In this document: positions 1 through 64,000 of the stretch, piece after piece
How positions within the stretch are numbered: position 1 is the first letter of the stretch
Layout of the letters: every line of letters starts with the position of its first letter
Source: Candidatus Levyibacteriota bacterium
GTDB lineage: Bacteria > Patescibacteriota > Microgenomatia > Levybacterales > UBA12049
Assembly (NCBI GenBank): GCA_963790825.1
Contig: CAWBPM010000002.1
Span: forward strand, 359,159 to 423,158
Length of the DNA stretch: 64,000 nucleotides
Direction of reading: 5' to 3'
The notes under the pieces: generated by a model
What the model saw: only the letters and a program-made list of their open reading frames with translations
What the model was told of the DNA's origin: nothing
Database searches by the model: none
Made by a program: the position numbers and the translations under genes

Positions 1-784
1 CGTAAGCTTTAAGAGAAGCTATTTGGCTACCGATATATGTAGTTCCAAGCAAAAATCCGATTTCGTAAGCAATAGGTTCTTGTTCAAAATATAAGATGTT
101 TATAAGAAGGTTATTTTTAAGTCTTTTTGCTAAAGATAAATAAAAATTTCTGGTCAGTTTACTTGAAAAAGCACTATATCCTCTCGTTTCCCTTCTCCCT
201 TTACCATCAATTGAAAAAACAATATCTAATATATCGCCTGAGGTTTCCCCGTTAAAAAACTTCATGGAAAGCTTTTTTTCAATATTTCGAGCCGGTTTCA
301 ACAGTTTATTCTTTTTTCTGATTAGCACGTTTCCTTTTTCATCTTTATTAAAATACATGAAGTAATTGATGCTGTTTTGAGTGTATTCGATTTCCGATGT
401 ATATTTTTTTAGTTCCGTTAGATATTGTTCCGAAATATTATCGAGAACAATCGTTCCGGTTTGTAGTAATTGATTCAGTAATTCTTCCATTATCTTTTTA
501 TTTTGATAATCGATTAGAAAAGGAATCCCCAAGACAAAGTCTCCGGGAGGCAGTGTATAAACAGCAACACCAACTTTTTTCTCTTTAATCAGACTAGCAA
601 TACCTAATAATGTATCTTCCTCATAGATTGCCAAAATAATAAAATTCGCATAATGAAACGTTTCTAAAACCGAAATAAACCATTGTGGACCATTCGCATA
701 ATTGGCAAACTTCGAACGTTTCCAAAGATCTAACCAATCGTTCAAAAGATTATTTTCTAAGTTTGTGTAGCGTATTATTTTCAT
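1..784 (-). CDS. FemAB/CelD-like (GNAT-fold, BioF2-like) acyltransferase; gene runs off the window, N-terminus at 784
   Basis: I translated the minus strand by hand: ATG at 784..782 gives MKIIRYTNLENNLLNDWLDLWKRSKFANYANGPQWFISVLE... and stays open to position 1. It shares a 4-nt ATGA overlap with the upstream PIG-L stop, which suggests translational coupling. The W-rich N-terminus resembles FemAB/CelD-type acyltransferases. It is absent from the ORF track because it is truncated by the window edge. Confidence 0.4.
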   Translation of the reverse strand, partial: MKIIRYTNLENNLLNDWLDLWKRSKFANYANGPQWFISVLETFHYANFIILAIYEEDTLLGIASLIKEKKVGVAVYTLPPGDFVLGIPFLIDYQNKKIMEELLNQLLQTGTIVLDNISEQYLTELKKYTSEIEYTQNSINYFMYFNKDEKGNVLIRKKNKLLKPARNIEKKLSMKFFNGETSGDILDIVFSIDGKGRRETRGYSAFSSKLTRNFYLSLAKRLKNNLLINILYFEQEPIAYEIGFLLGTTYIGSQIASLKAY

Positions 785-1554
785 ATATTTTCTCCTTTCG
801 CAATAGAATATATTTCGTTATGCTTAGGAATCCTACCGTTTGGAAATAAACCGGCAAACTGTGTTTTATATAACTTTATTAATCTGGACTTTTTGAATAA
901 ATTTGGCATCAGTGTATATATCTGCTGATTTTCTTTTGTTTTTTGCGAAGAGACTTTTTCTCGGATGTTGTAAGGAAAATCGGAATATAAAATCAGATCA
1001 TCAAATAACTCCTCACTTACTCTTCGTATTATTTGATGATCGGCATGGTTTCCTATACCTGAAGGAGCAAAGAATAAAACATCTTTTTTACTATATTTCT
1101 TCAGTATTTTTTTCAGTATTTTAGGAGCGTAATCCGTAGAAGAGATTGCCTTTAGGATATGCCAACGATATGTCGGATAAATATGAATAACTTCTGGAAT
1201 GAGTTTACCGAGAAGACTAGATTGTTTTTTTCTTCTGAATAACGCGTCTTCTAAACCTAAATTAATAATTTTAACTCTTAGCTGAGATAATGCGTTCTTG
1301 TCTTCCGTACATCTTGTATCGTACAGTAAGATGGCATCGCTCTGATTACCCGAATTTTTTAAAAACTTACGGGCAGACAAAGTGTATGGTTTTTTGTGTG
1401 CTTTTGTAAAGACATTTATTATTGTTATATCAGTTTTACCTGATAACTCAGATAACAAACCGCCGCAAGAAAGTATCGCATCATCAAAATGTGGTGAAAT
1501 AAAAACACAGGTTATTTTTTTATTTTTTATTTTATCTGCTAAATTTCTATCCAT
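781..1554 (-). CDS. PIG-L/LmbE family N-acetylglucosaminyl deacetylase
   Basis: The FISPHFDDAILSCGG motif matches the PIG-L zinc-binding signature. The likely start is the ATG at 1554, directly after the upstream stop at 1559-1561. The ORF track extends it to 1623. Confidence 0.8.
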   Translation of the reverse strand: MDRNLADKIKNKKITCVFISPHFDDAILSCGGLLSELSGKTDITIINVFTKAHKKPYTLSARKFLKNSGNQSDAILLYDTRCTEDKNALSQLRVKIINLGLEDALFRRKKQSSLLGKLIPEVIHIYPTYRWHILKAISSTDYAPKILKKILKKYSKKDVLFFAPSGIGNHADHQIIRRVSEELFDDLILYSDFPYNIREKVSSQKTKENQQIYTLMPNLFKKSRLIKLYKTQFAGLFPNGRIPKHNEIYSIAKGENI

Positions 1555-1558
1555 ATTG

Positions 1559-2659
1559 TTATAGATTGGTGATATATTTTTCATACTGCTTTGCAATGCT
1601 ATCCCAAGTAAATTTCCTGGCATATTCTTTCCCGGCTTTTTTCATATCAGTTGCCCTTTTCCGATTTGATATTATTTGTAAAATGGCTTTTGCCAGAGCA
1701 TTTGTGTCATATGGACGAACCTTTTTTGCTGCTTTCATTGGAATCCAAGATAAACCTTCGGTGTTAAAGCACGCAACAGGAATACCATAAGCCATCGCTT
1801 CAAGTGCGGTAAGGGAAAAAGTTTCAAATCGTGAGCTGATAACCACACATGCAGCCCGACGTAGAAGCTCTGCTTTTTTTCTTCCTGACACTTTACCTAC
1901 TAATTTTATTGACTTGGTCATATCAAAATCTTTAAGAAGTTGTTTTAGCTTTTGCATCTCTTTAGCATTTCCGTCACCGGCAATAATTAACTGAAAATCA
2001 TCATTATTGGTATCACGAAACTTATGAAACGCCGAAACAAGTAAATCAATACCTTTTTGATCAATCTCTATCCTTCCTAAAAATAAAAGATATTTTCCGT
2101 TTTTATAATTTTTTTTTGATACTCTATCAATGCCATTACTTATAATAGATACTGAACATTTAGGATTAATCGTTAGTATTTTATTTTTCAAAACCTTACT
2201 TGTTACAATAATTTTTTGATACTTTTTAATTCCTCTATTTTCAATCAGATGAAATGGAAAGTAATATTTTCTTTCCATGTCCTCTGCCGCGAGCATATGA
2301 ACGATACCAATAACCGTTTTTTTCGTAAAAAGCGGCAGGAATGCCGTAGTGAATGGTGGACAAAAACTTTCGAGCAATATATCATAGGACTTTGTCATGG
2401 TTATAAAGGGTAACAAAAGTTGGTAAATAAACATTGCTGGCTTCGGAGATAAATATTCCAATCCAAACCGTTGATATTGTACGCCATCGATTTTTTCATT
2501 ATTTTTACCGTTGTAATTCCAACTGATAACAGAAACGTTATACTTACTCCGTAATCTTTTTGCCAGTTCATGAACCGCAACAGCACCCCCTCCACCATAA
2601 TGGGGATTTTTTATATCATCATAGGTAGTAATAATCAGTGATAATTTCTTATTTTGCAT
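1559..2659 (-). CDS. GT4 (group 1) glycosyltransferase
   Basis: N-terminal GGGGAVAVHELAKRL and a C-terminal E-x7-E-like region (FETFSLTALEAMAYGIPV) are typical of GT-B GT4 enzymes. Confidence 0.8.
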   Translation of the reverse strand: MQNKKLSLIITTYDDIKNPHYGGGGAVAVHELAKRLRSKYNVSVISWNYNGKNNEKIDGVQYQRFGLEYLSPKPAMFIYQLLLPFITMTKSYDILLESFCPPFTTAFLPLFTKKTVIGIVHMLAAEDMERKYYFPFHLIENRGIKKYQKIIVTSKVLKNKILTINPKCSVSIISNGIDRVSKKNYKNGKYLLFLGRIEIDQKGIDLLVSAFHKFRDTNNDDFQLIIAGDGNAKEMQKLKQLLKDFDMTKSIKLVGKVSGRKKAELLRRAACVVISSRFETFSLTALEAMAYGIPVACFNTEGLSWIPMKAAKKVRPYDTNALAKAILQIISNRKRATDMKKAGKEYARKFTWDSIAKQYEKYITNL

Positions 2660-3575
2660 ATTTTATTGGTTTTTTACTTGATACAGTAATATCCCAAATA
2701 GGAGATTTGTTGACTTTACCTGAATGGTAAAATTTAGCAATAGAAAAACCGAGAAGAATAGCCAGTGGGGTGTAAAAAGGTTCCTGCAGGAAGGCTTTTA
2801 TCATGCCAATCAGTTTAACTTTTTTAGGGAAATAATAGACCTTTTCCATTTCGACTCCGAACATTTTTTCTAGCTTTTCATCTTTTTTACCGATTGAGCG
2901 ATCTAAGAATTTTTTTAAATCAGTAATTGTCGATATTGACCAGCTTAAAGTTTCGGCCTCACGACAATAGCGAAAACCATTAACTTCTGCCGCCTTCAGA
3001 TAGATAAAAAGGTGTGGATCAGATAAAGCATACGGTATATGTACACTTCGGACAAAAGGTCCTCTATATGCAGTGGCCGATCCGTGAAAGTTAGCAGCGC
3101 TGTCGTAATCCGGCATGCTCAAGCGAACAAAATCCCAAAGAATAAAATTGGTATAAATAATTTTCCCCACAAAACCATTCGGACGTATAAGGACATTGTG
3201 AGAAGATACCATTTGGGCATGATAATCGGTTAGTAATACATGGACCATTTTTTTTAGGAAATCATTTCCGACTGGGGCAATATCAGCATCTAACACAACG
3301 AGTATATCGCTTCGACATGTTTTAAATAACTGATTCACCAGGAAATATTTTCCTTTTCGTTTTTGTTCCCGAATTAATTTAATAATTGGATGCTTACTGC
3401 TTAATAAACGCACGATTTCGTCAGTTTTATCACTGCTACAATCAGACATTACGATAATTTCTTTAATTATAAAACCAGCTTGTTTTTGCCGTAATAAAAC
3501 CTGCAAAATGTTGCCGATATTTTGATCTTCATTATATGCCGGTATACCAATTGATACTGTCATTTTTTTTCTCAT
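2649..3575 (-). CDS. GT2 glycosyltransferase
   Basis: VSIGIPAYNEDQNI ... VMSDCSSDKTDEIV ... VLDADI are the GT-A fold DxD motifs. Confidence 0.75.
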   Translation of the reverse strand: MRKKMTVSIGIPAYNEDQNIGNILQVLLRQKQAGFIIKEIIVMSDCSSDKTDEIVRLLSSKHPIIKLIREQKRKGKYFLVNQLFKTCRSDILVVLDADIAPVGNDFLKKMVHVLLTDYHAQMVSSHNVLIRPNGFVGKIIYTNFILWDFVRLSMPDYDSAANFHGSATAYRGPFVRSVHIPYALSDPHLFIYLKAAEVNGFRYCREAETLSWSISTITDLKKFLDRSIGKKDEKLEKMFGVEMEKVYYFPKKVKLIGMIKAFLQEPFYTPLAILLGFSIAKFYHSGKVNKSPIWDITVSSKKPIKYAK

Positions 3576-3577
3576 AT

Positions 3578-4507
3578 TTATATTGATTTTTTAAATAATA
3601 CGTGCGTGTACGCGAATGCTTTTGTCTTATTATTTGTCATTGTATAAAAAAGTCCACGTATTTTGCATCCGAATTTGAGAAATATCTTAATTAGCCAAAC
3701 GGTTTTTGGATAATGTTTTTTGTGAAAATAGACAAGTCCGTCAACATTTCTTTGTAGTAAAAATAAATAAGAAACATCTGTTTTCTTACTTGTTGATGCT
3801 CCGCCAAGATGAGTCGCTTGAATAGATGGTGCATAGTAAATCTTCATTTTTTTATCATATATCCGCTTACACCATTCCAAATCCTCCATATAGAGAAACA
3901 TCTTTTCATCATGTCCATGCGTTTTTTTAAATACCTCTTTTTTTAAGAAGAAAAAACAAGTAGGTATCCATTCTATCTGTTGCTCTTTTGTAAAATCTTT
4001 TTTATCCGCATAAATCCGCTTCATAAATTGGCTGAAAAAAGGCAGATTTTCAAAGCCCAGAAGCCAGCGGACTGTTTTAAACGGCGTCGGTAAATATCCT
4101 CCTATCCCTCTAAACTTTTCATTCGGACTAATAACAATGCCTGTTGCTACATCACATTTAACATGCATATTCATATAAAGTAGAGAATCAACCAGGGTTG
4201 ATGTTTTTAGTAAAGTATCGGAGTTAATAAGCAGGATATAAGGAGTTTTTGCTCGCTTCATACCCGCATTATAGCCATAAGCTACGCCCATATTTTTTCG
4301 AAGTGCAACAAGAATCACGTCCTTATATTTTTTCTTTACCATCTCCACGGTTCCGTCTGAGGAACCGTTATCAACAACAATAATCACAATACGATTTTTT
4401 ATCCTTTTTTGAGAAAAATGCATTGCGGCTTTGGCATCTCGTATACATTTATCCGTAATATCTTTGACATTAAAGGACAGAATAATAATTGTGCAATCAT
4501 TTTTCAT
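3578..4507 (-). CDS. GT2 glycosyltransferase
   Basis: CTIIILSFNVKD ... IVVDNGSSDGTVEMV ... LINSDT. I prefer the start at 4507 (MKNDC...), just after the upstream stop. The ORF track start at 4546 is the alternative. Confidence 0.75.
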   Translation of the reverse strand: MKNDCTIIILSFNVKDITDKCIRDAKAAMHFSQKRIKNRIVIIVVDNGSSDGTVEMVKKKYKDVILVALRKNMGVAYGYNAGMKRAKTPYILLINSDTLLKTSTLVDSLLYMNMHVKCDVATGIVISPNEKFRGIGGYLPTPFKTVRWLLGFENLPFFSQFMKRIYADKKDFTKEQQIEWIPTCFFFLKKEVFKKTHGHDEKMFLYMEDLEWCKRIYDKKMKIYYAPSIQATHLGGASTSKKTDVSYLFLLQRNVDGLVYFHKKHYPKTVWLIKIFLKFGCKIRGLFYTMTNNKTKAFAYTHVLFKKSI

Positions 4508-5894
4508 AGGTGTATATTTTAAAAAAATCTCCGATTGAATTTTCAATCGTTTGTACTGTTGCCTGTTGAAAATGCATAAAAATCATCACAACGAGATTGA
4601 CGATACCAACAATACTCATTGCCAAAACAATAGAATAAACCGTGGAGTGATTGAAAATAATGAGAATAATCTGCAGAATACTTAAAAGAAATCCTATGAT
4701 GGGAAAACTATATAATTTTCGCATTTGGTAAAACGAGGTAAATATTTGTGAAACGGTAAAACACATCATTGCAAATAAGAATAAACTAAGATAGGGGACA
4801 ATCGTGCGCGCTCTTTCTCCTAAAATGAATGGTGCACTAATATATCCGAAAACGCCAAAAATGAGAAAACCAATAAAACTCAGAAAGAAAGTAAAAAGTA
4901 CTAAAAGGTACAGTGTCTTCAGAGTATTTTTATTGGCTCCCAAATCCCTACTCACCAACGGTATAACAAATGGAGATGCCAGCCCACCCAAAAAATAAAC
5001 GCTTTTACCGATTAATGACACAAGCGCATACCTTCCTGCATCGACTGACGATAAATAATGTTTTGCCAGAACAATGTCCAAACTAATGAATGAAAGTGTT
5101 GATAGACCGGAAAGTAAGGATACAAGGAGAAATTTCTTGGGAAAATACACAATATCGCTGCGTGAATACTCTTTTTCTTTCTCCCAGGTTTTTCTTCTTA
5201 TGATTAAAAACCAACCCAAAATAAATGATACAAAGAATGAAATCGGAATCGTAATATACATTAATCGAGTAAGATGCAGCGTTATCAGAATAATTGCTGA
5301 TAATATTTTTATCACCGGTTCTGCGAGTACAACTAATGCAAGTTGACCAAAGAAGAATTTTGCTGACAGAAACCCTTTGTCTACTCCTGCAGCAAAACCG
5401 CTCAGAGTAATTGCAGCAAAAGAAATAAAAAATAATAAGTCTTCTGTCTGGAAAAAAGTATTTAAAAATGGTGAGGTAATAAGCCAAAGTAAGGAAATAC
5501 ACATTCCGAAATATAGAGAATATTTTCGTACATACTTCCAAAACTGATATCCCGCTTCATCGCTAAATTTTCCGATTAAGAATCCACTTCTGTAATTTAC
5601 TGTCAAACTTAATGGACCAAAAAATATGGACGAAAATGCATAAAAACTTCCCATAAGACTAATAAGTGCAAAATCATTTAAATCAAGCACTCTGCCTAAA
5701 TATGCCGAAAAGGCAAAATTTAGTACATTCGCAAACGTAGTAGCAGTAATTAGCAATGCTCCGGTAAAAAATATCCGTCTGCTTGTAATTATTGATGCTA
5801 ATTGTCTGCGAAACCGGACAGGAAACTGGAATCTTCCAATTCTCTCTTCCGCTTCAATAATAATTTCTGTATTTATATTTGATAAAGTACGCAT
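4497..5894 (-). CDS. Wzx/PST-family (MOP superfamily) polysaccharide flippase-like membrane protein
   Basis: About 12 predicted TM helices. The N-terminal motif FANVLNFAFSAYLGRVLDLNDFALISLM is paralogous to the flippase-like module of the 1577-aa protein (LGNLFNFLYSAYLGRVLSLEDFGLIGLM). Confidence 0.6.
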   Translation of the reverse strand: MRTLSNINTEIIIEAEERIGRFQFPVRFRRQLASIITSRRIFFTGALLITATTFANVLNFAFSAYLGRVLDLNDFALISLMGSFYAFSSIFFGPLSLTVNYRSGFLIGKFSDEAGYQFWKYVRKYSLYFGMCISLLWLITSPFLNTFFQTEDLLFFISFAAITLSGFAAGVDKGFLSAKFFFGQLALVVLAEPVIKILSAIILITLHLTRLMYITIPISFFVSFILGWFLIIRRKTWEKEKEYSRSDIVYFPKKFLLVSLLSGLSTLSFISLDIVLAKHYLSSVDAGRYALVSLIGKSVYFLGGLASPFVIPLVSRDLGANKNTLKTLYLLVLFTFFLSFIGFLIFGVFGYISAPFILGERARTIVPYLSLFLFAMMCFTVSQIFTSFYQMRKLYSFPIIGFLLSILQIILIIFNHSTVYSIVLAMSIVGIVNLVVMIFMHFQQATVQTIENSIGDFFKIYTYEK

Positions 5895-5944
5895 AATGAA
5901 TTTAAATAATTCCCAGAAAACATACTATGGGTTTATTAACTAGT

Positions 5945-8900
5945 TCAAAAATATCTCTCCATTCTTTTTATATTTTCTTCATTAACAGTTACGGCGCTTA
6001 AGGAAAGTTCATGCTCAATCCCGGCAAAACTCTTTTCTATCAATTCATAGAAAGATTGTGCGCTTTTCTCCCAGGTAAACTGATAAGCCCACTTAATTGC
6101 TTCCTGAGAAAAATTCTTTCTCAGATTTTCATTAGTAATAAGTTCCAATATTTTGTTTGCAAATTCATCTGCGTCCCCGTAGGGAACGAGAAAACCGGTT
6201 GAGGGATTATTAATGGAATCTCTAAGTCCCGGCACATTTGATGCAACCGTCGGTGTCCCGCACGCATTTGCTTCAATGGTTGTAATACCCCAGCCTTCCA
6301 TAAAGGAAGGATTTACAAATACCCATGCTTTCTGGAAAAGTTTAATTTTCATATCTTCTTCTACTTTTCCGGTAAATAGAATTTTATTTTTCATACCGAG
6401 ATTCTCGGCGTATTTCTCAAGTTTTCTTCTCTCTTCTCCCTCTCCGGCAATAATAAATTCTACTTCGGGGATGCTCTCGGAAATTTTCTTGGCTGCTTTT
6501 ATCAAAATATGCAGACTTTTATAAGACTGAAGTCTTCCTAAATATAAAACAGACGGGATCATACTCTTTATTCCTGGTTTATACTTCCCGAGATCAACAC
6601 CGTTATAAACAATCATTGGCTCTTTTTTTGTCAGTTTATGTCTCAGTATCTCTTCTTTGGAAGACGGAGAAACAGTCACAACCTGAACACTTTTGTAAAC
6701 CAAAGGCATAAGTTTTGCTTCCAGGAATAACGCTAACCATGAGAATGGTGGTTTTAAGCTTTTTCTAAATACTTCCTGATGCACGTGGTGAATTAAGAGA
6801 AATTTAGGCTTAAATGAATATAAAGGCGAAAAAAATGGAATACCATTTTCAGAGTCGATGATAGCATCAAATTTTCCATGCAGTCGGAAAATATAATAGA
6901 GACATGCCCAAAGATAAACGGTATAAAATCCTCCACGCCTGATAATTTGTACACCGTCAATTATTTCATTTCTTGGTCCTTTTAAACTATTTCCGCAAAA
7001 GACAGTAACAGCATTGCCGTCTTTTACCCACCGTTTGGCAAGTTCCTGAATGTAGACTTCTGCTCCCCCTGCCCATTTATGCCGTGTGTCACGCCAATTT
7101 AAAATAAGTATTCGTAATTTATCTCTTTTAGTATATGTCTTTTTATATGTTTTAAATAAGCCAAAAAAATCGACCATATTGTTTTCAAATGTCTTTACCT
7201 GCACTGCAAAAAGATGAAGAGTTAATGTAATAGTCAGATAGAAAACCCAAATAAAACTCATAACGTAAACAAACGAGAAAACTGTTTGGTGGAAAAACGA
7301 GATAAGAACAATTTGCAAGACACCAATTAATAACGCTGCTCCGGCAAAACTATAATATCTCTTCGTTAAATAGTAATCACCATAAACTCGAGAGATGGTA
7401 AAGCATAACATCGCAAGAGACATCGGAAGAAGATAGGCAGTTGCGGCAATTGCTTTCTGTCCGAAAAGATAAGGAGCTGAGTAGTGACCTAAAATACCGA
7501 AAACCAAAACAGCCGGAAACGCTAATATAATAGCGCCGAGAATCGCTACCATAAGAATTTTTTTTGAATCTCTGTTGGTTCCCTCGTCTCTGCTTATCAA
7601 AGGAATAAGAAACGGAGAGACAAAAGAACCCATAAAAAATATTGTTTTCGCTACTAATGATATGAGTGAATATAATCCTGCTTCGTTTGGACTGAGATAA
7701 TGTTTTGCTAAAATTACATCAAGATTGAGAAGAATCACTGAGGATAAAGCTGCCATTGAGGAGTTAAGAAAGTATTTCTTGGGAAAATATTTTGCTTCTG
7801 CGTGTACTGTTTCTTTCGCATTTTTTCTACTTTTTACGATCATAATCCATCCTGCCAGAAAGGCGATAGAAACAGAAAAGGGTATGGCTGTATACGCCCA
7901 AGACTTAAGTCCCAGCAATACTAGTAGGAATGCAAAACCGAGCTTGAGAATAGGCTCGAATATGGCCAGAATGCCAAGGAGCACAAAGCTTAAACGTGAA
8001 GACAAAAATCCTCTATCTGTTGCATATGCGAATATTACTAAAAGAACAGGGGAGAATAGAAGAAATGGAAATAAACTTTCTGTTTTAAAGAAATGTAAAA
8101 GAGAAGGCGACAGTCCAACCCATAAAATAGTCAGGACTATGGAAATTAGCAATAATTTTCCTCTGGTAAATTTCCAGAAATCGAATGCTGTGTTGTTATT
8201 ATATTTTCCTATGAGGTAGCCGGTTTTATAACCAACTGTTGCACCAAACGCTCTTGGTATAACCGAGGTGAGAGAAAATAATCCAGTCATGAGACCGATT
8301 AAGCCAAAATCTTCCAGACTTAATACGCGACCTAAGTAAGCACTATACAAAAAATTGAATAAGTTACCGAGACCTAAAGCTCCCATGTAGAAGACACCCG
8401 CCAGGTAATTGCCGTGAAGCCTTATTTCTGTTTTAAACCGATTTTTAATTTTTGCAAAAAAAACTTTCCGGTTATTTGAGTCAATATAGATAATTTGTTC
8501 CATAATGACATCGGGTAAACTGTGTAATGATTTAAAACGAAGCCCATGAATTGTTTTCTCCCAATAGTGCGGTTTAAAAAGTAACTGATACAAAGCCATC
8601 CCGCTCGCAATGCTGATTAAAAGCCAGTAGAACGGGATTAAGAATGTGTATTTAATAAGTCCCCATTGTTTACGTTTGGCACATCCGATCATATAGCAAT
8701 AAAAAAACATAAAATTTCCAAAAACCAGCGAAAGTACAGCGAGGTACAATACGGGGGAGGGGTATAGAGATTGGATGAAGTGACCGGCAAAAGGGTAGAG
8801 AGTAAAATAGGCAATTGTTAATAGCCAAAGCAAGGGATTTAGCAAGATAAAGGCTAATTTCCCTCCAACTGTTAGTTGAAAAAACAAGACATGTATTCCT

Positions 8901-10678
8901 TTTTGACGGGCAAACCTAAAAGTATGACGCATATGAACCAGATAGGTTTGCATATAGCCTTTTATCCAGCGCGACCTTTGTCTCATCCAATTCGTCAGAT
9001 TACTATTTGCCTCTTCAAATGTTGTGGAATCGATAATCGCAGTCTTATACCCTTTTTTAAAAAGCCGTATACCCATGTCCGCATCCTCAGTGACGTTAAA
9101 TGCATCCCAACCCCTTAGCTTCTTCAGATCCTCTGTCCTAAAATGATTGCTGGTTCCGCCCAGCGGTAAACTGGTTTCAAGTGATTGTAACCCCGGAAGT
9201 GTTACGTCAAACCACAGCGAATACTCTGCGGTAAAGAAACGCGTGAGAAGATTTTGTTTAGGATTATAATAATTTAATTTTGCCTGCAGGCAAACAATGT
9301 CCCGCGGACATTTTTGAAAAGCCAAATAGGCTTTTTTTAACTGCATTGGATCCGGAGAATCTTCGGCGTCGTAAATAACCAGATACTCTCCCAAAGCTTC
9401 TGATAAACCGAAGTTACAAGCTTTCGGTTTTGTTTTCGGCATCGAATAAGGAACAACGACGACTCGAACGTAAGACGGAAGTATCATTGTTTCTACCTTT
9501 TCTATAGATTCTCTGTCATCTTCTTCCAGTAAAAGCAGTACGTCTAATTTGTCTTTCGGCCACTGCAATAGCTCTATAGCACGAAGAAATTGAGGAATAA
9601 CCTGCGCTTCTTTATAGAGCGGACAAAGAATAGAGTAAATAGGAAGAGTATCGTCATTGAGGCTATTAATTTCTTTCGTGTCAACTGAAATTTCTTTATC
9701 AAAAGTCAGACTTTTGCTTACAATAAAGAAATTAAATAGTGCATCGACCAAATAAACCAGACTTAAAATGGCAATTATTATTTTTAAAGTAGTAAGAAAT
9801 TCGAAGAACAAACCAAACAGGAAAAGAGTAAGGACAGCGAAGATAAATATCTTCTGTTTTAGCTGCAGCGTATAGATCGCGGAATCATCAAAATCTAACG
9901 TAGTATGGGTAATATACTTTCTTTTTTTATAACCCATTCCTGCACCTTTCATGGAAGAAGAAGTTGTGGGAGGAATTTGTTGGGGATATAATTTTCTTAA
10001 CCTGATATATAAAGCACTAAGCAGTATCTTGCTTATGCTAGCCAAAGAAGAAACAGGTGAGTTTATTGAAAAATTCAAAGGGAAAGCAATTTCATAATTA
10101 GTGATAATAAACCCTGCCTGTTTCGCCCGGTAAAAAAATTCCAGGTTAAATGTTTGGTCGGACAGAGGATTAAACTTAAGAGTATCGAGGACCTCTCTTG
10201 AGAATATTTTTATTCCTGATTCTGTGTTTATATCTATGCCAAAAAGTGTTTTACCAAGCAGAGAGGTAAGAGTACCCGCAAATGTTCTTTTAGGGTTATT
10301 TTTTTGTTCTTTTTTCGCTGAGGCAACGATTATATCCGCCTTGTCTAACTTTTTAATCATCTCCGGAATTGCCGCAAGCGGGTAGCGTAAATCCGGGTCT
10401 ATTAGAATAACTGCGGAACCGGCCGTATTTTTAAACCCCTCAAGCACATAACCTGCCTTACCTTTTAATCCCGTGTTTCTATAAACTGAAAAATTTTTGT
10501 TTTTCTGCATTTCTTGTAATAGCTGAAGCGAGTCGTCTATCGAATAGTCATCAATAAAAATAATTTCGTAGGGGTAATTTGTAGCCGTAAATGCTTTTTC
10601 AATACCACTTATGATTTCCCCAAGCAAATTTTGCTTATTATATATAGGTATAATTATACTGATCAATCTATCTCTCAT
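5945..10678 (-). CDS. 1577-aa four-module fusion: Dpm1/GtrB-like GT2, TM segment, processive GT2 (QxxRW), Wzx-like flippase, GT4
   Basis: 1) aa 1-225: IISIIIPIYNKQNLL ... IFIDDYSIDDS, polyprenyl-phosphate sugar synthase-like GT2. 2) TM helices. 3) aa ~340-600: KTKPKACNFG ... VIYDAEDSPD ... QRSRWIKGY, a CESA/PgaC/NodC-like processive GT2. 4) aa ~735-1150: multi-TM Wzx-like module (YLGRVLSLEDFGLIGLM). 5) aa ~1160-1577: GT4 (ILNWRDTRHKWAGGAEVY ... EGWGITTIEANACGTPTVAS). It is one uninterrupted ORF. Confidence 0.8.
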   Translation of the reverse strand: MRDRLISIIIPIYNKQNLLGEIISGIEKAFTATNYPYEIIFIDDYSIDDSLQLLQEMQKNKNFSVYRNTGLKGKAGYVLEGFKNTAGSAVILIDPDLRYPLAAIPEMIKKLDKADIIVASAKKEQKNNPKRTFAGTLTSLLGKTLFGIDINTESGIKIFSREVLDTLKFNPLSDQTFNLEFFYRAKQAGFIITNYEIAFPLNFSINSPVSSLASISKILLSALYIRLRKLYPQQIPPTTSSSMKGAGMGYKKRKYITHTTLDFDDSAIYTLQLKQKIFIFAVLTLFLFGLFFEFLTTLKIIIAILSLVYLVDALFNFFIVSKSLTFDKEISVDTKEINSLNDDTLPIYSILCPLYKEAQVIPQFLRAIELLQWPKDKLDVLLLLEEDDRESIEKVETMILPSYVRVVVVPYSMPKTKPKACNFGLSEALGEYLVIYDAEDSPDPMQLKKAYLAFQKCPRDIVCLQAKLNYYNPKQNLLTRFFTAEYSLWFDVTLPGLQSLETSLPLGGTSNHFRTEDLKKLRGWDAFNVTEDADMGIRLFKKGYKTAIIDSTTFEEANSNLTNWMRQRSRWIKGYMQTYLVHMRHTFRFARQKGIHVLFFQLTVGGKLAFILLNPLLWLLTIAYFTLYPFAGHFIQSLYPSPVLYLAVLSLVFGNFMFFYCYMIGCAKRKQWGLIKYTFLIPFYWLLISIASGMALYQLLFKPHYWEKTIHGLRFKSLHSLPDVIMEQIIYIDSNNRKVFFAKIKNRFKTEIRLHGNYLAGVFYMGALGLGNLFNFLYSAYLGRVLSLEDFGLIGLMTGLFSLTSVIPRAFGATVGYKTGYLIGKYNNNTAFDFWKFTRGKLLLISIVLTILWVGLSPSLLHFFKTESLFPFLLFSPVLLVIFAYATDRGFLSSRLSFVLLGILAIFEPILKLGFAFLLVLLGLKSWAYTAIPFSVSIAFLAGWIMIVKSRKNAKETVHAEAKYFPKKYFLNSSMAALSSVILLNLDVILAKHYLSPNEAGLYSLISLVAKTIFFMGSFVSPFLIPLISRDEGTNRDSKKILMVAILGAIILAFPAVLVFGILGHYSAPYLFGQKAIAATAYLLPMSLAMLCFTISRVYGDYYLTKRYYSFAGAALLIGVLQIVLISFFHQTVFSFVYVMSFIWVFYLTITLTLHLFAVQVKTFENNMVDFFGLFKTYKKTYTKRDKLRILILNWRDTRHKWAGGAEVYIQELAKRWVKDGNAVTVFCGNSLKGPRNEIIDGVQIIRRGGFYTVYLWACLYYIFRLHGKFDAIIDSENGIPFFSPLYSFKPKFLLIHHVHQEVFRKSLKPPFSWLALFLEAKLMPLVYKSVQVVTVSPSSKEEILRHKLTKKEPMIVYNGVDLGKYKPGIKSMIPSVLYLGRLQSYKSLHILIKAAKKISESIPEVEFIIAGEGEERRKLEKYAENLGMKNKILFTGKVEEDMKIKLFQKAWVFVNPSFMEGWGITTIEANACGTPTVASNVPGLRDSINNPSTGFLVPYGDADEFANKILELITNENLRKNFSQEAIKWAYQFTWEKSAQSFYELIEKSFAGIEHELSLSAVTVNEENIKRMERYF

Positions 10679-10684
10679 AGTTTT

Positions 10685-10885
10685 TTATTTTTCTATCTTA
10701 TTTACAACACGATGATCATTAATGAATTTATATAATGCCGGTTTTTCAATGCGGTAATGCCCTCCGAATTCCAGTGCTTCAATTTTTCCTTCTTTAATAT
10801 ACTTATAGATTGTCAGGATACTTAGCTTCAGAATTGAGGCTACTTCCCGGACTGTTAGTAATAAATTTTCTTCTGTTTGTCTCAT
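10685..10885 (-). CDS. Excisionase-family HTH DNA-binding protein (HTH_17-like)
   Basis: LLTVREVASILKLSILTIYKYIKEGKIEALEFGGHYRIEKPAL matches the excisionase/MerR-type winged HTH consensus. Its stop is 6 nt from the start of the 1577-aa gene, so the two are co-transcribed. Confidence 0.7.
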   Translation of the reverse strand: MRQTEENLLLTVREVASILKLSILTIYKYIKEGKIEALEFGGHYRIEKPALYKFINDHRVVNKIEK

Positions 10886-11115
10886 AGTCGAATATCTAAG
10901 TTGTTATATATATCACAATATAGCTATATAGTCAATCTAATTGTAACTTTTACTATATTTTAAATACATTTGTTTATGTCCGATAATGTTTATATATTCT
11001 TAATAATACTGATTCGTTGCATAGTACAATAAGAAAGACTATAAGAACATAATTAAACTAACAGTTAAGTTGTTAAAATAAGTAAATAATACTTAAGAAC
11101 GGATAAAATCACTTC

Positions 11116-11144
11116 TTGACAATCCGGATAAAATAAAGTATAAA
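11116..11144 (+). promoter_or_regulatory. Sigma70-type promoter (TTGACA-17-TATAAA) upstream of the 738-aa GT gene
   Basis: cTTGACAatccggataaaataaagTATAAAc. It would give a 5' leader of about 220 nt. Confidence 0.5.
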
Positions 11145-11184
11145 CTTAGACTCTAGGTTATTATTTTGTCCAATGGTAAATTTT

Positions 11185-11201
11185 TTGATTAATTTAATCA
11201 A
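11185..11201. promoter_or_regulatory. Perfect 8-1-8 palindrome TTGATTAATTTAATCAA in the divergent intergenic region (candidate operator)
   Basis: Read directly from the sequence. It lies between the promoter above and the start of the 738-aa gene, and is divergent from the HTH gene. Confidence 0.4.
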
Positions 11202-11371
11202 ATTGAAATTTCATCGATACATGTAAAATGCCGATTTAGCAAGACAGGTGAATTAAGAGGCTTATTGCTTTTTGTTGTGAATTAAGTTACTGAGTAAATA
11301 AGAATCATTTACATATAGCCTATTGTGCTAAATTTATTGTATATAGTAGAGTTATATAAGATTTATTTAAT

Positions 11372-13588
11372 ATGAAGAAATTATCAATTGTTATACCAAC
11401 CTGGAACGAGGAAGGAAATATCCTACCTATTGTTCTACGGATTGATGCTGCAATGAAACGCATTAATACAATGTATGAACTGATTTTTGTGGACGATAAT
11501 TCCACTGATAATACACAAACTGCAATAAAAGACCTGAGTCGTTCTTACCCGATCTCTCTTTGGATAAAAAAAGGGAGGAAGGGGAAGGCGTTTTCTCTAC
11601 TTGAAGGTTTTTCCTACGCAAAATATAACTTTCTCTGCATGATAGATGCGGATTTGCAATATCCGCCTGAAGCTATTCCTGCAATGCTTAAGAAAATCGG
11701 AAGAAAAAATGATATCATAGTCGCGAATAGGAATGAAAAGAATATTAATCTCATCAGAAAACTTTTCAGTCATTCTTTTCGTCTTATTTTCGGAAGACTT
11801 ATCCATACCTTCGATTGCGATGTTCAATCCGGACTGAAAGTATTTAAAAAAGAAATCATAGAGCGAATTGATATAAACCCGACTTCCTGGACGTTCGATT
11901 TGGCACTACTGACAAAAGCCAGAAATGCCGGATACAGTATTGGTACTGTCGATATTATGTTTGATAAGCGGTTTTCCGGGAAAGCCAAAATCGGGCTGTT
12001 GAAAGCATCACTCGAGATAGGATTAAATGCGCTATTTTTAAAATTTGCTAAAAACGAAATTATTCCCTTTAGTCTCGCGACAAAAAAAAGAAAAGGGGAT
12101 GGGTTTCATTATAAAGGAAAGCCGTTCGTTCCGCATACTGACCTACCCATGAAACGAAGCGCAATTCAAAGGTTGACCTTGGGACAAATCCTCATTCTCT
12201 CTGCACTTTTGTGTTTCTTCATTATTGCTTTATTTCTAAACTGGCATCTGGTTTTGCTTCTTCTTATCTCGCTGGTAAGTTTCCTTTATTTTAGCGATCT
12301 TTTATTTAATTTTTTTCTGATTTATAGAAGTTTTTCAAAAACTCCCGAAATAAAAATAACTAAAAAAGCGATTCAAAAAATACCTGATAGTTTCTGGCCG
12401 ATATATACTGTTTTTTGTCCGTTATATAAAGAATGGTCCGTTGTCCCGCAATTTATCAAGGCCATGAGTGATCTGGATTACCCGAAAGAAAAGTTACAGG
12501 TAATGCTTCTTTTGGAAGAAGATGATAAAGAAACAATTGAAAAAGTAAAAGAGTTCAGCCTGCCGTTTTATTTCCAGGTTGTTATTATTCCCGATGCAAA
12601 GCCAAAAACCAAACCAAAAGCCATGAATTTCGGCATGAAATTTGCAAAAGGGGAGTTTATCGTTATTTATGATGCTGAAGATATACCGGAAAAAGATCAA
12701 TTAAAAAAGGCTGTTCTGGCTTTCCAGGAAGTAGGATTAAAAACTGTTTGCCTGCAGGCAAAATTAAATTTTTATAATCCCCATCAAAATCTTTTAACAC
12801 GTATTTTTACAGCCGAATACTCCCTATGGTTTGATTTGGTACTTACCGGTCTTCAATCAATTAATGCGCCGATTCCACTGGGCGGTACTTCTAATCACTT
12901 TCGGGCCGGAGTTCTGGAAAAAATAAAGGGTTGGGATGCGTTCAATGTAACGGAAGATGCGGACCTCGGTATGCGACTGGTTAAAGAAGGATATAGAACG
13001 GGTATTATAGATTCGACTACGTATGAAGAGGCAAACAGTGATTATATAAATTGGTTCAATCAACGAACACGCTGGGTCAAAGGTTACATCCAAACTTACT
13101 TTGTTCACATGAGAAATCTCAGGGAGTTTAAAATGTCTCTCAGAAACCCCGATGCGATTACGTTTCAACTTGTTATCGGGGGGAAAATTTTATCCATGTT
13201 TATAAATCCGTTCATGTGGACGGTGACTATTAGTTATTTCGTCTTTCGCCCGATTATCGGTACATTTATCGATTCTTTCTTTCCCGGTCCCTTATTGTAT
13301 ATTGCTATGTTCTCGTTAATTTTCGGAAACTTTCTTTATTACTATTATTATGTGATCGGCTGTGCAAAAAGGAATTATTATGACATTATCAAATATCTCT
13401 TCCTGATTCCTTTCTATTGGTTGGCAATGAGTGTGGCAGCCTGGATAGCAACTTATAAATTTATTCACGAACCGTATTATTGGTCAAAAACAGTCCATGG
13501 CTTACATCTTCAGGATAGCAACAGTTTCGCTAAAAAGAAAGTGCCCCTTTTCCGCTTGAGTTTTCTACCTATTTTTGATAAAGAGTAA
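11372..13588 (+). CDS. 738-aa dual GT2 protein (Dpm1-like GT2, TM segment, processive QxxRW GT2, TM segment)
   Basis: LSIVIPTWNEEGNI ... FVDDNSTDNT, then KTKPKAMNFG ... VIYDAEDIPE ... QRTRWVKGY. It is a close paralogue of aa 1-720 of the 1577-aa protein. Confidence 0.8.
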   Translation: MKKLSIVIPTWNEEGNILPIVLRIDAAMKRINTMYELIFVDDNSTDNTQTAIKDLSRSYPISLWIKKGRKGKAFSLLEGFSYAKYNFLCMIDADLQYPPEAIPAMLKKIGRKNDIIVANRNEKNINLIRKLFSHSFRLIFGRLIHTFDCDVQSGLKVFKKEIIERIDINPTSWTFDLALLTKARNAGYSIGTVDIMFDKRFSGKAKIGLLKASLEIGLNALFLKFAKNEIIPFSLATKKRKGDGFHYKGKPFVPHTDLPMKRSAIQRLTLGQILILSALLCFFIIALFLNWHLVLLLLISLVSFLYFSDLLFNFFLIYRSFSKTPEIKITKKAIQKIPDSFWPIYTVFCPLYKEWSVVPQFIKAMSDLDYPKEKLQVMLLLEEDDKETIEKVKEFSLPFYFQVVIIPDAKPKTKPKAMNFGMKFAKGEFIVIYDAEDIPEKDQLKKAVLAFQEVGLKTVCLQAKLNFYNPHQNLLTRIFTAEYSLWFDLVLTGLQSINAPIPLGGTSNHFRAGVLEKIKGWDAFNVTEDADLGMRLVKEGYRTGIIDSTTYEEANSDYINWFNQRTRWVKGYIQTYFVHMRNLREFKMSLRNPDAITFQLVIGGKILSMFINPFMWTVTISYFVFRPIIGTFIDSFFPGPLLYIAMFSLIFGNFLYYYYYVIGCAKRNYYDIIKYLFLIPFYWLAMSVAAWIATYKFIHEPYYWSKTVHGLHLQDSNSFAKKKVPLFRLSFLPIFDKE

Positions 13589-13653
13589 TGTTTTGAGAAA
13601 GGTTACCCGGCTTTAATAAGTGGGGTGGAGAAAAATAAAGTATTACGGCGCAC

Positions 13654-13683
13654 AAAAAAAGCGGGCTATAGCCCGCTTTCTCT
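13654..13683. terminator. Bidirectional rho-independent terminator between convergent genes
   Basis: AAAAAAAGCGGGC-TATA-GCCCGCTTTCTCT. It has a 6-bp GC stem and is flanked by A-run and T-run. Confidence 0.75.
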
Positions 13684-14836
13684 ACAAGCTATACCTATGA
13701 TTAGGCGACCTTCCAGATCGCAGTCTTATCCACATCCGCATAAATAACATAACGATATTTGCTAAAATGGCAAAAAAGAGCCAATTTGTTTCTGTTGCAG
13801 GTAGTATTCTGCTCATCCCGAGCACCAATACCTGTCCTCCCGACGGGAAGGTGGAAGAATTACTGCCCAAGCTATTTATAATTGGCGCAGCACTGAATGG
13901 CGGGGGTAATGCCCCGGGAGTCTCTGATTTTGGGGACGCAGCCGGAAGAGAAGATTGCTGGGTACATTGACAGTCTCCATCAAAGACATTCGTATTAAGA
14001 GGGTTATTACTAATTTGAGAATAGGACGCAATATTACCGGTTTGTATTTCAACATTTCCTGTGTTTCCGCTCGCAGTATTAGACCCTGAGGAGAGACTGA
14101 GTGTTTCGTTATTACTCGCATTTGTAACTTGTATTGTCTTAAGCATATTTATATTGTTGTTTTCTTCGTCAACAGTATTTTTTGAATCATCACCGTTTCC
14201 GCTGCTGTCTACAACTGAACCTTCCGATCCTTCAATATCTTTGCCCGCACTTATCGTTGCAAGCGGTTCGTTTAGTAATCTTATTTTGACATTGATATCT
14301 CCTGTTTGAATCGTAGTATTGCCGGAATTATCATTCGCGCTATTCTCTCCGGTTATCGCCGTCCCCGAAATATTATTCTGGATCGTTGTTATTTGCTTTA
14401 CCACCGTATTAACCTTTGTTGAATTATCCTGGACAATCGTATTCTGAGAACCGGATCCATTCTGATCGTTCGTTGACAAGGTAGTTCCCGAGCAGCATGA
14501 AGGCGCTTTTGCGACGGAATTATTAGTATTATTTATTATTGTTGTGTTTGAGATCGTATCTCCCGTACTGATTACAACTGAACCGTTCGTATTACTGTTG
14601 GCAGTATTATTGCCGGAGGAGGAAGTTGTCTCAATGGTATTGGAAATTGTTGCTGTATTTGCCTGCTGTACACTAGTCTGAGTAGGAGAGTAGACAGATA
14701 CTCCGTTCCCAGAATCGGAACCGTTTCCTAAAACAGTTAAATCTTCCGCATTTACGGATTTTACAAAAACAGCAAAAAAAAGACAGTAGATTAAGGTTGT
14801 TGCTAACGTGATTATAAAAATTTTATATTTTAACAT
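13682..14836 (-). CDS. Secreted Asn/Thr/Ser-rich repeat protein with C-terminal sorting-signal-like anchor
   Basis: N-terminal signal peptide (MLKYKIFIITLATTLIYCLFFAVFVKSVNA). Repeat modules include GNTTIQTGDINV and GNTGNVEIQTGNIA, with CC/CxC pairs. The C-terminus LPATETN + WLFFAILANIVMLF + RMWIRLRSGR fits motif, hydrophobic helix, basic tail. Confidence 0.6.
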   Translation of the reverse strand: MLKYKIFIITLATTLIYCLFFAVFVKSVNAEDLTVLGNGSDSGNGVSVYSPTQTSVQQANTATISNTIETTSSSGNNTANSNTNGSVVISTGDTISNTTIINNTNNSVAKAPSCCSGTTLSTNDQNGSGSQNTIVQDNSTKVNTVVKQITTIQNNISGTAITGENSANDNSGNTTIQTGDINVKIRLLNEPLATISAGKDIEGSEGSVVDSSGNGDDSKNTVDEENNNINMLKTIQVTNASNNETLSLSSGSNTASGNTGNVEIQTGNIASYSQISNNPLNTNVFDGDCQCTQQSSLPAASPKSETPGALPPPFSAAPIINSLGSNSSTFPSGGQVLVLGMSRILPATETNWLFFAILANIVMLFMRMWIRLRSGRSPNHRYSL

Positions 14837-14895
14837 ACAATAATTATGTAGATGTAGCTCACAAACTTACTATGTAATCGAGGCAGAAATTACTA

Positions 14896-17187
14896 TTATT
14901 TACTTCGGGGCAATAGAATTCTTTTACCGAGTATTCCAAGTCCCAAGATCGGTAGAAGAAGTATAAACCAAGCAAGATTAACCGATATTTGCTTCTCGGT
15001 TTCAAGAGTAGGTGTATGCGCGCTTAAAACAGTGGTTGTATGATTCGGCGTTACTTTGCTTGAGTTTACAAAATTACTGTTATAGGTAAGAATACTGCCA
15101 CTGGGCACATTGGTATCCGCGTTTATTGTAATCTGATCAACTGTTCCTGAATTCGTAGTCGTCGCAGTGGAGCTTGTAGTCTGATTAGTAGTTGACCCCG
15201 AAGAAGAGGTGTTACTGGAACTCGTTGTACTTGTTGAAGTTGTGCTACTGGCTGTTTGTGAGGCGTTTCCACTATTTTGATCATGCTTCACTTGGCCCGG
15301 TGTCACAAAATCTCCAACCCATTTACCAAAAACATTTACCACTGTCACTATTAATTTACCGTTACCCACGACATTGTTATTAACAAAGTTAACCAGGTTG
15401 GCGATAATGTTGGCATTGCCTGTTTTAATAGCTGTATTACCATCTGTATTTTCATTCGCCTGATTTCCTCCGGTATTGGCACTAAGGTTTAGATTATTTG
15501 TAATGTTCGCGTTATTATTCTGGGTCGTTGAAGAATTATTGTTCTGCGTACTGCTGGCATTACTGGTTGACCCACTACCATTGCCTGAATTATTTACTGC
15601 TGTTACATTACCGCTACTATCTACGCTAAACTCTGTCCCTGACGATCCGGACATTGTAGAACCGGCAGGAGCTCCTAATATCTCACCCACCCACGTACCC
15701 GCATCATTAACCAGGACTAGCCACCATGTGCCGCCATCAACATTGGAATTGGCAACATTGAGAACATTAGCATCGACGTTTGTACTACCCGTGGATACCG
15801 CGGAATCTCCGCCTGTATTTAGATTCGCATCGTTGTTTCCGGTCTGACCGTTAAATGTCAGATTATTGCTAATTGCCGCATCATTATTTTGAAAAGTATT
15901 GTTACTATTTCCTTGTGATAAGGACGCATCATTTGTGCTTCCCGATCCGTTTCCGGAATTGGTTGAATCCGCACTGCTGTTTGCTACTTCACTATCAGGA
16001 AGAACAATATCACCATTCAAGTCGCCGTAAATATTGACAACACCATACTCGACTTGTCCGCCTGATAAATTATTATTGGCGAGGGTGAGAGAATTGGCGG
16101 AAACATTTGCATTACCTGTTTGAATAGCCGTGTCTCCACCCGTATTGTCATTTGCTGTGTTTTGCCCGGAATTTGCCGAAAGAGTTAGGGTATTTCCGAC
16201 TGTCGCGTCATTATTCTGGAACGAATTATTATTATTTGCCCCTGATAAACTGGCATTATTAGTCGAATTCGCACCGTTACCAGTATTTGCCACTGTTCCA
16301 CTGCTGCCGGAACAGCCCGAAACACAATTCGCAGCGTAGTTTAAGACCAGATCTCCCGTTTGATCATCTGCGACGTCGAATTCCGACACCTCAACATTAT
16401 CAAGGTTTGTATTTACGCCTGTTATTGCAGTCCCTGAGGTATTTGCATCCCCTGTTTTCATTAATGTATTGCCTCCGGTATTGTCAGATGCTGTATTAGT
16501 GCCGGTATTTGTTGACTGATTAACATTATTTCCCACCTGGGCACTATTGTTTTGGTTGCTGTTATCGTTATCTGAGACAGTAGCAGAACCGTTATTATTT
16601 GATCCCGATCCATTACCGCTGTTTGAGACTTGCGCACTCGAACCTGTGCCACTATTCGTTGTTGCACCTGAACCATTGCCGCTATCATTTGTTACCGAAG
16701 CCGAGTCTACTCCGGCTCCTGCACTTACAGCACTACTATCACCGGAATTCTGTCCGGAACCTGCAGGCGTATTGTTTGGGCTTACCGTAGGAGTAGGGGT
16801 AGGAGTCATATTAACTCCGACTGCAGTGGCACTTGTCGCACTAACCGTCCTATTACTGTCTCCTCCCTCCAAGGGAACTTTCGCATCCGGTGTTGGCGTA
16901 ACTCTTGGATCATGATGATTAGTCTTCTCACTATCAGGTGATACTGACGGAGTAGGGGTAGGAGTATCTGTAGGTGTTGCATTTGCAGAATTCGGCGCTT
17001 GAGGTGCAGTCGGCGATGGGGTTGGGGTAGTAGTGTCTACCGGTTGATCCGGTGCAGTCGGTGCAGTCGGCGATGGAGGCGGCGGTGTAGACGTCGGATC
17101 ATCCGCACGAGCAAGAATAGGATTTTGCACAAAAATAAGCCCCAGGATCAGAATAATGGTTAATAGTTTTTTAAATTTTAATTTCAT
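14896..17187 (-). CDS. 763-aa secreted Pro/Thr-linker plus Asn/Gly/Ser/Thr-rich repeat protein with C-terminal TM anchor
   Basis: Signal peptide MKLKFKKLLTIILILGLIFVQNPILARA. A PT-rich linker (TPPPPSPTAPTAP) follows. It has four or more modules with the core NTGG(D/N)(T/S)A(I/V)xTGxANV, each ending in an aromatic beta-strand-like segment. The C-terminus is PTLETEKQ + WFILLLPILGLGILG + KRILLPRSK. Confidence 0.65.
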   Translation of the reverse strand: MKLKFKKLLTIILILGLIFVQNPILARADDPTSTPPPPSPTAPTAPDQPVDTTTPTPSPTAPQAPNSANATPTDTPTPTPSVSPDSEKTNHHDPRVTPTPDAKVPLEGGDSNRTVSATSATAVGVNMTPTPTPTVSPNNTPAGSGQNSGDSSAVSAGAGVDSASVTNDSGNGSGATTNSGTGSSAQVSNSGNGSGSNNNGSATVSDNDNSNQNNSAQVGNNVNQSTNTGTNTASDNTGGNTLMKTGDANTSGTAITGVNTNLDNVEVSEFDVADDQTGDLVLNYAANCVSGCSGSSGTVANTGNGANSTNNASLSGANNNNSFQNNDATVGNTLTLSANSGQNTANDNTGGDTAIQTGNANVSANSLTLANNNLSGGQVEYGVVNIYGDLNGDIVLPDSEVANSSADSTNSGNGSGSTNDASLSQGNSNNTFQNNDAAISNNLTFNGQTGNNDANLNTGGDSAVSTGSTNVDANVLNVANSNVDGGTWWLVLVNDAGTWVGEILGAPAGSTMSGSSGTEFSVDSSGNVTAVNNSGNGSGSTSNASSTQNNNSSTTQNNNANITNNLNLSANTGGNQANENTDGNTAIKTGNANIIANLVNFVNNNVVGNGKLIVTVVNVFGKWVGDFVTPGQVKHDQNSGNASQTASSTTSTSTTSSSNTSSSGSTTNQTTSSTATTTNSGTVDQITINADTNVPSGSILTYNSNFVNSSKVTPNHTTTVLSAHTPTLETEKQISVNLAWFILLLPILGLGILGKRILLPRSK

Positions 17188-17278
17188 ATTTTTTATTTAT
17201 TTTATATTTTTAATTTTCTTTTATTTGGTGTAGGGTGTCTATCCGAAGTGCTAGACAGACACCACTACATACCAAATG

Positions 17279-18526
17279 TTATAACCAGTTAAGTGACTGA
17301 AAAACACCACTCAAGTTCCAATCGAAACTGACTTGTTGTCCGTTTGGTAGAGTGAAGTCTGCAATCGGTCCGTAAACGTTTTCGTTTGCGGCACTGCTTA
17401 CTGATGTTTCGGAATCAGCTGGACCTGCGAGAATATCATTTGGATCCGTTCCCAAGCCCCACAAGAAAGTACTTCCTGTGTTTAAGCTGGCATCATTGTG
17501 TCCAGATTTTACATCCGTAGTTACTGGATTTGACAAATCTGCAATTCCGGTTTGAAAAACAGAACTATCATTCCCTAAATCTGCTGTTAAGCCGTTTCGT
17601 GAATAAGCTCCGTTTCCATCAACTAATCCGTCTACAGTCGCATCGCATCCGCATCCGGTAGATGCCGCATTGAAGTTTGCTTCATTTGAGACATCGACCC
17701 CTGCTTTTGCTAACTGGGTTTCAATACCCGTATCTCCGCCAGTATTTTCATTGGCTGTATTATAGCCGGATTTTGCTTTCGCATTGACATCATTAACGAT
17801 AGTTGCCAGGTTGTCTTGTTCGACAACTGCTGAATTATCGTTTGTTAATTTGACGTCATTCTTACTGTAAGCACCATTCCCTAAAATTTTTAAGGATGAT
17901 GGATCAGTACTTCCGGTTCCGTTCCCTCCAACTTGCGCAACGTTCTCGTTCGCAGCATTATTGATGGTTACATTTGTTTCTGCAGGACCGGTGACAATAC
18001 CGGTATCTCCTCCAGTATTCAAACTTGCATCATTTTTTCCAGAATTTGTATCTGCGTTAACAGTATTAGTGATATTTGCAGTATTAGTCTGGAATAAACC
18101 CGTTGTATTGCTGTTATCGACAACTGCGTTATTGTGAGAGTCGGCGCCGTTACTGCCAATTTTTACATCGGTTGTACTATCGCAATTGCAATTACTTACA
18201 TCTGCAACATTTTTATTTACCTGAGTCGAGAGATTAACATTAGATGTTGCTGCTCCCGTCTGGATAAATGTATCACCGCCTGTATTTAGACTGGCCGTAT
18301 TCCCGCCGCTGGAAGCGTCTGTTTTTACAGTATTTGTAACAGTTGCCGTGTTCGTTTGTTCAACTGTGTTTGTCTGCGTCCCTGTTACTTTAACATCGTT
18401 ACTAGAAGATGCTCCGTTGCCGGTAACTGTAAGGGTTGTATCCGCAAACGCTAAAGGTGCTAAAGCATTGAGTAAGACTGCTCCGGTTGCTATAGCTGTT
18501 GTTAAATTTTTTGAAAATTTTGTCAT
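17279..18526 (-). CDS. 415-aa secreted repeat protein (four modules of roughly 90 aa, NTGGDT core, CxC ends)
   Basis: Signal peptide MTKFSKNLTTAIATGAVLLNALAPLAFA. Modules have the form L-V-GNGA ... SG-N-AS-NTGGDT-I-TG-A ... NV ... C-x-CD (CNCD, CGCD). Confidence 0.65.
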   Translation of the reverse strand: MTKFSKNLTTAIATGAVLLNALAPLAFADTTLTVTGNGASSSNDVKVTGTQTNTVEQTNTATVTNTVKTDASSGGNTASLNTGGDTFIQTGAATSNVNLSTQVNKNVADVSNCNCDSTTDVKIGSNGADSHNNAVVDNSNTTGLFQTNTANITNTVNADTNSGKNDASLNTGGDTGIVTGPAETNVTINNAANENVAQVGGNGTGSTDPSSLKILGNGAYSKNDVKLTNDNSAVVEQDNLATIVNDVNAKAKSGYNTANENTGGDTGIETQLAKAGVDVSNEANFNAASTGCGCDATVDGLVDGNGAYSRNGLTADLGNDSSVFQTGIADLSNPVTTDVKSGHNDASLNTGSTFLWGLGTDPNDILAGPADSETSVSSAANENVYGPIADFTLPNGQQVSFDWNLSGVFQSLNWL

Positions 18527-18621
18527 AGATTAATTTCACCCCCTTTCCTTGACATATAGTCTCTTAGAATCTCTAAGAGCACTTCTTTTCCGTTATATTT
18601 GCCTAAGACCTGATCCCCAGA

Positions 18622-18682
18622 CAAAAAAACGGAAGCTTCTCAATTTAAATGCCTGATTTAAATCGGGACGTTTCCGTTTTTA
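18622..18682 (-). terminator. Terminator-like hairpin after the 64-aa/DUF4352 operon
   Basis: On the minus strand: AAAAACGGAAACG ... inner ATTTAAAT hairpin ... CTTCCGTTTTTTTG. Confidence 0.45.
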
Positions 18683-18904
18683 AAGTTTTCGTACCTTTTA
18701 GTCTAATGATAAATTCTTTCTTCATTTATAATCTGAAATAAACTTACTAACAATAAATTTTGCAATAAAAAAAGCACCTTTACGTGAGACTTTTCACATA
18801 AAGATGCTTCCGATTGCGGCCAGCAATATTTATTATTTTACTTTTCTAAATTTTTATTAAAATTTATAAGAACATAATTAATATAGACCAGTAAAATATT
18901 CTTG

Positions 18905-19099
18905 TCAAGAGCCAATTTTAGCATTGTGCCCGTTTGGCAATCCATTCTCAGTTTTTTTAATGTTTCTTTCGGTTATTTGTACTACTTTAAAATCCTGAAC
19001 AAAAATTTCTACACTGCCCCATCCGCGGATATTTTTTAACGCTTCAATAACTTCTTCGAGAAGCTTTTCGCTAATATGTTTTGTCGAATAATCCGGCAT
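18905..19099 (-). CDS. Small DUF2292/YezD-like protein
   Basis: 64 aa. The GWGSVEIFVQDFKVVQITE core resembles the YezD family. Confidence 0.4.
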   Translation of the reverse strand: MPDYSTKHISEKLLEEVIEALKNIRGWGSVEIFVQDFKVVQITERNIKKTENGLPNGHNAKIGS

Positions 19100-19108
19100 A
19101 AATTAAAA

Positions 19109-19699
19109 TTATTTTAGATTAAGTTTTATTATACTTTTGTTTCCTTTTATTTCACCGACTTGAAGGATCAGATTTTTATCTGTTGTATTAATAGGAAATC
19201 CGAGGCGGGTATATTTGGTAGAAATTGCCTGAATTTCAACCGGATCATTATTAATATCGGCTGCCATTTTTTCATTTGAATTATTAACCATTAATCTAAT
19301 ATAATCCTTGGCATTAATTTGCACATCTTTTTCATAATTGTTGGTAATTTTAATATTTACAACTAAGAATGACCTTCCTTGAATTGATGTTGCTTTTACA
19401 CCCGTTACAATAATCTGATTTGTCTTCTGTACATTAATTAGTGTATAGCTAATTGTACTGACTTGGTGTCCGGCACTATCTTTCAGCGCAAACTGGTAAG
19501 TTTTATTTAACGTCTCCGCGGCTAAGGGTTGCTCTAATTGAACTTGTTGATTTCCGCTGGTTGCTCCGGCCGAGCCGGTTCCGCTACGAAACAGCAGAAT
19601 GGTAATTATTAAAATAAGCAGAATGATAATTGCTGCGGAGAGATAGTGCCAGTTTTTTAAATAAGGTATTATTTTTCTCATAAAAAAGCCCTGTAACAC
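19109..19699 (-). CDS. Membrane-anchored DUF4352-like protein
   Basis: N-terminal TM helix, then a beta-rich extracytoplasmic domain. It is probably in an operon with the 64-aa gene. Confidence 0.4.
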   Translation of the reverse strand: MLQGFFMRKIIPYLKNWHYLSAAIIILLILIITILLFRSGTGSAGATSGNQQVQLEQPLAAETLNKTYQFALKDSAGHQVSTISYTLINVQKTNQIIVTGVKATSIQGRSFLVVNIKITNNYEKDVQINAKDYIRLMVNNSNEKMAADINNDPVEIQAISTKYTRLGFPINTTDKNLILQVGEIKGNKSIIKLNLK

Positions 19700-19743
19700 A
19701 GGGCAGTTATTGTCAGCATACTATCAAAACGCTTGCTTTCTTG

Positions 19744-20337
19744 TCAAGAGGTATTCTCTTTGTTTGAAGTAGTTTCCTTAGTTTCATCCTGTTTATCTTT
19801 CAAAATACTTCGTATGTCTACACTGCCTGATTCAATTTGATGCTGAAGAGTTCTTTCGATATAAGACGTGTCTATTCGCTCAAGCATCCCCGTAAGTTCA
19901 GGATCTTCCTTTTTTATTCCAACCTTTTCCCTAATCTCCGCAAGCACTTCAAGCGTTTTAGTTATTTCTTCCTCCGTCAAAAGCCCTACCTGCAGATGCA
20001 GTTCGTCCCTGAGACTTTGAATTTCTGTTTGCCGATTCTGACTGAGAAGAACAAAAATAGAAATCGTGATTGCTTCAACAGATACAAGCGCGGTTAATAA
20101 GAAAAACGGGTAGGGGTCAAAGGGACGAACATTGGGAAGGATATTGCTATTAAGTAGAATCCAGAGGAAAAACAAATAAAGATTAAGTATAAGAAAAGAG
20201 ATGCTTCCGAATGTTTCGGTAATAAAATCAGATAATTTTTCGCTTGACGTTCTCTGTGCTCTCGCTTTCGCTTCAAAGGACTTGAAAAATCTTTTTCTTC
20301 TTACTATTTTCTCGTGGTGGGCATTACCGTTTTTCAT
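19744..20337 (-). CDS. DUF1003 family membrane protein
   Basis: The FDPYPFFLLTALVSVEAITISIFVLLSQNRQ motif is characteristic of DUF1003. Confidence 0.6.
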   Translation of the reverse strand: MKNGNAHHEKIVRRKRFFKSFEAKARAQRTSSEKLSDFITETFGSISFLILNLYLFFLWILLNSNILPNVRPFDPYPFFLLTALVSVEAITISIFVLLSQNRQTEIQSLRDELHLQVGLLTEEEITKTLEVLAEIREKVGIKKEDPELTGMLERIDTSYIERTLQHQIESGSVDIRSILKDKQDETKETTSNKENTS

Positions 20338-20470
20338 AGAAATAGATTAAATGGCATTAATTTATCTTAATATGTCTGGGTCTTCTTCTGCAACAAGTAA
20401 AATTTTCTCTTTGTGCTATAATGAGATGTACGAAACAGCTGAGTGAACAAGGCTGTTTTTTTGTACGGCT

Positions 20471-22297
20471 ATGGATAATTTTACGTCACGCAATATAAGA
20501 AACATAGCAGTTATCGCTCATGTCGATCATGGGAAAACGACGCTGGTCGATTTTATGCTAAAACAATCCCAGACGTTTAGGGAAAATTCTCCCGAAATGA
20601 CCCAAACGACAATTCTTGATTCCGGTCCTCTTGAAAGGGAACGGGGGATAACCATTTTGGCAAAAAATACGGCTATTTACTATAAAGATACAAAAATAAA
20701 TATTATCGATACTCCTGGACATGCGGATTTCTCGGGAGAAGTGGAACGAACCTTGAATATGGCAGACGGAGCACTCCTTATTATTGATGCCCAGGAAGGA
20801 CCTATGCCGCAGACAAAATTTGTTTTAAAAAAGGCTATGGAAATCGGGTTGAAAATTATTGTTGTTATTAATAAAGTTGATAAGAAGTTAGCCGATATCA
20901 AAGATACTATTGAGAAAACAAATGATTTATTTTTAGAGCTGGCACATGTCCCAAATCAGTTAAATTTTTCTGTTTTTTATGCCATCGGGAAAGAGGGGAA
21001 AGCCGAAGATTCGGTTGAAAAAATTAATGATAATTCAACCCTGGATCCGATTATGCAGGCAATTATCAACGAGATTCCTCAGCCGAAAATCAGACTTGGC
21101 CCCTTTAAATTATTGGTTGCTTCATTGGATTTCGATTCACACCGCGGAAAACACCTTATAGGTCGAATTACTGCCGGTGAAGCGGTTTCGGGTTCACCTG
21201 TTGCGCTTCTCAAAGCAGATGGTTCTAAAGTAATGGGTAAACTCGATCATATAACTGTCACTCATGGGTTAAAAAAGGTTGAGGTAGAATCGGCAGTTGC
21301 CGGAGAAATTATCAATATTACCGGTGTTGATAATGCAGAAATTGGCGATACATTAAGCGACCCGTCAGATCTTACAGCCTTACCCAGAATCTCCATTGAG
21401 GAACCCACAATTAAAATTGCACTTTCCAGTAACACTTCTCCTTTTGCCGGTAAGGAAGGACGATTTTCTAATTCCCGGCAAATTTTAGAAAGATTATACA
21501 AAGAGCTGGAAACTAATGTCAGTTTACGTCTTGAAATTTCGGAGAACGGACTTATCATTTCAGGTAGGGGAGAATTACATTTATCGATTCTTATCGAGAC
21601 GTTGCGGCGTGAAGGCTATGAATTTCAAGTCGGAAAACCACAGGTAATTACAAAAATTGTTGCCGGGATTGAGATGGAACCGGTTGAAGATTTATTTATC
21701 GATATTCCTGATGAATTTGTCGGAACAGCTACGGAAGAAATAGGAAAAAGGAAAGGGCAAATGACCAATATGCTACCAAACCACAAAGGTTATACCAGAA
21801 TTGAATATAAAATTCCCTCCAAATCATTGATCGGACTCAGAAGTATATTACTCACAAAAACAAGAGGATCTGTAGTAATTAACACGATCTTTGATTCTTA
21901 TGCACCCATTTCTCCCGCAACTCCCCAACTTCGAAATGGTGCACTTATTGCTTCCGAGAGTGGAGTCGCGCTCGCATATGGCCTGCATAATGCTCAGGAA
22001 AGAGGAATAACCTTTATCGAGCCGGGAACCAATGTGTATGAAGGAATGATCATTGGTCTGAATACGAGACCGGACGATATTGAGGTTAATGTAACCAAGG
22101 AGAAAAAACAATCTAATATGCGCTCAAAAGGCGAGGGTGTTAAATTGGCTCTAACACCTCCGGTTCTAATGAGTCTTGAGCAATGTATTGATTTTCTGGA
22201 AGATGATGAGTTACTCGAAGTCACGCCGTTAAATCTTAGGCTTCGAAAACGCTTCCTAACCCAGCTGGAAAGGATTCGCTATCTTAGGGGACAGTGA
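20471..22297 (+). CDS. typA: Translational GTPase TypA/BipA
   Basis: IRNIAVIAHVDHGKTTLVD, DTPGHADF and NKVDK are the G-motifs. The 608-aa length and C-terminal domain are typical of BipA. Confidence 0.95.
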   Translation: MDNFTSRNIRNIAVIAHVDHGKTTLVDFMLKQSQTFRENSPEMTQTTILDSGPLERERGITILAKNTAIYYKDTKINIIDTPGHADFSGEVERTLNMADGALLIIDAQEGPMPQTKFVLKKAMEIGLKIIVVINKVDKKLADIKDTIEKTNDLFLELAHVPNQLNFSVFYAIGKEGKAEDSVEKINDNSTLDPIMQAIINEIPQPKIRLGPFKLLVASLDFDSHRGKHLIGRITAGEAVSGSPVALLKADGSKVMGKLDHITVTHGLKKVEVESAVAGEIINITGVDNAEIGDTLSDPSDLTALPRISIEEPTIKIALSSNTSPFAGKEGRFSNSRQILERLYKELETNVSLRLEISENGLIISGRGELHLSILIETLRREGYEFQVGKPQVITKIVAGIEMEPVEDLFIDIPDEFVGTATEEIGKRKGQMTNMLPNHKGYTRIEYKIPSKSLIGLRSILLTKTRGSVVINTIFDSYAPISPATPQLRNGALIASESGVALAYGLHNAQERGITFIEPGTNVYEGMIIGLNTRPDDIEVNVTKEKKQSNMRSKGEGVKLALTPPVLMSLEQCIDFLEDDELLEVTPLNLRLRKRFLTQLERIRYLRGQ

Positions 22298-22395
22298 AGC
22301 TCCTAGGACTTGCGATCTAACTTTCCATTCACATTTCGACGGGAACGAAATCCTTGCGAAGTCCCACTCAGCGGGACGAAGGGGGATAAAAAGAT
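22286..22395 (+). repeat. Copy A of a roughly 105-nt conserved 3'-intergenic hairpin element
   Basis: GACAGTGAAGCTCCTAGGACTTGCG ... GAAGTCCCACTCAGCGGGACGAAGGGGGATAAAAAG. It is about 80% identical to copy B at 33263-33375. It overlaps the typA stop codon. Confidence 0.6.
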
Positions 22396-22740
22396 TTAGC
22401 AGCAATTCTGTTTGTATGTGCAGCGGGGATGGCGAAATTTAAAACGCGTAGGATAACGCAGGCCCTGGACAATACCGCCTGAAACAACTCCTTTTATCAC
22501 AAGCAGATGAAATAAACTGTCAAAGCTAATAAACCCAAGCATAGTTAAGACTGACAACACCAGCCAATGATGAAAATGGTAGGTTTTCGTATGATAATGA
22601 ATCCGAACATTCGGAAGAATTTCAACATTCTTAAAATGGATATGGGGAAGAGCACCTTTCTTTTTTTTGGGGTGAGAGAAGTAAAGAAAAAAAAGATATC
22701 CAATCCCGCCAGACAGAACAAATAAAAAGAGACTATTCAT
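22396..22740 (-). CDS. Hypothetical small membrane protein
   Basis: An ORF with hydrophobic segments and no recognisable motif. Confidence 0.3.
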   Translation of the reverse strand: MNSLFLFVLSGGIGYLFFLYFSHPKKKKGALPHIHFKNVEILPNVRIHYHTKTYHFHHWLVLSVLTMLGFISFDSLFHLLVIKGVVSGGIVQGLRYPTRFKFRHPRCTYKQNCC

Positions 22741-22806
22741 ATGAATTATTCCCCTCCGCTACAGATATCGTAAGAAAATTGAGAAGAATTGTCAAGGGAC
22801 GGGGGC

Positions 22807-23985
22807 TTAACTACTGATTTCAATTAGAGGTAGCTGTTGGCGATTCTTATCCTGCAAAATTACCGTTTTATATAGCTTCTCAAGCCCGTCTACGGTCGCA
22901 TCGATAGAAAACAATTCTGCTTTTTTATGAGCTTCCAGAGAAAGCTGCATCATTTCCTGGCTATTATACAAAAGGTTAATGATCGCTCTGCTAAACTCTT
23001 TTTGATTATTTCGAACCAAGATACCGTTTTTTCCATTTTCTATAATTCCCTCAAACGCAAGGTCTTTTCGAGCAATAATCGGAAGAGATGAAGCCATTGC
23101 TTCAAGTATTACCATTCCTTGTGTCTCTGTTCGAGAAGCAAAAAGAAAAAGCGCTGCGTCCGCATAAACAAGGGCAATAAACTTCTGCTCGATTGAACCG
23201 GTAAAGTATATTCTTTGTTCTACCAATAACGATCTGGCGAGATCTTGTAATTTTTCACGCTCCGGACCGTCCCCTACGATGACAAGGACCGTGTCGGGTC
23301 GTTTTTGCGACACAAGCGCAAATGAACGGATTAAAAAATCGACCGATTTCTCTTTTCCCAATCTTCCTACATACAGAAGGATTTTATCCGTACTTTTCAG
23401 TTTCAACCTTTTTCTTAAAAAACCTTTTTTTACATTTTGGAATTTCTCCAGATCAAGTCCGTTCGGAATAACCGCGATTGGTTTCTGAACGCCGTAAGAA
23501 ATAAGTTCATCTTTTACTTTCATAGTAGGTGCTATCAGAGAATCGGACATATTGCAGAAAACCCGGCTTGCTACTTCAGTCATTTTTGGCGGAATTAATT
23601 TACCATTGAGAAAGTAGTGTGTGTATTTATTCCACAATGTATGGTAAGTACAGACGAAAGGTACTTTTTTTAGAAGCGCGACTTCCCAGCCAAGAAAAGT
23701 AACCGGTCCCCCCGAATGACCATGGATAATATCAAAATCGATTTTTGATAACTGAATAAGCGATTTGCCGGGCAAATACATAGCCAGCCGCAGCTCCGGC
23801 TGCTTCGGTACTTTTACCGAAGTAAGACGGAATACATTTTTTTTATCCTTAAATCCCGGATAAGACGGCGCGATGATATAAACAGTATGCCCTCTGGCTT
23901 CCAGCTCCCTGGCACATGTATCAACAGATATGGCAACCCCATCAATGCGCGGTAAATAGCTGTCCGTGAAAAATCCGATTTTCAT
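22807..23985 (-). CDS. GT4 glycosyltransferase
   Basis: MKIGFFTDSYLPRIDGVAISV at the N-terminus, and a C-terminal GT-B domain (ETQGMVILEAMASSLPIIA). Confidence 0.8.
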   Translation of the reverse strand: MKIGFFTDSYLPRIDGVAISVDTCARELEARGHTVYIIAPSYPGFKDKKNVFRLTSVKVPKQPELRLAMYLPGKSLIQLSKIDFDIIHGHSGGPVTFLGWEVALLKKVPFVCTYHTLWNKYTHYFLNGKLIPPKMTEVASRVFCNMSDSLIAPTMKVKDELISYGVQKPIAVIPNGLDLEKFQNVKKGFLRKRLKLKSTDKILLYVGRLGKEKSVDFLIRSFALVSQKRPDTVLVIVGDGPEREKLQDLARSLLVEQRIYFTGSIEQKFIALVYADAALFLFASRTETQGMVILEAMASSLPIIARKDLAFEGIIENGKNGILVRNNQKEFSRAIINLLYNSQEMMQLSLEAHKKAELFSIDATVDGLEKLYKTVILQDKNRQQLPLIEISS

Positions 23986-24103
23986 ACCTTCTTATTATAG
24001 CAAGAGATCTGAACAAGAAACAAGTTATAGTATATAACAAGTTTTGCCTGTAAAAGTGTATATCCACTACTTTCTCACTTGTGTTATTATATATTCGTAC
24101 AAG

Positions 24104-25396
24104 ATGAGAATTAGTAAAGTTCACGCCAGACAAATTCTTGATTCACGCGGTAATCCTACTGTAGAAGCTGACGTTTTTTTAGAAAACAGAGTCATGGGAA
24201 GAGCCGCAGTTCCTTCAGGTGTATCAACCGGTACACATGAAGCAGTCGAACTCCGTGATAATAATCCTAAACTTTATGGTGGGAAAAGTGTTCTTCATGC
24301 CGTTGAAAGTGTTAATACGACAATTGCCCAGGCTATAATCGGTCTGGATGCAGAAGACCAGTCTGCTCTTGACCAAGAGCTACTCAAACTTGATGGTACA
24401 CCGAATAAATCTAAGTTAGGTGCCAATACGATCTTAGCTGTTTCCCTAGCCGCTGCTCATGCAACAGCTAATGAACAGGGATTACCGCTTTTTATGTATC
24501 TACGAAAACTTGCTCACACAACGGATATGCCGAGGTTGCCGGTACCTATGATGAATATTATTAACGGTGGAAAACATGCAGATTGGGCAACGGATTTGCA
24601 GGAATTTCTTATCATTCCTGTTGGCGGCGAAACTTTTAGTCACGCTCTACAAATTGGTACAGAAGTATTCCATAGCTTAGGAAATATTTTGAGAGAGAAA
24701 GGATATTCAACGCTTGTTGGTGACGAAGGAGGATACGCTCCAAAAATGCAACAGGGAAATACTGAACCTTTTGAACTGATAAGTCTTGCCGTAGAAAGAG
24801 CAGGATATGTTTTAGGAGACGATATTGTTTTTGGCATCGATGCTGCTGCGTCTGAATTTTATAAGAATGGTAAATATATTTTGAAAGCAGAAAACAAGGA
24901 ACTGTCGAGTAACGAAATGATCGAATGGCTGGCAGCGCTGGTACAAAAGTATCCAATCATTTCCTTAGAAGACCCGTTAGATCAAGAAGATTGGGAGGGT
25001 TGGAAAAAGCTCACGGCAAAACTTGGAGATAAAATACAGATTATCGGTGATGATTTATTTGTGACAAATACTGAGTTTTTACAAAAAGGCATCGATGAAA
25101 AAGCCGCAAATGCAATTTTAATTAAACCTAACCAGATTGGTACTTTAACTGAAACAATTACTGCTGTGAATATGGCAGATCGAGCCGGATTTAAATCAAT
25201 TATTTCTCACCGCTCAGGCGAAACGGAGGATACAACAATTGCACATCTAGCAGTAGGTTTAGCAGCGGGACAAATTAAAACCGGTTCGCTTTCCCGAACT
25301 GATCGTGTCTCGAAATACAACGAGCTTCTCCGAATTGAAGAAATCCTGGGAACTGATGCAGTATATCCCGGGAAAACAATTTTTACTAAAAAATAA
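24104..25396 (+). CDS. eno: Enolase
   Basis: [24 protein letters not shown] and SHRSGETED. The start is the ATG at 24104; the ORF track start at 24044 is an upstream extension. Confidence 0.95.
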
Positions 25397-25398
25397 AT

Positions 25399-26031
25399 AT
25401 GGCATATTTAATACTCGTTCGCCACGGCGCTTCGGAATATAACGAAAAGGGAATTTGGACAGGATGGGATGATCCTAATCTCACAGAAAAAGGTATTCGT
25501 GAAGCGGGCATTGCTGGATCTTTGTTGAAAGACATTCCTTTAGATATTGGTTATACTTCAGCTTTAAAACGTACGACTGAAACTCTCAGTGAAATCGAAA
25601 AAATTTTGCATCGGGAAGATCTTCCGGTCATAGCAACTCATAAACTAAATGAGCGAAACTATGGCGATTATACGGGTAAAAATAAATGGGAGATTAAAAA
25701 GGAAATAGGAGAAGAAGAGTTTTTGAAATTGCGCCGGAGCTGGGACTATCCTGTCCCGAACGGCGAGTCACTTAAACAAGTGTATGAACGTGAAATTCCT
25801 TATTTTGAATCAGAGATCCTGCCCAGGTTAAAAGATGGGGAAAATGTCATTATCGTATCATCCGGAAATGCGCTGCGTGCTTTGGTTAAATATTTGGATC
25901 ACATTCCCGATGATCAGATTACCGGTCTTGAGATCGGACTCGGAGAAATATACGTTTATCAAATAGATACCAGGGGGAAGGTGACTGCAAAAGAAATCCG
26001 CGCAAAAAATCCACTGGCCGGAAAAATATAA
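25399..26031 (+). CDS. gpmA: 2,3-bisphosphoglycerate-dependent phosphoglycerate mutase
   Basis: LILVRHGASEYNEKGIWTGWDDPNLTEKG is the His-phosphatase RHG motif. It lies directly downstream of eno. Confidence 0.9.
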   Translation: MAYLILVRHGASEYNEKGIWTGWDDPNLTEKGIREAGIAGSLLKDIPLDIGYTSALKRTTETLSEIEKILHREDLPVIATHKLNERNYGDYTGKNKWEIKKEIGEEEFLKLRRSWDYPVPNGESLKQVYEREIPYFESEILPRLKDGENVIIVSSGNALRALVKYLDHIPDDQITGLEIGLGEIYVYQIDTRGKVTAKEIRAKNPLAGKI

Positions 26032-26039
26032 AGTAAATT

Positions 26040-26546
26040 TTATTTTTTTGCAGTCCGTTTAACTACCTTTGAGGAATTGATGATATCTCTCGGTTCGCCG
26101 TCGGGTCCGTCAATTTCATTTGCTCCGGTCATCCTTTGATATTCCAAGAGATAGTCGGAAAGTGCGGCTTGTTTTTCCCTTAACTCCAACCGCATGCTTT
26201 TTACTTTATCCGCTAGTTGTACTACTGCCGGTTGCTTCATAATCTGGTCCCGAGTCGCGGATTTTACTTTATTTGCTTCTTTTACTTTTTTATCGTGTTC
26301 CAGGTAAACCGGACTATTATTAAATGAATCAGCAAACATTTCATTGTGCTTGCGCATTTCCTCGCGGAGCTTATCAATCGTCGCGATGTGGGATTTAATA
26401 AGTTCTTCCAAACTTAAAAGAACGGTGGCTTCGCTATTTGTACTATCGGAACGGGAAGAAGAAACGATATCTCCTTCGACTACTAGTTCCTCATCCTTAT
26501 TGTTGTCCTGGTCATCCATATAATTTACTATACAAAATATTAACAT
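26040..26546 (-). CDS. Hypothetical acidic coiled-coil protein
   Basis: ORF only. Confidence 0.35.
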   Translation of the reverse strand: MLIFCIVNYMDDQDNNKDEELVVEGDIVSSSRSDSTNSEATVLLSLEELIKSHIATIDKLREEMRKHNEMFADSFNNSPVYLEHDKKVKEANKVKSATRDQIMKQPAVVQLADKVKSMRLELREKQAALSDYLLEYQRMTGANEIDGPDGEPRDIINSSKVVKRTAKK

Positions 26547-26588
26547 AATAAATCAATAGGGGAATCCACTCTCTTTCTGAAATTTGTT

Positions 26589-27614
26589 ATGATAAGAGGA
26601 ATGAATAGAAGATTTTTAGAAATAGATTTACTGCGCGGCCTGGCAATATTTTCAATTATTCTTATTCACACAAGCTACTATTTCTTAAGCGATAAACTCG
26701 CCTTATTTTTGTGGAATATAAATCAATACTCTGTTCCGGTATTTCTTTTTTGTTCAGGTTTTATTTTTTTCAATCGATATCAAAGTATCGATGGTTTTTC
26801 TTTTTTCGAATATGTATATAAGCGTTTTTGCAGACTTCTTATTCCGTATTATATTTTTTTGGTCTTTTTTATTCCGTTAGTAGCAGTTATTCAACCCGGG
26901 AAAGTCACTTTTACTTACATTTGGCAAAGCATTGTATTAATTGGTGGAGTTGATATTAATTGGTTGGTTTTATTATTTTTATGTCTCAGTCTTCTGATGC
27001 CTTTTATTCTGTACCTTTGGCAAAAACAACGAATTCTTTTTTATCTTTTTACTTTTATTTCTCTTCTTACTTCCTTTCTTTTTATTTTCTGGCATTTTCC
27101 CTTTTCTTATAAATGGATTATGTGGCTTACCTGGTCGGCTATCTTGGTTTTTAGTTTATTTTTTGTTAAAAATAGCTTAAAAAAATGGTTTTATCCAGTT
27201 AGTTTAATAACTTCATCAGCGATCTTTTTGATATTGTATTCGTTAGAAAATTCGCTTCATCATTCACTTTCCTTCTACGATAACAAATATCCAGCAAATT
27301 TTTATTATCTCTCGTATGGTATTGCTGCAATTACTCTGCTTTTTTATCTAGCCAAATATAATTTCTTCAAAACACCAGCCAATAAATTGTTAAATTTTCT
27401 AAGTATTTATTCTTACCAAATTTTTTTCATCCATTATTTTCTGCTTACTTTTTTTGTAAATCTGTTACCGAGATTTAATTTCAACTGGCTGACTTTTTTT
27501 CTGACAGTTTTTATATCCAGTCTTTTACTGCAAAAGTTACTTATTGTAACCCGTCCTTTATCTTTCCTGGAAAATTTATGCAAAAAAAATCAACACATCG
27601 AAAAGAACGATTAG
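26589..27614 (+). CDS. Acyltransferase family 3 (membrane O-acyltransferase)
   Basis: RRFLEIDLLRGLAIFSIILIHT, with about 10 TM helices. Confidence 0.7.
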   Translation: MIRGMNRRFLEIDLLRGLAIFSIILIHTSYYFLSDKLALFLWNINQYSVPVFLFCSGFIFFNRYQSIDGFSFFEYVYKRFCRLLIPYYIFLVFFIPLVAVIQPGKVTFTYIWQSIVLIGGVDINWLVLLFLCLSLLMPFILYLWQKQRILFYLFTFISLLTSFLFIFWHFPFSYKWIMWLTWSAILVFSLFFVKNSLKKWFYPVSLITSSAIFLILYSLENSLHHSLSFYDNKYPANFYYLSYGIAAITLLFYLAKYNFFKTPANKLLNFLSIYSYQIFFIHYFLLTFFVNLLPRFNFNWLTFFLTVFISSLLLQKLLIVTRPLSFLENLCKKNQHIEKND

Positions 27615-27638
27615 TCCAAAATTGCAGCTTTTTCAGTA

Positions 27639-28298
27639 TTACATGATTTCAATCTTTGTTTTTGTTTGTTTTTTATTTTTATAGCGCATAAAAAGAAAGG
27701 CTACGAAGAAAAACAGAAGCGGAATACCGAAGAACAGGAAATAAGTGCGGTGAGCGTGGAGGAGGATAGCTGTTTTGGGACCCAGTCTTCGACCTATGTC
27801 AAGGTATAGCGGTATCCAAAAAATAATTGAAATAAATGTGGAGGCAATAAATGTCTTATACGATACTTTAGAAATTCCCGAGAAAACAGTGATTGGTATG
27901 CGAAACCCCGGAATATGTCTGCCAAAAATAATCACCCATAGACCATATTTTTGAAATTTTTGTTCTACTGCGTCTAGTTTTTTTTGATCCAAATGAATAT
28001 ATTTCCCAATGCTTGTGACAATAAACGGTCCCCACCGACGTGAAATAAAATAAAGTATTGATGAACCCATGAGTACGGCAATTACCAGACTGATAAAGGC
28101 TGTGGGGTAAGAAATTGTTCCTCGGGAAACTTGATAGCCGGTATAAGCAATTACGATATCTCCGGGAACAGGCAGAGGAATTCCAGCTTCTTCGATCATG
28201 AGAAGAAACAGAGGACCCAGAAGCACTTGGTAGTGAAGAAATGAAACAAGGACGTCTTGCAACCAATCATTGTCGAAGAGAATGTTTAACCTAGTCAT
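27639..28298 (-). CDS. DedA/SNARE-associated family membrane protein
   Basis: LFLLMIEEAGIPLPVPGDIVIAYTGY is the DedA motif. Confidence 0.75.
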   Translation of the reverse strand: MTRLNILFDNDWLQDVLVSFLHYQVLLGPLFLLMIEEAGIPLPVPGDIVIAYTGYQVSRGTISYPTAFISLVIAVLMGSSILYFISRRWGPFIVTSIGKYIHLDQKKLDAVEQKFQKYGLWVIIFGRHIPGFRIPITVFSGISKVSYKTFIASTFISIIFWIPLYLDIGRRLGPKTAILLHAHRTYFLFFGIPLLFFFVAFLFMRYKNKKQTKTKIEIM

Positions 28299-28385
28299 TG
28301 GAGATATTATAGTATAACCAGTCTTAAAAATCTCAGTGGACTATACTAGCCCAATCGGAAAGGTTATCTTATTATTTCTAAGCTG

Positions 28386-31028
28386 TTATTGTTCTTTTAC
28401 CGTATGAACAATAATCGGATCTACGACATAATAATTATTATCAACAATATTTTCTTTGATCACTTTATAGGTTGGCATACCTTTTAGCAAACTAAAATCG
28501 ACATTTCGAAAATCGTCATGGAAGAAAATTACTGCTTTGATTCTCGGCATTGATGGAATATCTTTTTTAAGCGTATCGGCAAACCACTGTCCTTTATCCC
28601 CGCCGATACTCGTAGATGAAGTTTCAGTGACCATAATCGGCTTATTAATCTTAATTAACTCCTGATATGCCGCTTGAGAAAGATCTTTAAAGATCGTCCA
28701 TTTTGTTAAAAAGCCGCTTTCGCCCCAGTTAAATCCGCTGTAACCAATCCAATCTACATATTTGTCTCCCGGATAGTAACTAAGCATAGAATCTGAACTT
28801 CCGTATGCATCGGTATTATTCGGAGACCATACCCAAATAACATTATCTGCGTGTTCCTGGGCAAAGATATTATACACATGGATCCACATTTGTTTGTAGT
28901 CTTCGGGCGTATTGCCAAAAGCATTACCCCATGGATACCAGTCTCCATTCATTTCTTGGGCGAACCGGAGAAAGAACGGTTTTTTATATGCAGCAGCTTC
29001 CCGAGCCCAGCTTCTGATAAAGTCATCATACTTACCGCTGGTAATTACTTTTGGATAAAATTCTTCTTGATTGATAATACCTTGGGCTGCCTTCTTCGCG
29101 TCCCATGGTTCCCAGGTGATAACCGGAATAACATTTTGCTCGGCAATCTGATCAACGAAGGGCTTATCAAATCCTGCCTGATTACCCCAATCCTCATAGT
29201 ACATTGCCAGACTTGGCTTCTCTCCCGGGATTATGCTAAGTTTCGGATTATCCGGGTGTTGATTGAGCTGAGGCTGGTAATATCCATAATATGCACCCGT
29301 ACTCGGCACCATTAATTCTTGGGCTATCACTTTTCCCTGCGCCGCATTAACCAAAAGATACATATTATCCATCGTGACTACGCTTCTGAAACTCGGGGTT
29401 CTTGAGATAATTATGCCAAAGACGATAATCATTGCGGGAATAAGTACTCGTTTTATGGGAAAATTAAAATTTCCTAAATGTGCAGTTACGTAGAGCCTTT
29501 CGTCCAATTTTTTTCCATAGTTATCCCGAAGTATTAAGAAAAATCCAAGAAACAGGAAGCTGACATCAAAAGATGCCCAAAGGTAATTAATATAGGTTGC
29601 AAGCGGATTACCGCTCGAGGCTTTCGTTATACTATAGATAAGTCCCGCTAACAACGTAGCCATAACCACAAACTGCAGCTTATAAACCTGAAAAATATTT
29701 TCTTTTTCATACTTTTTAATGGTAACAATAAAAGCCAGGTTTTTCTTAAGGATACTGGAAAGAAAGGCTGAAACAAAGATAGGAAAGGAAATAAGATCCA
29801 ATACCAGACTCTTTAATGGCTCCTTAAAAAGTAGTAAATATAAAATAAAATTAAACATAAAAAGCGGAGCATAAATAAAGGTTAAAAATCCCAGAGTATT
29901 TGCCCGAATCAGTGATACGCCAAAAAATAAGAAGGGGATAGGCGCTAGCATAAGAATAAAATCACGCACTCCGATTAGGTAATATGTAGCAGAAAGAAGA
30001 TAATGAAACTTTTGTTTATAAGTTAACGGACCGAACAATAATTTCCCCAAATAAGTAAATGACGCATCAAATGTGCCTTTTGCCCATCTACGCTGTTGGT
30101 TAAAGTACGCTTTGAGTGTAGAAGGCGCGACTCCAAGAGCTAATACTTTTGCGATAAATACTCCTTTTTTCCCGGATAAATGCAAATTAAGAGAAGTTGA
30201 GTAGTCCTCGGTAATAAAGCGCGTATCCATACCATCAACTGAGTTAAGCGCTTCTCTACGAATGGCAAAATTGGTTCCACAAAGAAAAAGTGCATTATCA
30301 TGCGCCTTTGCATTACAAATATAATCAAAGAAGTATATTTGATGAGCCGCTGCCGCTTTGGCAACCCAAGTCATCTCATTTTTATAGCGCTGAGGAGTCT
30401 GCACAAAGTCAACCGAATCATCAACAAATGGTTTTGTAATTTCTGTTAAAAGTTCCGGCTTTGCAGAGAAGTCAGCATCAAAAACTATGTCAATGGTATT
30501 GTGAGGATCGTAGGTTATTAATTGAGAAATCCCATTATTAATATTTCCGGCTTTGAATCCGTCACTTGAATTACGAGTTGAATAATAAACATTTAAGTCT
30601 ACACAGAGTTGAATGATCTCGTTCCAATTATCTTTTTTCGCAGCATATCCGTCATTAAGCACAACTATTCGCGGCTCTTTGTCAGGATGAACTACAGCGA
30701 TATATTGCTTCACTGTCTCTTTCGCAGCTAATATTGTTTCCCGTACTAATTCTACCGGTTCACCACACACACAAATGAGCAGGTTTAATTCCAAATTTTT
30801 ATTATAATTAATATCGCTATAGGTCTTATATTTTCGTGGCCACAGTGAATAAACCATTCCAAAAAAGTGAAATATAGTGTGAAGCTCTGCCAGAAACAAA
30901 AGGAGACTAAATATAACGAGCGCCGGAGAGAAATTGACCAATTGTATACGCACAAATAAGTATGCCAGGATTAATAATAATCCGTACAATAAAAGGAAGC
31001 GAATAAAAAGTTTTCTCAGGATAAACAT
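28386..31028 (-). CDS. 880-aa fusion of a cellulose-synthase-like processive GT2 and a C-terminal GH26-like glycoside hydrolase
   Basis: N-terminal TMs. DAD, TED (FITEDYSTSL) and QQRRWAKG are the BcsA-type motifs. Further TMs follow. The C-terminal domain carries RFAQEMNGDWYPWG (GH26 RFxxEMN acid/base region), IWVWSPN and IMVTETS (nucleophile region). Confidence 0.75.
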   Translation of the reverse strand: MFILRKLFIRFLLLYGLLLILAYLFVRIQLVNFSPALVIFSLLLFLAELHTIFHFFGMVYSLWPRKYKTYSDINYNKNLELNLLICVCGEPVELVRETILAAKETVKQYIAVVHPDKEPRIVVLNDGYAAKKDNWNEIIQLCVDLNVYYSTRNSSDGFKAGNINNGISQLITYDPHNTIDIVFDADFSAKPELLTEITKPFVDDSVDFVQTPQRYKNEMTWVAKAAAAHQIYFFDYICNAKAHDNALFLCGTNFAIRREALNSVDGMDTRFITEDYSTSLNLHLSGKKGVFIAKVLALGVAPSTLKAYFNQQRRWAKGTFDASFTYLGKLLFGPLTYKQKFHYLLSATYYLIGVRDFILMLAPIPFLFFGVSLIRANTLGFLTFIYAPLFMFNFILYLLLFKEPLKSLVLDLISFPIFVSAFLSSILKKNLAFIVTIKKYEKENIFQVYKLQFVVMATLLAGLIYSITKASSGNPLATYINYLWASFDVSFLFLGFFLILRDNYGKKLDERLYVTAHLGNFNFPIKRVLIPAMIIVFGIIISRTPSFRSVVTMDNMYLLVNAAQGKVIAQELMVPSTGAYYGYYQPQLNQHPDNPKLSIIPGEKPSLAMYYEDWGNQAGFDKPFVDQIAEQNVIPVITWEPWDAKKAAQGIINQEEFYPKVITSGKYDDFIRSWAREAAAYKKPFFLRFAQEMNGDWYPWGNAFGNTPEDYKQMWIHVYNIFAQEHADNVIWVWSPNNTDAYGSSDSMLSYYPGDKYVDWIGYSGFNWGESGFLTKWTIFKDLSQAAYQELIKINKPIMVTETSSTSIGGDKGQWFADTLKKDIPSMPRIKAVIFFHDDFRNVDFSLLKGMPTYKVIKENIVDNNYYVVDPIIVHTVKEQ

Positions 31029-31039
31029 AACTATAGGAT

Positions 31040-31068
31040 ATTATAGGGGAAATTTTAGTCTTTGTCAA
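31040..31068 (-). promoter_or_regulatory. Consensus sigma70-type promoter (TTGACA-17-TATAAT) for the 880-aa gene, giving a near-leaderless transcript
   Basis: Minus strand reads cTTGACAaagactaaaatttccccTATAATatcctatagttATG. The -10 element ends 11 nt before the start codon. Confidence 0.55.
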
Positions 31069-31235
31069 GCTATAGGACTACTCTATCTGAAGTAAATCGA
31101 GGCTATTTTAATCTGATTATGGGTCTACGTGATAAATTGAGCCTAAACGAGCCTGAATAGAGACTTAACCACGGCTGGGAAGCTGCCCGTCTTATGCCTT
31201 ATTTACCCGGGAAACAGGTCGTAATACAGAGGTAG

Positions 31236-31844
31236 TTAGGAGGCGAGAAATGCCTCTAGAACTTGAAAATCTTTTATAAGCGTTGTTTTACTATGTACGT
31301 TATATAACGCTACAGCCGGATGGAAAAGCGGAATAATATGAATAGTTCCATATGAACTGGCAGCTTCCAGTAGTTGTCCATGTAAATAGGAAATAGACTC
31401 TGTTTTTTGCGGCAGGTTAAATTTTTCCAGAATATACTGCATAGAAAATCTGCCCAGTGTTGCTATTATCTTAGGACGGATAATATTTATTTGTCTTTCC
31501 AGAAATGGTCCGTATAGTCTGATTTCTGATGGGAGGGGATCACGGTTTTCAGGCGGCCGGTCTTTTACGATATTTGTAACATATACTTGTTTTCGGTCGA
31601 GATGAATAGAGGCAAGCAGTTCGTCAAGCATCGCTCCGGCAGCACCGCAAAACGGCCTTCCTGTTTCCGCCTCCGTTTTTCCCGGTGCTTCACCAATAAA
31701 CATAATTTTAGCTTTGTGATTTCCTTCGCCCAAAACCGGGTAATAGTTGTGTTGCTTACGGTAGGTGAATAGAGGAGAGATAGTAAGGTTCCAAACCTCG
31801 TCCCGAATCACACGAAGCTGATCAGTTCTACTCGAGATCTTCAT
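31236..31844 (-). CDS. Uracil-DNA glycosylase, family 4
   Basis: MFIGEAPGKTEAETGRPFCGAAGAMLDELL is the family-4 UDG motif. Confidence 0.85.
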   Translation of the reverse strand: MKISSRTDQLRVIRDEVWNLTISPLFTYRKQHNYYPVLGEGNHKAKIMFIGEAPGKTEAETGRPFCGAAGAMLDELLASIHLDRKQVYVTNIVKDRPPENRDPLPSEIRLYGPFLERQINIIRPKIIATLGRFSMQYILEKFNLPQKTESISYLHGQLLEAASSYGTIHIIPLFHPAVALYNVHSKTTLIKDFQVLEAFLAS

Positions 31845-31882
31845 TATTACATTATATAAAAATAATTAGCAGATTATAAAAA

Positions 31883-32140
31883 TTAGGAAGAACCCTGGAC
31901 CATTAGTCTTTTTTTCTGGAATTTCTCTAGGGTTCGCTTTTCGTCTGCTTTAATTTTTATTTCACGGTCTTTTATGCGTTTGGCCTCTTGTTTATCCTTT
32001 TCCTCCTGGCAGGATTTATTTGAACATCTATAGGTACAGGTAGTTTGGGGAAAACGGGAACCATTGATGTGTTCAGTTATTTTGCTGACAAGTATAAGAG
32101 GCGACCCGCACTGAAAACAATTATGAGTAATGGATTTCAA
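31883..32140 (-). CDS. Zinc-ribbon protein, hypothetical
   Basis: CFQCGS ... CTYRCSNKSC cysteine pairs. It sits upstream of UDG on the same strand. Confidence 0.35.
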   Translation of the reverse strand: MKSITHNCFQCGSPLILVSKITEHINGSRFPQTTCTYRCSNKSCQEEKDKQEAKRIKDREIKIKADEKRTLEKFQKKRLMVQGSS

Positions 32141-32260
32141 GATAAGCTATTATAACACATTTTGGATATATTTGTTGTAGTAAATTAGGCAACAACTAAA
32201 TTTTCTCAGCTCTTTCTTAACTAGAGTAAATCGTGTTATAGTAAAGAAATCCCTATTTCC

Positions 32261-33274
32261 ATGTATAGTTCCTATGATCAAATAAATAATAGAAAACAGC
32301 GACAGCAGCCGAAAAGAACAATTGGATTATTTTTTTTCGTATTTATTATCCTACTCGTCGGCCTTTTTATGTTATTTCGTTTATCATCCCATACTTCAAA
32401 TGTGTCTAAAACTAGCCTTTCTCATAGCGAATCGGTTTCACACGTCCTGGCCGATAAAACAAAGTCGGATGCGGAAAATAATAACAATAATGTTGGACTT
32501 GCAAACGCGGTCAGAAACGCACTTATAGGAACAACCGGTAGTTACGCAGTTGTGGTTATGAACTTACATAACAAAGAGAGTTATGCCAGTAATGAACATC
32601 TTGTATACGAATCGGGGAGTTTGTATAAGTTGTGGGTTATGGCAACTGCTTTTGAGCAGATTGATAGTGGGATAATTCATAAGGCAGATATACTAACGGG
32701 GAGTATTCCTGCGTTAAATAAGATGTTTAATATCGAAGCAGATTCAGCCGAGGAAACTTCGGGTACTATTACACTTTCCCTACAAGATGCAATATACCAG
32801 ATGATCACTATTTCCGATAATAACGCGGCACTTCTTCTAACCGAAAAAATAAAGTTAGCAAATATTACAGCGCTCCTTACGGCTCATGGTTTTGCTGAAT
32901 CAAAAGTGGGAATCGGAGACGGGGAACCTACAACAACCGCTTCGGATATTGCACTTTTTTTAGCGAACCTTTACCGGGGGAAATTAGCCGATTCCAAGTC
33001 CAGCAACGAAATGATTACCTTACTTAAAGAGCAGAAATTAAACAGTAAGATACCAAAATATTTGCCGGATGATATTACAGTTGCCCATAAGACAGGAGAG
33101 TTAGATGCATTTACCCATGACGCGGGAATTATATATAGCCCGAATGGCGATTATATTCTGGTCGTGTTATCAAAAAGTGATAATCCGTCTGAGGCTTCGG
33201 AACGAATCGCCGACGTATCCCAAGCTGTCTATAACTATTTTACGGATGAAGAACCAGTAAAGACAGGACAATGA
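32261..33274 (+). CDS. Class A beta-lactamase-fold serine hydrolase, membrane-anchored
   Basis: N-terminal TM helix. The S-x-x-K (SLYK), SDN (ISDNNAA) and KTG (HKTGE) motifs are all present. Confidence 0.7.
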   Translation: MYSSYDQINNRKQRQQPKRTIGLFFFVFIILLVGLFMLFRLSSHTSNVSKTSLSHSESVSHVLADKTKSDAENNNNNVGLANAVRNALIGTTGSYAVVVMNLHNKESYASNEHLVYESGSLYKLWVMATAFEQIDSGIIHKADILTGSIPALNKMFNIEADSAEETSGTITLSLQDAIYQMITISDNNAALLLTEKIKLANITALLTAHGFAESKVGIGDGEPTTTASDIALFLANLYRGKLADSKSSNEMITLLKEQKLNSKIPKYLPDDITVAHKTGELDAFTHDAGIIYSPNGDYILVVLSKSDNPSEASERIADVSQAVYNYFTDEEPVKTGQ

Positions 33275-33375
33275 AGCTCCCAGACCTTACAATAGTTCTT
33301 TCCACTCACACTCCGGCGGTAGTGAAATTCTTCCGAAGTCCCGCTGAGTGGGACAGAGGAGGATAAAAACCAATA
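33263..33375 (+). repeat. Copy B of the roughly 105-nt 3'-intergenic hairpin element
   Basis: GACAATGAAGCTCCCAGACCTTACA ... GAAGTCCCGCTGAGTGGGACAGAGGAGGATAAAAAC. It overlaps the stop of the beta-lactamase-like gene. Confidence 0.6.
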
Positions 33376-33400
33376 TCGGAATATGCAGAAATCTTGGAAT

Positions 33401-34520
33401 TTTTTCGAAAAATAGTCATGAATAAGTCACGATACATATTGGAATCTTAAGGAAGAAGATTCTATGCCAAGTGATTTTAAACGAGTAAGACATTTACGAC
33501 CAAAATACTCACAAAAGAGCTATCATATACTGATGAAAATGCTCCAGAATTCATTAGCAGTTGAAGTATCCGATGTAGCTGCTTTTCGCCTTCACGTGAT
33601 TAATCACTACTACAAGTATGGACTGCGTCCAACCCTTGCTGCATTCAAAATAAAGAAGAGCAGCTTATACAACTGGAGAAATGCTTATGAACACAACGGA
33701 AAAAGGACAATCAGTTTAGTGCCACACGGAACTAGACCTCTCCATGTGCGAAAGATGGAGACAGACTGGAGAATAATTGAGTTCATTAGAGAGATGAGGC
33801 ATGAGCATGGGAATATTGGTAAAAGTATGCTCAAGCCCTTTGTTGATGCGTATGCCAAAGAGCTGGGTATTAAGACCTTGGCAGAAAGTACTATTGGGAA
33901 AGTACTTAAAAGACGTCACTTAACATTTGAGAAGAAAGTCTACCCACAGAAACAAAAAAACAAGTTCAAAAAGCTAAGAGTGAGAAAGTCTCCTAAGGTA
34001 GTTTCTCCTGGATTTATTGAGATGGATTCAGTAGTTGTCTATATCAATTTTGAGAAACATTTGTTTATGTGTGTGATTGATATTTACACAAAATTTGCCT
34101 TAGTTGTATATGTACCGGATCTCTCCTCAGTAACAGCAAGAGAGGTTTTTAAGCAGTTCCAGTGCAATAATCCAACACCGATTCATACAATCCAAACAGA
34201 TAATGGATCAGAGTTTCTCAAATCATTCCATGAGTATATAGTTGAACAGAAAATTAAACATCAATTTATCTATCCCAGAATGCCAAAGATTAATAGTTAC
34301 ATTGAGAGATTCAATCGGACAATCCAGGAGGAATTCATTTTAAGAAATGACGAGATTTACTATGACTCAGAAGCATTTGCAAAAAAGCTCACAAAGTATT
34401 TATACTGGTATAACTATAAGAGGCCACATGCTTCGCTTAAATATATGTCGCCTATGTCCTTTATACAAGCCAAGATTCCAATAAGTGCGTGACGCATACA
34501 AGTCATGCATTATTTTTTCA
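33401..34520 (+). mobile_element. Putative IS element (rve/IS481-like) with degenerate terminal inverted repeats
   Basis: It carries a single DDE transposase ORF. The candidate imperfect inverted repeats at 33401-33435 and 34485-34520 share GAAAAATA ... CATGA ... GTCACG. The boundaries are approximate. Confidence 0.4.
33464..34492 (+). CDS. DDE transposase, integrase core (rve) domain, IS481-like
   Basis: HTIQTDNGSEF ... YNYKRPHASLKYMSPMSF is the rve DDE region. An N-terminal HTH is present. Confidence 0.75.
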   Translation: MPSDFKRVRHLRPKYSQKSYHILMKMLQNSLAVEVSDVAAFRLHVINHYYKYGLRPTLAAFKIKKSSLYNWRNAYEHNGKRTISLVPHGTRPLHVRKMETDWRIIEFIREMRHEHGNIGKSMLKPFVDAYAKELGIKTLAESTIGKVLKRRHLTFEKKVYPQKQKNKFKKLRVRKSPKVVSPGFIEMDSVVVYINFEKHLFMCVIDIYTKFALVVYVPDLSSVTAREVFKQFQCNNPTPIHTIQTDNGSEFLKSFHEYIVEQKIKHQFIYPRMPKINSYIERFNRTIQEEFILRNDEIYYDSEAFAKKLTKYLYWYNYKRPHASLKYMSPMSFIQAKIPISA

Positions 34521-34987
34521 TTGAGAGTATAATAAACTTAATGCATAAAACTTTTTATGCAAGTGGATTTCTTTATTACTTACCTTTTGACCAAATTCTC
34601 TTGCAGCAAAATAATAGCTTAACTTCTTTTTGGTCATTGTTTGGAAAAATTGGTCATGATGACGAAGCGCCAATCGCCGTATTTCGGGAAGCTATTTTTC
34701 AAAATTTACACATAAAGCTTGCTTTGGATGCAATCTACCCTGTCTATGATTATTTCAAAACGGAGAGAGGAATGGATTGTTTTGTGTTTTATGCCGAAGT
34801 TGGTGTAAAAAAGAAAAACCTTCAATGCAAAAAAGATTCTCTTTTAGAATGGTTTAGCTTCTACCAAACTGCCAAACTTTCTTTTTCCGATCAAATAAGA
34901 CAAGATCTTATTGTTTCGGAGCGGGTAATTAAGGCGAAAGCCAGAGATCGGGAAGCAACATTTTCTCCTGTAGGAATCTTACAATAA
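34505..34987 (+). CDS. Hypothetical protein
   Basis: ORF only. Its start lies inside the putative right end of the IS. Confidence 0.3.
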   Translation: MHYFFIESIINLMHKTFYASGFLYYLPFDQILLQQNNSLTSFWSLFGKIGHDDEAPIAVFREAIFQNLHIKLALDAIYPVYDYFKTERGMDCFVFYAEVGVKKKNLQCKKDSLLEWFSFYQTAKLSFSDQIRQDLIVSERVIKAKARDREATFSPVGILQ

Positions 34988-34989
34988 AA

Positions 34990-36198
34990 TTATTCCACGA
35001 AAGTTAATGCAATGCCTTTTTTGCCATTTCTGCCTGTTCTTCCGATTCTATGGATATAATCATCATAAGACACAGGTGCATCATAGTTTATAACATGAGT
35101 TACATCTTCAATATCAAGTCCGCGTGAGGCAACGTCTGTTGCTAAAAGTACTTGAACTTTATTATCCTTAAACTCCTGCAATGCACGTTGTCTTTGATTT
35201 TGATTTTTATTGCCATGAATAGCAGCTGCTTTAAATCCACGAATTATCAGCTCATTGGTTAACTTTTGTATTCCCCATTTCGTTCTGCCAAAAATGATTA
35301 CTTTATTAAATCCCGATTGAATTAATAGGTTGTGGAGTAGATCTATTTTTTCTCTGCCGCCTCTGGACCTAACTATATCCTGATCGATATATTGTGCGGC
35401 ATCGTACTGTTTGACGGAAACTGTTATCGGATTTATTACGAAATCCCGCAGGATTTCTTGTGTTTTACTGTCGACCGTCGCAGAAAAAAACAATGATTGA
35501 CGAGTTGCAGGAAGAAGTGAAATGAGATATTTGATGTCTTTGATAAATCCGATATCAACCATTCTGTCTACCTCATCCAATACCACATTTTGGAACATCT
35601 GCAAATTTAATTTTCTGCGGATGATTAAATCCTTCAGTCTTCCCGGAGTACCGATAACAAAATTGGGACTGCGCTCTAGTGCAGATGTTTGCCGCCTGAT
35701 ATCTGTTCCACCGACAACTGCAATTGAGTCTAGACCTGTTCCCTTTGCAAACAAACGAAATTCGTCCCGAATCTGCATAGCAAGTTCACGTGTCGGAACG
35801 ACAATTAAAACCCTTTGATTTGGGTCTTGATAGGATTTATTAATTAGTGTTATCAGAAATGCTGCGGTCTTGCCGGTACCGGTATTTGCCATACCGATAA
35901 CGTCTTTACCAGACAAAATCTCAGGGATTGTCTTTTCCTGAATTGCGGTAGGAATAGAATATCCGTGCTCCTCGATATTGCGTTTTAGTATGTTTTCAAT
36001 TGCATAATCTGCGAATCGTGTCGTCGCGATATATTCGTTTTGTGCATTTATCTCTTCTGCTTTTTTGACAAAAAGACTGGGATTAAGTTTTCTTTCCTGT
36101 CTTTGTGTGCTGCGTTGAAAATTTCTTCTTGGCACGAAATAGTGAGAATCTGATTTCCCACCAGAATAGTTATTCCGTTTAAAATTAGAACGATACAT
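34990..36198 (-). CDS. DEAD-box ATP-dependent RNA helicase
   Basis: Q-motif, MANTGTGKT, DEVDRM, SAT and HRIGRTGR motifs are present. Confidence 0.9.
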   Translation of the reverse strand: MYRSNFKRNNYSGGKSDSHYFVPRRNFQRSTQRQERKLNPSLFVKKAEEINAQNEYIATTRFADYAIENILKRNIEEHGYSIPTAIQEKTIPEILSGKDVIGMANTGTGKTAAFLITLINKSYQDPNQRVLIVVPTRELAMQIRDEFRLFAKGTGLDSIAVVGGTDIRRQTSALERSPNFVIGTPGRLKDLIIRRKLNLQMFQNVVLDEVDRMVDIGFIKDIKYLISLLPATRQSLFFSATVDSKTQEILRDFVINPITVSVKQYDAAQYIDQDIVRSRGGREKIDLLHNLLIQSGFNKVIIFGRTKWGIQKLTNELIIRGFKAAAIHGNKNQNQRQRALQEFKDNKVQVLLATDVASRGLDIEDVTHVINYDAPVSYDDYIHRIGRTGRNGKKGIALTFVE

Positions 36199-36201
36199 AT
36201 G

Positions 36202-36459
36202 TTATCTGGTTTCTTGTGGTTTAGCTTCTTTTACTGCAATTTGACGACCATTCAGTTCAGAACCGTTAAGTTTATCCATTGCTTCTTTTGCGACTTCCGT
36301 TGTTTCCATTTCCACAAATCCAAAGCCTTTTCCCTGTCCGGTATATCGATCAATAATAACCTTTGCCGAAAGAACCTTGCCGATTTTTGCAAAATGCTCT
36401 TCGAGTTGCGAGTCGGTAGTGGTATAGTCAAGACTTCCTATAAATAATTTGTTTGTCAT
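36202..36459 (-). CDS. RRM-domain RNA-binding protein
   Basis: RNP-2 LFIGSL and RNP-1 KGFGFVEM. A strong Shine-Dalgarno sequence (AAGGAGGA) sits 7 nt upstream of the ATG. Confidence 0.85.
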   Translation of the reverse strand: MTNKLFIGSLDYTTTDSQLEEHFAKIGKVLSAKVIIDRYTGQGKGFGFVEMETTEVAKEAMDKLNGSELNGRQIAVKEAKPQETR

Positions 36460-36742
36460 TTATTTTTCCTCCTTCCTCTTTGTACACAAATACCTCTGCT
36501 CAAATGTGAATTCGTTTGATATAGGAAGAAGATACAAATACAAGTAGAAAAGTGAGGTATCTTTATCTCTTAAAAAAACTTAATCAAAATATAAGCAGAT
36601 GTACTTATGTATAATCTGCAGGACAAAGGTATGATAACATACTTAAAAGGCTTTGTCAATACCGCTATAGGGTTATTGGTGCATTTATCAGCTTCAAAGA
36701 GAAGTAACTTCCATCTGCCGGATGTGGTCTTTTGCAAAGGGG

Positions 36743-37999
36743 TTATTTTAGCGGATCTTTTTCATGCTCAACATTATTATTCTTCTTGATTGGTAGAGAG
36801 AAACGAAATGTTGAGCCTTTACCCTCAATACTTTCTACCCAGATCTTCCCTTTATGCTGTGTTATAATTTCATAAGATATATATAGTCCAAGTCCGAGCC
36901 CGGAAATATTATTTTCATCTTTACCTTTTACTCGAAAAAACCGGTCAAATACTCTGTTCTGTTCTTCTTTGGGAATACCTAAGCCAAAATCCTGCACTGA
37001 GATTATTATATTATTACCATCTTGTGACAACGAAACTATCACGCGGTCCCCAGTTGGTGAATATTTAATTGCGTTCGAGATAAGATTTACTAAAACTTGC
37101 ATAATCCGTTCTTTATCGGCATATATCGTTACTTTTGACTGATCGTTGTATTCTACAATATGTGATTTTGTCGTGTACTGAAAGTCAGATACCACTATGT
37201 TTATCAGTTCATTTACCTCAAAATTTTTCTTATGTAATTCTAATTTTCCATTCTGTATTTTATAGACATTCACAAACGATGCCATAAGATGTGTCAGGTT
37301 TTCAATCTGTTCTGTCATTTTCGACAGAAAGTACGAACCCCGTTCGTCTTTTATCTGTTTATGATGTTTTTCCAGAAGTTGAGCAAAAATTATGATACTG
37401 GTTAAAGGTGTTTTGAGTTCGTGAGAGACAATCCCGATAAAGTCATCTTTCTGTTTTTCCAGTTGTTTTCTATCTGTTATATCATCAAAAGCAAGGAGAA
37501 TTGCTTCTGTGTTATTTACCTGACGGTATGTTCTTCGTGCATTAAGGAGCATTGTTCGTTTGCCGACATGGGGTAGATCAATCTCTACCTCATAGTTATC
37601 GAACTGGGTATTAGCAGGAAGGATTTTCTCAAGTAATATTTTTAATTTAGGAATATTCCATGCGTGTTGATTTAACTTATAAACCAACTGGTTCTCTGTT
37701 TCTAAGGGTGTTAATTTAAAAGTATCATAAAAAGACCTGTTTGCAGTAAGAACCTGCAACTTCTTATTTAAAACAACCAATGGTAAGTGTACCGAATCAA
37801 CAATAGCTTCCGAATAATCAAGGGCATATTTCAAAAGATCAAGAGAGCGCTTGAGTTCATTCACATCAATTCCGGGAATAATACTTGAGTGGTCAGATGG
37901 GGTAATTCGTTTTTGTACTGCTTCTTTTACAGACGCGTGTGGCAACTCCGGTTCATTATTGCTCCTTATAACTTTTTTTAGGGAGAGTCTCCTGCTCAC
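36743..37999 (-). CDS. PAS-domain sensor histidine kinase (orphan)
   Basis: H-box HELKTPLTSI. The G-box GLGLGLYISYEIITQHKGKIWVES. No response regulator is adjacent. Confidence 0.8.
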   Translation of the reverse strand: MSRRLSLKKVIRSNNEPELPHASVKEAVQKRITPSDHSSIIPGIDVNELKRSLDLLKYALDYSEAIVDSVHLPLVVLNKKLQVLTANRSFYDTFKLTPLETENQLVYKLNQHAWNIPKLKILLEKILPANTQFDNYEVEIDLPHVGKRTMLLNARRTYRQVNNTEAILLAFDDITDRKQLEKQKDDFIGIVSHELKTPLTSIIIFAQLLEKHHKQIKDERGSYFLSKMTEQIENLTHLMASFVNVYKIQNGKLELHKKNFEVNELINIVVSDFQYTTKSHIVEYNDQSKVTIYADKERIMQVLVNLISNAIKYSPTGDRVIVSLSQDGNNIIISVQDFGLGIPKEEQNRVFDRFFRVKGKDENNISGLGLGLYISYEIITQHKGKIWVESIEGKGSTFRFSLPIKKNNNVEHEKDPLK

Positions 38000-38223
38000 T
38001 ACATATCACCCTTTTTATTTTATAGCAAATATCAAATATTTACAATACTTCTTTTTGTATTAAATAATTACAATAACTCATAAGAGGACACAGACGAAAA
38101 AAGTATTTGAAATAGTTTATATATTATCGCTGTCAAGTCTTGATTTATACCGAGTTCCCATTTTGAGCATCTCAAGGTATAATATTAGCCGTATAATATA
38201 ATAATGAGATATAATAAACATAT

Positions 38224-39336
38224 ATGTTAAGCTTAAAAAGATCGCTTCGTGTATTACCAATCCATGTCATCAACCCACGCGGTGACAAGGAAACAGCGCT
38301 CCATATCGGCGAGGAATTGGAATCACTGATTGCAACCGTCGGAGGACAGATTCCCGATCGAATAATTCAACATCTTGATAAACCCAACAATGCAACTTTT
38401 ATCGGAAAAGGGAAGGTAGAGGAAGTGGCACAAAAGATAACTGAGGAACAAATCGATGTGGTGGTCCTAAATGCTATGGTAAAACCACACCAGGTGCACG
38501 AATTAAAAACAGAGTTGCAAAAAGTTAAGCCGGATATTGAGGTATGGGATAGAATTGACCTCCTACTACATATTTTTGCTAAACACGCGGTAACCCGTGA
38601 GTCAAAACTGCAAATTGAGCTCGCACGGATGAACTATATGGGTCCTAGGATTTACGGAATGGGGTATATATTATCAAGACAAGCAGGGGGTATCGGAACG
38701 CAGGGAGTGGGGGAAACAAATACGGAGCTGATGAAACGGCATTGGCGGGATGAGAAAAAGAGAATAACCGACCAGTTGGAAAAAATTAGCAGGAGCCGGC
38801 AGGAACAGCTAAGTAGGCGTAAAAGAGCAGGATTTAAAACTATATCAATTGTCGGATACACAAATGCGGGAAAAAGTTCATTATTTAATCTTTTAACCGG
38901 AAAAAAGAATCTGGTAAAAAATGTATTGTTCGCAACGCTTGACAGCACCGTAGGCAAAATATATATCGAAGACCTCCACACGGAAGTTTTAGTGACCGAT
39001 ACCATTGGTTTTATTAGGGATTTACCGCCTCTTCTGATTAGTGCTTTTAAATCAACACTTCTGGAGTCGGTACATGCCGATGTAATCTTGCAGGTTATTG
39101 ATGTATCTGACCCTGAGGTAGATAGCAAAATAACCGTAGTTAGTGAAATCCTAAAAGAACTGGGGAGAAAAGTTGAAGATATGATCTATGTATTTAATAA
39201 GGTCGATCTCGTTCCAAATCTTAACAAAAAGGTACTTTCGCAAAAATATAAAGACTTTTCGCCTATTTTTATTTCGGTTAAGAACGAAGAGGAAATTTCT
39301 ACGCTAAAAAAATGTATTAGGAAAGCTTTGTCATAA
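38224..39336 (+). CDS. hflX: GTPase HflX
   Basis: GYTNAGKSSLFNLLTG and DTIGFI G-motifs. An N-terminal HflX domain is present. Confidence 0.9.
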   Translation: MLSLKRSLRVLPIHVINPRGDKETALHIGEELESLIATVGGQIPDRIIQHLDKPNNATFIGKGKVEEVAQKITEEQIDVVVLNAMVKPHQVHELKTELQKVKPDIEVWDRIDLLLHIFAKHAVTRESKLQIELARMNYMGPRIYGMGYILSRQAGGIGTQGVGETNTELMKRHWRDEKKRITDQLEKISRSRQEQLSRRKRAGFKTISIVGYTNAGKSSLFNLLTGKKNLVKNVLFATLDSTVGKIYIEDLHTEVLVTDTIGFIRDLPPLLISAFKSTLLESVHADVILQVIDVSDPEVDSKITVVSEILKELGRKVEDMIYVFNKVDLVPNLNKKVLSQKYKDFSPIFISVKNEEEISTLKKCIRKALS

Positions 39337-39411
39337 AGTTTTTTGTAAATTTATACATCAGCCTTGCTGGCACTTTTGAACATTTCTTCGCCACGTTCCT
39401 CGACTATGAGT

Positions 39412-40245
39412 TCAGGACAAGTTCTCGGAATTTTTTACGCGACTAAGCCGCAATTCCTGTAGTTCTCTAAAAGCATTTTCTATACGGTTGTCTACTTCCC
39501 CCATCTCCGGAGAAAAATTTGCATCCTTAGCATTCTTTCTTGAACGTATAGCAATATCTGCTTTTGTAAGATTACCAAGAAAGGTATAGAGATCCCGATT
39601 AGTACTTCCCACTGTTGCAAGCGAAGTTTCTACGGGACCGGCCAGAGTTCCGAAATTGACAGATTGCACTCCCTGTTCCTCCAACCAACTCTTTATAAAA
39701 AATGCTTTATATCCGTTATGTACTATCTCATCCAGCATAACGATACTTTGGGGTAATCTGTCATTTTTCCCTAACTTTTTTTGTAATAAATTCCTCCTTA
39801 GAGCGAAAGAGGTTCTGTATTGTTCGCCTTTAAGCAAATAGTCCACATAAAAATCTTCATCAGTATGCAGAGAGCTGCATTCCGCTTTATATAATATTTT
39901 ATTTTCTTCTTCATCAAAGGTTACAATCGGCGGGCGAAAATCTATCTCATCTATTGCAATAAGAGATCTTCTTGTAACATCAGCACTTCTTCCGCTTAGG
40001 ATAATGACGTCCGGATTAAGTCTGTCAGCCCAGATGGCAATATTTTTAGCAGCATTTGCCCATTCATTTAACACCTGCTGCGTAGGACGTAATCCGTCAA
40101 AACTAATAGTTAATTGTTTTTCGATGGGTAGGGTATTTCTCAGACGATTGTATTCATATTTCAAATCAAACTTTCTTTCTAATTCAAGACGTGCCTTTGT
40201 AATCGCATAAACTTCAGGAGATATCATGGTACCTCGATTATACAA
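39412..40245 (-). CDS. Hypothetical protein (weak phosphoribosyltransferase-like motif)
   Basis: SIVMLDEIVHNG loosely resembles a PRTase PRPP motif. Confidence 0.3.
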   Translation of the reverse strand: MYNRGTMISPEVYAITKARLELERKFDLKYEYNRLRNTLPIEKQLTISFDGLRPTQQVLNEWANAAKNIAIWADRLNPDVIILSGRSADVTRRSLIAIDEIDFRPPIVTFDEEENKILYKAECSSLHTDEDFYVDYLLKGEQYRTSFALRRNLLQKKLGKNDRLPQSIVMLDEIVHNGYKAFFIKSWLEEQGVQSVNFGTLAGPVETSLATVGSTNRDLYTFLGNLTKADIAIRSRKNAKDANFSPEMGEVDNRIENAFRELQELRLSRVKNSENLS

Positions 40246-40363
40246 TATACACAGCTTGTAGTTTAATCAGATAGAATCAAACTATTTTTGATAGTTTTTT
40301 AAGGAAATTTGAGGCTAAATCCGTGATAGCTACTGATCTGTTGAGTCTTGACAATGTCGGAAC

Positions 40364-40672
40364 TTATTTTTTCTCCCAACGGTTTTTATCTCTGCCGTAA
40401 GCCTTTTCCATAATTCTTTTAAAATGGGTGTCTAAATCTATGTTTAAAGAGTTTGCCATACAAATCACTGTAAAAATTATATCTGCGAGTTCGTCTCCGA
40501 TTTCCTGAGTTTCCTCTGCTGGTTTTTTCTTTTTTGAGCCAAATCGATGATTTATTTCTCTTGCTAATTCACCAACCTCTTCGCTAAGTCTGGCTAAAAT
40601 TTCAAAAGGTAAAAAGTAACCGATTTTATATTGAGTAACCCACTTATCTACTTCTTTTTGGAGTTGTTTCAT
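40364..40672 (-). CDS. MazG-like nucleotide pyrophosphohydrolase (small, single domain)
   Basis: SEEVGELAREI ... EIGDELADIIF carries the EExxE/D motifs of the MazG/NTP-PPase fold. Confidence 0.7.
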   Translation of the reverse strand: MKQLQKEVDKWVTQYKIGYFLPFEILARLSEEVGELAREINHRFGSKKKKPAEETQEIGDELADIIFTVICMANSLNIDLDTHFKRIMEKAYGRDKNRWEKK

Positions 40673-40727
40673 TACATGGATTATATAACAAGAGCTATAA
40701 TGTTGTAAACTGGGATGACTTCAAAAA

Positions 40728-40742
40728 GCTGTCGAGCCTGGA
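40728..40742. repeat. Copy 1 of the tRNA-Gln 3'-end 15-mer GCTGTCGAGCCTGGA
   Basis: An exact 15-mer, identical to the 3' acceptor/T-stem region of tRNA-Gln at 45296-45310. It is followed by a degenerate T-arm-like sequence (CACGTTAGAACCAG). Confidence 0.7.
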
Positions 40743-41110
40743 CACGTTAGAACCAGTTTAACCTCGCAAAGCCATTACAATTTCTTTTCATGACTATTTC
40801 TCGTATATACATATTGAACATAATATGCCGGATTATGGCTATCATATGGGATAACCTGTTTTTCAGCCATGGATTGTCTTTTTTAGTTAACGATTGTATT
40901 CTTTGTAGTGATTATCCTATTGTCAAAGTCGTTATTATCAATAAGTACATCTGACAGATGCCTCCTCAACATTAACAAGTCCGATTGTCTTGTCTTCAAA
41001 ATTTTTAGTAATTTCACTTTTAATTGAATCACCTTAAGCTGTTTTTTGTTGTAGCAGACACTTGTAAAATTCCAAAAGAATACGATATTATTAGATTGTA
41101 CCTGTAAATT

Positions 41111-42256
41111 GTGAAAAAAGATAAATCACTGGCAAAACTTTTCAAAGGCAATATTGGAATTTCATATATCGCATTTATTATAGTACTTGTAATTATATTG
41201 AGTGCTTTAATGTCGGGCGGAATTACGCCAAATAATGGTTCAACTCTGACAGGGAGCCCCGTAACTCCGATGGTCCCAGCCACGACATCTGGCCACCCCG
41301 TTCTTCAGCTATATACATTTGGGTTTACCACTCCTGCTCCTACAATTTCCACTATTTCTATAACTCCTCCTCCGGGCACAACTTCGACATCGGTTGCTAA
41401 TGGTAAAGTTTGTACAGTAGACGGTGGGGACGAAATCCTTTTAATACCGGCTTGTGGAGCTGATTCACAATGTGATTATATCAGTCAGGAATACCTGGCA
41501 TACGCTTGCGATGCCAGCTTTTGCTCTGGAAAATATGACAACGGAGTATTTTTAGATACATTATTAAATGGACCTGCCGGAGTAGTATATTGCATAGTTC
41601 AAACAGGAGCTCCGGATCCAAACGAAATAGCTACGCCCGCTAATATTGCTGCAGCAGCAGCACTAGTTCCCGGTAGCTGTCAGGAAGCCTGTGAAGGCAA
41701 ACCTGTCATTTATCTTTATCCAACCAAACCAACACTTGTCTCTGTAAGTCTCACTGTTCCGGGAGTAATTGTCGCAAGTATTCCTCAGTATCCGCAAAAT
41801 GGTTGGGAAAATGTTTTGGCACAACCTGACGGTACATTAACCTACCAGGGTAAAACATACAGCGAGCTTTTCTACGAATCTCAAGTGGATAGGGTTAGTC
41901 CTTCGCAAAGTGGCGTTGTCATTACTGCTTCTGATCTCAGAGAAAAATTAACTGAGATTACATTTAAGCTAGGACTCAAACCAAGTGAACAAGCTGAATT
42001 CCTTGGCTACTGGCTGCCAAGACTTAACCAACTTAATTCTCCCTATATTCTATTCTCACTCACCGATCCTGCGGAGAAGGAACGAATCGATCATGTGGAT
42101 ATTACACCAGCCCCTCAGACAAGAATTGAATTCCTGGTTGATTTTAAACCTCTGAAAGAACCTATACAGGTCAATCCTCTTATTCTTCCTGTCAACCCAC
42201 CAAAACGGGTTGGGTTTACCGAAGTTGAATGGGGCGGAACAATTGATTACAAATAA
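41111..42256 (+). CDS. Hypothetical exported or membrane-anchored protein
   Basis: GTG start. N-terminal TM (IGISYIAFIIVLVIILSAL). Multiple Cys residues. Confidence 0.4.
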   Translation: MKKDKSLAKLFKGNIGISYIAFIIVLVIILSALMSGGITPNNGSTLTGSPVTPMVPATTSGHPVLQLYTFGFTTPAPTISTISITPPPGTTSTSVANGKVCTVDGGDEILLIPACGADSQCDYISQEYLAYACDASFCSGKYDNGVFLDTLLNGPAGVVYCIVQTGAPDPNEIATPANIAAAAALVPGSCQEACEGKPVIYLYPTKPTLVSVSLTVPGVIVASIPQYPQNGWENVLAQPDGTLTYQGKTYSELFYESQVDRVSPSQSGVVITASDLREKLTEITFKLGLKPSEQAEFLGYWLPRLNQLNSPYILFSLTDPAEKERIDHVDITPAPQTRIEFLVDFKPLKEPIQVNPLILPVNPPKRVGFTEVEWGGTIDYK

Positions 42257-42349
42257 ATATTTCTAAGTACCGCTCTTAAAATTAAGATGCCCAACAAAAC
42301 CTAATAGTAATCCGTGCAGATTGATTGATATTCAAAACAATGAAAACAA

Positions 42350-43027
42350 CTAGCGAAGAAGTTTGAAAGAAGCAAGTATGTTGTTAAAAATACTTTCAAG
42401 TTGCGGATCTCGATTTGGCGCAATACCTATATATTTATATTCAAAAAAATAGCTGGAGCCATTATAGTACAAGATAAGGTAAGTCTTGTAAGTAACACTT
42501 TGGTTTACAAAGTTTGCTCTGATCGGAGGCGTCGTACCGAGTAACCTGGTTGCCTGGAGATTATCAACAAAAATAAAATCCATCTTAAATCCAGAATTAA
42601 CAAGAGTAAGCTCGTTTTGTTTTAGTGTCGCAGCAGCCGAACCGCTTTCAGAAAAAATGGTAATATTAGAGGAGGCAGATGAGGACATAGGTTTTATGTT
42701 TACCCCCGGTTCTGTAGGGGAAAAATTTTCTTCCTGTACCTGCCAATCCGGAGGATAAAGAAAACTATATTGAGTATTTTGATAGTTTTTCCAACCGACA
42801 GTTGGGTTGAGAGCCTGTGTTGGGAAGGATGATTGCTTGGCGATTCCGGAATTGTTTGAGACAGAATTGCCGGAATTGACAGTTCGAGGTGTACTATTTT
42901 TGCTTGTCAAACTTATAGTAAGAAAGGTAAGCAAAATAAGCAAAATCACTACTCCAAATCCGGCAGAAACAAAAAGAAGAACTTTTTTATCCAACTGAAG
43001 AGAAGCAATCTTAGAAAGAATATCCAT
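42350..43027 (-). CDS. Hypothetical membrane-anchored protein
   Basis: N-terminal TM helix followed by a Ser/Asn-rich linker. Confidence 0.4.
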   Translation of the reverse strand: MDILSKIASLQLDKKVLLFVSAGFGVVILLILLTFLTISLTSKNSTPRTVNSGNSVSNNSGIAKQSSFPTQALNPTVGWKNYQNTQYSFLYPPDWQVQEENFSPTEPGVNIKPMSSSASSNITIFSESGSAAATLKQNELTLVNSGFKMDFIFVDNLQATRLLGTTPPIRANFVNQSVTYKTYLILYYNGSSYFFEYKYIGIAPNRDPQLESIFNNILASFKLLR

Positions 43028-43267
43028 ATATCAAGTATTTCATCCCTAAAAGATCTTTGTCAACTGCTTGATTTACAAGGAAATTCTAAATATCCGAGGT
43101 TCGCTATTCCGAGTTAAAGAACTGGGCTGGCGAGTTTGTTTGGAGATGGAATTAAATATATTCTAGCTTATTAAATACTTTACTTTCGAAAAACTTAACA
43201 AACTTGGTTTCGGTACCATAATAATCGGATTGTATTAACTTTATCAGAAAGAAATAACAAACAAGTC

Positions 43268-43296
43268 TTGACAGGTATCTTATAGCGTGATATATT
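43268..43296 (+). promoter_or_regulatory. Sigma70-type promoter (TTGACA-17-TATATT) for the DUF2341 gene
   Basis: cTTGACAggtatcttatagcgtgaTATATT lies 26 nt upstream of the ATG at 43323. Confidence 0.5.
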
Positions 43297-43322
43297 TTGA
43301 ATCTAGTTAACAGATCTCGAAA

Positions 43323-44336
43323 ATGAATTATAAAAAAATTATTTTAGGTACATTTTTCTTAGCTTTATTTGGGGTTATTTTTGCTTTACACTCTACCAGT
43401 GAAGCTGCCACCACCCCATGGTGGAACAGCGCCTGGAGTTACAGGGCTCCAATAACTATAACTGAGACCTCAGGTTCAAGTCTAACTAATTATCAAGTCG
43501 CAATCACTGTCTCCTATTCTGCCAAGATGAAATCTGATTTTAGCGATATCAGATTTGTAAGTAGCGATAACGCAACTGAACTCCCTTACTGGCGTCAAAC
43601 CTACTCTGGTACTTCAGCTACTTTCTGGGTTGAGGTTCCATCTGTTCCGGCATTAGGAACTGCCAGTATCTATATGTATTACGGTAACTCCACTGCTCAA
43701 ACCACCAGCAACATCCACAACACATTTTTGTGGGGTGATGATTTTGAGAATGCAACATGGACTAGTAACAATATACATCAGGTAAACTATAGCGGTTCAA
43801 CACAATACGTACAGGGTGGTTTATATTACATGCAAGGTGCGGGGGCGAGCGAACCTATTGCCGAAATATATCAAAACGGTTCGTTGAAAAGCTTCCCGAA
43901 TAATTACATCGCTGAGGTTGATGTAAAACCAATAATTAAAGCCGGAAGCGCGTTCATTAACCCGAGATACAACTCAGTCACCGACAAGTATGAATCTTTA
44001 ATGGATATTAAATACAATGCCGCCGGTGTAAACAAAGTGGTAAATGATTCGTGGGCAACTCTTCAGTGGAATCCTGTTAACTTTACCATTAACGTCGGTA
44101 CTACGTATAAATTGAAAGCAGTAACTCTCAGGGAAGGAGCCACAAACCGATTACAAGTTTACATAAATGACGTGATGTATGTTAATCTTACCGATTCCAG
44201 TCTTTCTTATCCCGGATTGGCATTTTTAACTTACGACTGGCAGAACCCCTTTGAAGTAACCTATGATAACTTTAGAGTTCACCAGTATGCCTCAAAAGAA
44301 CCAACCAGTCTGATCGGAGCGGAACAACACCCCTAA
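43323..44336 (+). CDS. Secreted DUF2341 plus concanavalin-A-like (LamG) domain protein
   Basis: Signal peptide. TTPWWNSAWSYRAPITITETSGSSLTNYQV ... DIRFVSSD is the DUF2341 signature. Confidence 0.6.
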   Translation: MNYKKIILGTFFLALFGVIFALHSTSEAATTPWWNSAWSYRAPITITETSGSSLTNYQVAITVSYSAKMKSDFSDIRFVSSDNATELPYWRQTYSGTSATFWVEVPSVPALGTASIYMYYGNSTAQTTSNIHNTFLWGDDFENATWTSNNIHQVNYSGSTQYVQGGLYYMQGAGASEPIAEIYQNGSLKSFPNNYIAEVDVKPIIKAGSAFINPRYNSVTDKYESLMDIKYNAAGVNKVVNDSWATLQWNPVNFTINVGTTYKLKAVTLREGATNRLQVYINDVMYVNLTDSSLSYPGLAFLTYDWQNPFEVTYDNFRVHQYASKEPTSLIGAEQHP

Positions 44337-44418
44337 AAAAAGCTTGTACAATCTTTATTGTGTTCTCGGAAGAATCGAATCCTCAAATTTTCAGCTTCAC
44401 CCGCCTAAATTTGTGTTG

Positions 44419-44433
44419 GCTGTCGAGCCTGGA
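44419..44433. repeat. Copy 2 of the tRNA-Gln 3'-end 15-mer GCTGTCGAGCCTGGA
   Basis: An exact 15-mer, followed by the degenerate CTATTTCCGAAC. Confidence 0.7.
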
Positions 44434-44602
44434 CTATTTCCGAACTTATGAATGGCAAAACCCAAAGTTTATTTATTATCAGGCACAAAAATATTTATAT
44501 ACTGAAATATAATTGGGCGTATGTAAGAATATCTTTCGTTAGGTTATCTTAGAAATAGTTATTGACCAGATATAAAAAGGGTGTATACTTTCATCATTAA
44601 CT

Positions 44603-45133
44603 ATGCCTGAGAAGTTAGGACCAACAATACAATCCGATACATTACGGACAACAACTGTCGAACATCGTCAATCATCAACGACAGGAAGAAGATTGGTGGT
44701 ATTCGGTAAAGATAACTCTGTTCCACCGATTGAATATGTCTTTTTAGGTAGTGCAGAGCAATTGTTACATTTCATCGCAGTTGAACAACACCTTGATGAT
44801 ACGCTGCAACAAGGAACAACTCATACAATGCAAGATATATTTCGTTTACAACCAACCTTTCCCTCACATCTGATTAGAGAAACAGAAAAAATACTTAATA
44901 TCTATAAGATTAAAACAAATATAAGTAAAGGTGAACAGATACTAGAGGGACCGGCAGTTGCTCCAACTGCTCTAGGAGAAAAACCAAGAGTCATTGTAGA
45001 TACAACTGGTATGTGGGGACCAGTAGAATATGTGTTGGGGAAATGGAAAAAAAGCGAGCCTGCAACATCTTCAGAAGCAAGTAATCCAGTGAACAAAGAG
45101 ATGTTCCTCCTCCAGACGGACGGGCAACAGTAG
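44603..45133 (+). CDS. Hypothetical protein
   Basis: ORF only. Confidence 0.3.
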   Translation: MPEKLGPTIQSDTLRTTTVEHRQSSTTGRRLVVFGKDNSVPPIEYVFLGSAEQLLHFIAVEQHLDDTLQQGTTHTMQDIFRLQPTFPSHLIRETEKILNIYKIKTNISKGEQILEGPAVAPTALGEKPRVIVDTTGMWGPVEYVLGKWKKSEPATSSEASNPVNKEMFLLQTDGQQ

Positions 45134-45296
45134 CAAGTGCGAGCGGGAGATATTATAAATGATCCGGAAATAATCTACTGGGATCCCCTTGAAGAATTGA
45201 ATAGGTAATAATAAAAGTAAATTAAAATAAACCAGTTTGGATTCGAACCAAAATAGCTACAAAAATTAGAAGACCTTTGTTGATTTAGCCTCGTAG

Positions 45297-45367
45297 CTGT
45301 CGAGCCTGGATTCGAACCAGAATAAACAGATCCAAAGTCTGTTGTCCTACCATTAGACGACTCGACA
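45297..45367 (-). tRNA. tRNA-Gln (anticodon UUG)
   Basis: I folded this by hand. Acceptor stem TGTCGAG/CTCGACA. D-stem GTCT/GGAC. Anticodon stem ACAGA/TCTGT with loop CTTTGGA. T-arm TCTGG-TTCGAAT-CCAGG. Length 71 nt. G37 is unusual. No CCA is encoded. Confidence 0.7.
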
Positions 45368-45607
45368 ATGTTTTATTAATTCCTTAAATTGTATTCCTCC
45401 TTTATATGATTTTAACTCAATCTCTCTTTCTCTAGCCTCTTTATAATTTATAAACTCTTCAGTCAAGACTATCTTCCATGGTTTTCTACTCTTAGTAGAA
45501 AAAACTTGTCCAGCGTTATGTTTCTTTATTCGTAAATCTATATTCTTTGTTATACCTATATAATAACCATGGTCTTTGTGACTTTGTAATATATAGACTA
45601 CTACCAT
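45353..45607 (-). CDS. Small GIY-YIG nuclease family protein
   Basis: VYILQSHKDHGYYIGITKNIDLRIKKHNAG gives the GIY...YIG...R...H..G motifs. The last five codons overlap the 5' end of tRNA-Gln. Confidence 0.8.
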   Translation of the reverse strand: MVVVYILQSHKDHGYYIGITKNIDLRIKKHNAGQVFSTKSRKPWKIVLTEEFINYKEAREREIELKSYKGGIQFKELIKHCRVV

Positions 45608-45610
45608 AGC

Positions 45611-45656
45611 TGTTGTCCTACTTTACCCCGCAATGCGGGGCGAGGACGACTCGACA
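45611..45656. repeat. Duplicated tRNA-Gln 5' half, interrupted by a 23-nt GC hairpin
   Basis: TGTTGTCCTAC + TTTACCCCGCAATGCGGGGCGAG + GACGACTCGACA. Compare the real tRNA plus-strand sequence CTGTTGTCCTACCATTAGACGACTCGACA at 45339-45367. Confidence 0.65.
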
Positions 45657-45753
45657 TTATAAGAAAAAGACTCTGTAATGATATCAAATTGAGGATAATC
45701 ATTCAAATCTGAAAGTTTGACAATCTCTATAAGGCCATTTTATACTTCTAATT

Positions 45754-46173
45754 ATGAAAAACTTATATACTCCCTCAAAATTATTAAGTAGAAAAGATTT
45801 TTTAAGGCTTGAAAAAGTATTTTTTGTGTATTGGTCTAAAGACACGACTTACTCAGACGTTGCCGGTGAATGGACAACGGAAAATAAAGCTCTCGGACAA
45901 TGTCTTATTACTACTTTAATTGTTAATGATTTATATAGTGGAGAAATGGTTTATGATAGAAAGAATTCTCATTTTTGGAATATTTTGCCCGATAAAACAG
46001 AACAGGACTTTTCTAGGTCTCAGTTTAAAGTTAATAGGATTTTCACTATTACAAAATATAAAACCAGAGATGAGATGCTTTTTGACGAGAATGGAGTTAA
46101 GAAACACACTTTCGAAAAATATCAAATGCTCAAAGATAGATTTTTAAAGACACTGACAAATATATCTGAATAA
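45754..46173 (+). CDS. Hypothetical protein
   Basis: ORF only. Confidence 0.3.
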   Translation: MKNLYTPSKLLSRKDFLRLEKVFFVYWSKDTTYSDVAGEWTTENKALGQCLITTLIVNDLYSGEMVYDRKNSHFWNILPDKTEQDFSRSQFKVNRIFTITKYKTRDEMLFDENGVKKHTFEKYQMLKDRFLKTLTNISE

Positions 46174-46285
46174 AACCGAGATAATACTATAATTCTGAAA
46201 GTGCAGAATGATTATTCTTTACCAAACAAACCGCCAATCTTTTCTTTAGCAAAGCGAATCGTTCTGAACCTTGGCGAAAGATGAG

Positions 46286-46357
46286 AGCGGGCGATGGGAA
46301 TCGAACCCACCACATCTTCCTTGGCAAGGAAGCATTCTACCGATGAACTACGCCCGC
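46286..46357 (-). tRNA. tRNA-Gly (anticodon GCC)
   Basis: Acceptor stem GCGGGCG/CGCCCGC. Anticodon stem CTTCC/GGAAG with loop TTGCCAA. T-arm GTGGG-TTCGATT-CCCAT. Length 72 nt. Confidence 0.85.
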
Positions 46358-46404
46358 AAGAATTCTATTATACGAAAATAGAATCATAAAGACAAGAATC
46401 CTCT

Positions 46405-47925
46405 CTAAAGTTCTATTGCCTGCTGCTCTATTCTCTCCGATTCTTCCGGTTTTCTTTTATTATTCTCGGTTACAAAGAGTGCGGAGATTCCTCCAATAAT
46501 GGTAATGATCCCCGCCCAGAAGAAAACACTACCGAATGCTGAAATGTTCGCCTTCACTTCCATCAGACCCGCAACCGTCCGGAGAAGTACGGGACTGGCC
46601 GTATTCACGACCGTGTAGTGTTCGATATTGACCATTTGCGAATAGGTGCTGTTAGTAAGAATTGTGGCAAAAATAGCTATACCAAATGCCCCGGCAATAT
46701 TTCTCGCCAAAGCCAATATGGATGAGGCAATTCCAACCTCATGAATAGGCACCCTACTGGTTGCCGCTTGAGTAAGAGCTGCAAACCCTACACCAAGTCC
46801 TAAAGAGAGAAGAAATAATAATCCTGAAATATGCCAGAATCCCCATTTAACATCTAAGCCTGTCATCACGAACATAATAAAAGATGTCCAAAATAGTCCA
46901 ATTGCAGTCATGATATTCCCGGGAAATTTTCCCAGCAACCGTCCGCCAACTAATGAGGATATCATGATGCCAAACGCCATGGGAATAAAAACATAGCCTG
47001 ATTTAGTAACCGAATAGCCCAAGTATGTTTGGACGAACAAAGGAATAAGGAAAAATCCACCTATCATTCCCATCATAGAAATAAATGAGGCAATAATTGA
47101 AAAAGTAAACACTCGGTCTTTAAAGAATTTCAAATCAATAATCGGCTCTCTTTGATTACGTTCAAACCAGATAAATGCCAAAAGTGAAAGGGTAGAGACG
47201 ATATATGAAATGATACTATTGAAACTACCCCAGCCCCAACTCTGACCCTGGTCTAGGACTAATACCATCGATCCGAGCGAAACGCCCAATAAAATAGACC
47301 CTTCAAAATCAAAATATCTTAAATGTATGGTCTCGGTCACTGTTTCTTTAATATATTTGATTGCCATATATGTACCTAAGATTCCCAGAGGAATATTTAC
47401 GTAAAATACCGAGCGCCAGGAAAATGCGTCAATGAGTGGTCCTCCGATTAATGGTCCGAATACAATCGCCATTGCGAAGATCCCGGACCACATACCCATA
47501 GCTTGCGCACGCAGTTTTTTATCGTCAAACGAGTAAGCAATAACGGACAGTGCAATGGGATAGTTGATAGAAACTGTAATTGCCTGTAAAACCCGGAAAA
47601 AAACGAGTGTAGGAAAATTGAAGGACAAACCGGCTAACGCCGATGTAATTGTAAAACCGACGATGCCGAATATAAACAGCCGTTTTCTGCCAATCATGTC
47701 TGCCAACTTACCAAATACAGGCACAAAGATTGCATTCGCGATAATATAGGCAGTTGCGATCCAACTCGCTTGTGAGACGGTAATACCAAAATCAGAAATA
47801 ATTTTGGGTAACGCGAGGTTAACTATAGTCCCGTCAAGTCTCCCCAGGAAACTTGAAAGCATAACTGTGGCTAAAATCATCCAATGTTCCCTGGTAAATT
47901 TTGGACTTGGGGCTTTTTCATCCAT
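46405..47925 (-). CDS. MFS transporter, DHA2 (EmrB/QacA, 14-TMS) family
   Basis: MILATVMLSSFLGRLDGTIVNLALPKI. About 14 TM segments. 506 aa. Confidence 0.85.
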   Translation of the reverse strand: MDEKAPSPKFTREHWMILATVMLSSFLGRLDGTIVNLALPKIISDFGITVSQASWIATAYIIANAIFVPVFGKLADMIGRKRLFIFGIVGFTITSALAGLSFNFPTLVFFRVLQAITVSINYPIALSVIAYSFDDKKLRAQAMGMWSGIFAMAIVFGPLIGGPLIDAFSWRSVFYVNIPLGILGTYMAIKYIKETVTETIHLRYFDFEGSILLGVSLGSMVLVLDQGQSWGWGSFNSIISYIVSTLSLLAFIWFERNQREPIIDLKFFKDRVFTFSIIASFISMMGMIGGFFLIPLFVQTYLGYSVTKSGYVFIPMAFGIMISSLVGGRLLGKFPGNIMTAIGLFWTSFIMFVMTGLDVKWGFWHISGLLFLLSLGLGVGFAALTQAATSRVPIHEVGIASSILALARNIAGAFGIAIFATILTNSTYSQMVNIEHYTVVNTASPVLLRTVAGLMEVKANISAFGSVFFWAGIITIIGGISALFVTENNKRKPEESERIEQQAIEL

Positions 47926-47937
47926 ACAAGGTGTTAA

Positions 47938-48573
47938 TTAGTTCTGGCTGGTATAGATAACCATTTTGGCTGACATACCATTTTTTATTTGCGGGAAACT
48001 TGCCGCATCAAAATGCGCATAGACATCAAACTGTTGCGTCGGACGTTCAGTTGAAATCGAGAAGGAAAGTTGTGTTTGCTTGGCAGTCGGCGAAACTTCA
48101 TCGACATATCCCCAAAACGTTTGTCCAGGCAACGCATCAACAGTAAATGCAACCGGCTGACCGACTCTAATCTGATCTAATCCTTTATTCTCATCAATTG
48201 TTCCGTCAACCCGCATGTCAGACAGATTAATCATCTGAACGACAGGGGTAAGTGGCGAAACAGTACCGCCAATTGCCTGATCTGTTTGTATTATCAGCCC
48301 ATCGGTATATGCATGAAGCGTTTCGGACCCCACCACAGCCAGATCCTGTCCCTTACGGATAGTCTGTCCTTCACTGACGAGTACAGACTTCAATACTCCG
48401 GAAGAAGACGGCGAGATAGTCACGACAGATGCGGAAATTAGTGAATCATCAATTACTACTCGGTTTATGGTTTTAAGATAGAAAAATATACCCGCGATCA
48501 GTAAAACAGCAACGAGAGCAAATCCTAGTCTTTTTAACGTTTGTTTATTTTTCAGCTTATTGATTGCATCCAT
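47938..48573 (-). CDS. HlyD-family secretion/adaptor protein (short)
   Basis: N-terminal TM followed by a biotin-lipoyl-like / beta-barrel adaptor region. Confidence 0.55.
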   Translation of the reverse strand: MDAINKLKNKQTLKRLGFALVAVLLIAGIFFYLKTINRVVIDDSLISASVVTISPSSSGVLKSVLVSEGQTIRKGQDLAVVGSETLHAYTDGLIIQTDQAIGGTVSPLTPVVQMINLSDMRVDGTIDENKGLDQIRVGQPVAFTVDALPGQTFWGYVDEVSPTAKQTQLSFSISTERPTQQFDVYAHFDAASFPQIKNGMSAKMVIYTSQN

Positions 48574-48577
48574 AATT

Positions 48578-49687
48578 TTATAACAAGATATATTTACTGC
48601 TTATGATACTCTTGGGATTGGTAATTACCCGGTCAGTACTCTTTAGACCGCTTAATACTTCCGTCACATTTTCATTTGTATCGCCAACAACTATTTTTTT
48701 AAGAACTGCCTGATTATTACTATCCAGCACCCAGACATATTGATGGTTCAGAACTGTCCAGGAGGGGAGGAGAGCAACCGGCGTATGGTACTTATTATCG
48801 ATCAAAACCGATCCGCTTTGACTAAGTTTGCCAAGTGAACTTAAGTCATTGCTTTGAATATCCACTTGGTAGATATTTTCACCGTCCGGTAATGTTTGTT
48901 TTTCCGGATAGATTTTACTGACTGTTCCGGTAATAGTTCTTCCCTCAAGGTCGGTTAAATTAATTGTAGCTTTTGCTCCGATTGCAATAAAGTCGATATC
49001 GGACTCATCAATATTTGCCCGAAAAACTATGTTATTCGGATCGGCAACTGAAAAGGACGTGGCAGGCGTAACATTAACACCTGATGTTGTCACATCTTCA
49101 TGAGTTACAATTCCGCTAATCGGGGAAGTGAGTGTTGCTAGTTGTATTGCATAATTAGCAAGGTCCACAGTAAGCTGCGCAGAATTCTGGGTCAGAATAC
49201 TATTATCGACAAATCTTTTTACCGCATCATCAATAACTTGAGATTCCGTTATGTTATTGTAGGCATTTTTGTTGGTCGTATCCAGTGATTGTCTTTGTTG
49301 CCCATTGACAACTCCTGCCTGTTCATTTTCCTGCGTCTGATTGGCATTATTTTTCGTCAATTCGTAGGCATTCGCCGCAAGTTGTAATTGTTCCTGAAAC
49401 GCATATGTGTCAAGCTGCGCAACCACTTGCCCTTGAGTTACCCTGTCGCCTTCCTTGACCGGTAAAGCAGTTAACTTACCTCCTGTCTGGAAATGAAGTG
49501 TCGCTTCGTTTTGCGATTGAACCGCTCCATTGGCAAGAATTGTACTCTGAACCGTCCGGATAGGCACTGCGACTGCTGCCGCTTGGGCGTAAGGCTTAGA
49601 AAAAAGATTAGGCCAAATCAGAACCAAAACTGCCAGAGCATCAATCAGTACAAAACCGAGAAAAAAGAGTAATTTTTTATTCTTCAT
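48578..49687 (-). CDS. Efflux membrane-fusion protein (HlyD family)
   Basis: N-terminal TM, coiled-coil, lipoyl-like segment (KEGDRVTQGQVVAQLD) and beta-barrel. Confidence 0.7.
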   Translation of the reverse strand: MKNKKLLFFLGFVLIDALAVLVLIWPNLFSKPYAQAAAVAVPIRTVQSTILANGAVQSQNEATLHFQTGGKLTALPVKEGDRVTQGQVVAQLDTYAFQEQLQLAANAYELTKNNANQTQENEQAGVVNGQQRQSLDTTNKNAYNNITESQVIDDAVKRFVDNSILTQNSAQLTVDLANYAIQLATLTSPISGIVTHEDVTTSGVNVTPATSFSVADPNNIVFRANIDESDIDFIAIGAKATINLTDLEGRTITGTVSKIYPEKQTLPDGENIYQVDIQSNDLSSLGKLSQSGSVLIDNKYHTPVALLPSWTVLNHQYVWVLDSNNQAVLKKIVVGDTNENVTEVLSGLKSTDRVITNPKSIISSKYILL

Positions 49688-49705
49688 ATATTTATTCTAA
49701 TATCT

Positions 49706-50134
49706 TTACGCAGTATTCTCAACCACGCGGGACAAAATGCCAAGAATCTGGGTTTTTTCTTTTTCCGTTAACAGATCAAGGAATTTATTCAGCTTCTCAT
49801 TTTTCCTTTTCAATTCTTCAGTCATGAGCATTTCTCCTCTATCCGTTAAAGTTACTTTTACGACGCGTCGATCCTTAGGATCATGGATACGTTTGACAAG
49901 TTTCATTAAGACTAATTTATCTAACAATACGGTAGCTGTGGGCATCGAGATTCGGAAATTATCTGCCACATCGCTCATTTGTACGACTTTATGTTTTTTG
50001 AGTATAATCAGTGATTCAAGTTGCAAAAAAGTTAAGTGCGCGACAAGCGAATGGTTTTGCATTTGCTCTCGTATAATGCGACTGAAGTGGAATAATTTAT
50101 CTATAAGTTGCGTGTCTATTTCGCTCTGCTTCAT
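49706..50134 (-). CDS. MarR family transcriptional regulator
   Basis: Winged HTH (LTFLQLESLIILKKHKVVQMSDVADNFRISMPTATVLLDKLV). It is first in the efflux operon. Confidence 0.8.
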   Translation of the reverse strand: MKQSEIDTQLIDKLFHFSRIIREQMQNHSLVAHLTFLQLESLIILKKHKVVQMSDVADNFRISMPTATVLLDKLVLMKLVKRIHDPKDRRVVKVTLTDRGEMLMTEELKRKNEKLNKFLDLLTEKEKTQILGILSRVVENTA

Positions 50135-50244
50135 ATTAATATTGCTTACTATTAGTAGTACTAACTATTTGTGATTATAAGTTACTATTTGTCATTTGTC
50201 AAGTACTAAGGTGAGTAACTATATTATAAGTTCAAAATAGTATA

Positions 50245-50850
50245 TTAGGGGGTGAATCCTCGGGACCGGGCTGCCAGGAGTACGCCTTTGTAATTACCGC
50301 CGTATGTTTTCAATCCCATGCTCCAACCACCATGTTTAGCTAGATAATTGGCTGCTGCATAGATCGCATCTACCGCGTTATCTATGTCAGGATGACCGTC
50401 AACTTTATACGCTTGGAATGTTCCTGGCATAAATTGCATTGGTCCTCTGGCTCCCGTACCATATCCGCTGAGAATCGGACCATTACGAAGTCCTGTTTCT
50501 GTCATATGAATGCCGTATAGGATTTGCCAGGGTATACCAAACTGTGACCCGGCTTGTTTGTAAACATTATCAAAACTCGACGGGGGATATGAGGTTTGCG
50601 AAGGCAGAGTAAATTGCGTAGTAACAGGCTTTGGATTTTGCAAAGAAATAGCATCAACTTCTTTCGCTAAAGAACTATTGCTTTTTCGGGAGACTTCATT
50701 CTTAAGTACTTTCGCATTTTCAGGCATTACAACTAAGTACTGAATCAGCACAGCAGGAGAAGAATTTATTTTGGAGAAAGGCGAAGAGAAAAGTAATACT
50801 CCTGCCAAAATAGTCGGCACAATTGTTGTCGGCATAAAGCAAAAAACCAA
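50245..50850 (-). CDS. Lytic transglycosylase (SLT domain), exported
   Basis: HMTETG ... GPMQFMP are the SLT catalytic motifs. A signal peptide is present. Confidence 0.8.
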   Translation of the reverse strand: MVFCFMPTTIVPTILAGVLLFSSPFSKINSSPAVLIQYLVVMPENAKVLKNEVSRKSNSSLAKEVDAISLQNPKPVTTQFTLPSQTSYPPSSFDNVYKQAGSQFGIPWQILYGIHMTETGLRNGPILSGYGTGARGPMQFMPGTFQAYKVDGHPDIDNAVDAIYAAANYLAKHGGWSMGLKTYGGNYKGVLLAARSRGFTP

Positions 50851-50967
50851 CTATATAAATAGTTGGCTCAACATTAGGAAATAATAGCAGAATTAGATTG
50901 GTTTGTCAAGCAAAACGTGCTTTTTGTAATTACTTTATAAAATGCAGTAAAAATGGTAAGATAAATA

Positions 50968-51603
50968 TTGGAGGATATAATAATTACGGACAAATGGAAT
51001 ACCCCAGCCAGTGACGAGATACTTTCGAAAACCGCTTCATCTCTTAAAGCCAATGGAATTAATCCTGTCATCGTTAACACACGCCAAGAAGCGAAGGAGA
51101 AGGTACTTGCACTTCTGCCAATTGGAGCTGAAGTAATGAATATGACTTCCCAGACACTTACTGCTATAGGTATTGTAGATGAGATTAAAAAATCCGGCAG
51201 GTACAATTCTATTCACAATACCATTCTTTCTCTCGATAAGGAAACACAACTGCGTAAAATGAAGGAATTGCGTTCCGTTCCGAACTGGGCGATCGGAAGT
51301 GTCCATGCGGTTACGGAAGATGGACAGATCCTTATCGCATCGGGAACGGGAAGCCAAATACCGGCATATGCTTACGGAGCAAATCATGTCATTTGGGTCG
51401 TTGGCACTCAAAAAATTGTCAAAGATATAGATGAGGGAATTAAGCGAATTTATGAACACTCGTTGTCTCTTGAGTCAGAAAGAATAAATGCTCTTTATGG
51501 CGGAACTGGTGGAAGCAGCGTTAACAGAATACTGATTGTAACTAAAGAGTCGGTACCGGAAAGAACCACTATGATTCTAGTGAAAGAAATGCTTGGATTC
51601 TAA
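50968..51603 (+). CDS. LUD-domain (LutC/YkgG-like) protein
   Basis: AIGSVHAVTEDGQILIASGTGSQ resembles the LUD family. Confidence 0.45.
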   Translation: MEDIIITDKWNTPASDEILSKTASSLKANGINPVIVNTRQEAKEKVLALLPIGAEVMNMTSQTLTAIGIVDEIKKSGRYNSIHNTILSLDKETQLRKMKELRSVPNWAIGSVHAVTEDGQILIASGTGSQIPAYAYGANHVIWVVGTQKIVKDIDEGIKRIYEHSLSLESERINALYGGTGGSSVNRILIVTKESVPERTTMILVKEMLGF

Positions 51604-52012
51604 TAATGCCTATGCCTGCACCGATGAAATGCTCCTTAACGAAGTAGAACGAGTTGAGATCGAAGATGAATATCAGTGCCCCAGGTCTTTTTTCAATCGA
51701 ACACTTTTTGCCTTGGATCACCAAACTAATGTGTGCTTACCAAGAGCAAAATGACTCCGAGAACGATTTCCCATTACCTCAAGACACCAAGTTTTCTAAA
51801 GCTTATTATACGAAAAAAGTGAACTAAAGGAATGGAGAATATGAATTAATTAAATTCTTGTTTGATGAGTATGTTTCGCACTGATTTTTTCCATGATCCA
51901 CATTCGAATTAAAAGACAGTATTGAGCCCTTTTGGACAGAGTGCCGTAAATCCGGGTTTGTACGACGCAAAATTTAGCCAGATCATAGCTGGTTTAATAA
52001 CTAAATCGTACA

Positions 52013-52387
52013 TTATAACCCGTTAAACATGCCACCCCAACGGGAAATGATCCAAAATGAGATCACAGCAATTATAAGACCAGAAATAATATAAATAAGG
52101 CCACGATGTAGCATTTTTATATCTTGTCTTATCATACAAAATACAACCTTAATCAGTCCGCGCATTAATAAGTAAGTAGGGAGAATGATTAGAAAAGCTA
52201 GAACAAGATAATAAGTAAGAATAAGAATCCAGAGGTTTTGTGTACTTCCTATAATTAGAATGATAACTAAGAACAAACCAGCTACATAGTAAGACCAAAT
52301 TGGAAGATTAATATATACTTTCTTGACATATTGAGATTGAGAGGCAGTATTTTTAGGGAGTTGTGGTTTGGGAACCTGATCAACCAT
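52013..52387 (-). CDS. Hypothetical small membrane protein
   Basis: Three predicted TM helices. Confidence 0.3.
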   Translation of the reverse strand: MVDQVPKPQLPKNTASQSQYVKKVYINLPIWSYYVAGLFLVIILIIGSTQNLWILILTYYLVLAFLIILPTYLLMRGLIKVVFCMIRQDIKMLHRGLIYIISGLIIAVISFWIISRWGGMFNGL

Positions 52388-52431
52388 ACCTAAAGCATAC
52401 TACATGAAAGTTATAAATATAAGTGCGACAG

Positions 52432-53572
52432 CGTATCAAAAATGGCAGTTGCAATAGGTAGTATTACTTGACATTGCAATATAAACAAGTAAAAGATGGG
52501 GTATACGTAAAGTACTTTCAGTATGAAGAAATACAAATGCCCCACGTGTCAATCAACAAGGTCTGTTATCCGTCATACAAAACGAGGAAACTCCATTCGC
52601 TATAAATGTAAAAAGTGCGTAATATATTTTTCCATTAAGACAATTCATCTGGATTCAAAAGCAATATTGAATGATCATTTGGATGGTTTATCCTTTCGAA
52701 AACTAGCTATAAAGTATGATACCTCTTCCATGACAGCCTGGAGAGTATGTGAGGAAGCACTGCTAAAGCTGCCTGATAATAATAAGTTTAGCTTTAAGTA
52801 TTGTAATAGATTTTCCAATATCTATGTCTGCGATGGGAAGTATTTTAATATCAAAGGATTTGAATATGATTATGCACTGCTTTGGGGAATTGATTATTTC
52901 AAACATGATATCCCTGTATTTATCCTTGCACCTTCTGAAAACTATTCAGCCTGGGCAACGTATTTCTCTATCTTTAGAATTCTAAATAGATATATAGAAT
53001 TATTAGTTTGTGATGATAATACTAATCTTAAGCTGGCTGCCAGAAACAGCTTTCCGGAGGTTAAGATTCAAACCTGCTTTAACCATTTCAAAGAAAATAT
53101 CAGAGGGAACCTCAAGGTCAGATCAGATACTACCTATAAACCCTTTATGAGAAGAATTGAGGATATACTCACTGAAAAACTATCAGATGATGCTATGAAT
53201 AAAAAGTTATTTGCTCTTTACAAAGACTATCATACGGATCCTCTCTGTCTATCTATACTGACAAATATTGAGAAATACAAACCGGAACTTACAGCCTACA
53301 GGAATATACCGCGAGCACCTATTACCTCAAATATGATTGAAGGCTTAAATGGTCATCTTGAAGCCCGGCTTTTCTCGCTTCGTTCATTCCAATCCCTAAC
53401 TCATGCTAGATTATGGTTTAACGGATATATCCTGAAACGACGTTTTACTAAATACACTGATTGCAGAGGTAAATTTAGATACATGAACGGGAAAACAGGG
53501 GTAAGTATGACTAAAAAACACGACGTTGTCCTGCCAACGTTTTTTTAATTTCTAACTGCCATTTTTGATACG
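52432..53572 (+). mobile_element. Complete IS element, IS1595-like, with 19-bp perfect TIRs
   Basis: CGTATCAAAAATGGCAGTT occurs at 52432-52450, and its exact reverse complement at 53554-53572. A single transposase ORF lies between. The 8-mer ATAAGTGC recurs at 52419-52426 and 53579-53586 as a possible target duplication. Confidence 0.75.
52523..53548 (+). CDS. Transposase with N-terminal zinc ribbon (IS1595/IS1-like DDE)
   Basis: CPTCQSTRSVIRHTKRGNSIRYKCKKC is the Zn-ribbon. A DDE-like catalytic region follows. Confidence 0.6.
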   Translation: MKKYKCPTCQSTRSVIRHTKRGNSIRYKCKKCVIYFSIKTIHLDSKAILNDHLDGLSFRKLAIKYDTSSMTAWRVCEEALLKLPDNNKFSFKYCNRFSNIYVCDGKYFNIKGFEYDYALLWGIDYFKHDIPVFILAPSENYSAWATYFSIFRILNRYIELLVCDDNTNLKLAARNSFPEVKIQTCFNHFKENIRGNLKVRSDTTYKPFMRRIEDILTEKLSDDAMNKKLFALYKDYHTDPLCLSILTNIEKYKPELTAYRNIPRAPITSNMIEGLNGHLEARLFSLRSFQSLTHARLWFNGYILKRRFTKYTDCRGKFRYMNGKTGVSMTKKHDVVLPTFF

Positions 53573-53583
53573 CTTCTTATAAG

Positions 53584-53656
53584 TGCCGAGGTTCAGAGTC
53601 GAACTGAAATAGCCTGTTCTTCAGACAGGTGCCTTGACCACCTTGGCTACCTCGGC
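53584..53656 (-). tRNA. tRNA-Phe (anticodon GAA)
   Basis: Acceptor stem GCCGAGG/CCTCGGC. Anticodon stem CCTGT/ACAGG with loop CTGAAGA. T-arm TTCAG-TTCGACT-CTGAA. The D-stem has only 3 bp. Length 73 nt. Confidence 0.6.
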
Positions 53657-53756
53657 GAGATGACCTAACTTAATTAAACAACCCTTTTATATTTATCGAA
53701 AACAACAAAGTATTTATAATCCTAAGCACTTCAACACACTCAATGTCGAAGACTTG

Positions 53757-53790
53757 CCGAAGGATTGGCTACCTCGGCTAATGACAAAAT
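53757..53790. repeat. Degenerate duplicate of the tRNA-Phe 5' region
   Basis: CTTGCCGAAGGATTGGCTACCTCGGCTAATGAC versus CTTGACCACCTTGGCTACCTCGGCGAGATGAC at 53625-53664. The core TTGGCTACCTCGGC is identical. Confidence 0.55.
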
Positions 53791-53933
53791 TGAATAAGAC
53801 TAAAAGTATTATTCCGTATTATCATTATGGCTATTATAGCAAAGACAAGTCGTTTGTTACAGGCGGAATTTTGTTATTGCTTTTTAAAAACTGGGGAATA
53901 GTACTAAGCTGCTTACAATTTTTCAGAATTATC

Positions 53934-54269
53934 CTACTTGTGGATAAACTGGATGTCTTTCGCTCCACATGATGCAAAGCGTTCTTTTACCAACTCAACG
54001 TCGTTTTGATTGACTGGCACTGCCAAGAAAACATAATCTTCATTTATCTCTTCGTAATAGTCGTTTCCGCTATCTGTAACATTACCATATGCCATAAGTT
54101 TTTCCGGAACATCAGGAATTGTTACGCCCTGGAGAGGACCGGAAGAGGCGGGAGTGTCTTTCGAAATCATCGATACAACACTTGGATCGTAGCCGGCGTT
54201 TTTTAAATTATCCGATAATTCCGATGCTTTGTTTGCATCATTTACGACACCAGTCACCAATCCATCCAT
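53934..54269 (-). CDS. General-stress-protein YflT/GSP17M-like domain protein
   Basis: GLVTGVVNDANKASELSDNLKNAGYDPSVVSMISKD fits the YflT-like pattern. Confidence 0.35.
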   Translation of the reverse strand: MDGLVTGVVNDANKASELSDNLKNAGYDPSVVSMISKDTPASSGPLQGVTIPDVPEKLMAYGNVTDSGNDYYEEINEDYVFLAVPVNQNDVELVKERFASCGAKDIQFIHK

Positions 54270-54450
54270 ATAAATATCATAGAAAGTTTTTTCCTGTTTT
54301 GCAAGACATAAAATAGTAAGAGGTAGTAAGAGGTTAGATTAAGAAATCAGTAATCTTATGTTTTCTTACATTTGCTTCTTTACAAAACAATAAGTTTCGT
54401 GTAATATACAAAAGTTTTCTGCCCACATATTCCTCTGCCTATTACTTTAT

Positions 54451-57400
54451 ATGACAGAAAAATCATTGATTCATAGATTAGTAGAAGATCATTCAAGAAA
54501 TCGGGCTTTTAAAAGAATAGCAGCAGAGAAGGGAAATGCGCTGGCTATTGCAGAAATAAATAAAGATACACGTGCGTTCCATAAAAAGAGAGAAGAACGC
54601 AAAATAATTCTTCCATTAAATAACTCTCTCCCGGAAACTCCCGGTACAGAACCAATGCCTGCGTTACAAATTGTACCAACCATAACTGACAGTTCTGAAT
54701 TCATGCTAGATGTAATAAGCGATACACCTATATCATTAAAAGAGCTTTTTTTTCAGACAATATCGGAACCGGATCAATCAGGAAATACAGATCTATTATC
54801 ACCGGTAGCAGAACCAAGATTAGAAAGAGCGTTGGCATCATTCGGTTATGACAGTAATGATTTTTTGCAGCGAATAAAAATTAAACCAGAGGTACCAACT
54901 GAAACAGGACCAAGATTAGAAAGACCACTGACATCGTTCAATCCTGATGGCAAAGATTTTTTGAAGAGAGTAAAAATTGGAGCAGAACCAACAGAAACTG
55001 AAACCAAACAACCGGCAAGTACTCAAACACCAGAGTTAGTTGAGGCACCCGTAATAAAACCTATTGAAATGCCTAGAGGCCGCAGGAAAAGATTTGCCGG
55101 TCGAGTTGCCGTAGCTGCACTTACTTTAGCTGGCGTACTCGGAGCAATGCCTGGCCGTACCAGTGCAGACCAAGCATCCACGACGCCCAGAGCAATAACA
55201 TCAGATTCTTCCTTGGTTATTCCGACTCCTGATATAACTAATCCCATAACCGTCACAACTGTTTTAAGTGGTACCAGAGTAACATCTTCAATTACAGGCA
55301 CTGAGAATATTACCTCAACTAATCCTTTGACGGTAACCGACGCAGCACCTATAACCAGTACGGAAAATATCTCCCAAACTAATCCATTAACTAATACTGA
55401 TGGGATAAGCGATACAAATCCGCTGACTTTAACAGACACCAGTCCAATAAGTCCTACCGGCACTGCGATTGCAACTCCTGAACCGAGTGGTACACCAACA
55501 CCTGATGACCCATCACCAAGTACGACGAGCAGTCCTACTCCGAGCTCTACCGGCACACCGAATCCTTATATTAATCCGGATACTGTTTTTCCGCCAAGTA
55601 TTTATTCTGGCCCACGTGTAGATTACACTATTAATCAACCTGGACCACACGCAATCCTTAAGGAAAGAGTGCCCGGGGATGGATCGACAGATTACGCTTC
55701 AGACACAAAAGATGGATTAGATACAGTATCTGCTATGCTTAACCCAAAAACAAATCAACCTGATCATATGTATGTTTGCCAAGTATATACAGATTATAAT
55801 GGGAAAAATGCCATAACAACGAAATTTGTTGAAAGCAGTTTACTTACTCAGAGTCAACTTAATACCATAACATTACCGGGTAACGGAATAGATCTCGCGT
55901 ACAATGCCGATAAGCTAAACTTAATACCTACCGGTGGGATTAAAACAAACACCTATGCATTTGAAACATTGCCAGGTAATGAATGTGCGCCTAAAGCTCC
56001 GCCACCTCCTTGTAAGACTCCGACGGGAACACCAACGGCAATACCATCTGAAACAGCAACAAATACTCCGTCTGCGACTGCTTCCGAAACTTTAACAGCA
56101 ACGCCATTACCTACTGAGACACCTCAAAATACTCCGACGGGAACACCAACGGCAATACCATCTGAAACAGCAACAAATACAGTAACACCCGTACCGACAG
56201 ACACCTTGACACCGACAGCAACCGCGACTAGAACCGCAACTCCTTATTATCCGCCTCCTCCGCCATATATTCCTCCACCTCCTTATTATCCGCCTCCTCC
56301 GCCATATATTCCTCCACCGACTCTTACCTTTACACCGGTACCGACAGCTACTGCGACGTTTACATTCACGCCGACACCTTCGGCAACTGAAACGTCAACA
56401 AATACGCCAACTATAACTCCAGTTGCAACTAATTCCGAAACTCCGACAGCGACCAAAACCCCTCGCCCACGACCCAGTGCAACTCCCCATCTGGTTAAAC
56501 AAACATGTGAAACAATCGTAAACAAAGTGAAAAACATGAAAGAATTAACAAAGAAGCAAAAAACTAAACTTGAGGAACAGCTTGAAAAAAAATACCATTT
56601 AATATGTAATATAATTCCGACTCCAAGCAGAACTCCGCGACCTACGCATACTCGAACCGCAACAGCTACCCGAACTGAAACTCCAAAACCACCACATACA
56701 CCGACTCCTACTGATACACTTACGCCAACTGCAACAAAAACAGCTACCCGAACTGCAACCAGTACCAGAACTGCTACAGCAACATTTACCTTTACACCCA
56801 GACCAACAGAGACTCATACGCCGACAGCAACACCAACTGAAACTCCAAAACCACCACATACACCGACTCCTACTGATACACTTACGCCAACTGCAACAAA
56901 AACAGCTACCCGAACTGCAACCAGTACCAGAACTGCTACAGCAACATTTACCTTTACACCCAGACCAACAGAGACTCATACGCCGACAGCTACCCCAAGT
57001 GAAACACCAAAACCAACCTCTACCCGAACAGCGACTGCTACAGCCACGTTCACTGCTACCCTAACACCTACTCCTACTGATACACTTACGCCAACTGCAA
57101 CGCGAACATCAACAAGAACACCTACTTTTACTGCTACTCTCACACCGAGACCGACCCGAACTGAAACTCCGGTTCCGCCAACTCCGACGAGAACTGCGAC
57201 GATGGTTCCTCCAAAAACAGGCGCGTTTGCAGAATCAGGAATTTTGTCAGATTTACTCTGGAGTCAACCAGTCAAAAAAGATAAAAACTTTAATAAAATC
57301 TGCTACTACGACTTTTCGAAAAATAACCAGCACGTTAGATACCGAAGCGCTGAAGGATTCATAAAAGGAGTGGCAGCCACTCACATATTGACCGACCCAA

Positions 57401-57681
57401 GTGAATCTGATGAGATAGGAGCTGCTTTACGAAAAATAGGTACTAACGAAACGCCGCAGCAATTAAGGGGTAGCATTATCCAGGATAATTTTAAACCGGA
57501 TGACCCAATTGAAGCCGGCGCATTTAATGAGTTATACGACCAGGAACCAACCATTCGTGATGCAGTTGCCAAAATGGTTGCATCAACGAAATTACAAAAC
57601 AACATGGGACCCAATCAGGATGCCATTTCTTCAGGTCCTTTCATTTATACCAGCATGTGGAAACCGCTTAATGGTTATTAA
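54451..57681 (+). CDS. 1076-aa single-pass membrane protein with a Thr/Pro-rich repetitive ectodomain
   Basis: The N-terminus has two roughly 33-aa repeats (PRLERALASFGYDSNDFLQRIKIKPE / PRLERPLTSFNPDGKDFLKRVKIGAE). TM RFAGRVAVAALTLAGVLGAMPG. A TP-rich region with YYPPPPPYIPPPP x2 follows. Exact 54-aa tandem repeats and a conserved C-terminal globular region are also present. Confidence 0.6.
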   Translation: MTEKSLIHRLVEDHSRNRAFKRIAAEKGNALAIAEINKDTRAFHKKREERKIILPLNNSLPETPGTEPMPALQIVPTITDSSEFMLDVISDTPISLKELFFQTISEPDQSGNTDLLSPVAEPRLERALASFGYDSNDFLQRIKIKPEVPTETGPRLERPLTSFNPDGKDFLKRVKIGAEPTETETKQPASTQTPELVEAPVIKPIEMPRGRRKRFAGRVAVAALTLAGVLGAMPGRTSADQASTTPRAITSDSSLVIPTPDITNPITVTTVLSGTRVTSSITGTENITSTNPLTVTDAAPITSTENISQTNPLTNTDGISDTNPLTLTDTSPISPTGTAIATPEPSGTPTPDDPSPSTTSSPTPSSTGTPNPYINPDTVFPPSIYSGPRVDYTINQPGPHAILKERVPGDGSTDYASDTKDGLDTVSAMLNPKTNQPDHMYVCQVYTDYNGKNAITTKFVESSLLTQSQLNTITLPGNGIDLAYNADKLNLIPTGGIKTNTYAFETLPGNECAPKAPPPPCKTPTGTPTAIPSETATNTPSATASETLTATPLPTETPQNTPTGTPTAIPSETATNTVTPVPTDTLTPTATATRTATPYYPPPPPYIPPPPYYPPPPPYIPPPTLTFTPVPTATATFTFTPTPSATETSTNTPTITPVATNSETPTATKTPRPRPSATPHLVKQTCETIVNKVKNMKELTKKQKTKLEEQLEKKYHLICNIIPTPSRTPRPTHTRTATATRTETPKPPHTPTPTDTLTPTATKTATRTATSTRTATATFTFTPRPTETHTPTATPTETPKPPHTPTPTDTLTPTATKTATRTATSTRTATATFTFTPRPTETHTPTATPSETPKPTSTRTATATATFTATLTPTPTDTLTPTATRTSTRTPTFTATLTPRPTRTETPVPPTPTRTATMVPPKTGAFAESGILSDLLWSQPVKKDKNFNKICYYDFSKNNQHVRYRSAEGFIKGVAATHILTDPSESDEIGAALRKIGTNETPQQLRGSIIQDNFKPDDPIEAGAFNELYDQEPTIRDAVAKMVASTKLQNNMGPNQDAISSGPFIYTSMWKPLNGY
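56677..57000. repeat. Two copies of a 162-bp coding tandem repeat
   Basis: GAAACTCCAAAACCACCACATACACCGACTCC ... recurs at 56677 and 56839. It encodes ETPKPPHTPTPTDTLTPTATKTATRTATSTRTATATFTFTPRPTETHTPTATP(T/S). Confidence 0.8.
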
Positions 57682-57700
57682 ATCCTCCCGCAACAATTAT

Positions 57701-58480
57701 TTAAAATATAAATCGTACAGAATACAAAGAAGTATTTGTTCTTGTTTGAGTGGGCGGAATTGAAGAACGACGAGATGAAGTATGACTATCTTTTTTGTTT
57801 GTCGCATGTGATCGACTGGCTGGATTCTCCTTTGTTGCAACGTCAATGATGCTATATGAATCAATGCCAAACTGCCAGCATGTTAAAAGACCGATTTGAT
57901 TCTTTTTAATTTCACTGGCAACCCGAGTAAACTCATCAAGCGTCTTCACAACATTTATCGAATCGACAGTAAATATGTGAGGCGCTCCTTGCAAATCTTT
58001 TTTTTGTAGGTAAGGTATCAACCGAACTTCGGCTCCTATTTGTAAACCTTGTTTTTGCAGATAAGATACCGGAGAAGAAGACAAAGAAACTCCCCGAAAA
58101 ACCATTCCGCGATCATCATCTTCGCCCATTAAAAGATTGCCGATACGTGATATTCCTCTATATTCAGGATACAGACAATTCGTCGATTTGGTATAGCGAA
58201 CATTTGCCCTATCTACACTGATACTTGGAATAGTAAGAAGTTCTACTACCGGATTTTGCTCCCAGGCTGAAGCAGGGAGGTCTGCGCAGATATTACTTGC
58301 CTTATGGAGTGGGGGAGGATCTGACTGAGCGAATGTATGTGATTCACCTAATACTGGTCCGCCAATAATTGGAAGAGAAGCAAGAACTAAACGACCGGCT
58401 GCGTTTCTAATTTTCCCAAATCTTTTTCCCGGTTCAATCTCTGACCGATTTCCCATTGCGTTATTATAGTATGAGCCCAT
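57701..58480 (-). CDS. Hypothetical protein
   Basis: ORF only. Confidence 0.3.
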   Translation of the reverse strand: MGSYYNNAMGNRSEIEPGKRFGKIRNAAGRLVLASLPIIGGPVLGESHTFAQSDPPPLHKASNICADLPASAWEQNPVVELLTIPSISVDRANVRYTKSTNCLYPEYRGISRIGNLLMGEDDDRGMVFRGVSLSSSPVSYLQKQGLQIGAEVRLIPYLQKKDLQGAPHIFTVDSINVVKTLDEFTRVASEIKKNQIGLLTCWQFGIDSYSIIDVATKENPASRSHATNKKDSHTSSRRSSIPPTQTRTNTSLYSVRFIF

Positions 58481-58572
58481 AGAATATTCAAGCTGAAGAA
58501 TGGTATGCTTTTTTATGAAAAAAGGATTAAACTAATAATATCAGTAATTTATTTCAGTCTTTATTCAGCCAT

Positions 58573-60069
58573 TTGCTGAATAATAAAATTTACATGCAAA
58601 TTAAAAAACATAGTTGGATTAATTGGTATTATCTGGCTGTTTTGGCTATTTTTTTATTAACAATTTTTTTGCGTTTTTATAATTATCCCAACAGGTGGGG
58701 GCTGGCATCTGACCAGGCAAGAGATGCAATCATTATAGAAAAGTCAATCCAACTCCACTCTCTTCCGTTCATAGGTCCATTTTCAGCCTCAGGTCCATTT
58801 GTTTTCGGCTCTTCGTGGTACATTATTTTTATTTTCTTTACTGCCATTCTACCCAACTCTGTTTTGACACCCTGGATAATACAAGGCATCTTCTTTTGTC
58901 TTATAGTCCTTCTTATGATCCACATCGGAAGAAAAATCGAAGGGAAAAGTCTGGGACTTTTGGCAGGACTGTTTACCGCTCTTTCTACTTCACAAGTAAT
59001 ATTATCAACAAACTTAATCTTTTCCGCTCTTGTAAGTGTCATTAGTGTAATTTGCCTGTATTTTTTTATTAAAGCAATAAATGAAAAAAATAATTATTTT
59101 CTTAGCATTTTAGGTTACTTCATAGGCCTGGCAATTACAATCCATTTTCAGGCCATACCGCTTTTTTTACTACTCATCATCGTGTTTTGTGCGAAACGTA
59201 AGTGGTCATCTGTAATATTTGCGCTTTGGGGCTTTATTCTTCCTTTTATCCCGCTTATTGTTTTTGATATTGAAACTAACTTTCATGAAAGTAGTAGTTT
59301 AATTAAATATTTTTTCTCAGCAAATACTGCACCGATAACTGTTCGCTGGCTTACCTATGCAGGTATATTCTGGCCAAAGGTATGGGCTGATATTATCGGC
59401 GGATATACGCCAATTGGGTATCTTATTATAATTTGTACAATTCTCACAAGTACTATTTTCTTGATAAAAAAGAAAATACCACAAACAATGGTATACGTTT
59501 TATTAGGATTTTTAGGGATAGTTGTAATACTGCGTTATTTCCAGGGCACGTTATTTGAGAACTTTTTGTCATTTCTTCATCCGTTTGTTATTTTGATTAC
59601 TGCCTGGATTTGTCTGCAAATAGTTAAATATAATAAATACCTGGGGATAGGTCTCATAACGATTATTGTAGTATTATCCTTTATTGCCAGCTTCACTGCC
59701 ATTACTAATGCCCAAAATCACACTAAAGATGAGACTATTCTCTTGCAATCCTTCATCGAGAAGAAGTATCCCAATAAGAAATTTGCAATTTATGATTATC
59801 AGTACGGAAATACTGCACAGAGTTTGCCTTTGAGTTTATTTCTTTTTATAAAGCGAGAGACAGGTCCGTCTGGTATTCGGATCGGTATCACAAACCAGGG
59901 ATCGATGAGTCCTCTGTATCCACTTCTTTATCACATCGATCTACCTTATGGAATAAATGTTTATGATTTAAATGGCGCGACACCAGGGGATTTGGCACGG
60001 GACAAATGGATACTCGTTAATCCGCGAGCAGTCTTTAATTCTATGCAGGATTGGTATAAGGAGGAGTAG
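58573..60069 (+). CDS. GT-C fold membrane glycosyltransferase (ArnT/PMT-like)
   Basis: About 12 TM helices. N-terminal RFYNYPNRWGLASDQARDAIIIEKS, with an Asp-containing first-loop motif typical of polyprenyl-phosphate-sugar-dependent GT-C enzymes. Confidence 0.5.
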   Translation: MLNNKIYMQIKKHSWINWYYLAVLAIFLLTIFLRFYNYPNRWGLASDQARDAIIIEKSIQLHSLPFIGPFSASGPFVFGSSWYIIFIFFTAILPNSVLTPWIIQGIFFCLIVLLMIHIGRKIEGKSLGLLAGLFTALSTSQVILSTNLIFSALVSVISVICLYFFIKAINEKNNYFLSILGYFIGLAITIHFQAIPLFLLLIIVFCAKRKWSSVIFALWGFILPFIPLIVFDIETNFHESSSLIKYFFSANTAPITVRWLTYAGIFWPKVWADIIGGYTPIGYLIIICTILTSTIFLIKKKIPQTMVYVLLGFLGIVVILRYFQGTLFENFLSFLHPFVILITAWICLQIVKYNKYLGIGLITIIVVLSFIASFTAITNAQNHTKDETILLQSFIEKKYPNKKFAIYDYQYGNTAQSLPLSLFLFIKRETGPSGIRIGITNQGSMSPLYPLLYHIDLPYGINVYDLNGATPGDLARDKWILVNPRAVFNSMQDWYKEE

Positions 60070-60099
60070 GAAAGAGAACTCTCAGAAACTGATCAAAGT

Positions 60100-60171
60100 G
60101 GACGATAAGGGACTCGAACCCCTGACATTCGCAGTGTAAATGCGACGCTCTACCAGCTGAGCTAATCGTCC
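60100..60171 (-). tRNA. tRNA-Val (anticodon UAC)
   Basis: Acceptor stem GGACGAT/ATCGTCC. D-arm GCTCAGCTGGTAGAGC. Anticodon stem TCGCA/TGCGA with loop TTTACAC. T-arm AGGGG-TTCGAGT-CCCTT. Length 72 nt. Confidence 0.85.
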
Positions 60172-60280
60172 GTCTCCAAATTATAATCGATTTCCCTCTT
60201 TCGATCAAGGATTAGAGCCTTGATTGGACCAAGACGTAGAGCGGTCAGCAAACTTACTTAACCAGTCTTATGGAATATTT

Positions 60281-60487
60281 TTATGTCTTACTTTTCCAAG
60301 CCCGGGCTGCCACTTTCGCATCTGATTCTGATAGCACTTGTATAATAATTCCCATTTGTACCAATACGTATTCTCCCACAGATATTTTTTCGCCGCCGAT
60401 GAGTGCGAACCGCCGTTCACCCGGATATTGAACCACCGCTTTTTTACCTTCAATTTTTATTACTTTTCCCGGTGCCGCAATACACAT
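60281..60487 (-). CDS. hypC: [NiFe]-hydrogenase maturation chaperone HypC/HupF
   Basis: N-terminal MCIAAPGKVIKI is the MC(L/I)(A/G)xP signature. 68 aa. Confidence 0.8.
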   Translation of the reverse strand: MCIAAPGKVIKIEGKKAVVQYPGERRFALIGGEKISVGEYVLVQMGIIIQVLSESDAKVAARAWKSKT

Positions 60488-60711
60488 AGTAAAATAAGTA
60501 TAGAGAATACAACCCGTTAAAGAAAGAGGCTGTATTTTATTTTCTATGCTGATCTGGTATACACCCCTGCAAACAAAATATAATAAGTATAATGCCTAGC
60601 GTAGCTTTGATTCAATAAAACTCTTTACAACAATTAAATCTCCATTTTGTTTTCTCCAGAAGGTATTACTAAAGTTTGCAAAATCAAAGCGAAGTGGTAT
60701 AAGATAGTTTT

Positions 60712-61218
60712 ATGGATCAAGCTGCTTTTCCGCAACAAAAAAAATTGCGTGTCGGTTGGTTTTCATTTACCTGTTGTGAAGACAGTACCATTTTATTTAC
60801 TGAACTTTTAAATGATCATTTTGACGAATGGAAAAAGTTAGTCGATTTTAAATATATTCATCAATTGAAATCAACCAATGATCCGACCAATCTGGACGTA
60901 GCGTTTATAGAAGGCGCGCTTTCTTCAGTAATGCAGGAACAGAAAGTTCTGAAAATTCGTGAACAGGCCAAATATGTGGTTGCAGTTGGCGCTTGTGCAT
61001 GTACCGGACTTCCGTCCGCTACCAGAAATTCTTTCGTTCCGGAACAAATTACGCAGAGAATTGAAGAATATATGAAAACATTTAATTATAATCAGAAAGT
61101 AAAAAAACTTGATGAGGTAATTCGTGTTGATGATATGGTTTACGGGTGTCCGATGAATGTGCAAACTTTTCAAGCAGTTTTGGAAAAATATTTAAAACTT
61201 TTTCAGATAATTCCGTAA
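60712..61218 (+). CDS. [NiFe]-hydrogenase small subunit, NuoB-like
   Basis: FTCCEDS (CCxxE), VGACACTG (GxCxxxG) and VYGCPMN (GCP) give the four Cys ligands of the proximal [4Fe-4S] cluster, as in NuoB and group-4-type small subunits. 168 aa. Confidence 0.7.
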   Translation: MDQAAFPQQKKLRVGWFSFTCCEDSTILFTELLNDHFDEWKKLVDFKYIHQLKSTNDPTNLDVAFIEGALSSVMQEQKVLKIREQAKYVVAVGACACTGLPSATRNSFVPEQITQRIEEYMKTFNYNQKVKKLDEVIRVDDMVYGCPMNVQTFQAVLEKYLKLFQIIP

Positions 61219-61231
61219 TAAAAATAACCAT

Positions 61232-62536
61232 ATGCATTCCGGGGAAATTACAATCGAAAACATTAGCAAAATTGAAGGTTCTGCGGGACTCAAAGTAGTG
61301 ATTGAAGAAGGTACGGTCAAAGACTGTAAATTTATTATCCAGGACTACCGGAGATTTTATACTGACGCCGTAAAAGGAAAACCGCTGGTCGCAGTTCCTT
61401 CTTTCTTGTCCCGCATTTGCGGAACCTGTTCGGTTGCACATTTATTTGCCTGTATTAAGGCAATTGAGCGGTCTCAGGGAATTGAGGTTTCTGGGCAGTC
61501 AAAACTACTTCGTCGGCTGGCTTATGACGGACTGATGATTCGTGATCATGCTTTGCATTTATACTTTTTTGTATTGCCGGATATTCTCGGTGTTGATTCG
61601 ATATTGGATATACCGGATGATGATAACAACATGGGTCATCAGCTTCTCCACGACTCGTTTGACATCAAACGAATCGGTACGGATATTACCAATGTTATTA
61701 TCGGCACTGCAATTCATGCTCCGATTCCGACAGTTGGCGGATTTTTAAGAAACCCTGATCCGACGAAATTTCCCGATCTTGTTACCCGTCTTGAAACAGT
61801 ACGTTTACAAGTAATACGTGGAATTAAAACTTTTTTTGATTGGAAAGAAACTCTCGTCAGAAATTCTGATTACATGTATTTGCGAAGTGACAAACAATAT
61901 GATTTTTTAGATGGTGATATTTGTACCTCGTCCGGAAAACGAGCAACTAACACGGAGTTTCTCAGTTTCCTGGAAAAAGTAATTATTCCTTATTCACAGT
62001 CTGAGGGATATACGATGTCCGATACACACAAAGATTATCTGGTCGGCGCTTTAGCCCGAATAAATTTTAATCAGGATCTGCTTCATCCCCGCACAAAACA
62101 AGACGCCGCAGCATTTCTTACTGCTTTTCCCTCGCATAATATTCATCACAATAATCTGGCGCAAGCTATCGAGGTGCTCCAATGCGTAGATGATGCCATA
62201 GATATTCTCAAAACAATTAAAATTAATCCGGAAGAAAAACCGGTGAAATATTCGCCAGTTGCCGGAATTGGCGTCGGCGTAGTCGAAGCACCGCGGGGAA
62301 TCTTATATCACATGGCAAAAGTAAACGCCCAAGGATTAGTAGAAGATTATGACGTAATTGTTCCGACTGCCCAAAATCAAATTACGATTGAGAACGACTT
62401 AAAAAAATACTTTAACGAAAATTTAGATAAAGATGAGGCGACGATTCATCATGAAGCTGAAAAAATTGTACGGGCTTATGATCCCTGCATGTCTTGCGCA
62501 ACTAACTTTCTCACTATTGATTGGATCCGCTCGTAA
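61232..62536 (+). CDS. [NiFe]-hydrogenase large subunit
   Basis: N-terminal RICGTCSVAH (RxCGxCxxxH). C-terminal DPCMSCATN (DPCxxC), but Asn replaces the canonical His/Arg, and only 9 residues follow the motif. 434 aa. Confidence 0.85.
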   Translation: MHSGEITIENISKIEGSAGLKVVIEEGTVKDCKFIIQDYRRFYTDAVKGKPLVAVPSFLSRICGTCSVAHLFACIKAIERSQGIEVSGQSKLLRRLAYDGLMIRDHALHLYFFVLPDILGVDSILDIPDDDNNMGHQLLHDSFDIKRIGTDITNVIIGTAIHAPIPTVGGFLRNPDPTKFPDLVTRLETVRLQVIRGIKTFFDWKETLVRNSDYMYLRSDKQYDFLDGDICTSSGKRATNTEFLSFLEKVIIPYSQSEGYTMSDTHKDYLVGALARINFNQDLLHPRTKQDAAAFLTAFPSHNIHHNNLAQAIEVLQCVDDAIDILKTIKINPEEKPVKYSPVAGIGVGVVEAPRGILYHMAKVNAQGLVEDYDVIVPTAQNQITIENDLKKYFNENLDKDEATIHHEAEKIVRAYDPCMSCATNFLTIDWIRS

Positions 62537-62877
62537 TTAACTTGCGCATTTTGAGGTACTCCAATAATTGTCACTTTTCCCAATTTATTTAATTTCTTTA
62601 AATACTTTAATTGAAAACCAAGGTCGTAGTCATGCGCGGTTACACTTTTATTTACGGACAATTTGTCAATATCCGCTTCTGTAAGCAAAGTAGCTTCGGA
62701 TAATCCCCGGACAGTGTCAAGCAGTATGACGTGCGCCTGACCGGTAAACGGCAAATCTTGGTTAGGTGGTACGAAAATAAAATTAATCTGAGGGAAAGAC
62801 TTTTACAATTTCCGCGTAACAGTAAATACCGCGTTATCTTCCGGAATATCCTGATTTCCAAAAACATAGATAGTCAT
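62476..62877 (-). pseudogene. Hydrogenase maturation endopeptidase (HycI/HybD/HoxW family), interrupted by an in-frame TAA at codon 25
   Basis: Hand translation from ATG 62877: MTIYVFGNQDIPEDNAVFTVTRKL, then TAA (62805-62803). The same frame continues: KSFPQINFIFVPPNQDLPFTGQAHVILLDTV ... SVTAHDYDLGF ... to the stop at 62476. The N-terminal GN...D, the ILLDTV Asp region and the AHD His region are all in one frame. The 3' 61 nt overlap the large-subunit gene on the opposite strand. Confidence 0.55.
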
Positions 62878-62907
62878 ATTCTGTTTATTTTATCATGGAA
62901 AGGTTGT

Positions 62908-63624
62908 ATGATGGGTTCTATGAATTCAAAAGCTTTACAATTCGCATCCAGATTTTCTCTGCCGCCAAATTCGCTGGGATATTGCGGAAAGAATACAGCT
63001 CCGGCTAGATTTAAAGAATGTATTATTGAAGAAAAATGTGAGAGTGTTGCAAAGGAACTCCGGCAGTTTATAGTTCTTAATCCTTATTTAAAAACACTGG
63101 CAAAAATCAGCAAAAAGCCGAGATTTTCTTACGAAGTTATCGAAAGCTATTGGCTGGGAAATGATTTACTGACACTCGCCAAGAGAGAGCATTATGAATT
63201 ACTTCTCGATAATTTCATTAAACAAGGTGTACCTGATTTTTTTGTTGCAGAACTTCAGAAAAAACAACCTCATCAATTTATACCGAATCATTTGTTCCAA
63301 GTGCTTCATGTTGGCGTCGGAAGAGCAAGCGGTGCCGTACCGTTTTCAATTCAAACGATCAATAACTGCATGATACGCTGGGGAAGAGTAAAAAAAATTC
63401 AAAAAGAGCATATTAATGTTGCACTTCATTCGCTGAGAGAGAAAAAGCATGGTTATATGTTAACAAAACGTGTAGAAAATGTTCCATTTGATTCTCTTCT
63501 TGTAGCAAATATACAAATAAATGACATTGTCGCAGTTCACTGGAATATGGTAATAAAAGTTCTAAATGCGAGAGAAGAAAACAATTTGCAATTTTGGACA
63601 GAACAGGTTATTGCATCCATTTAG
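62908..63624 (+). CDS. Hypothetical protein
   Basis: The likely start is the ATG at 62908 (MMGSMNSK...). The upstream part of the track ORF overlaps the protease gene. Confidence 0.3.
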   Translation: MMGSMNSKALQFASRFSLPPNSLGYCGKNTAPARFKECIIEEKCESVAKELRQFIVLNPYLKTLAKISKKPRFSYEVIESYWLGNDLLTLAKREHYELLLDNFIKQGVPDFFVAELQKKQPHQFIPNHLFQVLHVGVGRASGAVPFSIQTINNCMIRWGRVKKIQKEHINVALHSLREKKHGYMLTKRVENVPFDSLLVANIQINDIVAVHWNMVIKVLNAREENNLQFWTEQVIASI

Positions 63625-63665
63625 TAAGAATTATTTAATTTTTCAGTATTGACTATAAGTATACT

Positions 63666-64000
63666 TCACCCAGATCTGTCATTCTGAGGCTTTGCCGAAG
63701 AATCCCATATATTTTTATCTCCTTTCCTGGTTGTTAACCAGAAAATGCTAAGTCCAAAAACCAGCCAAACAGTTTGAGGTGATAAAATCAATGTCCAGGT
63801 GTGTGTGATAAAGATTACTGAAAGAATATTAGTAATAAGTGTTGCGACTGTTAATACTGACGTAACCACAATTGCAGGGGCATATTTGAGCGCCCGATAC
63901 CAACTCATAACGTACCCAAGCAGTAAAAACATAGTGAGGAGAAACCAGAACCACTGCGTTGGGGTTAAAATCATGCTTTTTGCTAAAGCGTGTGGAGCTA
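63666..64000 (-). CDS. Membrane protein, possibly EamA/DMT-like, C-terminal part only; gene probably continues beyond the window
   Basis: Hydrophobic helices. The ORF is open to the window edge. Confidence 0.25.
   Translation of the reverse strand, partial: APHALAKSMILTPTQWFWFLLTMFLLLGYVMSWYRALKYAPAIVVTSVLTVATLITNILSVIFITHTWTLILSPQTVWLVFGLSIFWLTTRKGDKNIWDSSAKPQNDRSG

Follow-up and report, generated by a model that had tools for sequence, protein, structure and literature searches.

What surface structure, if any, is built by the products of three consecutive minus-strand genes was the question raised by this locus. CPR bacteria (Patescibacteria) account for a large part of the diversity of bacteria and almost none are cultured; their surface proteins are essentially unknown, and the surface is their interface with the host. 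We analyzed the window, the whole 64-kb stretch of DNA in which the three genes, encoding A384, B763 and C415, are found.

Three secreted paralogs share an 89-residue module

A first-pass annotation had described the three ORFs as secreted paralogs built from about 12 modules of about 90 aa with an NTGGDT core and paired cysteines. Hundreds of full-length homologs confirm that the minus-strand ORFs are real; on the opposite strand there are nested short ORFs of 81-123 aa, and the peptides quoted in the annotation are all present. Judged by sequence reading and hydropathy, each protein starts with a signal peptide in which a hydrophobic core lies between a basic n-region and an AxA-type site, with cleavage sites (marked by a slash) read by inspection at LAFA/D, ARA/D and VNA/E.

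Using an HMM of 89 positions trained on C415 orthologs only, we observed an Asn/Thr/Gly-rich module of 89 residues common to C415 (four copies), B763 (four) and A384 (three). The length of the repeat was thus as annotated and the count was not, with a total of 11. Module-HMM scores reached 308.6, 132.0 and 100.9 bits for C415, B763 and A384, respectively, and among 300 residue shuffles per protein the highest scores were -26, -66 and -4 bits; since shuffled proteins score at most -4 bits, composition cannot account for the matches. Alignment of the 11 modules supported paralogy, with about 30-35% identity between paralogs. The HMM scan found no module in the other ORFs of the window; at 50% identity, 2817 representative clusters contain it. 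The annotated core held for part of the modules: the strict NTGGD is present in 5 of 11, the others reading NTGGN, NTDGN, NTGST, NTNGS, NSGNT or NTGNV, and paired cysteines follow five modules (CNC and CGC in C415, CC and CQC in A384, CVSGC in B763). In C415, module 1 ends with C113-N-C115 (18182-18190; C113 invariant, C115 at least 90% conserved) and module 3 with C292-G-C294 (17645-17653; both invariant). The other module ends of B763 bear aromatic hairpin-like inserts. The three proteins are acidic (pI 4.05-4.7) and strongly hydrophilic (GRAVY -0.2 to -0.5).

Table 1. Features of the locus, by position in the window (i-E, module-HMM domain E-value).
Feature	Positions	Strand	Remarks
Double GT2 glycosyltransferase	11372-13588	+	738 aa, TM segments, convergent
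Sortase position of relatives	13589-13681		here a 93-nt spacer before the convergent glycosyltransferase 3' end
A384	13682-14836	-	384 aa; paralog with sortase-type sorting signal
A384 sorting signal	13685-13804	-	LPATE, hydrophobic segment, basic tail
A384 Pro/Ser-rich linker	13805-13957	-	
A384 module 3	13958-14203	-	ends CQC; i-E 2.5e-10
A384 module 2	14270-14464	-	i-E 6.4e-10
A384 module 1	14489-14740	-	ends CC; i-E 2.7e-19
A384 signal peptide	14747-14836	-	MLKYKIFIITLATTLIYCLFFAVFVKSVNA/ED; inspection and hydropathy
B763	14896-17187	-	763 aa; membrane-tethered paralog
B763 NLAW, TM and basic tail	14899-14979	-	
B763 Ser/Thr-rich stalk	14980-15237	-	
B763 insert after module 4	15238-15357	-	KLIVTVVNVFGKWVGDFVTPGQ
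B763 module 4	15358-15597	-	residues 531-610; i-E 1.1e-14
B763 insert after module 3	15598-15738	-	GGTWWLVLVNDAGTWVGEILGAP
B763 module 3	15739-15957	-	residues 411-483; i-E 1.3e-17
B763 insert after module 2	15958-16059	-	GQVEYGVVNIYGDLNGDIVLP
B763 module 2	16060-16287	-	residues 301-376; i-E 1.9e-15
B763 CVSGC	16312-16326	-	in insert after module 1
B763 module 1	16387-16629	-	residues 187-267; i-E 1.2e-12
B763 Pro/Thr-rich N-terminal region	16630-17103	-	
B763 signal peptide	17104-17187	-	
C415	17279-18526	-	415 aa; signal peptide, four modules, conserved C-terminal tail
C415 C-terminal tail	17282-17368	-	PIADFTLPNGQQVSFDWNLSGVFQSLNWL; alignment and hydropathy
C415 module 4	17369-17626	-	residues 301-386; i-E 4.7e-23; degenerate core NTGSTF
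C415 module 3	17642-17896	-	residues 211-295; i-E 3.6e-30
C415 module 2	17918-18172	-	residues 119-203; i-E 4.1e-26; Gly-rich linker after
C415 module 1	18176-18439	-	residues 30-117; i-E 2.3e-28
C415 signal peptide	18443-18526	-	residues 1-28, end LAFA/D; inspection/hydropathy, kept in alignment
Structured 5' leader of C415 gene	18527-18872	-	RNA fold
Strong Shine-Dalgarno sequence	18537-18550	-	AAGGAAAGGGGGTG
GAAGTGC box in leader	18579-18585	-	
Terminal sequence of second terminator-like hairpin	18623-18636	-	end GCTTCCGTTTTTTT
Leader motif and terminator-like hairpin	18770-18824	-	motif GCTGGCCGCAATCGGAAGC
Putative sigma-70-like promoter	18880-18908	-	TTGACA-17-TATATT; consensus scan, 11/12 matches
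DUF2292 ORF	18905-19099	-	64 aa; Pfam DUF2292 E=1.2e-7, above family cut-off
TM protein (cassette gene 1)	19109-19699	-	196 aa; one N-terminal TM segment, extracellular domain

Family and fold searches

The first-pass annotation could not match the module to a named domain family, and Pfam, NCBIfam and PDB searches bear this out. The three proteins and 44 family members had no Pfam match, and for the three proteins no Pfam or NCBIfam family appeared even at E≤0.1. No Pfam family recurred among the 44 homologs, the best being DUF4140 in three members (E=0.002, below cut-off). NCBIfam searches with the module proteins and PDB sequence and profile searches with the module gave no match. Structure prediction, which the annotation had proposed for one module as a check, produced two low-confidence all-beta AlphaFold monomer models (pLDDT 51 and 56) that matched no known fold. 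Structural searches with the models returned no significant match; the top Foldseek match was the FapC amyloid (non-significant, E=0.027, TM 0.13), and ice-binding beta-helices were among the non-significant fold matches. Within the module, no short internal repeat of the solenoid-rung type was detected (all hhalign probabilities <10%), nor was a sub-repeat of 19-23 residues found. As modeled, the module appears to be a new, unnamed all-beta repeat, and it provides a new domain for structural work.

Predicted anchoring of the three paralogs

The annotation had mentioned anchors for the trio, and we found a C-terminal anchor in two of the three proteins only, B763 and A384. Hydropathy revealed no TM segment or basic tail at the C-terminus of C415, whose only hydrophobic segment is the signal peptide (pI 4.05), and no recognised wall-binding domain was found in it; we infer that C415 is the free, unanchored subunit. 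Its homologs (at least 360) are nearly all full length at 400-430 aa, 115 of 120 have exactly four modules, dozens of Asn/Gly positions are invariant in the alignment, and the tail has the family consensus LPxG...F.FDL..L. By eye only, this tail resembles the aromatic inserts of B763 (NIYGDLNGDIVLP vs NVYGPIADFTLP).

Long Pro/Ser/Thr stalks carry B763, which a C-terminal TM helix holds in the cytoplasmic membrane. Its homologs number at least 460, with 700-815 aa, and in 72 of 74 orthologs the C-terminus is an (I)NLAW-like motif followed by a TM segment and a basic tail, without LPxTG.

The A384 family is organized like the LPXTG surface proteins of monoderms, with a signal peptide, Pro/Ser-rich linker, LPxTG, hydrophobic segment and basic tail. 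The succession LP[AVISDE]TG, TM segment and LRLRSG(R/N)SP was found in about 45 of about 50 members, strict LPxTG in 37 of the 47 locus orthologs (orthologs of 357-439 aa), and a sortase adjoins the three-module third gene in 47/47 related loci. This LPxTG signal with an adjoining sortase implies covalent peptidoglycan attachment of A384 in the relatives, and the family offers natural sortase substrates in CPR bacteria. In contrast to known LPXTG proteins, the passenger is the unnamed module and not an Ig, Cna or MSCRAMM fold, and the relatives' sortases, which pass Pfam Sortase and TIGR01076 at the generic cut-off, reach no class A-F cut-off, with best class scores for C or D of 62-70 bits against cut-offs of 140-165. 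One clade combines an LAxTG-like signal with a sortase closest to class E. Sortase-polymerised pili of the SpaA type were rejected as a model: LPxTG is missing from the C415 and B763 families, and the module proteins have no CnaA/CnaB Pfam match.

In the window, A384 keeps the signal peptide, the hydrophobic segment TNWLFFAILANIVMLFMRMWI and the basic tail RLRSGRSPNHRYSL of a sortase substrate. The LPXTG pentapeptide is absent, replaced by LPATE (13790-13804), with Glu instead of Gly at the fifth motif position; LPxTE occurs in none of the remaining members of the approximately 50-member family. A search of these 64 kb, out of a source contig of 751 kb, with an HMM built from 48 relatives' sortases gave no credible sortase (best 11 bits, inside another gene), and tblastn gave none. 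With its degenerate LPATE and no sortase within 64 kb, the window copy of the cassette is atypical. Its sortase leg appears to be defective or relocated, and A384 here probably stays membrane-anchored via the C-terminal helix, provided that LPATE is not accepted by some sortase encoded outside the window. The three proteins thus differ in anchoring: free (C415), membrane (B763) and wall-type (A384, here wall or membrane). The cell-surface location proposed in the annotation is supported by the signal peptides, by one C-terminal TM anchor and by one LPxTG-type signal that a sortase adjoins in relatives.

A cassette conserved in Microgenomates

In related loci, the genes follow the order TM protein, DUF2292, C415, B763, three-module LPxTG protein and sortase. 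Orthologs of the 196-aa TM protein lie directly upstream in 81 of 82 loci; this protein has no PDB relative and showed sub-threshold similarities only, to PepSY_TM (E=0.009) and, for its ortholog in locus L001, to DUF4352 (E=0.025). The DUF2292 ORF begins 9 nt beyond the end of the TM gene and has orthologs in most related loci (tblastn). A B763 ortholog directly follows the C415 ortholog in all 74 loci that are not cut off. The third gene is present in 47 loci, and both it and the sortase are missing in 14, which makes wall anchoring dispensable. With their L001 orthologs, C415 shares 48% identity, A384 38% and the core of B763 60%, and each paralog forms a separate conserved orthologous family.

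The cassette family was found in 131 species-representative genomes, and the informative taxon names are all Microgenomates (Levy-, Gottesman-, Woese-, Ames-, Davies-, Chisholm-, Roizman- and Shapirobacteria). Sortase has been reported to be near-ubiquitous in Microgenomates, and many families enriched in this group are reported to be hypothetical membrane or extracellular proteins (PMC6744442). Near the L001 cassette lies a Peptidase_M73 (TasA family) gene.

Promoter and leader RNA of C415

The C415 gene is preceded by a putative promoter that overlaps the DUF2292 stop codon, and, on reading, many related loci have a similar TTGACA box whose position with respect to the leader motif is unchanged. 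The 5' leader folds at -85.4 kcal/mol (z-score -5.07; 0/100 shuffles as good). Its motif (18806-18824) runs into an 18-pair terminator-like hairpin (18811-18770, with a U-run), the two overlapping at the hairpin's 5' end. The motif matches once in the window, with no match in 100 shuffles, and recurs in 67 of 82 related loci. Over 45 sequences, 93.2% of hairpin cells were paired compared to 78.8% after shuffling (0/500 as high), and Rfam contained no matching family. The leader RNA precedes the unanchored module paralogs, and on metagenomic contigs the motif also stands before TasA/camelysin-like and other secreted-protein genes. Overall, this is a covarying, terminator-like leader that precedes secreted-module genes in most genomes, and it marks genes of secreted structural proteins.

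Glycosyltransferases and glycosylation

The glycosylation cluster mentioned in the first-pass annotation does adjoin the three genes. The suggestion that these proteins are glycoprotein substrates found no support, since composition alone would give about as many N-x-S/T sequons as were counted, or more (observed/expected 13/12.2, 33/31.4 and 8/13.0 for the three proteins). The Ser/Thr/Pro stalks could be O-glycosylated. The double GT2 protein (Pfam Glycos_transf_2, E=6e-38; Glyco_tranf_2_3, E=5.5e-28), which we entered as context of the cassette only, has a homolog at most 7 kb from the cassette in 5 of 82 loci (L001, L009, L019, L063 and L076).

Possible function of the cassette

The reading that we favour, at somewhat less than an even chance, is a surface polymer made from anchored and free paralogs by an envelope cassette of the very small, monoderm CPR bacteria of Microgenomates type. 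The genes would form the protein-building part of this cassette: B763 would serve as anchor or nucleator at the membrane and A384 at the wall, the free C415, with its four modules, would assemble on these tethered paralogs via module-to-module contacts, and the conserved Cys pairs at module ends may form disulfides that lock or cross-link the subunits into a structural polymer, coat or fibre. Since this cassette is found again and again in Microgenomates-type bacteria, in most cases together with a sortase, it is a strong candidate for a Microgenomates cell-surface coat or fibre. The polymer or coat reading is weakened by a sequence conservation of 40-50% across orders, which exceeds the expectation for a typical S-layer protein, by the lack of a recognised wall-binding domain in C415, by the 14 loci without third gene and sortase, and by a sortase leg that seems defective or relocated in the window.

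The assembly logic would be like that of Streptomyces chaplins or CsgB/CsgA curli, with an unrelated domain. The long chaplins ChpA-C are sortase-anchored and the short ChpD-H are secreted, and they carry conserved Cys pairs; here too, anchored and free proteins share a domain with Cys pairs. However, the chaplin domain is hydrophobic and has about 40 residues, compared to 89 strongly hydrophilic ones, no sequence relationship exists, and the membrane-tethered B763 is an additional paralog. Chaplin identity was rejected in the absence of a Pfam match and given these hydrophilic proteins. Curli and Fap proteins share the all-beta character and the abundance of Asn, Gln and Gly, with a surface-bound paralog as a plausible nucleator, but the outer-membrane secretion partners are not expected in a monoderm. 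A rival reading is a functional-amyloid-type fibre (chaplins, curli, Fap, TasA) nucleated by the anchored paralogs, in place of a two-dimensional coat. The pairing of anchored and free paralogs, the predicted all-beta, Asn-, Gly- and Thr-rich module, the non-significant FapC match, the leader motif before TasA/camelysin-like genes and the Peptidase_M73 gene of L001 agree with it, whereas curli were rejected by comparison of the module alignment with E. coli CsgA (hhalign probability 0.07%), and the lack of a short solenoid-type repeat, of a Pfam match to chaplin, curli or TasA and of a significant structural match leaves this fibre improbable.

We give a similarly small chance to the three proteins being independent adhesins, comparable to the LPxTG adhesins of Gram-positive bacteria, which fix the episymbiotic cell to host, mineral or polysaccharide surfaces and do not co-assemble. 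Their architecture of signal peptide, stalk and LPxTG or TM anchor suits surface display, flat beta surfaces with much Asn and Thr typify carbohydrate and ice binders (compare the non-significant ice-binding matches), and CPR-enriched surface families are generally proposed to serve inter-organism interactions (PMC6744442; PMC7143001). Adhesins, however, tend to evolve rapidly and to differ in their number of repeats, in contrast to the four-module C415 of about 410 aa in 115/120 homologs, its dozens of invariant Asn/Gly positions and a trio order kept across orders, and an unanchored C415 makes little sense unless it binds the anchored paralogs. Highly improbable is a role of the modules in binding ions or glycans, for example Ca2+ at the TGxNDAxxNTGGD loop, so as to condition a wall polysaccharide made by the glycosyltransferases with no polymer of their own: Asp, Asn and Gly abound in this conserved loop, and the glycosyltransferase cluster adjoins, with a double GT2 near the cassette in five loci, but this link concerns few loci, no HemolysinCabind or lectin family matched in Pfam, and GGD occurs once per 89 residues and not in tandem nonapeptides. 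On this last count, the RTX beta-roll with its tandem GGxGxDxUx nonapeptides (HemolysinCabind) was also rejected.

Returning to the surface polymer, its fullest version would make C415, B763 and A384 the main coat (S-layer or sheath), with a new beta fold, vicinal-Cys cross-links, a two-level tether at membrane and peptidoglycan, and a previously undescribed terminator-type leader that co-regulates two-module paralogs and TasA-like proteins and may be read by DUF2292; taken jointly, we consider this rather unlikely. C415 resembles S-layer proteins in being acidic, secreted, of about 40 kDa and with few Cys, and in its strong promoter-like site, long structured 5' leader and strong Shine-Dalgarno sequence. 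It differs in that the Pfam search brought up neither SLH nor CWB2 nor any further known anchoring domain, and in a sequence and length unusually conserved across orders. For some CPR cells an S-layer has been observed (PMC13293708), and predictions have yielded candidate S-layer proteins for Patescibacteria (bioRxiv 10.1101/2024.05.28.596244). Because the family is conserved, present in at least 131 species representatives and has a clear anchoring logic, its members are specific candidates for the envelope layer that microscopy has shown.

A further likeness is to the archaeal sheath protein SH, known here by description, which also provides secreted beta-rich subunits, an extracellular resistant layer and disulfide links (PMC11576556), with multiple paralogs per genome; the present proteins are bacterial and have another anchoring system. 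The SH core of Methanothrix and Methanospirillum consists of two antiparallel six-stranded sheets (PMC11576556).

Three exported paralogs share one module

The three minus-strand ORFs described in the first-pass annotation, which encode acidic proteins of 415, 763 and 384 aa (C415, B763 and A384), were confirmed, and the signal peptides attributed to them were supported by Sec-like N-termini (basic residues, a hydrophobic core and an AxA-type site) upon sequence inspection and a hydropathy scan. All the ORFs of the window were searched with a module HMM of 89 positions, trained solely on the four modules of 44 C415 orthologs. As a result, we detected four modules in B763 (i-E 1e-12 to 1e-17), three in A384 (i-E 3e-19, 6e-10 and 2.5e-10) and none in the remaining ORFs of the window; the total, estimated earlier at about 12, is 11. 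Whole-protein scores were 308.6 bits for C415, 132.0 bits for B763 and 100.9 bits for A384, and the best scores among 300 residue shuffles of each protein were -26, -66 and -4 bits, respectively. Since the real scores are far above those of the shuffles, the repeat is genuine and not a by-product of an Asn/Thr/Gly-rich composition.

When the 11 modules of the window were aligned, the invariant or near-invariant columns were GNG, S, N, N, G-N-A, N-T-G and T-G. The NTGGD core was found in its exact form in five of the 11 modules, but the other six deviate from it. Similarly, paired cysteines close five modules (CNC and CGC in C415; CC and CQC in A384; CVSGC in B763), but not the others, and these pairs are invariant or almost so. 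After the remaining modules of B763 come aromatic inserts, for example GVVNIYGDLNGDIVLP, TWWLVLVNDAGTWVGEILGAP and LIVTVVNVFGKWVGDFVTPG.

Coordinates of the features discussed (positions in the window, unless the related locus L001 is named)
Feature	Position	Strand	Remarks
Glycosyltransferase cluster	781-13588		PIG-L deacetylase, GT4 and GT2 enzymes, GT2-GT2-GT4 fusion
GT2-GT2-GT4 fusion (1577 aa)	5945-10678		
LPATE motif and missing-sortase site	13589-13804		
A384	13682-14836	-	384 aa
B763	14896-17187	-	763 aa
C415	17279-18526	-	415 aa
Leader region	18527-18908	-	From the DUF2292 ORF to C415
DUF2292 small ORF	18905-19099	-	Conserved directly upstream of the cassette across Microgenomates
Single-TM protein (~200 aa)	19109-19699	-	Conserved directly upstream of the cassette across Microgenomates
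Other glycosyltransferase stretches	22807-23985; 28386-31028		
1076-aa ORF	54451-57681	+	One TM-like segment; long Thr/Pro-rich mucin-like repeats (TPTPTDTLTPTATKTATRTAT and similar)
Two-module paralogs	L001 15685-17112	-	
HemolysinCabind, LTD and Peptidase_M73 genes	L001 17219-20251	-	Beside the cassette

The module belongs to no named family

The first reading of the repeat as lying outside any named family was borne out. Neither Pfam nor NCBIfam gave a match for the three proteins, no recurrent Pfam family appeared among 44 homologs, and single-sequence and two-profile searches of the PDB up to E=10 were empty. The structure prediction suggested there was run with AlphaFold2 and yielded all-beta models with long strands, both for the full C415 (44 sequences, pLDDT 51) and for its modules 1-2 (120 sequences, pLDDT 56), but the confidence was too low for a fold assignment. 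Foldseek comparison of these models with the PDB gave no valid match (best E=0.027, TM 0.13). A shorter repeat within the module, which would have pointed to solenoid rungs, was sought and none was detected. The module pattern consists of sparse alternating hydrophobic positions with many invariant Asn and Gly, which fits beta strands linked via tight turns.

The family is widespread in CPR bacteria

We found at least 360 full-length homologs of C415 (~400-430 aa, 40-51% identity), at least 460 of B763 (700-815 aa) and 65 of A384 (mostly 357-439 aa). Exactly four modules were present in 115 of 120 C415 homologs. Members of the three families carry hypothetical-protein annotations, except for a few names that were evidently assigned automatically. 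The A384 and C415 of the window themselves are found on an NCBI contig of 751 kb. In a scan of one genome per species with a query alignment of 7 sequences, 131 species-representative genomes were positive; the informative names among them were Levy-, Gottesman-, Woese-, Ames-, Davies-, Chisholm-, Roizman- and Shapirobacteria, all Microgenomates, plus one 'Doudnabacteria'. Many cassette-bearing MAGs (L010, L012-L017 and many more loci) bear the title 'uncultured Gammaproteobacteria bacterium', which most likely reflects placeholder naming in bulk MAG submissions. When 1.84 billion representative proteins were searched using a profile built from the 11 modules of the window, 2817 clusters passed E<=1e-3, of which 655 reached E<=1e-30; architectures in the representative clusters range from 2 to 10 modules. 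The named unusual module proteins are likewise from CPR bacteria; one of them, a 'Parcubacteria group' protein, has 9 modules. Hainich and Rifle-type samples contributed many of the hits to these families.

A conserved cassette with a sortase

A gene order of single-TM protein, DUF2292, proteins of ~413, ~790 and ~397 aa and sortase, hereafter the cassette, was first recognised on two long contigs. Among 82 related loci (L001-L082), the TM protein is nearly always upstream of the C415 ortholog, and a B763 ortholog follows the latter in 74 of the 74 loci that are not cut off. The third gene encodes a three-module protein in 47 loci, and a sortase adjoins it in all 47. In eight loci (Gottesman-, Woese- and Amesbacteria), its place is taken by a Gly-rich one-module protein of ~195 aa that ends in an L[SA]A[TA][SA]G-like motif and a TM segment, with a different sortase alongside in six; another 14 loci possess neither third gene nor sortase. 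Other clades thus differ in their third-gene/sortase pairs (L008, L011, L012, L018, L021, L030, L036 and L039, and also L043, L050, L052 and L064). Besides the Gly-rich one-module type, these include a three-module protein ending in GLSDTS and a TM segment, paired with another divergent sortase. A convergent two-module paralog (~200 aa, one CxC pair each) lies 0.5-2 kb past the sortase in approximately 29 of the 82 loci and is absent from the window. As side observations, the DUF2292 ORF gave a weak, sub-threshold OscA-like match and the TM-protein family (in the L001 ortholog) a DUF4352-like match of the same kind. The L001 genes with HemolysinCabind, LTD and Peptidase_M73 (TasA/camelysin family) domains are additional secreted structural-type proteins.

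The three proteins differ in their C-termini. In C415, the signal peptide is the sole hydrophobic segment and the conserved tail reads LPxG...F.FDL..L. Of 74 B763 orthologs, 72 end in an (I)NLAW-like motif, a TM segment and a basic tail, without LPxTG, and A384 orthologs end in LP[AVISDE]TG, a TM segment and LRLRSG(R/N)SP. The cassette sortases score above the Pfam Sortase and generic TIGR01076 cut-offs and below every class-specific cut-off; the nearest scores are to class C or D for the main type and to class E for the alternative type that accompanies the Gly-rich one-module protein (tested on L008).

The window itself departs from this scheme. Its A384 sorting motif is LPATE, the sole one with a residue other than Gly at the fifth position among ~50 family members. 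At the place of the relatives' sortase, we observed a 93-nt spacer and then the 3' end of a convergent double-GT2 gene. Moreover, tblastn and an HMM built from 48 cassette sortases detected no sortase in the 64-kb window, and none of the 47 related loci with a three-module third gene is without one. Therefore, the wall-anchoring leg of the window is either lost or reliant on a sortase encoded elsewhere. If it is lost, A384 would be held in the membrane via its C-terminal helix.

A possible role in a surface polymer

A single module is thus shared by three exported paralogs, of which C415 is free, B763 is tethered to the membrane with long Pro/Ser/Thr stalks, and A384 carries a sortase-type signal. 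We tentatively propose, at slightly below even chances, that the tethered and free paralogs co-assemble into a structural surface polymer. The tethered paralogs would anchor or nucleate the free four-module protein by homotypic module contacts, and the product could be either a sheet (S-layer or sheath) or a fibre. The Cys pairs may form stabilising or intermolecular disulfides; MdbA-like oxidoreductases have been reported as enriched in CPR (PMC6744442). The fixed architecture and the strong conservation favour a structural role over that of a variable adhesin. Three independent adhesins appear unlikely. A product that is specifically an amyloid-type fibre is considered just as doubtful, and a function as ion- or glycan-binding wall proteins seems more improbable still.

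In Streptomyces chaplins, long forms are anchored by sortase and short forms are free. By analogy, this would be the closest working model for the proposed co-assembly, the CsgB/CsgA curli pair being another. Membership of either system fails on sequence: there was no Pfam match to chaplins or to curli, and comparison of the module profile with CsgA was negative (probability 0.07%). SpaA-type pili are excluded, as LPxTG is missing from two of the three proteins and a Cna domain from all of them. Compared to known LPXTG substrates, the A384 orthologs are ordinary in all features but the passenger domain, whereas A384 of the window misses two of the four defining features (motif and sortase). 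Méheust et al. described sortase as near-ubiquitous in Microgenomates and listed 35 Microgenomates-enriched families, mostly hypothetical and often membrane-associated (PMC6744442). No published description of the family or cassette was found in the literature on sortases and S-layers of CPR or Microgenomates bacteria. Overall, we rate the module as an undescribed domain family employed in a Gram-positive-style anchoring scheme.

A structured leader RNA precedes C415

The leader contains, in order, a putative near-consensus promoter (TTGACA-17-TATATT), a motif with a first hairpin, a second hairpin, a GAAGTGC box and a strong SD. The motif, GCTGGCCGCAATCGGAAGC, overlaps the 5' side of an 18-pair terminator-like hairpin ending in a U-run, and the second hairpin is of the same kind. 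The fold of the 346-nt leader has a z of -5.07. A 19-nt consensus, GCTGACCGCAAACGGAGGC, was found upstream of the C415 ortholog in 67 of the 82 loci, ~120-340 nt ahead of the matched coding region, and a second copy precedes the two-module paralog in five loci, some of these paralogs thus having a leader motif of their own. Aligned across 45 sequences, the hairpin comprises 22 pairs, 12 of which show compensatory changes. In this alignment, 93.2% of the cells were paired; shuffling lowered the value to 78.8% (none of 500 shuffles was as high), and sliding the partners lowered it to 54.7% or less. At the stem base, AACGGAGG pairs invariantly with CCUCCGUU, which sequesters an SD-like GGAGG. The leader matched no Rfam family, and the motif string was not found in the literature.

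Among 121 exact metagenomic occurrences of the motif, 88 precede a module protein, 17 precede other ORFs, and 16 lie on DNA that is too short or holds no ORF. On metagenome contigs, the motif lies a median of 164 nt ahead of the start codon. Of the 17 other ORFs, many start with a signal-peptide-like sequence; among them are a subtilase, TasA/camelysin-like proteins and small CxxC proteins with two repeats. The loci covered were the window, L001-L082 (upstream of the C415 ortholog) and L084-L203. The leader looks like an attenuator or stabiliser common to secreted structural-protein genes; an involvement of DUF2292 in its action is speculation.

Glycosyltransferase neighbourhood

The three proteins had been put forward as plausible glycoproteins. 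This idea received no support: N-glycosylation sequons are not enriched in them, being at or below expectation. The adjacent glycosyltransferase cluster is genuine. A double GT2 is near the cassette in 5 of the 82 loci only. In the window, the cluster is part of a dense glycosyltransferase set spanning three stretches, which also holds a 738-aa double GT2 and an 880-aa GT2 and GH26 fusion. Further along, the 1076-aa ORF gave no Pfam match and is located at the strongest GC and AT skew of the window.

What the first reader, a model, noticed from the sequence alone, without database searches (positions are those of the whole stretch)
22286..22395. Conserved roughly 105-nt hairpin element present twice at gene 3' ends (second copy at 33263-33375)
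The two segments are about 80% identical over about 105 nt. Both begin inside the last codons of a plus-strand gene (GGACAGTGAAGCTCC / GGACAATGAAGCTCC; both proteins end ...GQ*). Both contain the hairpin GTCCC-loop-GGGAC. The two loops are reverse complements of each other (ACTCAGC vs GCTGAGT), consistent with a conserved stem. Both end in GG(A/G)GGATAAAAA. The similarity is far too high for unrelated intergenic DNA in an AT-rich genome. Possibilities are a structured 3'-UTR or terminator element, a small RNA, or a miniature repeat or recombination site. Copy B sits directly beside the IS at 33401.
Basis: seen in the sequence. Interest (0 to 1): 0.55.

Follow-up and report, generated by a model that had tools for sequence, protein, structure and literature searches.

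The report
Selfish palindromic repeat at gene ends
The two look-alike 100-base segments are copies of a small, non-coding, hairpin-forming repeat that has spread through the genomes of tiny uncultured (Patescibacteria/CPR) bacteria, landing at gene ends and even in-frame inside essential genes; its core hairpin also occurs in many other bacterial phyla and matches no Rfam family.

Summary
Copy A (22292-22393) and copy B (33269-33370) are 76% identical over 104 nt (E 2e-16). Both start at the TGA stop of a plus-strand gene (typA; a beta-lactamase-family gene). Their 17-nt hairpin cores are exact reverse complements. They are the only copies in the window.

It is not a gene-specific 3'-UTR signal or a local duplication. 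The same ~100-nt composite occurs in other Patescibacteria: after uppS, upstream of genes, and as in-frame inserts in gyrA (~36 aa) and miaA (33 aa). Two relatives with syntenic typA loci lack it.

Its 3' 42-nt module has a covarying outer stem, a conserved non-complementary GAA/GNA internal loop and a GUCCCGC/GCGGGAC inner stem. Alone, this module is multi-copy in MAGs of many phyla. It sits between genes, abutting tRNAs, and in ORFs in both orientations, sometimes with 10-18-nt flanking duplications. No Rfam family matches and there is no terminator U-tract.

Best reading: a non-autonomous selfish palindromic element, like Rickettsia RPEs or REPs. The mobilising enzyme is unknown; an HUH-type enzyme acting on single-stranded hairpins is only a guess. 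An RNA-level side effect such as 3'-end protection is possible but untested.

The parts
22292..22393 (+). Copy A of the ~100-nt composite palindromic element. It fills the whole 98-nt spacer between the convergent genes typA and ORF114.
   Evidence: 76% identical to copy B, E 1.8e-16. Aligns along its full length with composite members from other CPR genomes.
22295..22297 (+). TGA inside the element's conserved 5' end (G/A)TGAAGCTCC, used as the stop codon of typA.
   Evidence: A 499-codon open stretch ends exactly here. The gene is TypA/BipA by Pfam, and its length of 608 aa is normal for the family.
22296..22346 (+). Copy A 5' arm: GAAGCTCC, a variable region with a pyrimidine-rich tract (CTTTCCATTCAC), then GGGAAC (family consensus GGAGC). 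The GAA linker that follows falls in the 3-nt gap before the hairpin module.
   Evidence: Homologous to the 5' arms of L080, L082, L121 and L148. Its fold is not settled.
22350..22387 (+). Copy A hairpin module. Outer stem ATCCTT(G)C / GGGGGAT (22350-22357 / 22381-22387). Internal loop GAA/GAA (22358-22360 / 22378-22380). Inner stem GTCCCAC / GCGGGAC (22361-22367 / 22371-22377). Apical loop TCA (22368-22370).
   Evidence: Model R1 hit at 22347-22389, 27.6 bits, E 5.4e-5. Copy A was not in the training set. Fold.
33269..33370 (+). Copy B of the composite element, directly after the beta-lactamase-family gene.
33272..33274 (+). TGA of ATGAAGCTCC, used as the stop codon of the Beta-lactamase2-family gene 32261-33274.
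   Evidence: A 349-codon open stretch ends here. Pfam PF13354.
33328..33364 (+). Copy B hairpin module. Outer stem TTCTTCC / GGAGGAT. Internal loop GAA/AGA (33335-33337 / 33355-33357). Inner stem GTCCCGC / GTGGGAC (33338-33344 / 33348-33354). Apical loop TGA (33345-33347). The 17-nt core is inverted relative to copy A.
   Evidence: R1 hit at 33325-33366, 39.8 bits, but this copy was in the training alignment. Inversion shown.
22396..22740 (-). Context only: ORF114, a conserved small protein convergent with typA. Its TAA stop abuts the end of copy A.
   Evidence: 52% identical to the 113-aa gene at the same position next to typA in L154, where the 111-nt spacer has no element.
33464..34492 (+). 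Context only: IS481-like transposase (rve domains), about 55 nt downstream of copy B. It is not part of the element.
   Evidence: Pfam rve/rve_3. IS inverted repeats at 33434-33448 / 34472-34486 are unrelated to the element's ends. A Logan contig of the same organism breaks at about window position 33447.

Best explanation
The two segments are two insertions of a ~100-nt non-autonomous, non-coding palindromic repeat element. This is selfish DNA of the kind typified by Rickettsia palindromic elements (RPE) and REP/MITE-like repeats. The host is a Patescibacteria (Microgenomates-like) genome.

Anatomy. The element has a 5' arm that begins (A/G)TGAAGCTCC, and a 3' 42-nt hairpin module. The module has an outer stem, a 3x3 non-complementary internal loop GAA/GNA, an inner stem GUCCCGC/GCGGGAC and a 3-nt apical loop. 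The element ends in GGATAA(AAA).

Why it sits at gene ends. Its first bases contain TGA in one frame, are open in a second frame (xNEAP...), and contain ATG in the third. Insertions therefore survive in three situations:
- at the extreme 3' end of genes, where the TGA terminates the protein at once (typA and the beta-lactamase-family gene here; uppS elsewhere);
- in-frame in surface loops (gyrA, miaA elsewhere);
- between genes.
This explains why both window proteins end in Q-stop.

Inferred steps, not shown.
- Copies spread in trans through an enzyme that recognises the folded single strand, since the mismatched GAA/GNA loop is conserved while the stems covary. An HUH/Y1-type enzyme acting on single-stranded DNA is the leading candidate, held with low confidence.
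- The exact inversion of the 17-nt core between A and B arose by hairpin- or cruciform-mediated template switching or by recombination between the arms at the DNA level.
- As a by-product, the hairpin in the typA and bla 3' UTRs may protect the mRNA 3' end, as REPs do. This is untested.
For: Shown by tool results.

1. It is a family, not a local duplication. Full-length homologues with the same ends occur in other CPR genomes and metagenomes: L080 (Parcubacteria CG1_02_44_31), L082 (Nealsonbacteria), L121/L144, L148 and L140.
2. Locations vary. Composite copies lie after uppS with TGA as the stop (L080); 6 nt after a TAA stop and upstream of the next gene (L082); in-frame in GyrA's C-terminal domain, 43 query residues against 8 in E. 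coli GyrA structure 1zi0, an insert of about 35-36 aa; and in-frame near the MiaA C-terminus.
3. Orthologous sites are empty. Syntenic typA loci of two relatives (TypA 72-73% identical) have a 5-nt spacer or a 111-nt AT-rich spacer with no R1 hit. ORF114 is conserved at that position.
4. The hairpin module is widespread.
   - 69 of 120 hairpins have at least 6 of 7 outer-stem pairs in register, against about 3% expected by chance.
   - 4 of 6 outer-stem pairs show compensatory changes, with 0 of 500 shuffles reaching the observed covariation.
   - Several genomes carry multiple copies.
5. It behaves as DNA.
   - The plain hairpin sits in real ORFs in both orientations, 24 sense and 28 antisense by a crude ORF map. 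It encodes LPAEVPxxGTKAG or PPSSRxAGLRRA in a GT4 glycosyltransferase, PMT/TPR proteins, UvrD, MurC and NrdD.
   - G.T and A.C mismatches in the stem are equally frequent, 12 versus 10.
   - In a MurC family the same loop is empty in some members and carries the hairpin peptide in two 67%-identical members. Their hairpin DNA aligns almost without differences while the flanking coding DNA has diverged.
6. Flanking direct repeats of at least 10 nt occur at 7 of 75 hairpins, against 0 of 75 in each of two control sets.
7. Rival signals are absent. There is no codon periodicity between A and B, no consistent reading frame across members, no terminator and no Rfam family.
8. The elements are 50-56% G+C in a 38% G+C window.
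Against: - No transposase or other mobilising gene is linked to the element. An IS200-like Y1_Tnp gene lies in a relative's syntenic block, but tblastn finds none in the window or in about 150 hairpin loci.
- No clean terminal inverted repeats or target-site duplications can be defined for copies A and B. Flanking duplications occur at only a minority of plain hairpins and vary in length, which does not fit HUH-type transposition.
- No true presence/absence polymorphism between near-identical strains was available. The 'empty sites' are in relatives with only 72-73% TypA identity.
- All 8 independent composite copies are in sense orientation to the neighbouring or host gene. Stop-codon content does not explain this, so an RNA-level role or a strand-specific insertion mechanism remains open.
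- Cross-phylum conservation of the hairpin core is unusual for genome-specific REP or MITE families and could mean a conserved cellular function.
- Alignment A2 was pre-filtered for outer-stem pairing, which inflates the percentage of paired cells.
- The copy number in the source genome (751-kb contig) could not be measured.
Confidence: 0.68

Rival explanations
1. It is primarily a functional structured RNA in the 3' UTR: an mRNA 3'-end stabiliser, a processing site, an unconventional terminator, or a 3'-UTR-derived small RNA. On this view it is selected at these two genes.
For: - Copies A, B, L080 and L002 lie immediately after stop codons in sense orientation, and all 8 composite loci are sense.
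- The hairpin has a covarying outer stem.
- Parcubacteria-type composites fold better than shuffles, z -3 to -4.5.
- Copy A fills a convergent-gene spacer, where a bidirectional barrier would be useful.
Against: - The element is absent at orthologous typA ends in relatives.
- The same element sits inside gyrA and miaA coding sequence and upstream of genes.
- The plain hairpin occurs in ORFs in antisense as often as in sense. The mRNA then carries UUC/UNC instead of GAA/GNA.
- No U-tract follows the hairpin.
- Folding of A and B is not better than shuffles, z -1.2 and -0.9. The reverse strand of other members folds as well or better.
- G.U pairs are not favoured over A.C mismatches.
Confidence: 0.17
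2. It is a recombination or attachment site used by the neighbouring IS481-like element or by an integrase. That would explain why copy B sits beside the IS.
For: Copy B is about 55 nt from the IS. Some IS families target REP-like hairpins; this is from general knowledge of IS110/IS1111 and was not tested here.
Against: - Copy A and all other family members examined have no IS or integrase next to them.
- The IS ends share nothing with the element.
- The IS is not inserted in the hairpin.
Confidence: 0.05
3. It is a local duplication or gene conversion of a gene's 3' end within this genome, with no wider meaning.
For: Only two copies are seen in 64 kb. Both include the last two codons, GQ-stop.
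Against: Homologous elements occur in unrelated CPR genomes next to unrelated genes. The upstream coding sequences of typA and bla are not similar.
Confidence: 0.03
4. It encodes a small protein: ATGAAGCTCC = MKLP..., ending at GGATAA.
For: Copy B has a 33-codon ORF and L080 a 40-codon ORF. Both start at this ATG and end at the same TAA, with similar tails RSPAEWDRGG / RSPAKRDEGG.
Against: - Copy A starts with GTG and stops after 8 codons.
- L121 stops in the apical loop.
- L082 and L148 pass the hairpin in a different frame.
- There is no third-position excess of differences.
Confidence: 0.02

Closest known systems
Rickettsia palindromic elements (RPE; Ogata et al. 2000, cited from memory)
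   Same: A hairpin-forming repeat of about 100-150 bp without its own gene. It is found between genes and as in-frame inserts in protein-coding genes, including essential ones, where the extra peptide sits in loops. No mobilising enzyme is known.
   Different: - Different host phylum: Patescibacteria, with the hairpin module also in many other phyla.
- No sequence relationship was tested or is expected.
- This element has a modular build and a conserved mismatched GAA/GNA internal loop.
- Its own TGA is used as a stop codon at gene 3' ends.
REP / REPIN elements mobilised by RAYT (Y1/HUH) transposases
   Same: Short G+C-rich imperfect palindromes. They are multi-copy, often sit between convergent genes at 3' ends, and are recognised as folded single strands with essential mismatches. 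REPs can stabilise upstream mRNA.
   Different: - REPs are extragenic, carry a 5' GTAG tetranucleotide, are specific to a genome or clade, and co-occur with a RAYT gene.
- Here the hairpin also lies in ORFs and has no GTAG (GCYTG precedes many plain copies).
- The core is shared across phyla, and no RAYT was found in the sequence available.
MITEs such as Correia/NEMIS, ERIC and Nezha
   Same: Small, non-autonomous, repeated and structured when transcribed. They can supply stop codons or alter gene ends.
   Different: MITEs have defined terminal inverted repeats matching a parent IS and fixed-length target duplications. Neither could be shown for copies A and B, and the flanking repeats at plain hairpins vary from 10 to 18 nt.
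Mobile GC clusters and double-hairpin elements of fungal mitochondria (from memory)
   Same: G+C-rich palindromic mini-elements in an A+T-rich genome. They insert in intergenic DNA and in-frame in genes.
   Different: These are organellar and unrelated in sequence. The comparison is by analogy only.
Minute hairpin-loop inversions in non-coding DNA (Kelchner & Wendel 1996, chloroplasts; from memory)
   Same: The segment between two short inverted repeats flips, giving the exact reverse complement, as seen between the cores of A and B.
   Different: This describes a mutational process, not an element family.

Membership tests
REP/REPIN (RAYT-associated) | Short G+C-rich imperfect palindrome forming a hairpin | tested here: met
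REP/REPIN (RAYT-associated) | Strictly extragenic location | tested here: not met
   The plain hairpin and the composite both lie in-frame inside ORFs: murC, gyrA, miaA, GT4, uvrD. The two window copies themselves are extragenic except for the stop codon.
REP/REPIN (RAYT-associated) | Conserved GTAG/GTGG tetranucleotide 5' of the palindrome | tested here: not met
   The 5' flank is GAAAT in composites and GCCT, GCTT or CTTG in plain copies.
REP/REPIN (RAYT-associated) | A RAYT (Y1_Tnp) gene in the same genome, flanked by REPs | tested here: inconclusive
   tblastn with an IS200-like Y1_Tnp from relative L152 finds nothing in the 64-kb window or the loci. Only about 8% of the source genome was visible.
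Rickettsia palindromic elements (RPE) | Palindromic repeat of about 100-150 bp lacking an ORF of its own | tested here: met
   Members are 97-126 nt with no conserved frame.
Rickettsia palindromic elements (RPE) | In-frame insertion into protein-coding genes, tolerated in loops | tested here: met
   GyrA C-terminal domain insert of about 35-36 aa relative to 1zi0. MiaA insert of 33 aa. This holds for family members elsewhere, not for the two window copies.
Rickettsia palindromic elements (RPE) | Sequence homology to RPE-1..8 and a Rickettsia host | not tested
   No RPE sequences were compared. The host is Patescibacteria, so this is an analogue, not a member.
MITE | Terminal inverted repeats matching a parent IS | tested here: not met
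   The ends TGAAGCTCC and GGATAAAAA are not inverted repeats of each other. The adjacent IS481-like element has unrelated ends.
MITE | Fixed-length target-site duplication | tested here: inconclusive
   A subset of plain hairpins has 10-18-nt flanking repeats, 7 of 75 against 0 in controls. For A and B only a weak RGGAYA repeat is seen.
Intrinsic (Rho-independent) terminator | G+C-rich hairpin followed directly by a U-tract | tested here: not met
   No terminator-like site lies in either element. The hairpin is followed by GAAGGGGGAUAAAAA.
Any Rfam 15 RNA family | Score at or above the family's gathering threshold | tested here: not met
   The best weak resemblance is GA-cis at 15.3 bits against a threshold of 34.7.
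Bacterial SECIS | Hairpin just after an in-frame UGA that is decoded as selenocysteine, with the ORF continuing | tested here: not met
   TypA ends at the normal family length. In-frame stops follow 3 codons later in A and 5 codons later in B.

The most novel reading that the evidence does not exclude
The 42-nt hairpin may be a previously undescribed, cross-phylum mobile nucleic-acid module. It has covarying stems around a conserved mismatched GAA/GNA internal loop and a GUCCCGC/GCGGGAC core.

On this reading an unknown structure-specific machinery moves it and leaves variable flanking duplications. It colonises intergenic DNA, tRNA borders and, in-frame, essential genes such as gyrA, murC, miaA and uvrD. 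It is found in Patescibacteria, Verrucomicrobiota, Desulfobacterota, Ignavibacteria/Chlorobi, Bacteroidota, Acidobacteriota and Planctomycetes. That would make it a bacteria-wide counterpart of the Rickettsia palindromic elements, and the ~100-nt window element would be its Patescibacteria-specific composite form.
Probability: 0.4. Interest if true: 0.75.

Novelty: new variant of a known kind. Interest (0 to 1): 0.6.

Why it matters
- Scope. In-frame selfish palindromic DNA is best known from Rickettsia (from my own knowledge). Here the same behaviour appears in CPR bacteria with ~1-Mb genomes, which are usually regarded as streamlined. A hairpin core shared across distant phyla accompanies it.
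- Annotation. The element supplies stop codons (typA, bla, uppS), possibly a start codon (L082), and 13-36-aa loop inserts. These could otherwise be misread as lineage-specific protein features.
- An open question made testable. The conserved mismatched loop points to a still unidentified structure-specific enzyme or binding protein. Co-occurrence analysis across genomes could find it.
- A marker. The element offers a way to trace horizontal exchange among uncultured lineages.

Tried and rejected
- Rfam. Gathering and permissive scans of the window, both copies, 18 loci, and the L040 and L082 elements found nothing.
- Protein-coding remnant or small ORF. Rejected on codon-position counts and inconsistent frames.
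- Extra copy at 50669-50700 (inverted repeat I4). It lies inside a 201-aa ORF and is a chance match.
- Left end of the IS. The IS inverted repeats lie at 33434-33448 and 34472-34486, outside the element.
- Terminator. Rejected.
- RNA strand test by G.U versus A.C mismatches. No bias, 12 versus 10.
- Heptamer tandem repeats flanking hairpins, seen by eye at L051 and L090. With strict criteria tandem repeats of any period occur in only 3 of 180 flanks (two of them period 7), so this is not a general feature.
- Other inner-stem variants flanked by GAA...GNA. These are rare in the loci held, but the loci were selected on GTCCC.
- Transposon between paired hairpins in L092. The interior encodes Crp-like and other ordinary genes.
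- Y1 transposase link. No hit in the window or loci.
- Viral carriers. There were 0 matches of the hairpin pattern in IMG/VR.
- Literature searches by sequence strings and by topic. No description of this motif was found.
- GC skew of the window. Uninformative about replication direction.
- Consensus fold of the 5' arm. With 7 sequences (5 types) the MAFFT/RNAalifold result is unreliable. Two competing helices exist for the GGAGGAU strand.
Full report
**1. The observation**

The two segments exist as described.
- blastn aligns window 22289-22392 with 33266-33369 at 76% identity over 104 nt without gaps, E 1.8e-16 (alignment).
- Each begins at the stop codon of a long plus-strand gene. One is typA/bipA (20471-22297). 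The other is a Beta-lactamase2-family gene (32261-33274).
- In both, the TGA of (G/A)TGAAGCTCC is the true stop, and both proteins end in GQ*.
- Both carry GTCCC-N7-GGGAC. The complete 17-nt hairpin of A equals the reverse complement of that of B.
- Both end in GG(G/A)GGATAAAAA.
- No other copy is in the window, by blastn with word size 7 or by covariance model R1 with filters off.
- Differences between A and B are spread evenly over codon positions in all frames. The similarity is therefore not a coding remnant.
- The window has 38% G+C. The hairpin parts of the elements have 50-56% G+C.

**2. Organism and neighbourhood**

- TypA's best homologues are from Patescibacteria (Levybacteria and other Microgenomates/CPR MAGs). 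The nearest is only 73% identical. The source contig is 751 kb.
- Copy A fills the whole 98-nt spacer between typA and a convergent 114-aa gene. That gene is conserved next to typA in a relative, at 52% identity.
- Copy B is followed, about 55 nt later, by an IS481-like element. Its rve transposase is at 33464-34492 and its inverted repeats at 33434-33448 and 34472-34486. The IS ends are unrelated to the element.

**3. It is a family**

A scan of JGI metagenomes used the pattern GAAGCTCC-N38-68-GANAT-N4-5-CGAAGTCCC. It returned full-length homologues with the same two ends from other CPR bacteria.
- L080 type: Parcubacteria CG1_02_44_31, found in several samples.
- L082 type: Nealsonbacteria.
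- L121/L144, L148 and L140.

Their contexts differ.
- L080: after uppS, with the element's TGA again serving as the stop codon.
- L002: 14 nt after another gene in the same genome as L080.
- L082: 6 nt after a TAA stop and in front of a sortase-like gene.
- L140: upstream of a gene.
- L121/L144: in-frame inside gyrA.
- L148: in-frame near the end of miaA.

The gyrA case is clear. Against E. coli GyrA C-terminal domain structure 1zi0, the alignment breaks exactly at the element. There are 43 query residues where the structure has 8. The insert reads QNEAPHPTLRGVVSSPPPRSEILPKSRLSGTKEDKN.

The three forward frames of the element behave differently.
- Frame 0 opens with TGA.
- Frame 1 (xNEAP...) is open in 5 of 6 members.
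- Frame 2 opens with ATG.

This accounts for where copies are tolerated. It also explains why both window proteins end in Q-stop. No single frame is conserved through the hairpin, so the element is not a gene.

**4. It is absent at orthologous sites**

Two relatives have syntenic loci of typA, a small convergent gene, a GT4 glycosyltransferase, enolase and a His-phosphatase. One has a 5-nt spacer after typA (L152) and the other a 111-nt A+T-rich spacer (L154). Neither has an R1 hit. The element is therefore not a conserved typA 3'-UTR feature. It was gained in the window lineage or lost in both relatives.

**5. The hairpin module is far more widespread**

- Most hits share features that were not in the pattern:
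  - an inner stem extended to GTCCCGC/GCGGGAC;
  - a 6-7-bp outer stem in register, with at least 6 of 7 pairs in 69 of 120 hairpins against about 3% expected;
  - often GCYTG on the 5' side.
- The outer stem covaries: CCCGCC/GGCGGG, TCCTCC/GGAGGA, CCAGCC/GGCTGG, CTCACC/GGTGAG, CTTACC/GGTAAG. Four of 6 pairs have double changes, and 0 of 500 shuffles reach the observed score. The caveat is that the alignment was pre-filtered for pairing.
- The 3' side of the internal loop is GAA in 47 of 60 and GNA in 56 of 60. It is never the complement UUC.
- Hosts include many CPR lineages, Verrucomicrobiota (Opitutaceae and others), Desulfobacterota ('delta proteobacteria', with a bulged-G subtype), Ignavibacteria/Chlorobi, Bacteroidota, Acidobacteriota, Planctomycetes and others. 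Several copies often occur per genome, some on megabase contigs.
- Hits in cultured Actinobacteria and similar genomes lack the extra features and look like chance.
- No Rfam family matches. The best is GA-cis at 15 bits against a threshold of 34.7.
- IMG/VR viral contigs gave no match.
- Text searches found no description of the motif.
- Copy A, which was not used to train R1, scores 27.6 bits, E 5e-5.

**6. It behaves as DNA rather than as a sense-strand RNA signal**

- By a crude ORF map, about half of the plain hairpins lie within long ORFs: 24 in sense and 28 in antisense.
- Inspection shows real proteins with the hairpin translated as LPAEVPxxGTKAG, PPSSRxAGLRRA or other frames. They include a GT4 glycosyltransferase, PMT/TPR proteins, UvrD, MurC and NrdD. 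Other copies lie in 5' leaders of gyrA and leuS.
- In a MurC family, one loop takes three states:
  - no insert in P0126, P0134, P0136 and P0158;
  - short repeat-derived peptides in some members;
  - YPPSSR(F/S)AGLRRA in two members that are 67% identical.
- In those two members the hairpin DNA aligns almost without differences, while the flanking coding DNA has diverged.
- G.T and A.C mismatches in the outer stem are equally frequent, 12 versus 10. Neither strand's RNA is therefore favoured by wobble pairing.
- Some hairpins use the first bases of a tRNA-Gly gene as their 3' outer strand: L027, L058 and L096.
- Long flanking direct repeats occur at a subset: at least 10 nt in 7 of 75, against 0 of 75 in each of two control sets. 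One case duplicates 18 nt of a tRNA gene end.

**7. What does not fit neatly**

- No transposase is linked to the element. A relative has an IS200-like Y1_Tnp in the syntenic block, but none is in the window or the loci.
- Copies A and B show no clear terminal inverted repeats or target duplication. There is only a weak RGGAYA repeat at both borders.
- All 8 independent composite copies are in sense orientation to the adjacent or host gene. Reverse frames are mostly open, so stop codons do not explain this. Either the composite has an RNA-level role, or insertion is strand-specific, as it is for single-stranded-DNA transposons coupled to replication.
- The strictly conserved mismatched loop suggests recognition of a folded single strand.
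- Folding energies of A and B are unremarkable, z -1.2 and -0.9.
- The 5' arm's structure is unresolved. In Parcubacteria-type members a CUCCUCCUU tract competes with AUCCNCC for the GGAGGAU strand.
- There is no terminator U-tract.

**8. The inversion between A and B**

The central 7 nt differ at three positions, and these are exactly the three changes that produce the reverse complement. Only 1 of the 945 possible 7-mers at three substitutions from A's sequence is its reverse complement. An inversion mediated by the flanking GTCCC/GGGAC arms is therefore more likely than three independent substitutions. This points to hairpin or cruciform dynamics at the DNA level. It is a known mutational process in other systems (from memory: chloroplast hairpin-loop inversions).

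**9. Conclusion**

The finding is a pair of copies of a non-autonomous palindromic repeat. It works like RPE, REP and MITE-type selfish DNA, but it fails the defining tests for REP (extragenic only, GTAG) and MITE (inverted repeats matching a parent IS). It is only an analogue of RPE.

The window copies are ordinary members of this family, sitting where insertions are harmless. The family itself is not in Rfam, and I found no description of it. It has a cross-phylum hairpin core, a conserved mismatched loop and in-frame inserts in essential genes.

Confidence is about 0.68 in the selfish-repeat reading. It is about 0.17 that the primary role is an RNA function in the 3' UTR. The proposed HUH-type mobilisation is inference only.

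Noticed in passing
window 33430-34495: An IS481-like insertion sequence, with rve transposase at 33464-34492 and candidate inverted repeats at 33434-33448 / 34472-34486. A short-read contig of the same organism (L001) ends at about window position 33447, which suggests the IS is multi-copy in the genome.
   Followed up: partly
window 56014-57186: Nested tandem repeats of 162-nt, 53-nt and 41-nt units. They are rich in ACN/CCN codons and encode a Thr/Pro-rich, probably surface or linker, protein region.
   Followed up: no
window 8930-9296 and 12745-13111: A 367-nt inverted repeat at 72% complementarity with arms 3.4 kb apart. It is probably a pair of diverged paralogous genes in opposite orientation.
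   Followed up: no
L152 17200-17631 (GCA_035510695.1, closest relative): An IS200-like Y1_Tnp (HUH) transposase gene lies about 5 kb downstream of typA in a block syntenic with the window. The window has an unrelated 168-aa ORF (26040-26546) at the corresponding place.
   Followed up: partly
alignment A4 (MurC homologues P0121-P0158): The same CPR MurC family carries other short inserts at other sites: KILNTKYK in P0132 and YPPKFSKGKLRRAR in P0124 and P0133. These look like further variants of hairpin or short-repeat elements translated in-frame.
   Followed up: no
L157 around 2750-2900 (MurC of GCA_030692085.1): Next to the conserved hairpin lie two more mini-hairpins, TCCACC-TTCG-GTGGA and CCAACC-GTAG-GTTGG, inside the coding sequence. 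Here the loop side equivalent to GAA is GTA, so the GAA side also varies and the pattern scans undercount the family.
   Followed up: partly
L027 494-527, L058 1051-1092, L096 6534-6576: The 3' outer strand of the hairpin (GCGGG...) is at the same time the first bases of a tRNA-Gly gene. In L017 an 18-nt tRNA gene end is duplicated on both sides of the hairpin.
   Followed up: partly
L054 1776-4123: A CPR (Giovannonibacteria) 16S rRNA gene interrupted by a group I intron, with a plain hairpin copy about 120 nt after the 16S 3' end.
   Followed up: no
L051 (about 6330-6370) and L090 (about 590-650 and 850-900): Locus-specific 7-nt tandem repeats flank the hairpin directly: GTATTTN x5, ACATCGA x4, CACGCCT x4. 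This is rare overall, with tandem repeats of any period in only 3 of 180 flanks. It might be a footprint of repeated insertion and excision.
   Followed up: partly

Follow-up and report, generated by a model that had tools for sequence, protein, structure and literature searches.

The window analysed was a stretch of 64,000 nucleotides of DNA from Candidatus Levyibacteriota bacterium. It contained a single ORF of 880 codons at 28386..31028 on the minus strand (stop codon included), with an ATG start and no internal stops, encoding a GT2 synthase fused to a GH26 glycoside hydrolase. Translation on the plus strand gave stops only, and that placement was rejected. The span given in the first-pass annotation was thus retained and the strand was corrected to minus. 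The uninterrupted 880-aa frame and all of the motifs quoted for it were recovered. The ORF was co-linear with 46 full-length homologues of 46–65% identity, and M1 was kept in at least 90% of the resulting 47 aligned sequences. These homologues ruled out a chimera or a frameshift between the two halves. The covalent fusion of a processive GT2 with a GH26 that had been proposed is genuine; both halves scored above the Pfam gathering cut-offs. The genes beside the fusion gene encoded DedA, Acyl_transf_3, and UDG. A search of the window with Rfam and ARAGORN returned four tRNAs only, with no riboswitch or leader RNA at the fusion gene.

The fusion gene was preceded by a −35 hexamer of perfect consensus, TTGACA (31063..31068, minus strand), and a −10 hexamer, TATAAT (31040..31045, minus strand), with a 17-nt spacer. 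The −10 hexamer ended 11 nt before the ATG at 31026–31028 (minus strand), exactly as had been claimed, and these 11 nt (ATCCTATAGTT) held no SD-like motif. The transcription start would lie about 6–8 nt past the −10 hexamer, leaving a leader of about 3–5 nt. In the window, TTGACA-N17-TATAAT with at most one mismatch occurred 7 times against 1.09 expected, and none of 100 shuffles reached 7. A looser promoter scan was not enriched (47 found and 49.5 expected), so only near-perfect matches carry weight. The closest relative (L087) had a near-identical layout, TTGACT-17-TATAAT, 8 nt upstream of its ATG. SD-like motifs were found in 2 of 50 ORFs, and a −10-like hexamer ended 4–13 nt before the start codon in 14 of 49 ORFs, with a peak at 6–8 nt. 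The fusion gene has its −10 hexamer within about 6–12 nt of the start codon and lacks an SD, and a near-leaderless mRNA, as suggested earlier, is plausible from this layout. It is not special to this gene: the leaderless layout is a genome-wide habit. No description of leaderless translation in Patescibacteria was found in the literature searched.

An 8-nt direct repeat, TCCTATAG, flanked the promoter. The upstream copy (31070..31077, minus strand) abutted the −35 hexamer, and the downstream copy (31031..31038, minus strand) lay between the −10 hexamer and the ATG, where it covered the transcription start as predicted. These were the only two copies in the whole window, and the upstream copy was kept in L087. 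The repeat may be an operator.

The N-terminal half of the protein showed the features of a processive BcsA-like synthase: the motif set, a TM channel, interface helices, a gating loop, and the BcsA fold. The motifs quoted earlier were located at LNDG 124–127 (D126), FDADF 183–187, TED 273–275, and QQRRW 311–315. Additional BcsA-type motifs were FKAGN 158–162, LFLCGTN 247–253, and the gating-loop FIVTIK (FxVTxK) 433–438. The cytoplasmic GT-A catalytic domain with its interface helix (residues 80–335; 30024..30791, minus strand) carried D126, D184xD186, T273-E274-D275, and Q311-Q-R-R-W315, which were invariant in the 47 aligned sequences. Pfam GT2 families matched this half above the gathering cut-off (PF13632, E 7e-21). 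In phmmer, residues 6–496 aligned to residues 62–568 of BcsA (4hg6) with E 3e-35. The AF2 model had a mean pLDDT of 88 and a pTM of 0.61, with low confidence in linker residues 505–556, and matched BcsA 4p00 in Foldseek with E 8e-25 and TMt 0.59.

The best NCBIfam model for the GT2 half was CelA (E 1.6e-49), against 1.2e-9 for PgaC, and on these profile scores a PgaC-type PNAG synthase was rejected. A bona fide cellulose synthase BcsA was also rejected. The score for the CelA equivalog TIGR03030 was 168.6 bits, far under the cut-off of 699.1, and that for the PRK11498 equivalog was 95.2 bits with a cut-off of 992. The fusion protein gave no Pfam match to PilZ; its C-terminus consisted of TM7 and GH26 instead. 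No BcsB-like or TPR partner was detected at the locus; screening of the window did not cover the PilZ and TPR families.

The membrane topology was predicted from hydropathy, AF2 helices, and alignment to BcsA. The N-terminal TM hairpin (residues 2–62; TM1 2–28 and TM2 38–62; 30843..31025, minus strand) corresponded to BcsA TM3-4, with the BcsA match running from residue 6. The translocation-channel region (residues 351–504; 29517..29978, minus strand) comprised TM3, TM4, the amphipathic IF3 (residues 404–426), the gating loop, TM5, and TM6. TM6 was the equivalent of BcsA TM8, with its cytoplasmic end at about residue 504. It was followed by an extra helix without BcsA counterpart, TM7 (residues 525–542; 29403..29456, minus strand). 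Exactly one hydrophobic segment was present at this position in 40 of the 47 homologues. In most homologues 3–6 K/R residues preceded it and 0–2 followed it, which fits the positive-inside rule. Since the BcsA-TM8 equivalent ends in the cytoplasm and one further TM helix follows, TM7 is predicted to take the chain across the membrane and place the GH26 domain outside, in agreement with the location assigned to it earlier. The linker between TM7 and GH26 was short, about 25 residues. Given the pTM and the low-confidence linker of the AF2 model, a seat for GH26 over the channel exit is a proposal.

The predicted extracytoplasmic domain (residues 567–878; 28395..29330, minus strand) was a CtLic26A-like GH26 (β/α)8 domain by Pfam, phmmer, and Foldseek. 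The motifs quoted for it were located at 688–701 (RFAQEMNGDWYPWG), 731–737 (IWVWSPN), and 800–804 (VTETS). Pfam Glyco_hydro_26 (PF02156) scored 58.9 bits with a gathering cut-off of 20.2, and no GH5 or GH113 match was found at E ≤ 0.1 in the Pfam search of the protein. GH26 and GH17 both belong to clan GH-A, with a (β/α)8 fold and a retaining mechanism. Every C-terminal PDB match with E < 1e-6 was a GH26. The nearest solved relative of residues 600–845 was CtLic26A (E 1e-37), while mannanases gave E 1e-6 to 1e-8. The Foldseek comparison agreed: CtLic26A matched with E 5e-19 and TM 0.87 (TMt 0.85–0.88), and the mannanases had TM of about 0.57. E692 (28953..28955, minus strand, codon GAA) aligned with CtLic26A E109 and is the predicted catalytic acid/base, and E802 (28623..28625, minus strand, codon GAA) aligned with E222 and is the predicted nucleophile. 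Thus the Pfam score, the (β/α)8 fold, and the two catalytic glutamates all placed the domain in GH26. Both glutamates were invariant in the 47 aligned sequences, and the TWEP, EMNGxWYPW, and ETS motifs were invariant or nearly so. By overall similarity, lichenase-type specificity (EC 3.2.1.73) is a candidate, though the CE4 partners of relatives call for caution. In mixed-linkage glucan, lichenases of the CtLic26A type cut at β-1,4 bonds coming after a β-1,3 linkage.

The first-pass annotation had implied that a synthase-GH26 fusion is exceptional. This was not borne out: the arrangement recurred in many lineages, alternating with separate GT2→GH26 pairs. The fusion was common to about 59 protein clusters, and further fused GT2-GH26 families of 830–920 aa exist. 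Among 80 GTDB loci, the fusion was present in 15 and adjacent same-strand GT2→GH26 genes in 25. Fused and adjacent forms were scored per locus by the stop-to-stop frame, since tblastn joins adjacent genes. By this measure Kocuria, a candidate fusion, had a clean GT2→GH26 gene pair, and Micromonospora was likewise not fused; its frames overlapped by about 1.9 kb, so that its gene arrangement was ambiguous. The module was found in Patescibacteria, Omnitrophota, Elusimicrobiota, Solirubrobacterales, and Coriobacteriia, with the split form in the culturable Kocuria sp. CPCC 205315. In a split version (L008), the TM7-equivalent helix was the N-terminal anchor of a separate GH26 protein. The Omnitrophota locus L038 was a TPR-TPR-GT2-GH26-PilZ operon with 4-nt overlaps; judged by gene order, it is bcs-like, with GH26 occupying the position of BcsZ. 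The literature searched held no description of a GT2-GH26 fusion or operon, or of GH26 in the candidate phyla radiation.

When all ORFs of the 80 loci were clustered, no third partner family was common to them; the largest other real cluster was TPR, in 11 loci. One cluster consisted of spurious high-GC antisense ORFs. The TPR proteins came from diderm lineages, and Wzx-like proteins formed a further cluster close to loci that had GH26 only. None of the eight related loci compared showed synteny with DedA, Acyl_transf_3, or UDG. Related Patescibacteria loci had a second, TM-anchored GH26 directly upstream. The two closest relatives (L087 and P0005) combined a CE4, a GH26, and the fusion within one locus. 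Because their CE4 and second GH26 genes are missing from the window, the locus studied here may be a remnant.

The identity of the polymer was approached from both enzymes. GT2 cores 54–63% identical to that of the fusion were themselves fused to CE4 deacetylases or had a CE4 gene immediately upstream. The GT2-CE4 fusions P0066 and P0070 carried TFDDG, HSWSH, and RPPMG motifs, and their CE4 domains look active from sequence. The best PDB matches of these domains were peptidoglycan GlcNAc deacetylases (E 6e-42). In the NJ tree, the CE4-associated GT2s were intermixed with the GH26-fused clades. A CBM96 on the CE4 partner of relatives was considered as a clue to the polymer and set aside as uninformative, only alginate binding being known for it.

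These two lines of evidence point in different directions. The lichenase-like GH26 suggests a β-glucan. The CE4 domains fused to, or beside, the same tight GT2 family suggest an acetylated or amino-sugar polymer, and this association is hard to square with a plain neutral glucan. We give a β-glucan containing β-1,3 and β-1,4 linkages a little less than an even chance of being the product. An acetylated or N-acetylhexosamine-based β-glycan, which relatives would also deacetylate, is rated somewhat lower. The earlier proposal of a β-mannan or mixed-linkage glucan therefore holds in part: mixed-linkage glucan is one option, and β-mannan was dropped as the leading idea because similarity to the mannanases was much weaker. 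A broader and rather doubtful suggestion is that GT2-GH26(-CE4) represents a synthase-dependent pathway not described before, one that makes no plain glucan but a β-glycan that is acetylated or partly deacetylated. Examples of such a product are a chitosan-like or HexNAc-containing polymer and an O-acetylated mixed-linkage glucan. If that suggestion were true, the specificity of this Lic26A-like clade would be a first for GH26, and small-genome Patescibacteria would use the fusion as a single-gene apparatus that makes surface glycan for their envelope or attachment matrix.

The fusion is probably a self-contained synthase-dependent exopolysaccharide machine in which the tethered hydrolase processes its own product, judging from the motifs, the model, and analogous systems. 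The host cell would be a monoderm, Levybacteria-like member of the Patescibacteria, a placement drawn from homologues of its TypA. Transcription would proceed from the consensus σ70-type promoter to an SD-less mRNA with the leader of about 3–5 nt, a start that would follow the usual initiation mode of this genome. Control of the synthase is probably transcriptional, because neither a PilZ domain nor a BcsB-like or TPR partner was found. The cytoplasmic BcsA-like GT2 would polymerise a nucleotide-sugar into a β-linked chain, which, by fold and motifs, would be threaded through the protein's own channel of six BcsA-type TM helices. TM7 and the short linker would hold a predicted catalytically intact, retaining GH26 outside, beside the channel exit. 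There GH26 may cleave the emerging polymer for chain release, length setting, or clearance of stalled chains. In other systems, this chain-processing role is attributed to BcsZ, CcsZ, and PssZ, each the product of a separate gene. Trimming of the polymer as it is made, proposed in the first-pass annotation, is still the most economical function suggested by the sequence and by these analogies.

Without a shared substrate, the recurrence of the GT2→GH26 linkage across phyla would be difficult to account for. This recurrence bears on the proposal that GH26 attacks a foreign polysaccharide, for scavenging or on a host surface glycan, with the fusion a mere membrane anchor unrelated to the GT2 product. 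Patescibacteria rely on external carbon or hosts, and most Lic26A-like GH26 proteins were stand-alone (1030 representatives at E < 1e-30, mostly of 300–500 aa), which would suit that proposal. However, the linkage appears in many phyla, in fused form and also in the form of overlapping gene pairs, and we consider a foreign substrate very improbable. A catalytically dead, carbohydrate-binding GH26 remnant in a protein that is a synthase only has a precedent in Ciona CesA, where GT2 is joined to a GH6 without the key catalytic Asp (PMC10334666). The conservation of E692, E802, and the TWEP, EMNGxWYPW, and ETS motifs across the 47 sequences speaks against such decay, which is hardly credible here.

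A third alternative concerns the chemistry. GH26 could act mainly as a transglycosylase that cuts and re-ligates the nascent chain, giving cyclic or branched glycans or attachment to the wall. The retaining clan GH-A mechanism shared with GH17 would permit this, and the short linker after TM7 is compatible with it; a purely hydrolytic function could then fall to the free GH26 paralogues present in related loci. The combination of a GT2 with a TM-tethered outer GH also has a precedent in NdvB ("Orphan") (PMC10237404). Against these points, the closest characterised enzyme, CtLic26A, is a hydrolase. We know of no GH26 transglycosylase devoted to biosynthesis. The sequence itself does not tell hydrolysis from transglycosylation, and this alternative appears unlikely. 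Hydrolytic processing of the fusion's own product is the reading we prefer.

The cellulose, PNAG, Pel, alginate, and Pss systems each have a membrane synthase and a dedicated hydrolase or lyase, and the role of the hydrolase is debated. In the fusion modelled here, the architecture would fix the ratio of synthase to hydrolase at 1:1 and the site of action at the channel exit. Because stoichiometry and place of action would be so set, the fusion could serve as a compact model for asking why a synthase requires a hydrolase. Patescibacteria have contigs of about 0.75 Mb and few biosynthetic abilities; that they keep an 880-aa enzyme downstream of a consensus promoter suggests that its surface polymer is important to them. 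Naming this polymer could widen the known substrate range of GH26. The module is widespread, mostly in uncultivated lineages, and the literature searched yielded no description of it.

Several known systems resemble the fusion in part. PgaC/PgaB and Pel combine a synthase, a CE4, and a hydrolase, as do the L087 and P0005 loci, and the GT2-CE4 sister fusions are also reminiscent of them; loci with CE4, GH26, and synthase are built along the lines of systems for amino-sugar exopolysaccharides that undergo partial deacetylation. The fusion differs in its CelA-like GT2, in having GH26 and not GH153 or GH166 as the hydrolase, and in the lack of a CE4 gene in the window. BcsA-BcsZ (with a GH8 endoglucanase) and its Gram-positive analogues CcsA/CcsZ (GH5) and PssC/PssZ (GH126) share with it a BcsA-fold GT2 with the D, DxD, TED, QxxRW, and FxVTxK motifs and a dedicated extracytoplasmic hydrolase (here predicted) genetically coupled to the synthase. 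The likeness to BcsA-BcsZ extends to the TPR and PilZ genes in the operon of the Omnitrophota relative L038. Unlike BcsZ, CcsZ, and PssZ, the hydrolase belongs to GH26 and is joined covalently to the synthase via an extra TM helix; unlike BcsA, the fusion has no PilZ and falls below the CelA equivalog cut-off. The Listeria Pss system shows that the product of such systems can be something other than a glucan (PMC13492145).

The GH26 half resembles CtLic26A, the CelH GH26 lichenase of C. thermocellum (2bv9, 2cip, and 2vi0), in both catalytic Glu residues and in the ITWEPW, E-NGDWYPW, and INKPI..E motifs. CtLic26A is secreted, cellulosomal, and degradative, whereas the GH26 of the fusion is predicted to be tethered to a synthase in the membrane. 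NdvB, the pseudomonad "Orphan", likewise joins a cytoplasmic BcsA-like GT2 and an outer retaining clan GH-A TIM-barrel in one polypeptide, and its periplasmic GH17 is a proposed cyclising transglycosylase in cyclic β-1,3-glucan synthesis (PMC10237404). In NdvB the hydrolase domain is an N-terminal GH17 and the host is diderm; here it is a C-terminal GH26. Tunicate CesA has the same order, N-terminal GT2 to C-terminal GH, and the free tunicate paralogue GH6-1 is comparable with the free GH26 paralogue in loci related to the fusion (PMC10334666). The tunicate protein is eukaryotic, makes cellulose, and has an apparently dead GH6, whereas the catalytic residues of GH26 are intact in the fusion.

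The GT2-GH26 gene was an uninterrupted ORF at 28386–31028 on the minus strand, with an ATG start, 880 codons and 0 internal stops; the plus-strand frame at this position contained many stops. The single 880-aa ORF of the first-pass annotation was thereby borne out, no frameshift separated its GT2 and GH26 halves, and all the quoted motifs were found where expected. The GT2 half contained LNDG (D126), FDADF (D184, D186), TED (residues 273–275) and QQRRW (311–315), and the GH26 half contained RFAQEMNGDWYPWG (688–701), IWVWSPN (731–737) and VTETS (800–804). Additional cellulose-synthase-type motifs were FKAGN (158–162), LFLCGTN (247–253) and FIVTIK (433–438), the FxVTxK gating loop. In an alignment of 47 sequences with 46–65% identity to the protein, D126, D184, D186, T273-E274-D275, Q311, Q312, R314, W315, T638-W639-E640-P641, E692 and E802 were invariant. 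The invariance of catalytic residues in both halves indicated that both are under purifying selection. M1 was kept in at least 90% of the aligned sequences, supporting the annotated start.

Pfam placed GT2 families at residues 85–368 and Glyco_hydro_26 at 669–803, both above the gathering cut-off; no GH5 or GH113 family, the alternatives to GH26, came up at E ≤ 0.1. The top NCBIfam model was CelA, the cellulose synthase catalytic subunit (E 1.6e-49), with 168.6 bits, far below its equivalog cut-off of 699.1 bits; the PgaC, NodC and MdoH models scored well under CelA. Among PDB sequences, residues 6–496 matched Rhodobacter BcsA (E 3e-35), and residues 600–845 matched CtLic26A, the GH26 lichenase domain of C. 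thermocellum CelH (E 1e-37), with E692 and E802 aligned to its catalytic E109 and E222. GH26 mannanases and β-1,3-xylanases reached only E 1e-6 to 1e-8. The three-dimensional structure was modeled with AlphaFold2 from 47 homologues (mean pLDDT 88, pTM 0.61). Foldseek matched the N-terminal half to BcsA (E 8e-25, TMt 0.59) and the C-terminal half to CtLic26A (E 5e-19, TMt 0.85–0.88), with mannanases at only about 0.57. Its profile score, its fold and its catalytic residues all make the C-terminal domain a GH26 member. It falls into the CtLic26A-like branch and may or may not share the lichenase specificity.

Hydropathy and model helices placed TM1 at residues 2–28, TM2 at 38–62, TM3 at 351–369, TM4 at 379–400, TM5 at 450–469 and TM6 at 475–504. 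The cytoplasmic GT domain, followed by the interface helix with QRRW, lay between TM2 and TM3, and an amphipathic helix (404–426) preceded the FxVTxK loop. The BcsA match stopped at residue 496, equivalent to BcsA 568 at the end of its TM8. In BcsA structures, TM8 brings the chain back to the cytoplasmic side, on which the PilZ domain is located. Instead of PilZ, the window protein had a K/R-rich loop (6 K/R within 501–527), an extra hydrophobic helix (525–542), a short helical linker and the GH26 barrel (567–878). The odd number of added helices would place GH26 outside the cell. Exactly one hydrophobic segment was present in the GT2-GH26 linker of 40 of the 47 homologues, mostly with 3–6 K/R ahead of it and 0–2 in the 15 residues behind it. 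At the Levyibacteriota locus L008, GT2 and GH26 were separate, overlapping ORFs, and the N-terminal anchor of the GH26 protein was the same helix as the extra TM of the fusion. Hydropathy, model helices, K/R pattern and this anchor agreed, and the predicted extracytoplasmic location of GH26 is well supported. Residues 505–556 had low pLDDT and the whole-model pTM was low, so where GH26 sits with respect to the channel exit is not fixed by the model.

The full fusion architecture was found in about 59 clusters at 90% identity, and the named clusters were mostly Patescibacteria (Blackburnbacteria, Woesebacteria, Microgenomates and Saccharimonadales). A search with the GH26 domain as the sole query covered 1.84 billion representatives and yielded 1030 relatives at E < 1e-30. 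Most were stand-alone proteins of 300–500 aa; several were other GT2+GH26 fusions of 830–920 aa, and Bacteroidota versions of about 1260 aa carried a third TIM-barrel domain. When 80 loci from GTDB species representatives were scored by reading frame, true fusions occurred at 15, in Patescibacteria, Solirubrobacterales/Thermoleophilia, Coriobacteriia and Chloroflexota. GT2 was directly followed by GH26 on the same strand at 25 loci, in Omnitrophota, Elusimicrobiota, Sumerlaeota, Bipolaricaulota, Coriobacteriia, deltaproteobacteria and Kocuria sp. CPCC 205315. The remaining loci were linked otherwise (9), GH26 only (30) or GT2 only (1). On the Omnitrophota chromosome CP070655.1 (L038, 1547–7113), the operon was TPR(195)-TPR(603)-GT2(509 aa)-GH26(310 aa)-PilZ(157 aa), the ORFs overlapping by 4 nt where TPR meets GT2 and where GT2 meets GH26. 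This is a bcs-like exopolysaccharide layout with GH26 in the place of BcsZ. Similar TPR-GT2-GH26 layouts were observed in other Omnitrophota, Elusimicrobiota, Sumerlaeota and Planctomycetota loci. No third partner family was common to the 80 loci besides TPR proteins, which occurred in diderm lineages. The GT2-GH26 module is widespread, and the fused protein is one of its forms.

Other relatives of the synthase were associated with CE4 deacetylases. The GT2 cores in CE4 contexts were 54–63% identical to the window GT2, the GH26-fused cores of other Patescibacteria being no closer, and in a neighbour-joining tree the CE4-associated groups were nested among the GH26-fused ones. In the proteins P0066 and P0070, GT2 was fused C-terminally to a TM-anchored CE4 with intact TFDDG, HSWSH and RPPMG motifs, whose top PDB matches were peptidoglycan GlcNAc deacetylases (E 6e-42). 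A CE4 gene lay directly upstream of the GT2-only proteins P0062, P0065 and P0077; no CE4 gene was found near P0069. GT2-TM-CE4 fusions and CE4→GT2 gene pairs (L082, L083, L084, P0066 and P0070) had GT2 cores in the tight family of the window protein. Within this one synthase family the outer tailoring domain is swapped, being GH26 in some members and CE4 in others.

The closest relatives of the window protein were P0002 (65% identity; locus L087, 1–5649) and P0005 (64%). In both loci a CBM96-CE4 gene was followed by one for a free TM-anchored GH26 and next by the GT2-GH26 fusion, and the P0004 locus (L086, 1847–5652) encoded a free GH26 followed by the fusion. Phosphoglycerate-mutase and enolase genes lay downstream in L087, as in the window. 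Neither a CE4 gene nor a second GH26 was present within the 64-kb window. With these absences, the shared downstream genes and a nearby IS, the window locus looks like a reduced derivative. The IS-type transposase, with rve integrase core domains, was at 33464–34492 (+), 2.4 kb upstream of the GT2-GH26 gene. Relatives have CE4 and GH26 genes upstream, and the loss or rearrangement of these in the window may be linked with the element.

The product suggested in the first-pass annotation was a β-mannan or a mixed-linkage glucan-type polymer. The weak mannanase matches in sequence (E 1e-6 to 1e-8) and structure (TMt ~0.57) made β-mannan unlikely; the glucan part was retained as the slightly favoured option and was weighed against a HexNAc-based polymer. 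The relatives combine deacetylase, hydrolase and synthase, which is the logic of PNAG and Pel systems. Listeria Pss is an example of a synthase-dependent exopolysaccharide that is a ManNAc polymer (PMC13492145). However, the window GT2 was clearly of cellulose-synthase type, the substrates of all known GH26 enzymes are neutral β-mannans, xylans or glucans (PMC10470212), one CE4-type locus (L084) was adjoined by two GH16 genes and a GDSL esterase gene, and the window had an Acyl_transf_3 O-acyltransferase gene 0.8 kb downstream. The balance leans slightly towards a β-glucan with β-1,3/β-1,4 linkages, which may be O-acetylated, over a HexNAc-based polymer.

The TypA protein of the window shared 69–73% identity with proteins labelled Patescibacteria or Candidatus Levybacteria. 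The genes flanking GT2-GH26 in the window were not exopolysaccharide genes. Downstream were DedA/VTT (27639–28298, −), with its own −10 box, the Acyl_transf_3 membrane O-acyltransferase (26589–27614, +), a hypothetical gene, phosphoglycerate mutase and enolase; upstream were a UDG-family gene, a β-lactamase-like gene and the IS. A terminator was not detected within the 87 nt before DedA; the GT2-GH26 gene seems to be transcribed alone or, at most, together with DedA. Neither Acyl_transf_3 nor DedA/VTT was kept beside homologues in the eight related loci compared. Acetylation of the polymer by the acyltransferase is conceivable and would be in keeping with the CE4 partners of relatives. Elsewhere in the window, a 1577-aa protein with two GT2 domains and one GT4 domain (5945–10678, −) and a 738-aa double-GT2 protein (11372–13588, +) formed a large glycan-synthesis region, and a separate GT4 gene was at 22807–23985. 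A 1076-aa ORF without a Pfam match (54451–57681, +) lay in the most skewed composition of the window (GC 0.45, GC skew −0.29, AT skew +0.23). The ORF at 61232–62536 (+) matched PF00374, the family of NiFe-hydrogenase large subunits, at E 2e-24; the energy metabolism of Patescibacteria is generally regarded as very limited.

The minus strand upstream of the ORF read TCCTATAG-C-TTGACA-17 nt-TATAAT-A-TCCTATAG-TT-ATG. The annotated promoter was thus confirmed as a 12/12 σ70-type consensus with 11 nt between the −10 end and the start codon. This gap implies a predicted transcription start about 3–5 nt ahead of the AUG and would leave no space for a Shine-Dalgarno (SD) sequence. The window had 7 TTGACA-N17-TATAAT sites with at most 1 mismatch where 1.09 were expected; a looser scan gave no enrichment, so only near-perfect matches carry meaning. 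The L087 orthologue was preceded by TCCTATAG-TTGACT-17-TATAAT-8 nt-ATG, although a GH26 gene lay upstream, showing that the promoter was conserved; in L086 the gene was operonic instead. The 8-mer TCCTATAG had only 2 copies in the window, at 31031–31038 and 31070–31077 (−), 39 nt apart. They bracketed the promoter, one abutting the −35 and the other over the predicted transcription start, and the upstream copy was conserved in L087. The pair may be a regulator-binding site.

SD-like motifs preceded 2 of 50 long ORFs of the window, and a −10-like hexamer ended 4–13 nt before the start codon in 14 of 49, with a peak at 6–8 nt (example starts of the survey: 23985, 28298, 31844, 38224 and 40672). 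This pattern points to leaderless or near-leaderless mRNAs being common in this genome, and the short-leader layout is not peculiar to the GT2-GH26 gene. The literature search found no report of this trait in Patescibacteria. The second perfect TTGACA-17-TATAAT (50174–50202, −) preceded a 142-aa ORF (49706–50134, −), which may be HTH/MarR-like, with a 39-nt leader containing a near-palindrome and no SD sequence; the longer plus-strand ORF at 49737–50174 is probably spurious.

The domain identities, the intact catalytic residues, the one extra TM helix and the conserved genetic coupling were directly established. In the proposed mechanism, the GT2 half would polymerise and translocate a β-linked chain in a BcsA-like manner. 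The tethered GH26 would cut the chain at the outer face for chain release, length setting or stalled-chain clearance, and the free GH26 paralogues of relatives, which have long Pro/Ser/Thr-rich linkers, may act further out. Since no PilZ domain and no BcsB-like partner were detected, control would probably be transcriptional. The recurrence of fused and split forms in many phyla was the strongest evidence that GH26 acts on the product of its own synthase, and an unrelated scavenging role is quite improbable. A transglycosylase role, for which NdvB is a precedent (PMC10237404), is unlikely but the most plausible of the three rival readings. A dead domain, as in the GH6 of Ciona CesA (PMC10334666), is scarcely credible with E692 and E802 invariant in 47 sequences.

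No description of a GT2-GH26 protein or operon was found in the literature searched. Covalent GT2-GH proteins have precedents in NdvB (GH17-GT2; PMC10237404) and tunicate CesA (GT2-GH6; PMC10334666). The arrangement is in principle unsurprising; it represents a widespread uncharacterised exopolysaccharide module, and the fused form is its compact single-protein version in a minimal-genome lineage. Unlike a true cellulose synthase in its score below the CelA equivalog cut-off, its lack of PilZ and the absence of a detected BcsB-like partner, the window protein may by analogy be likened in its working to BcsA plus BcsZ.
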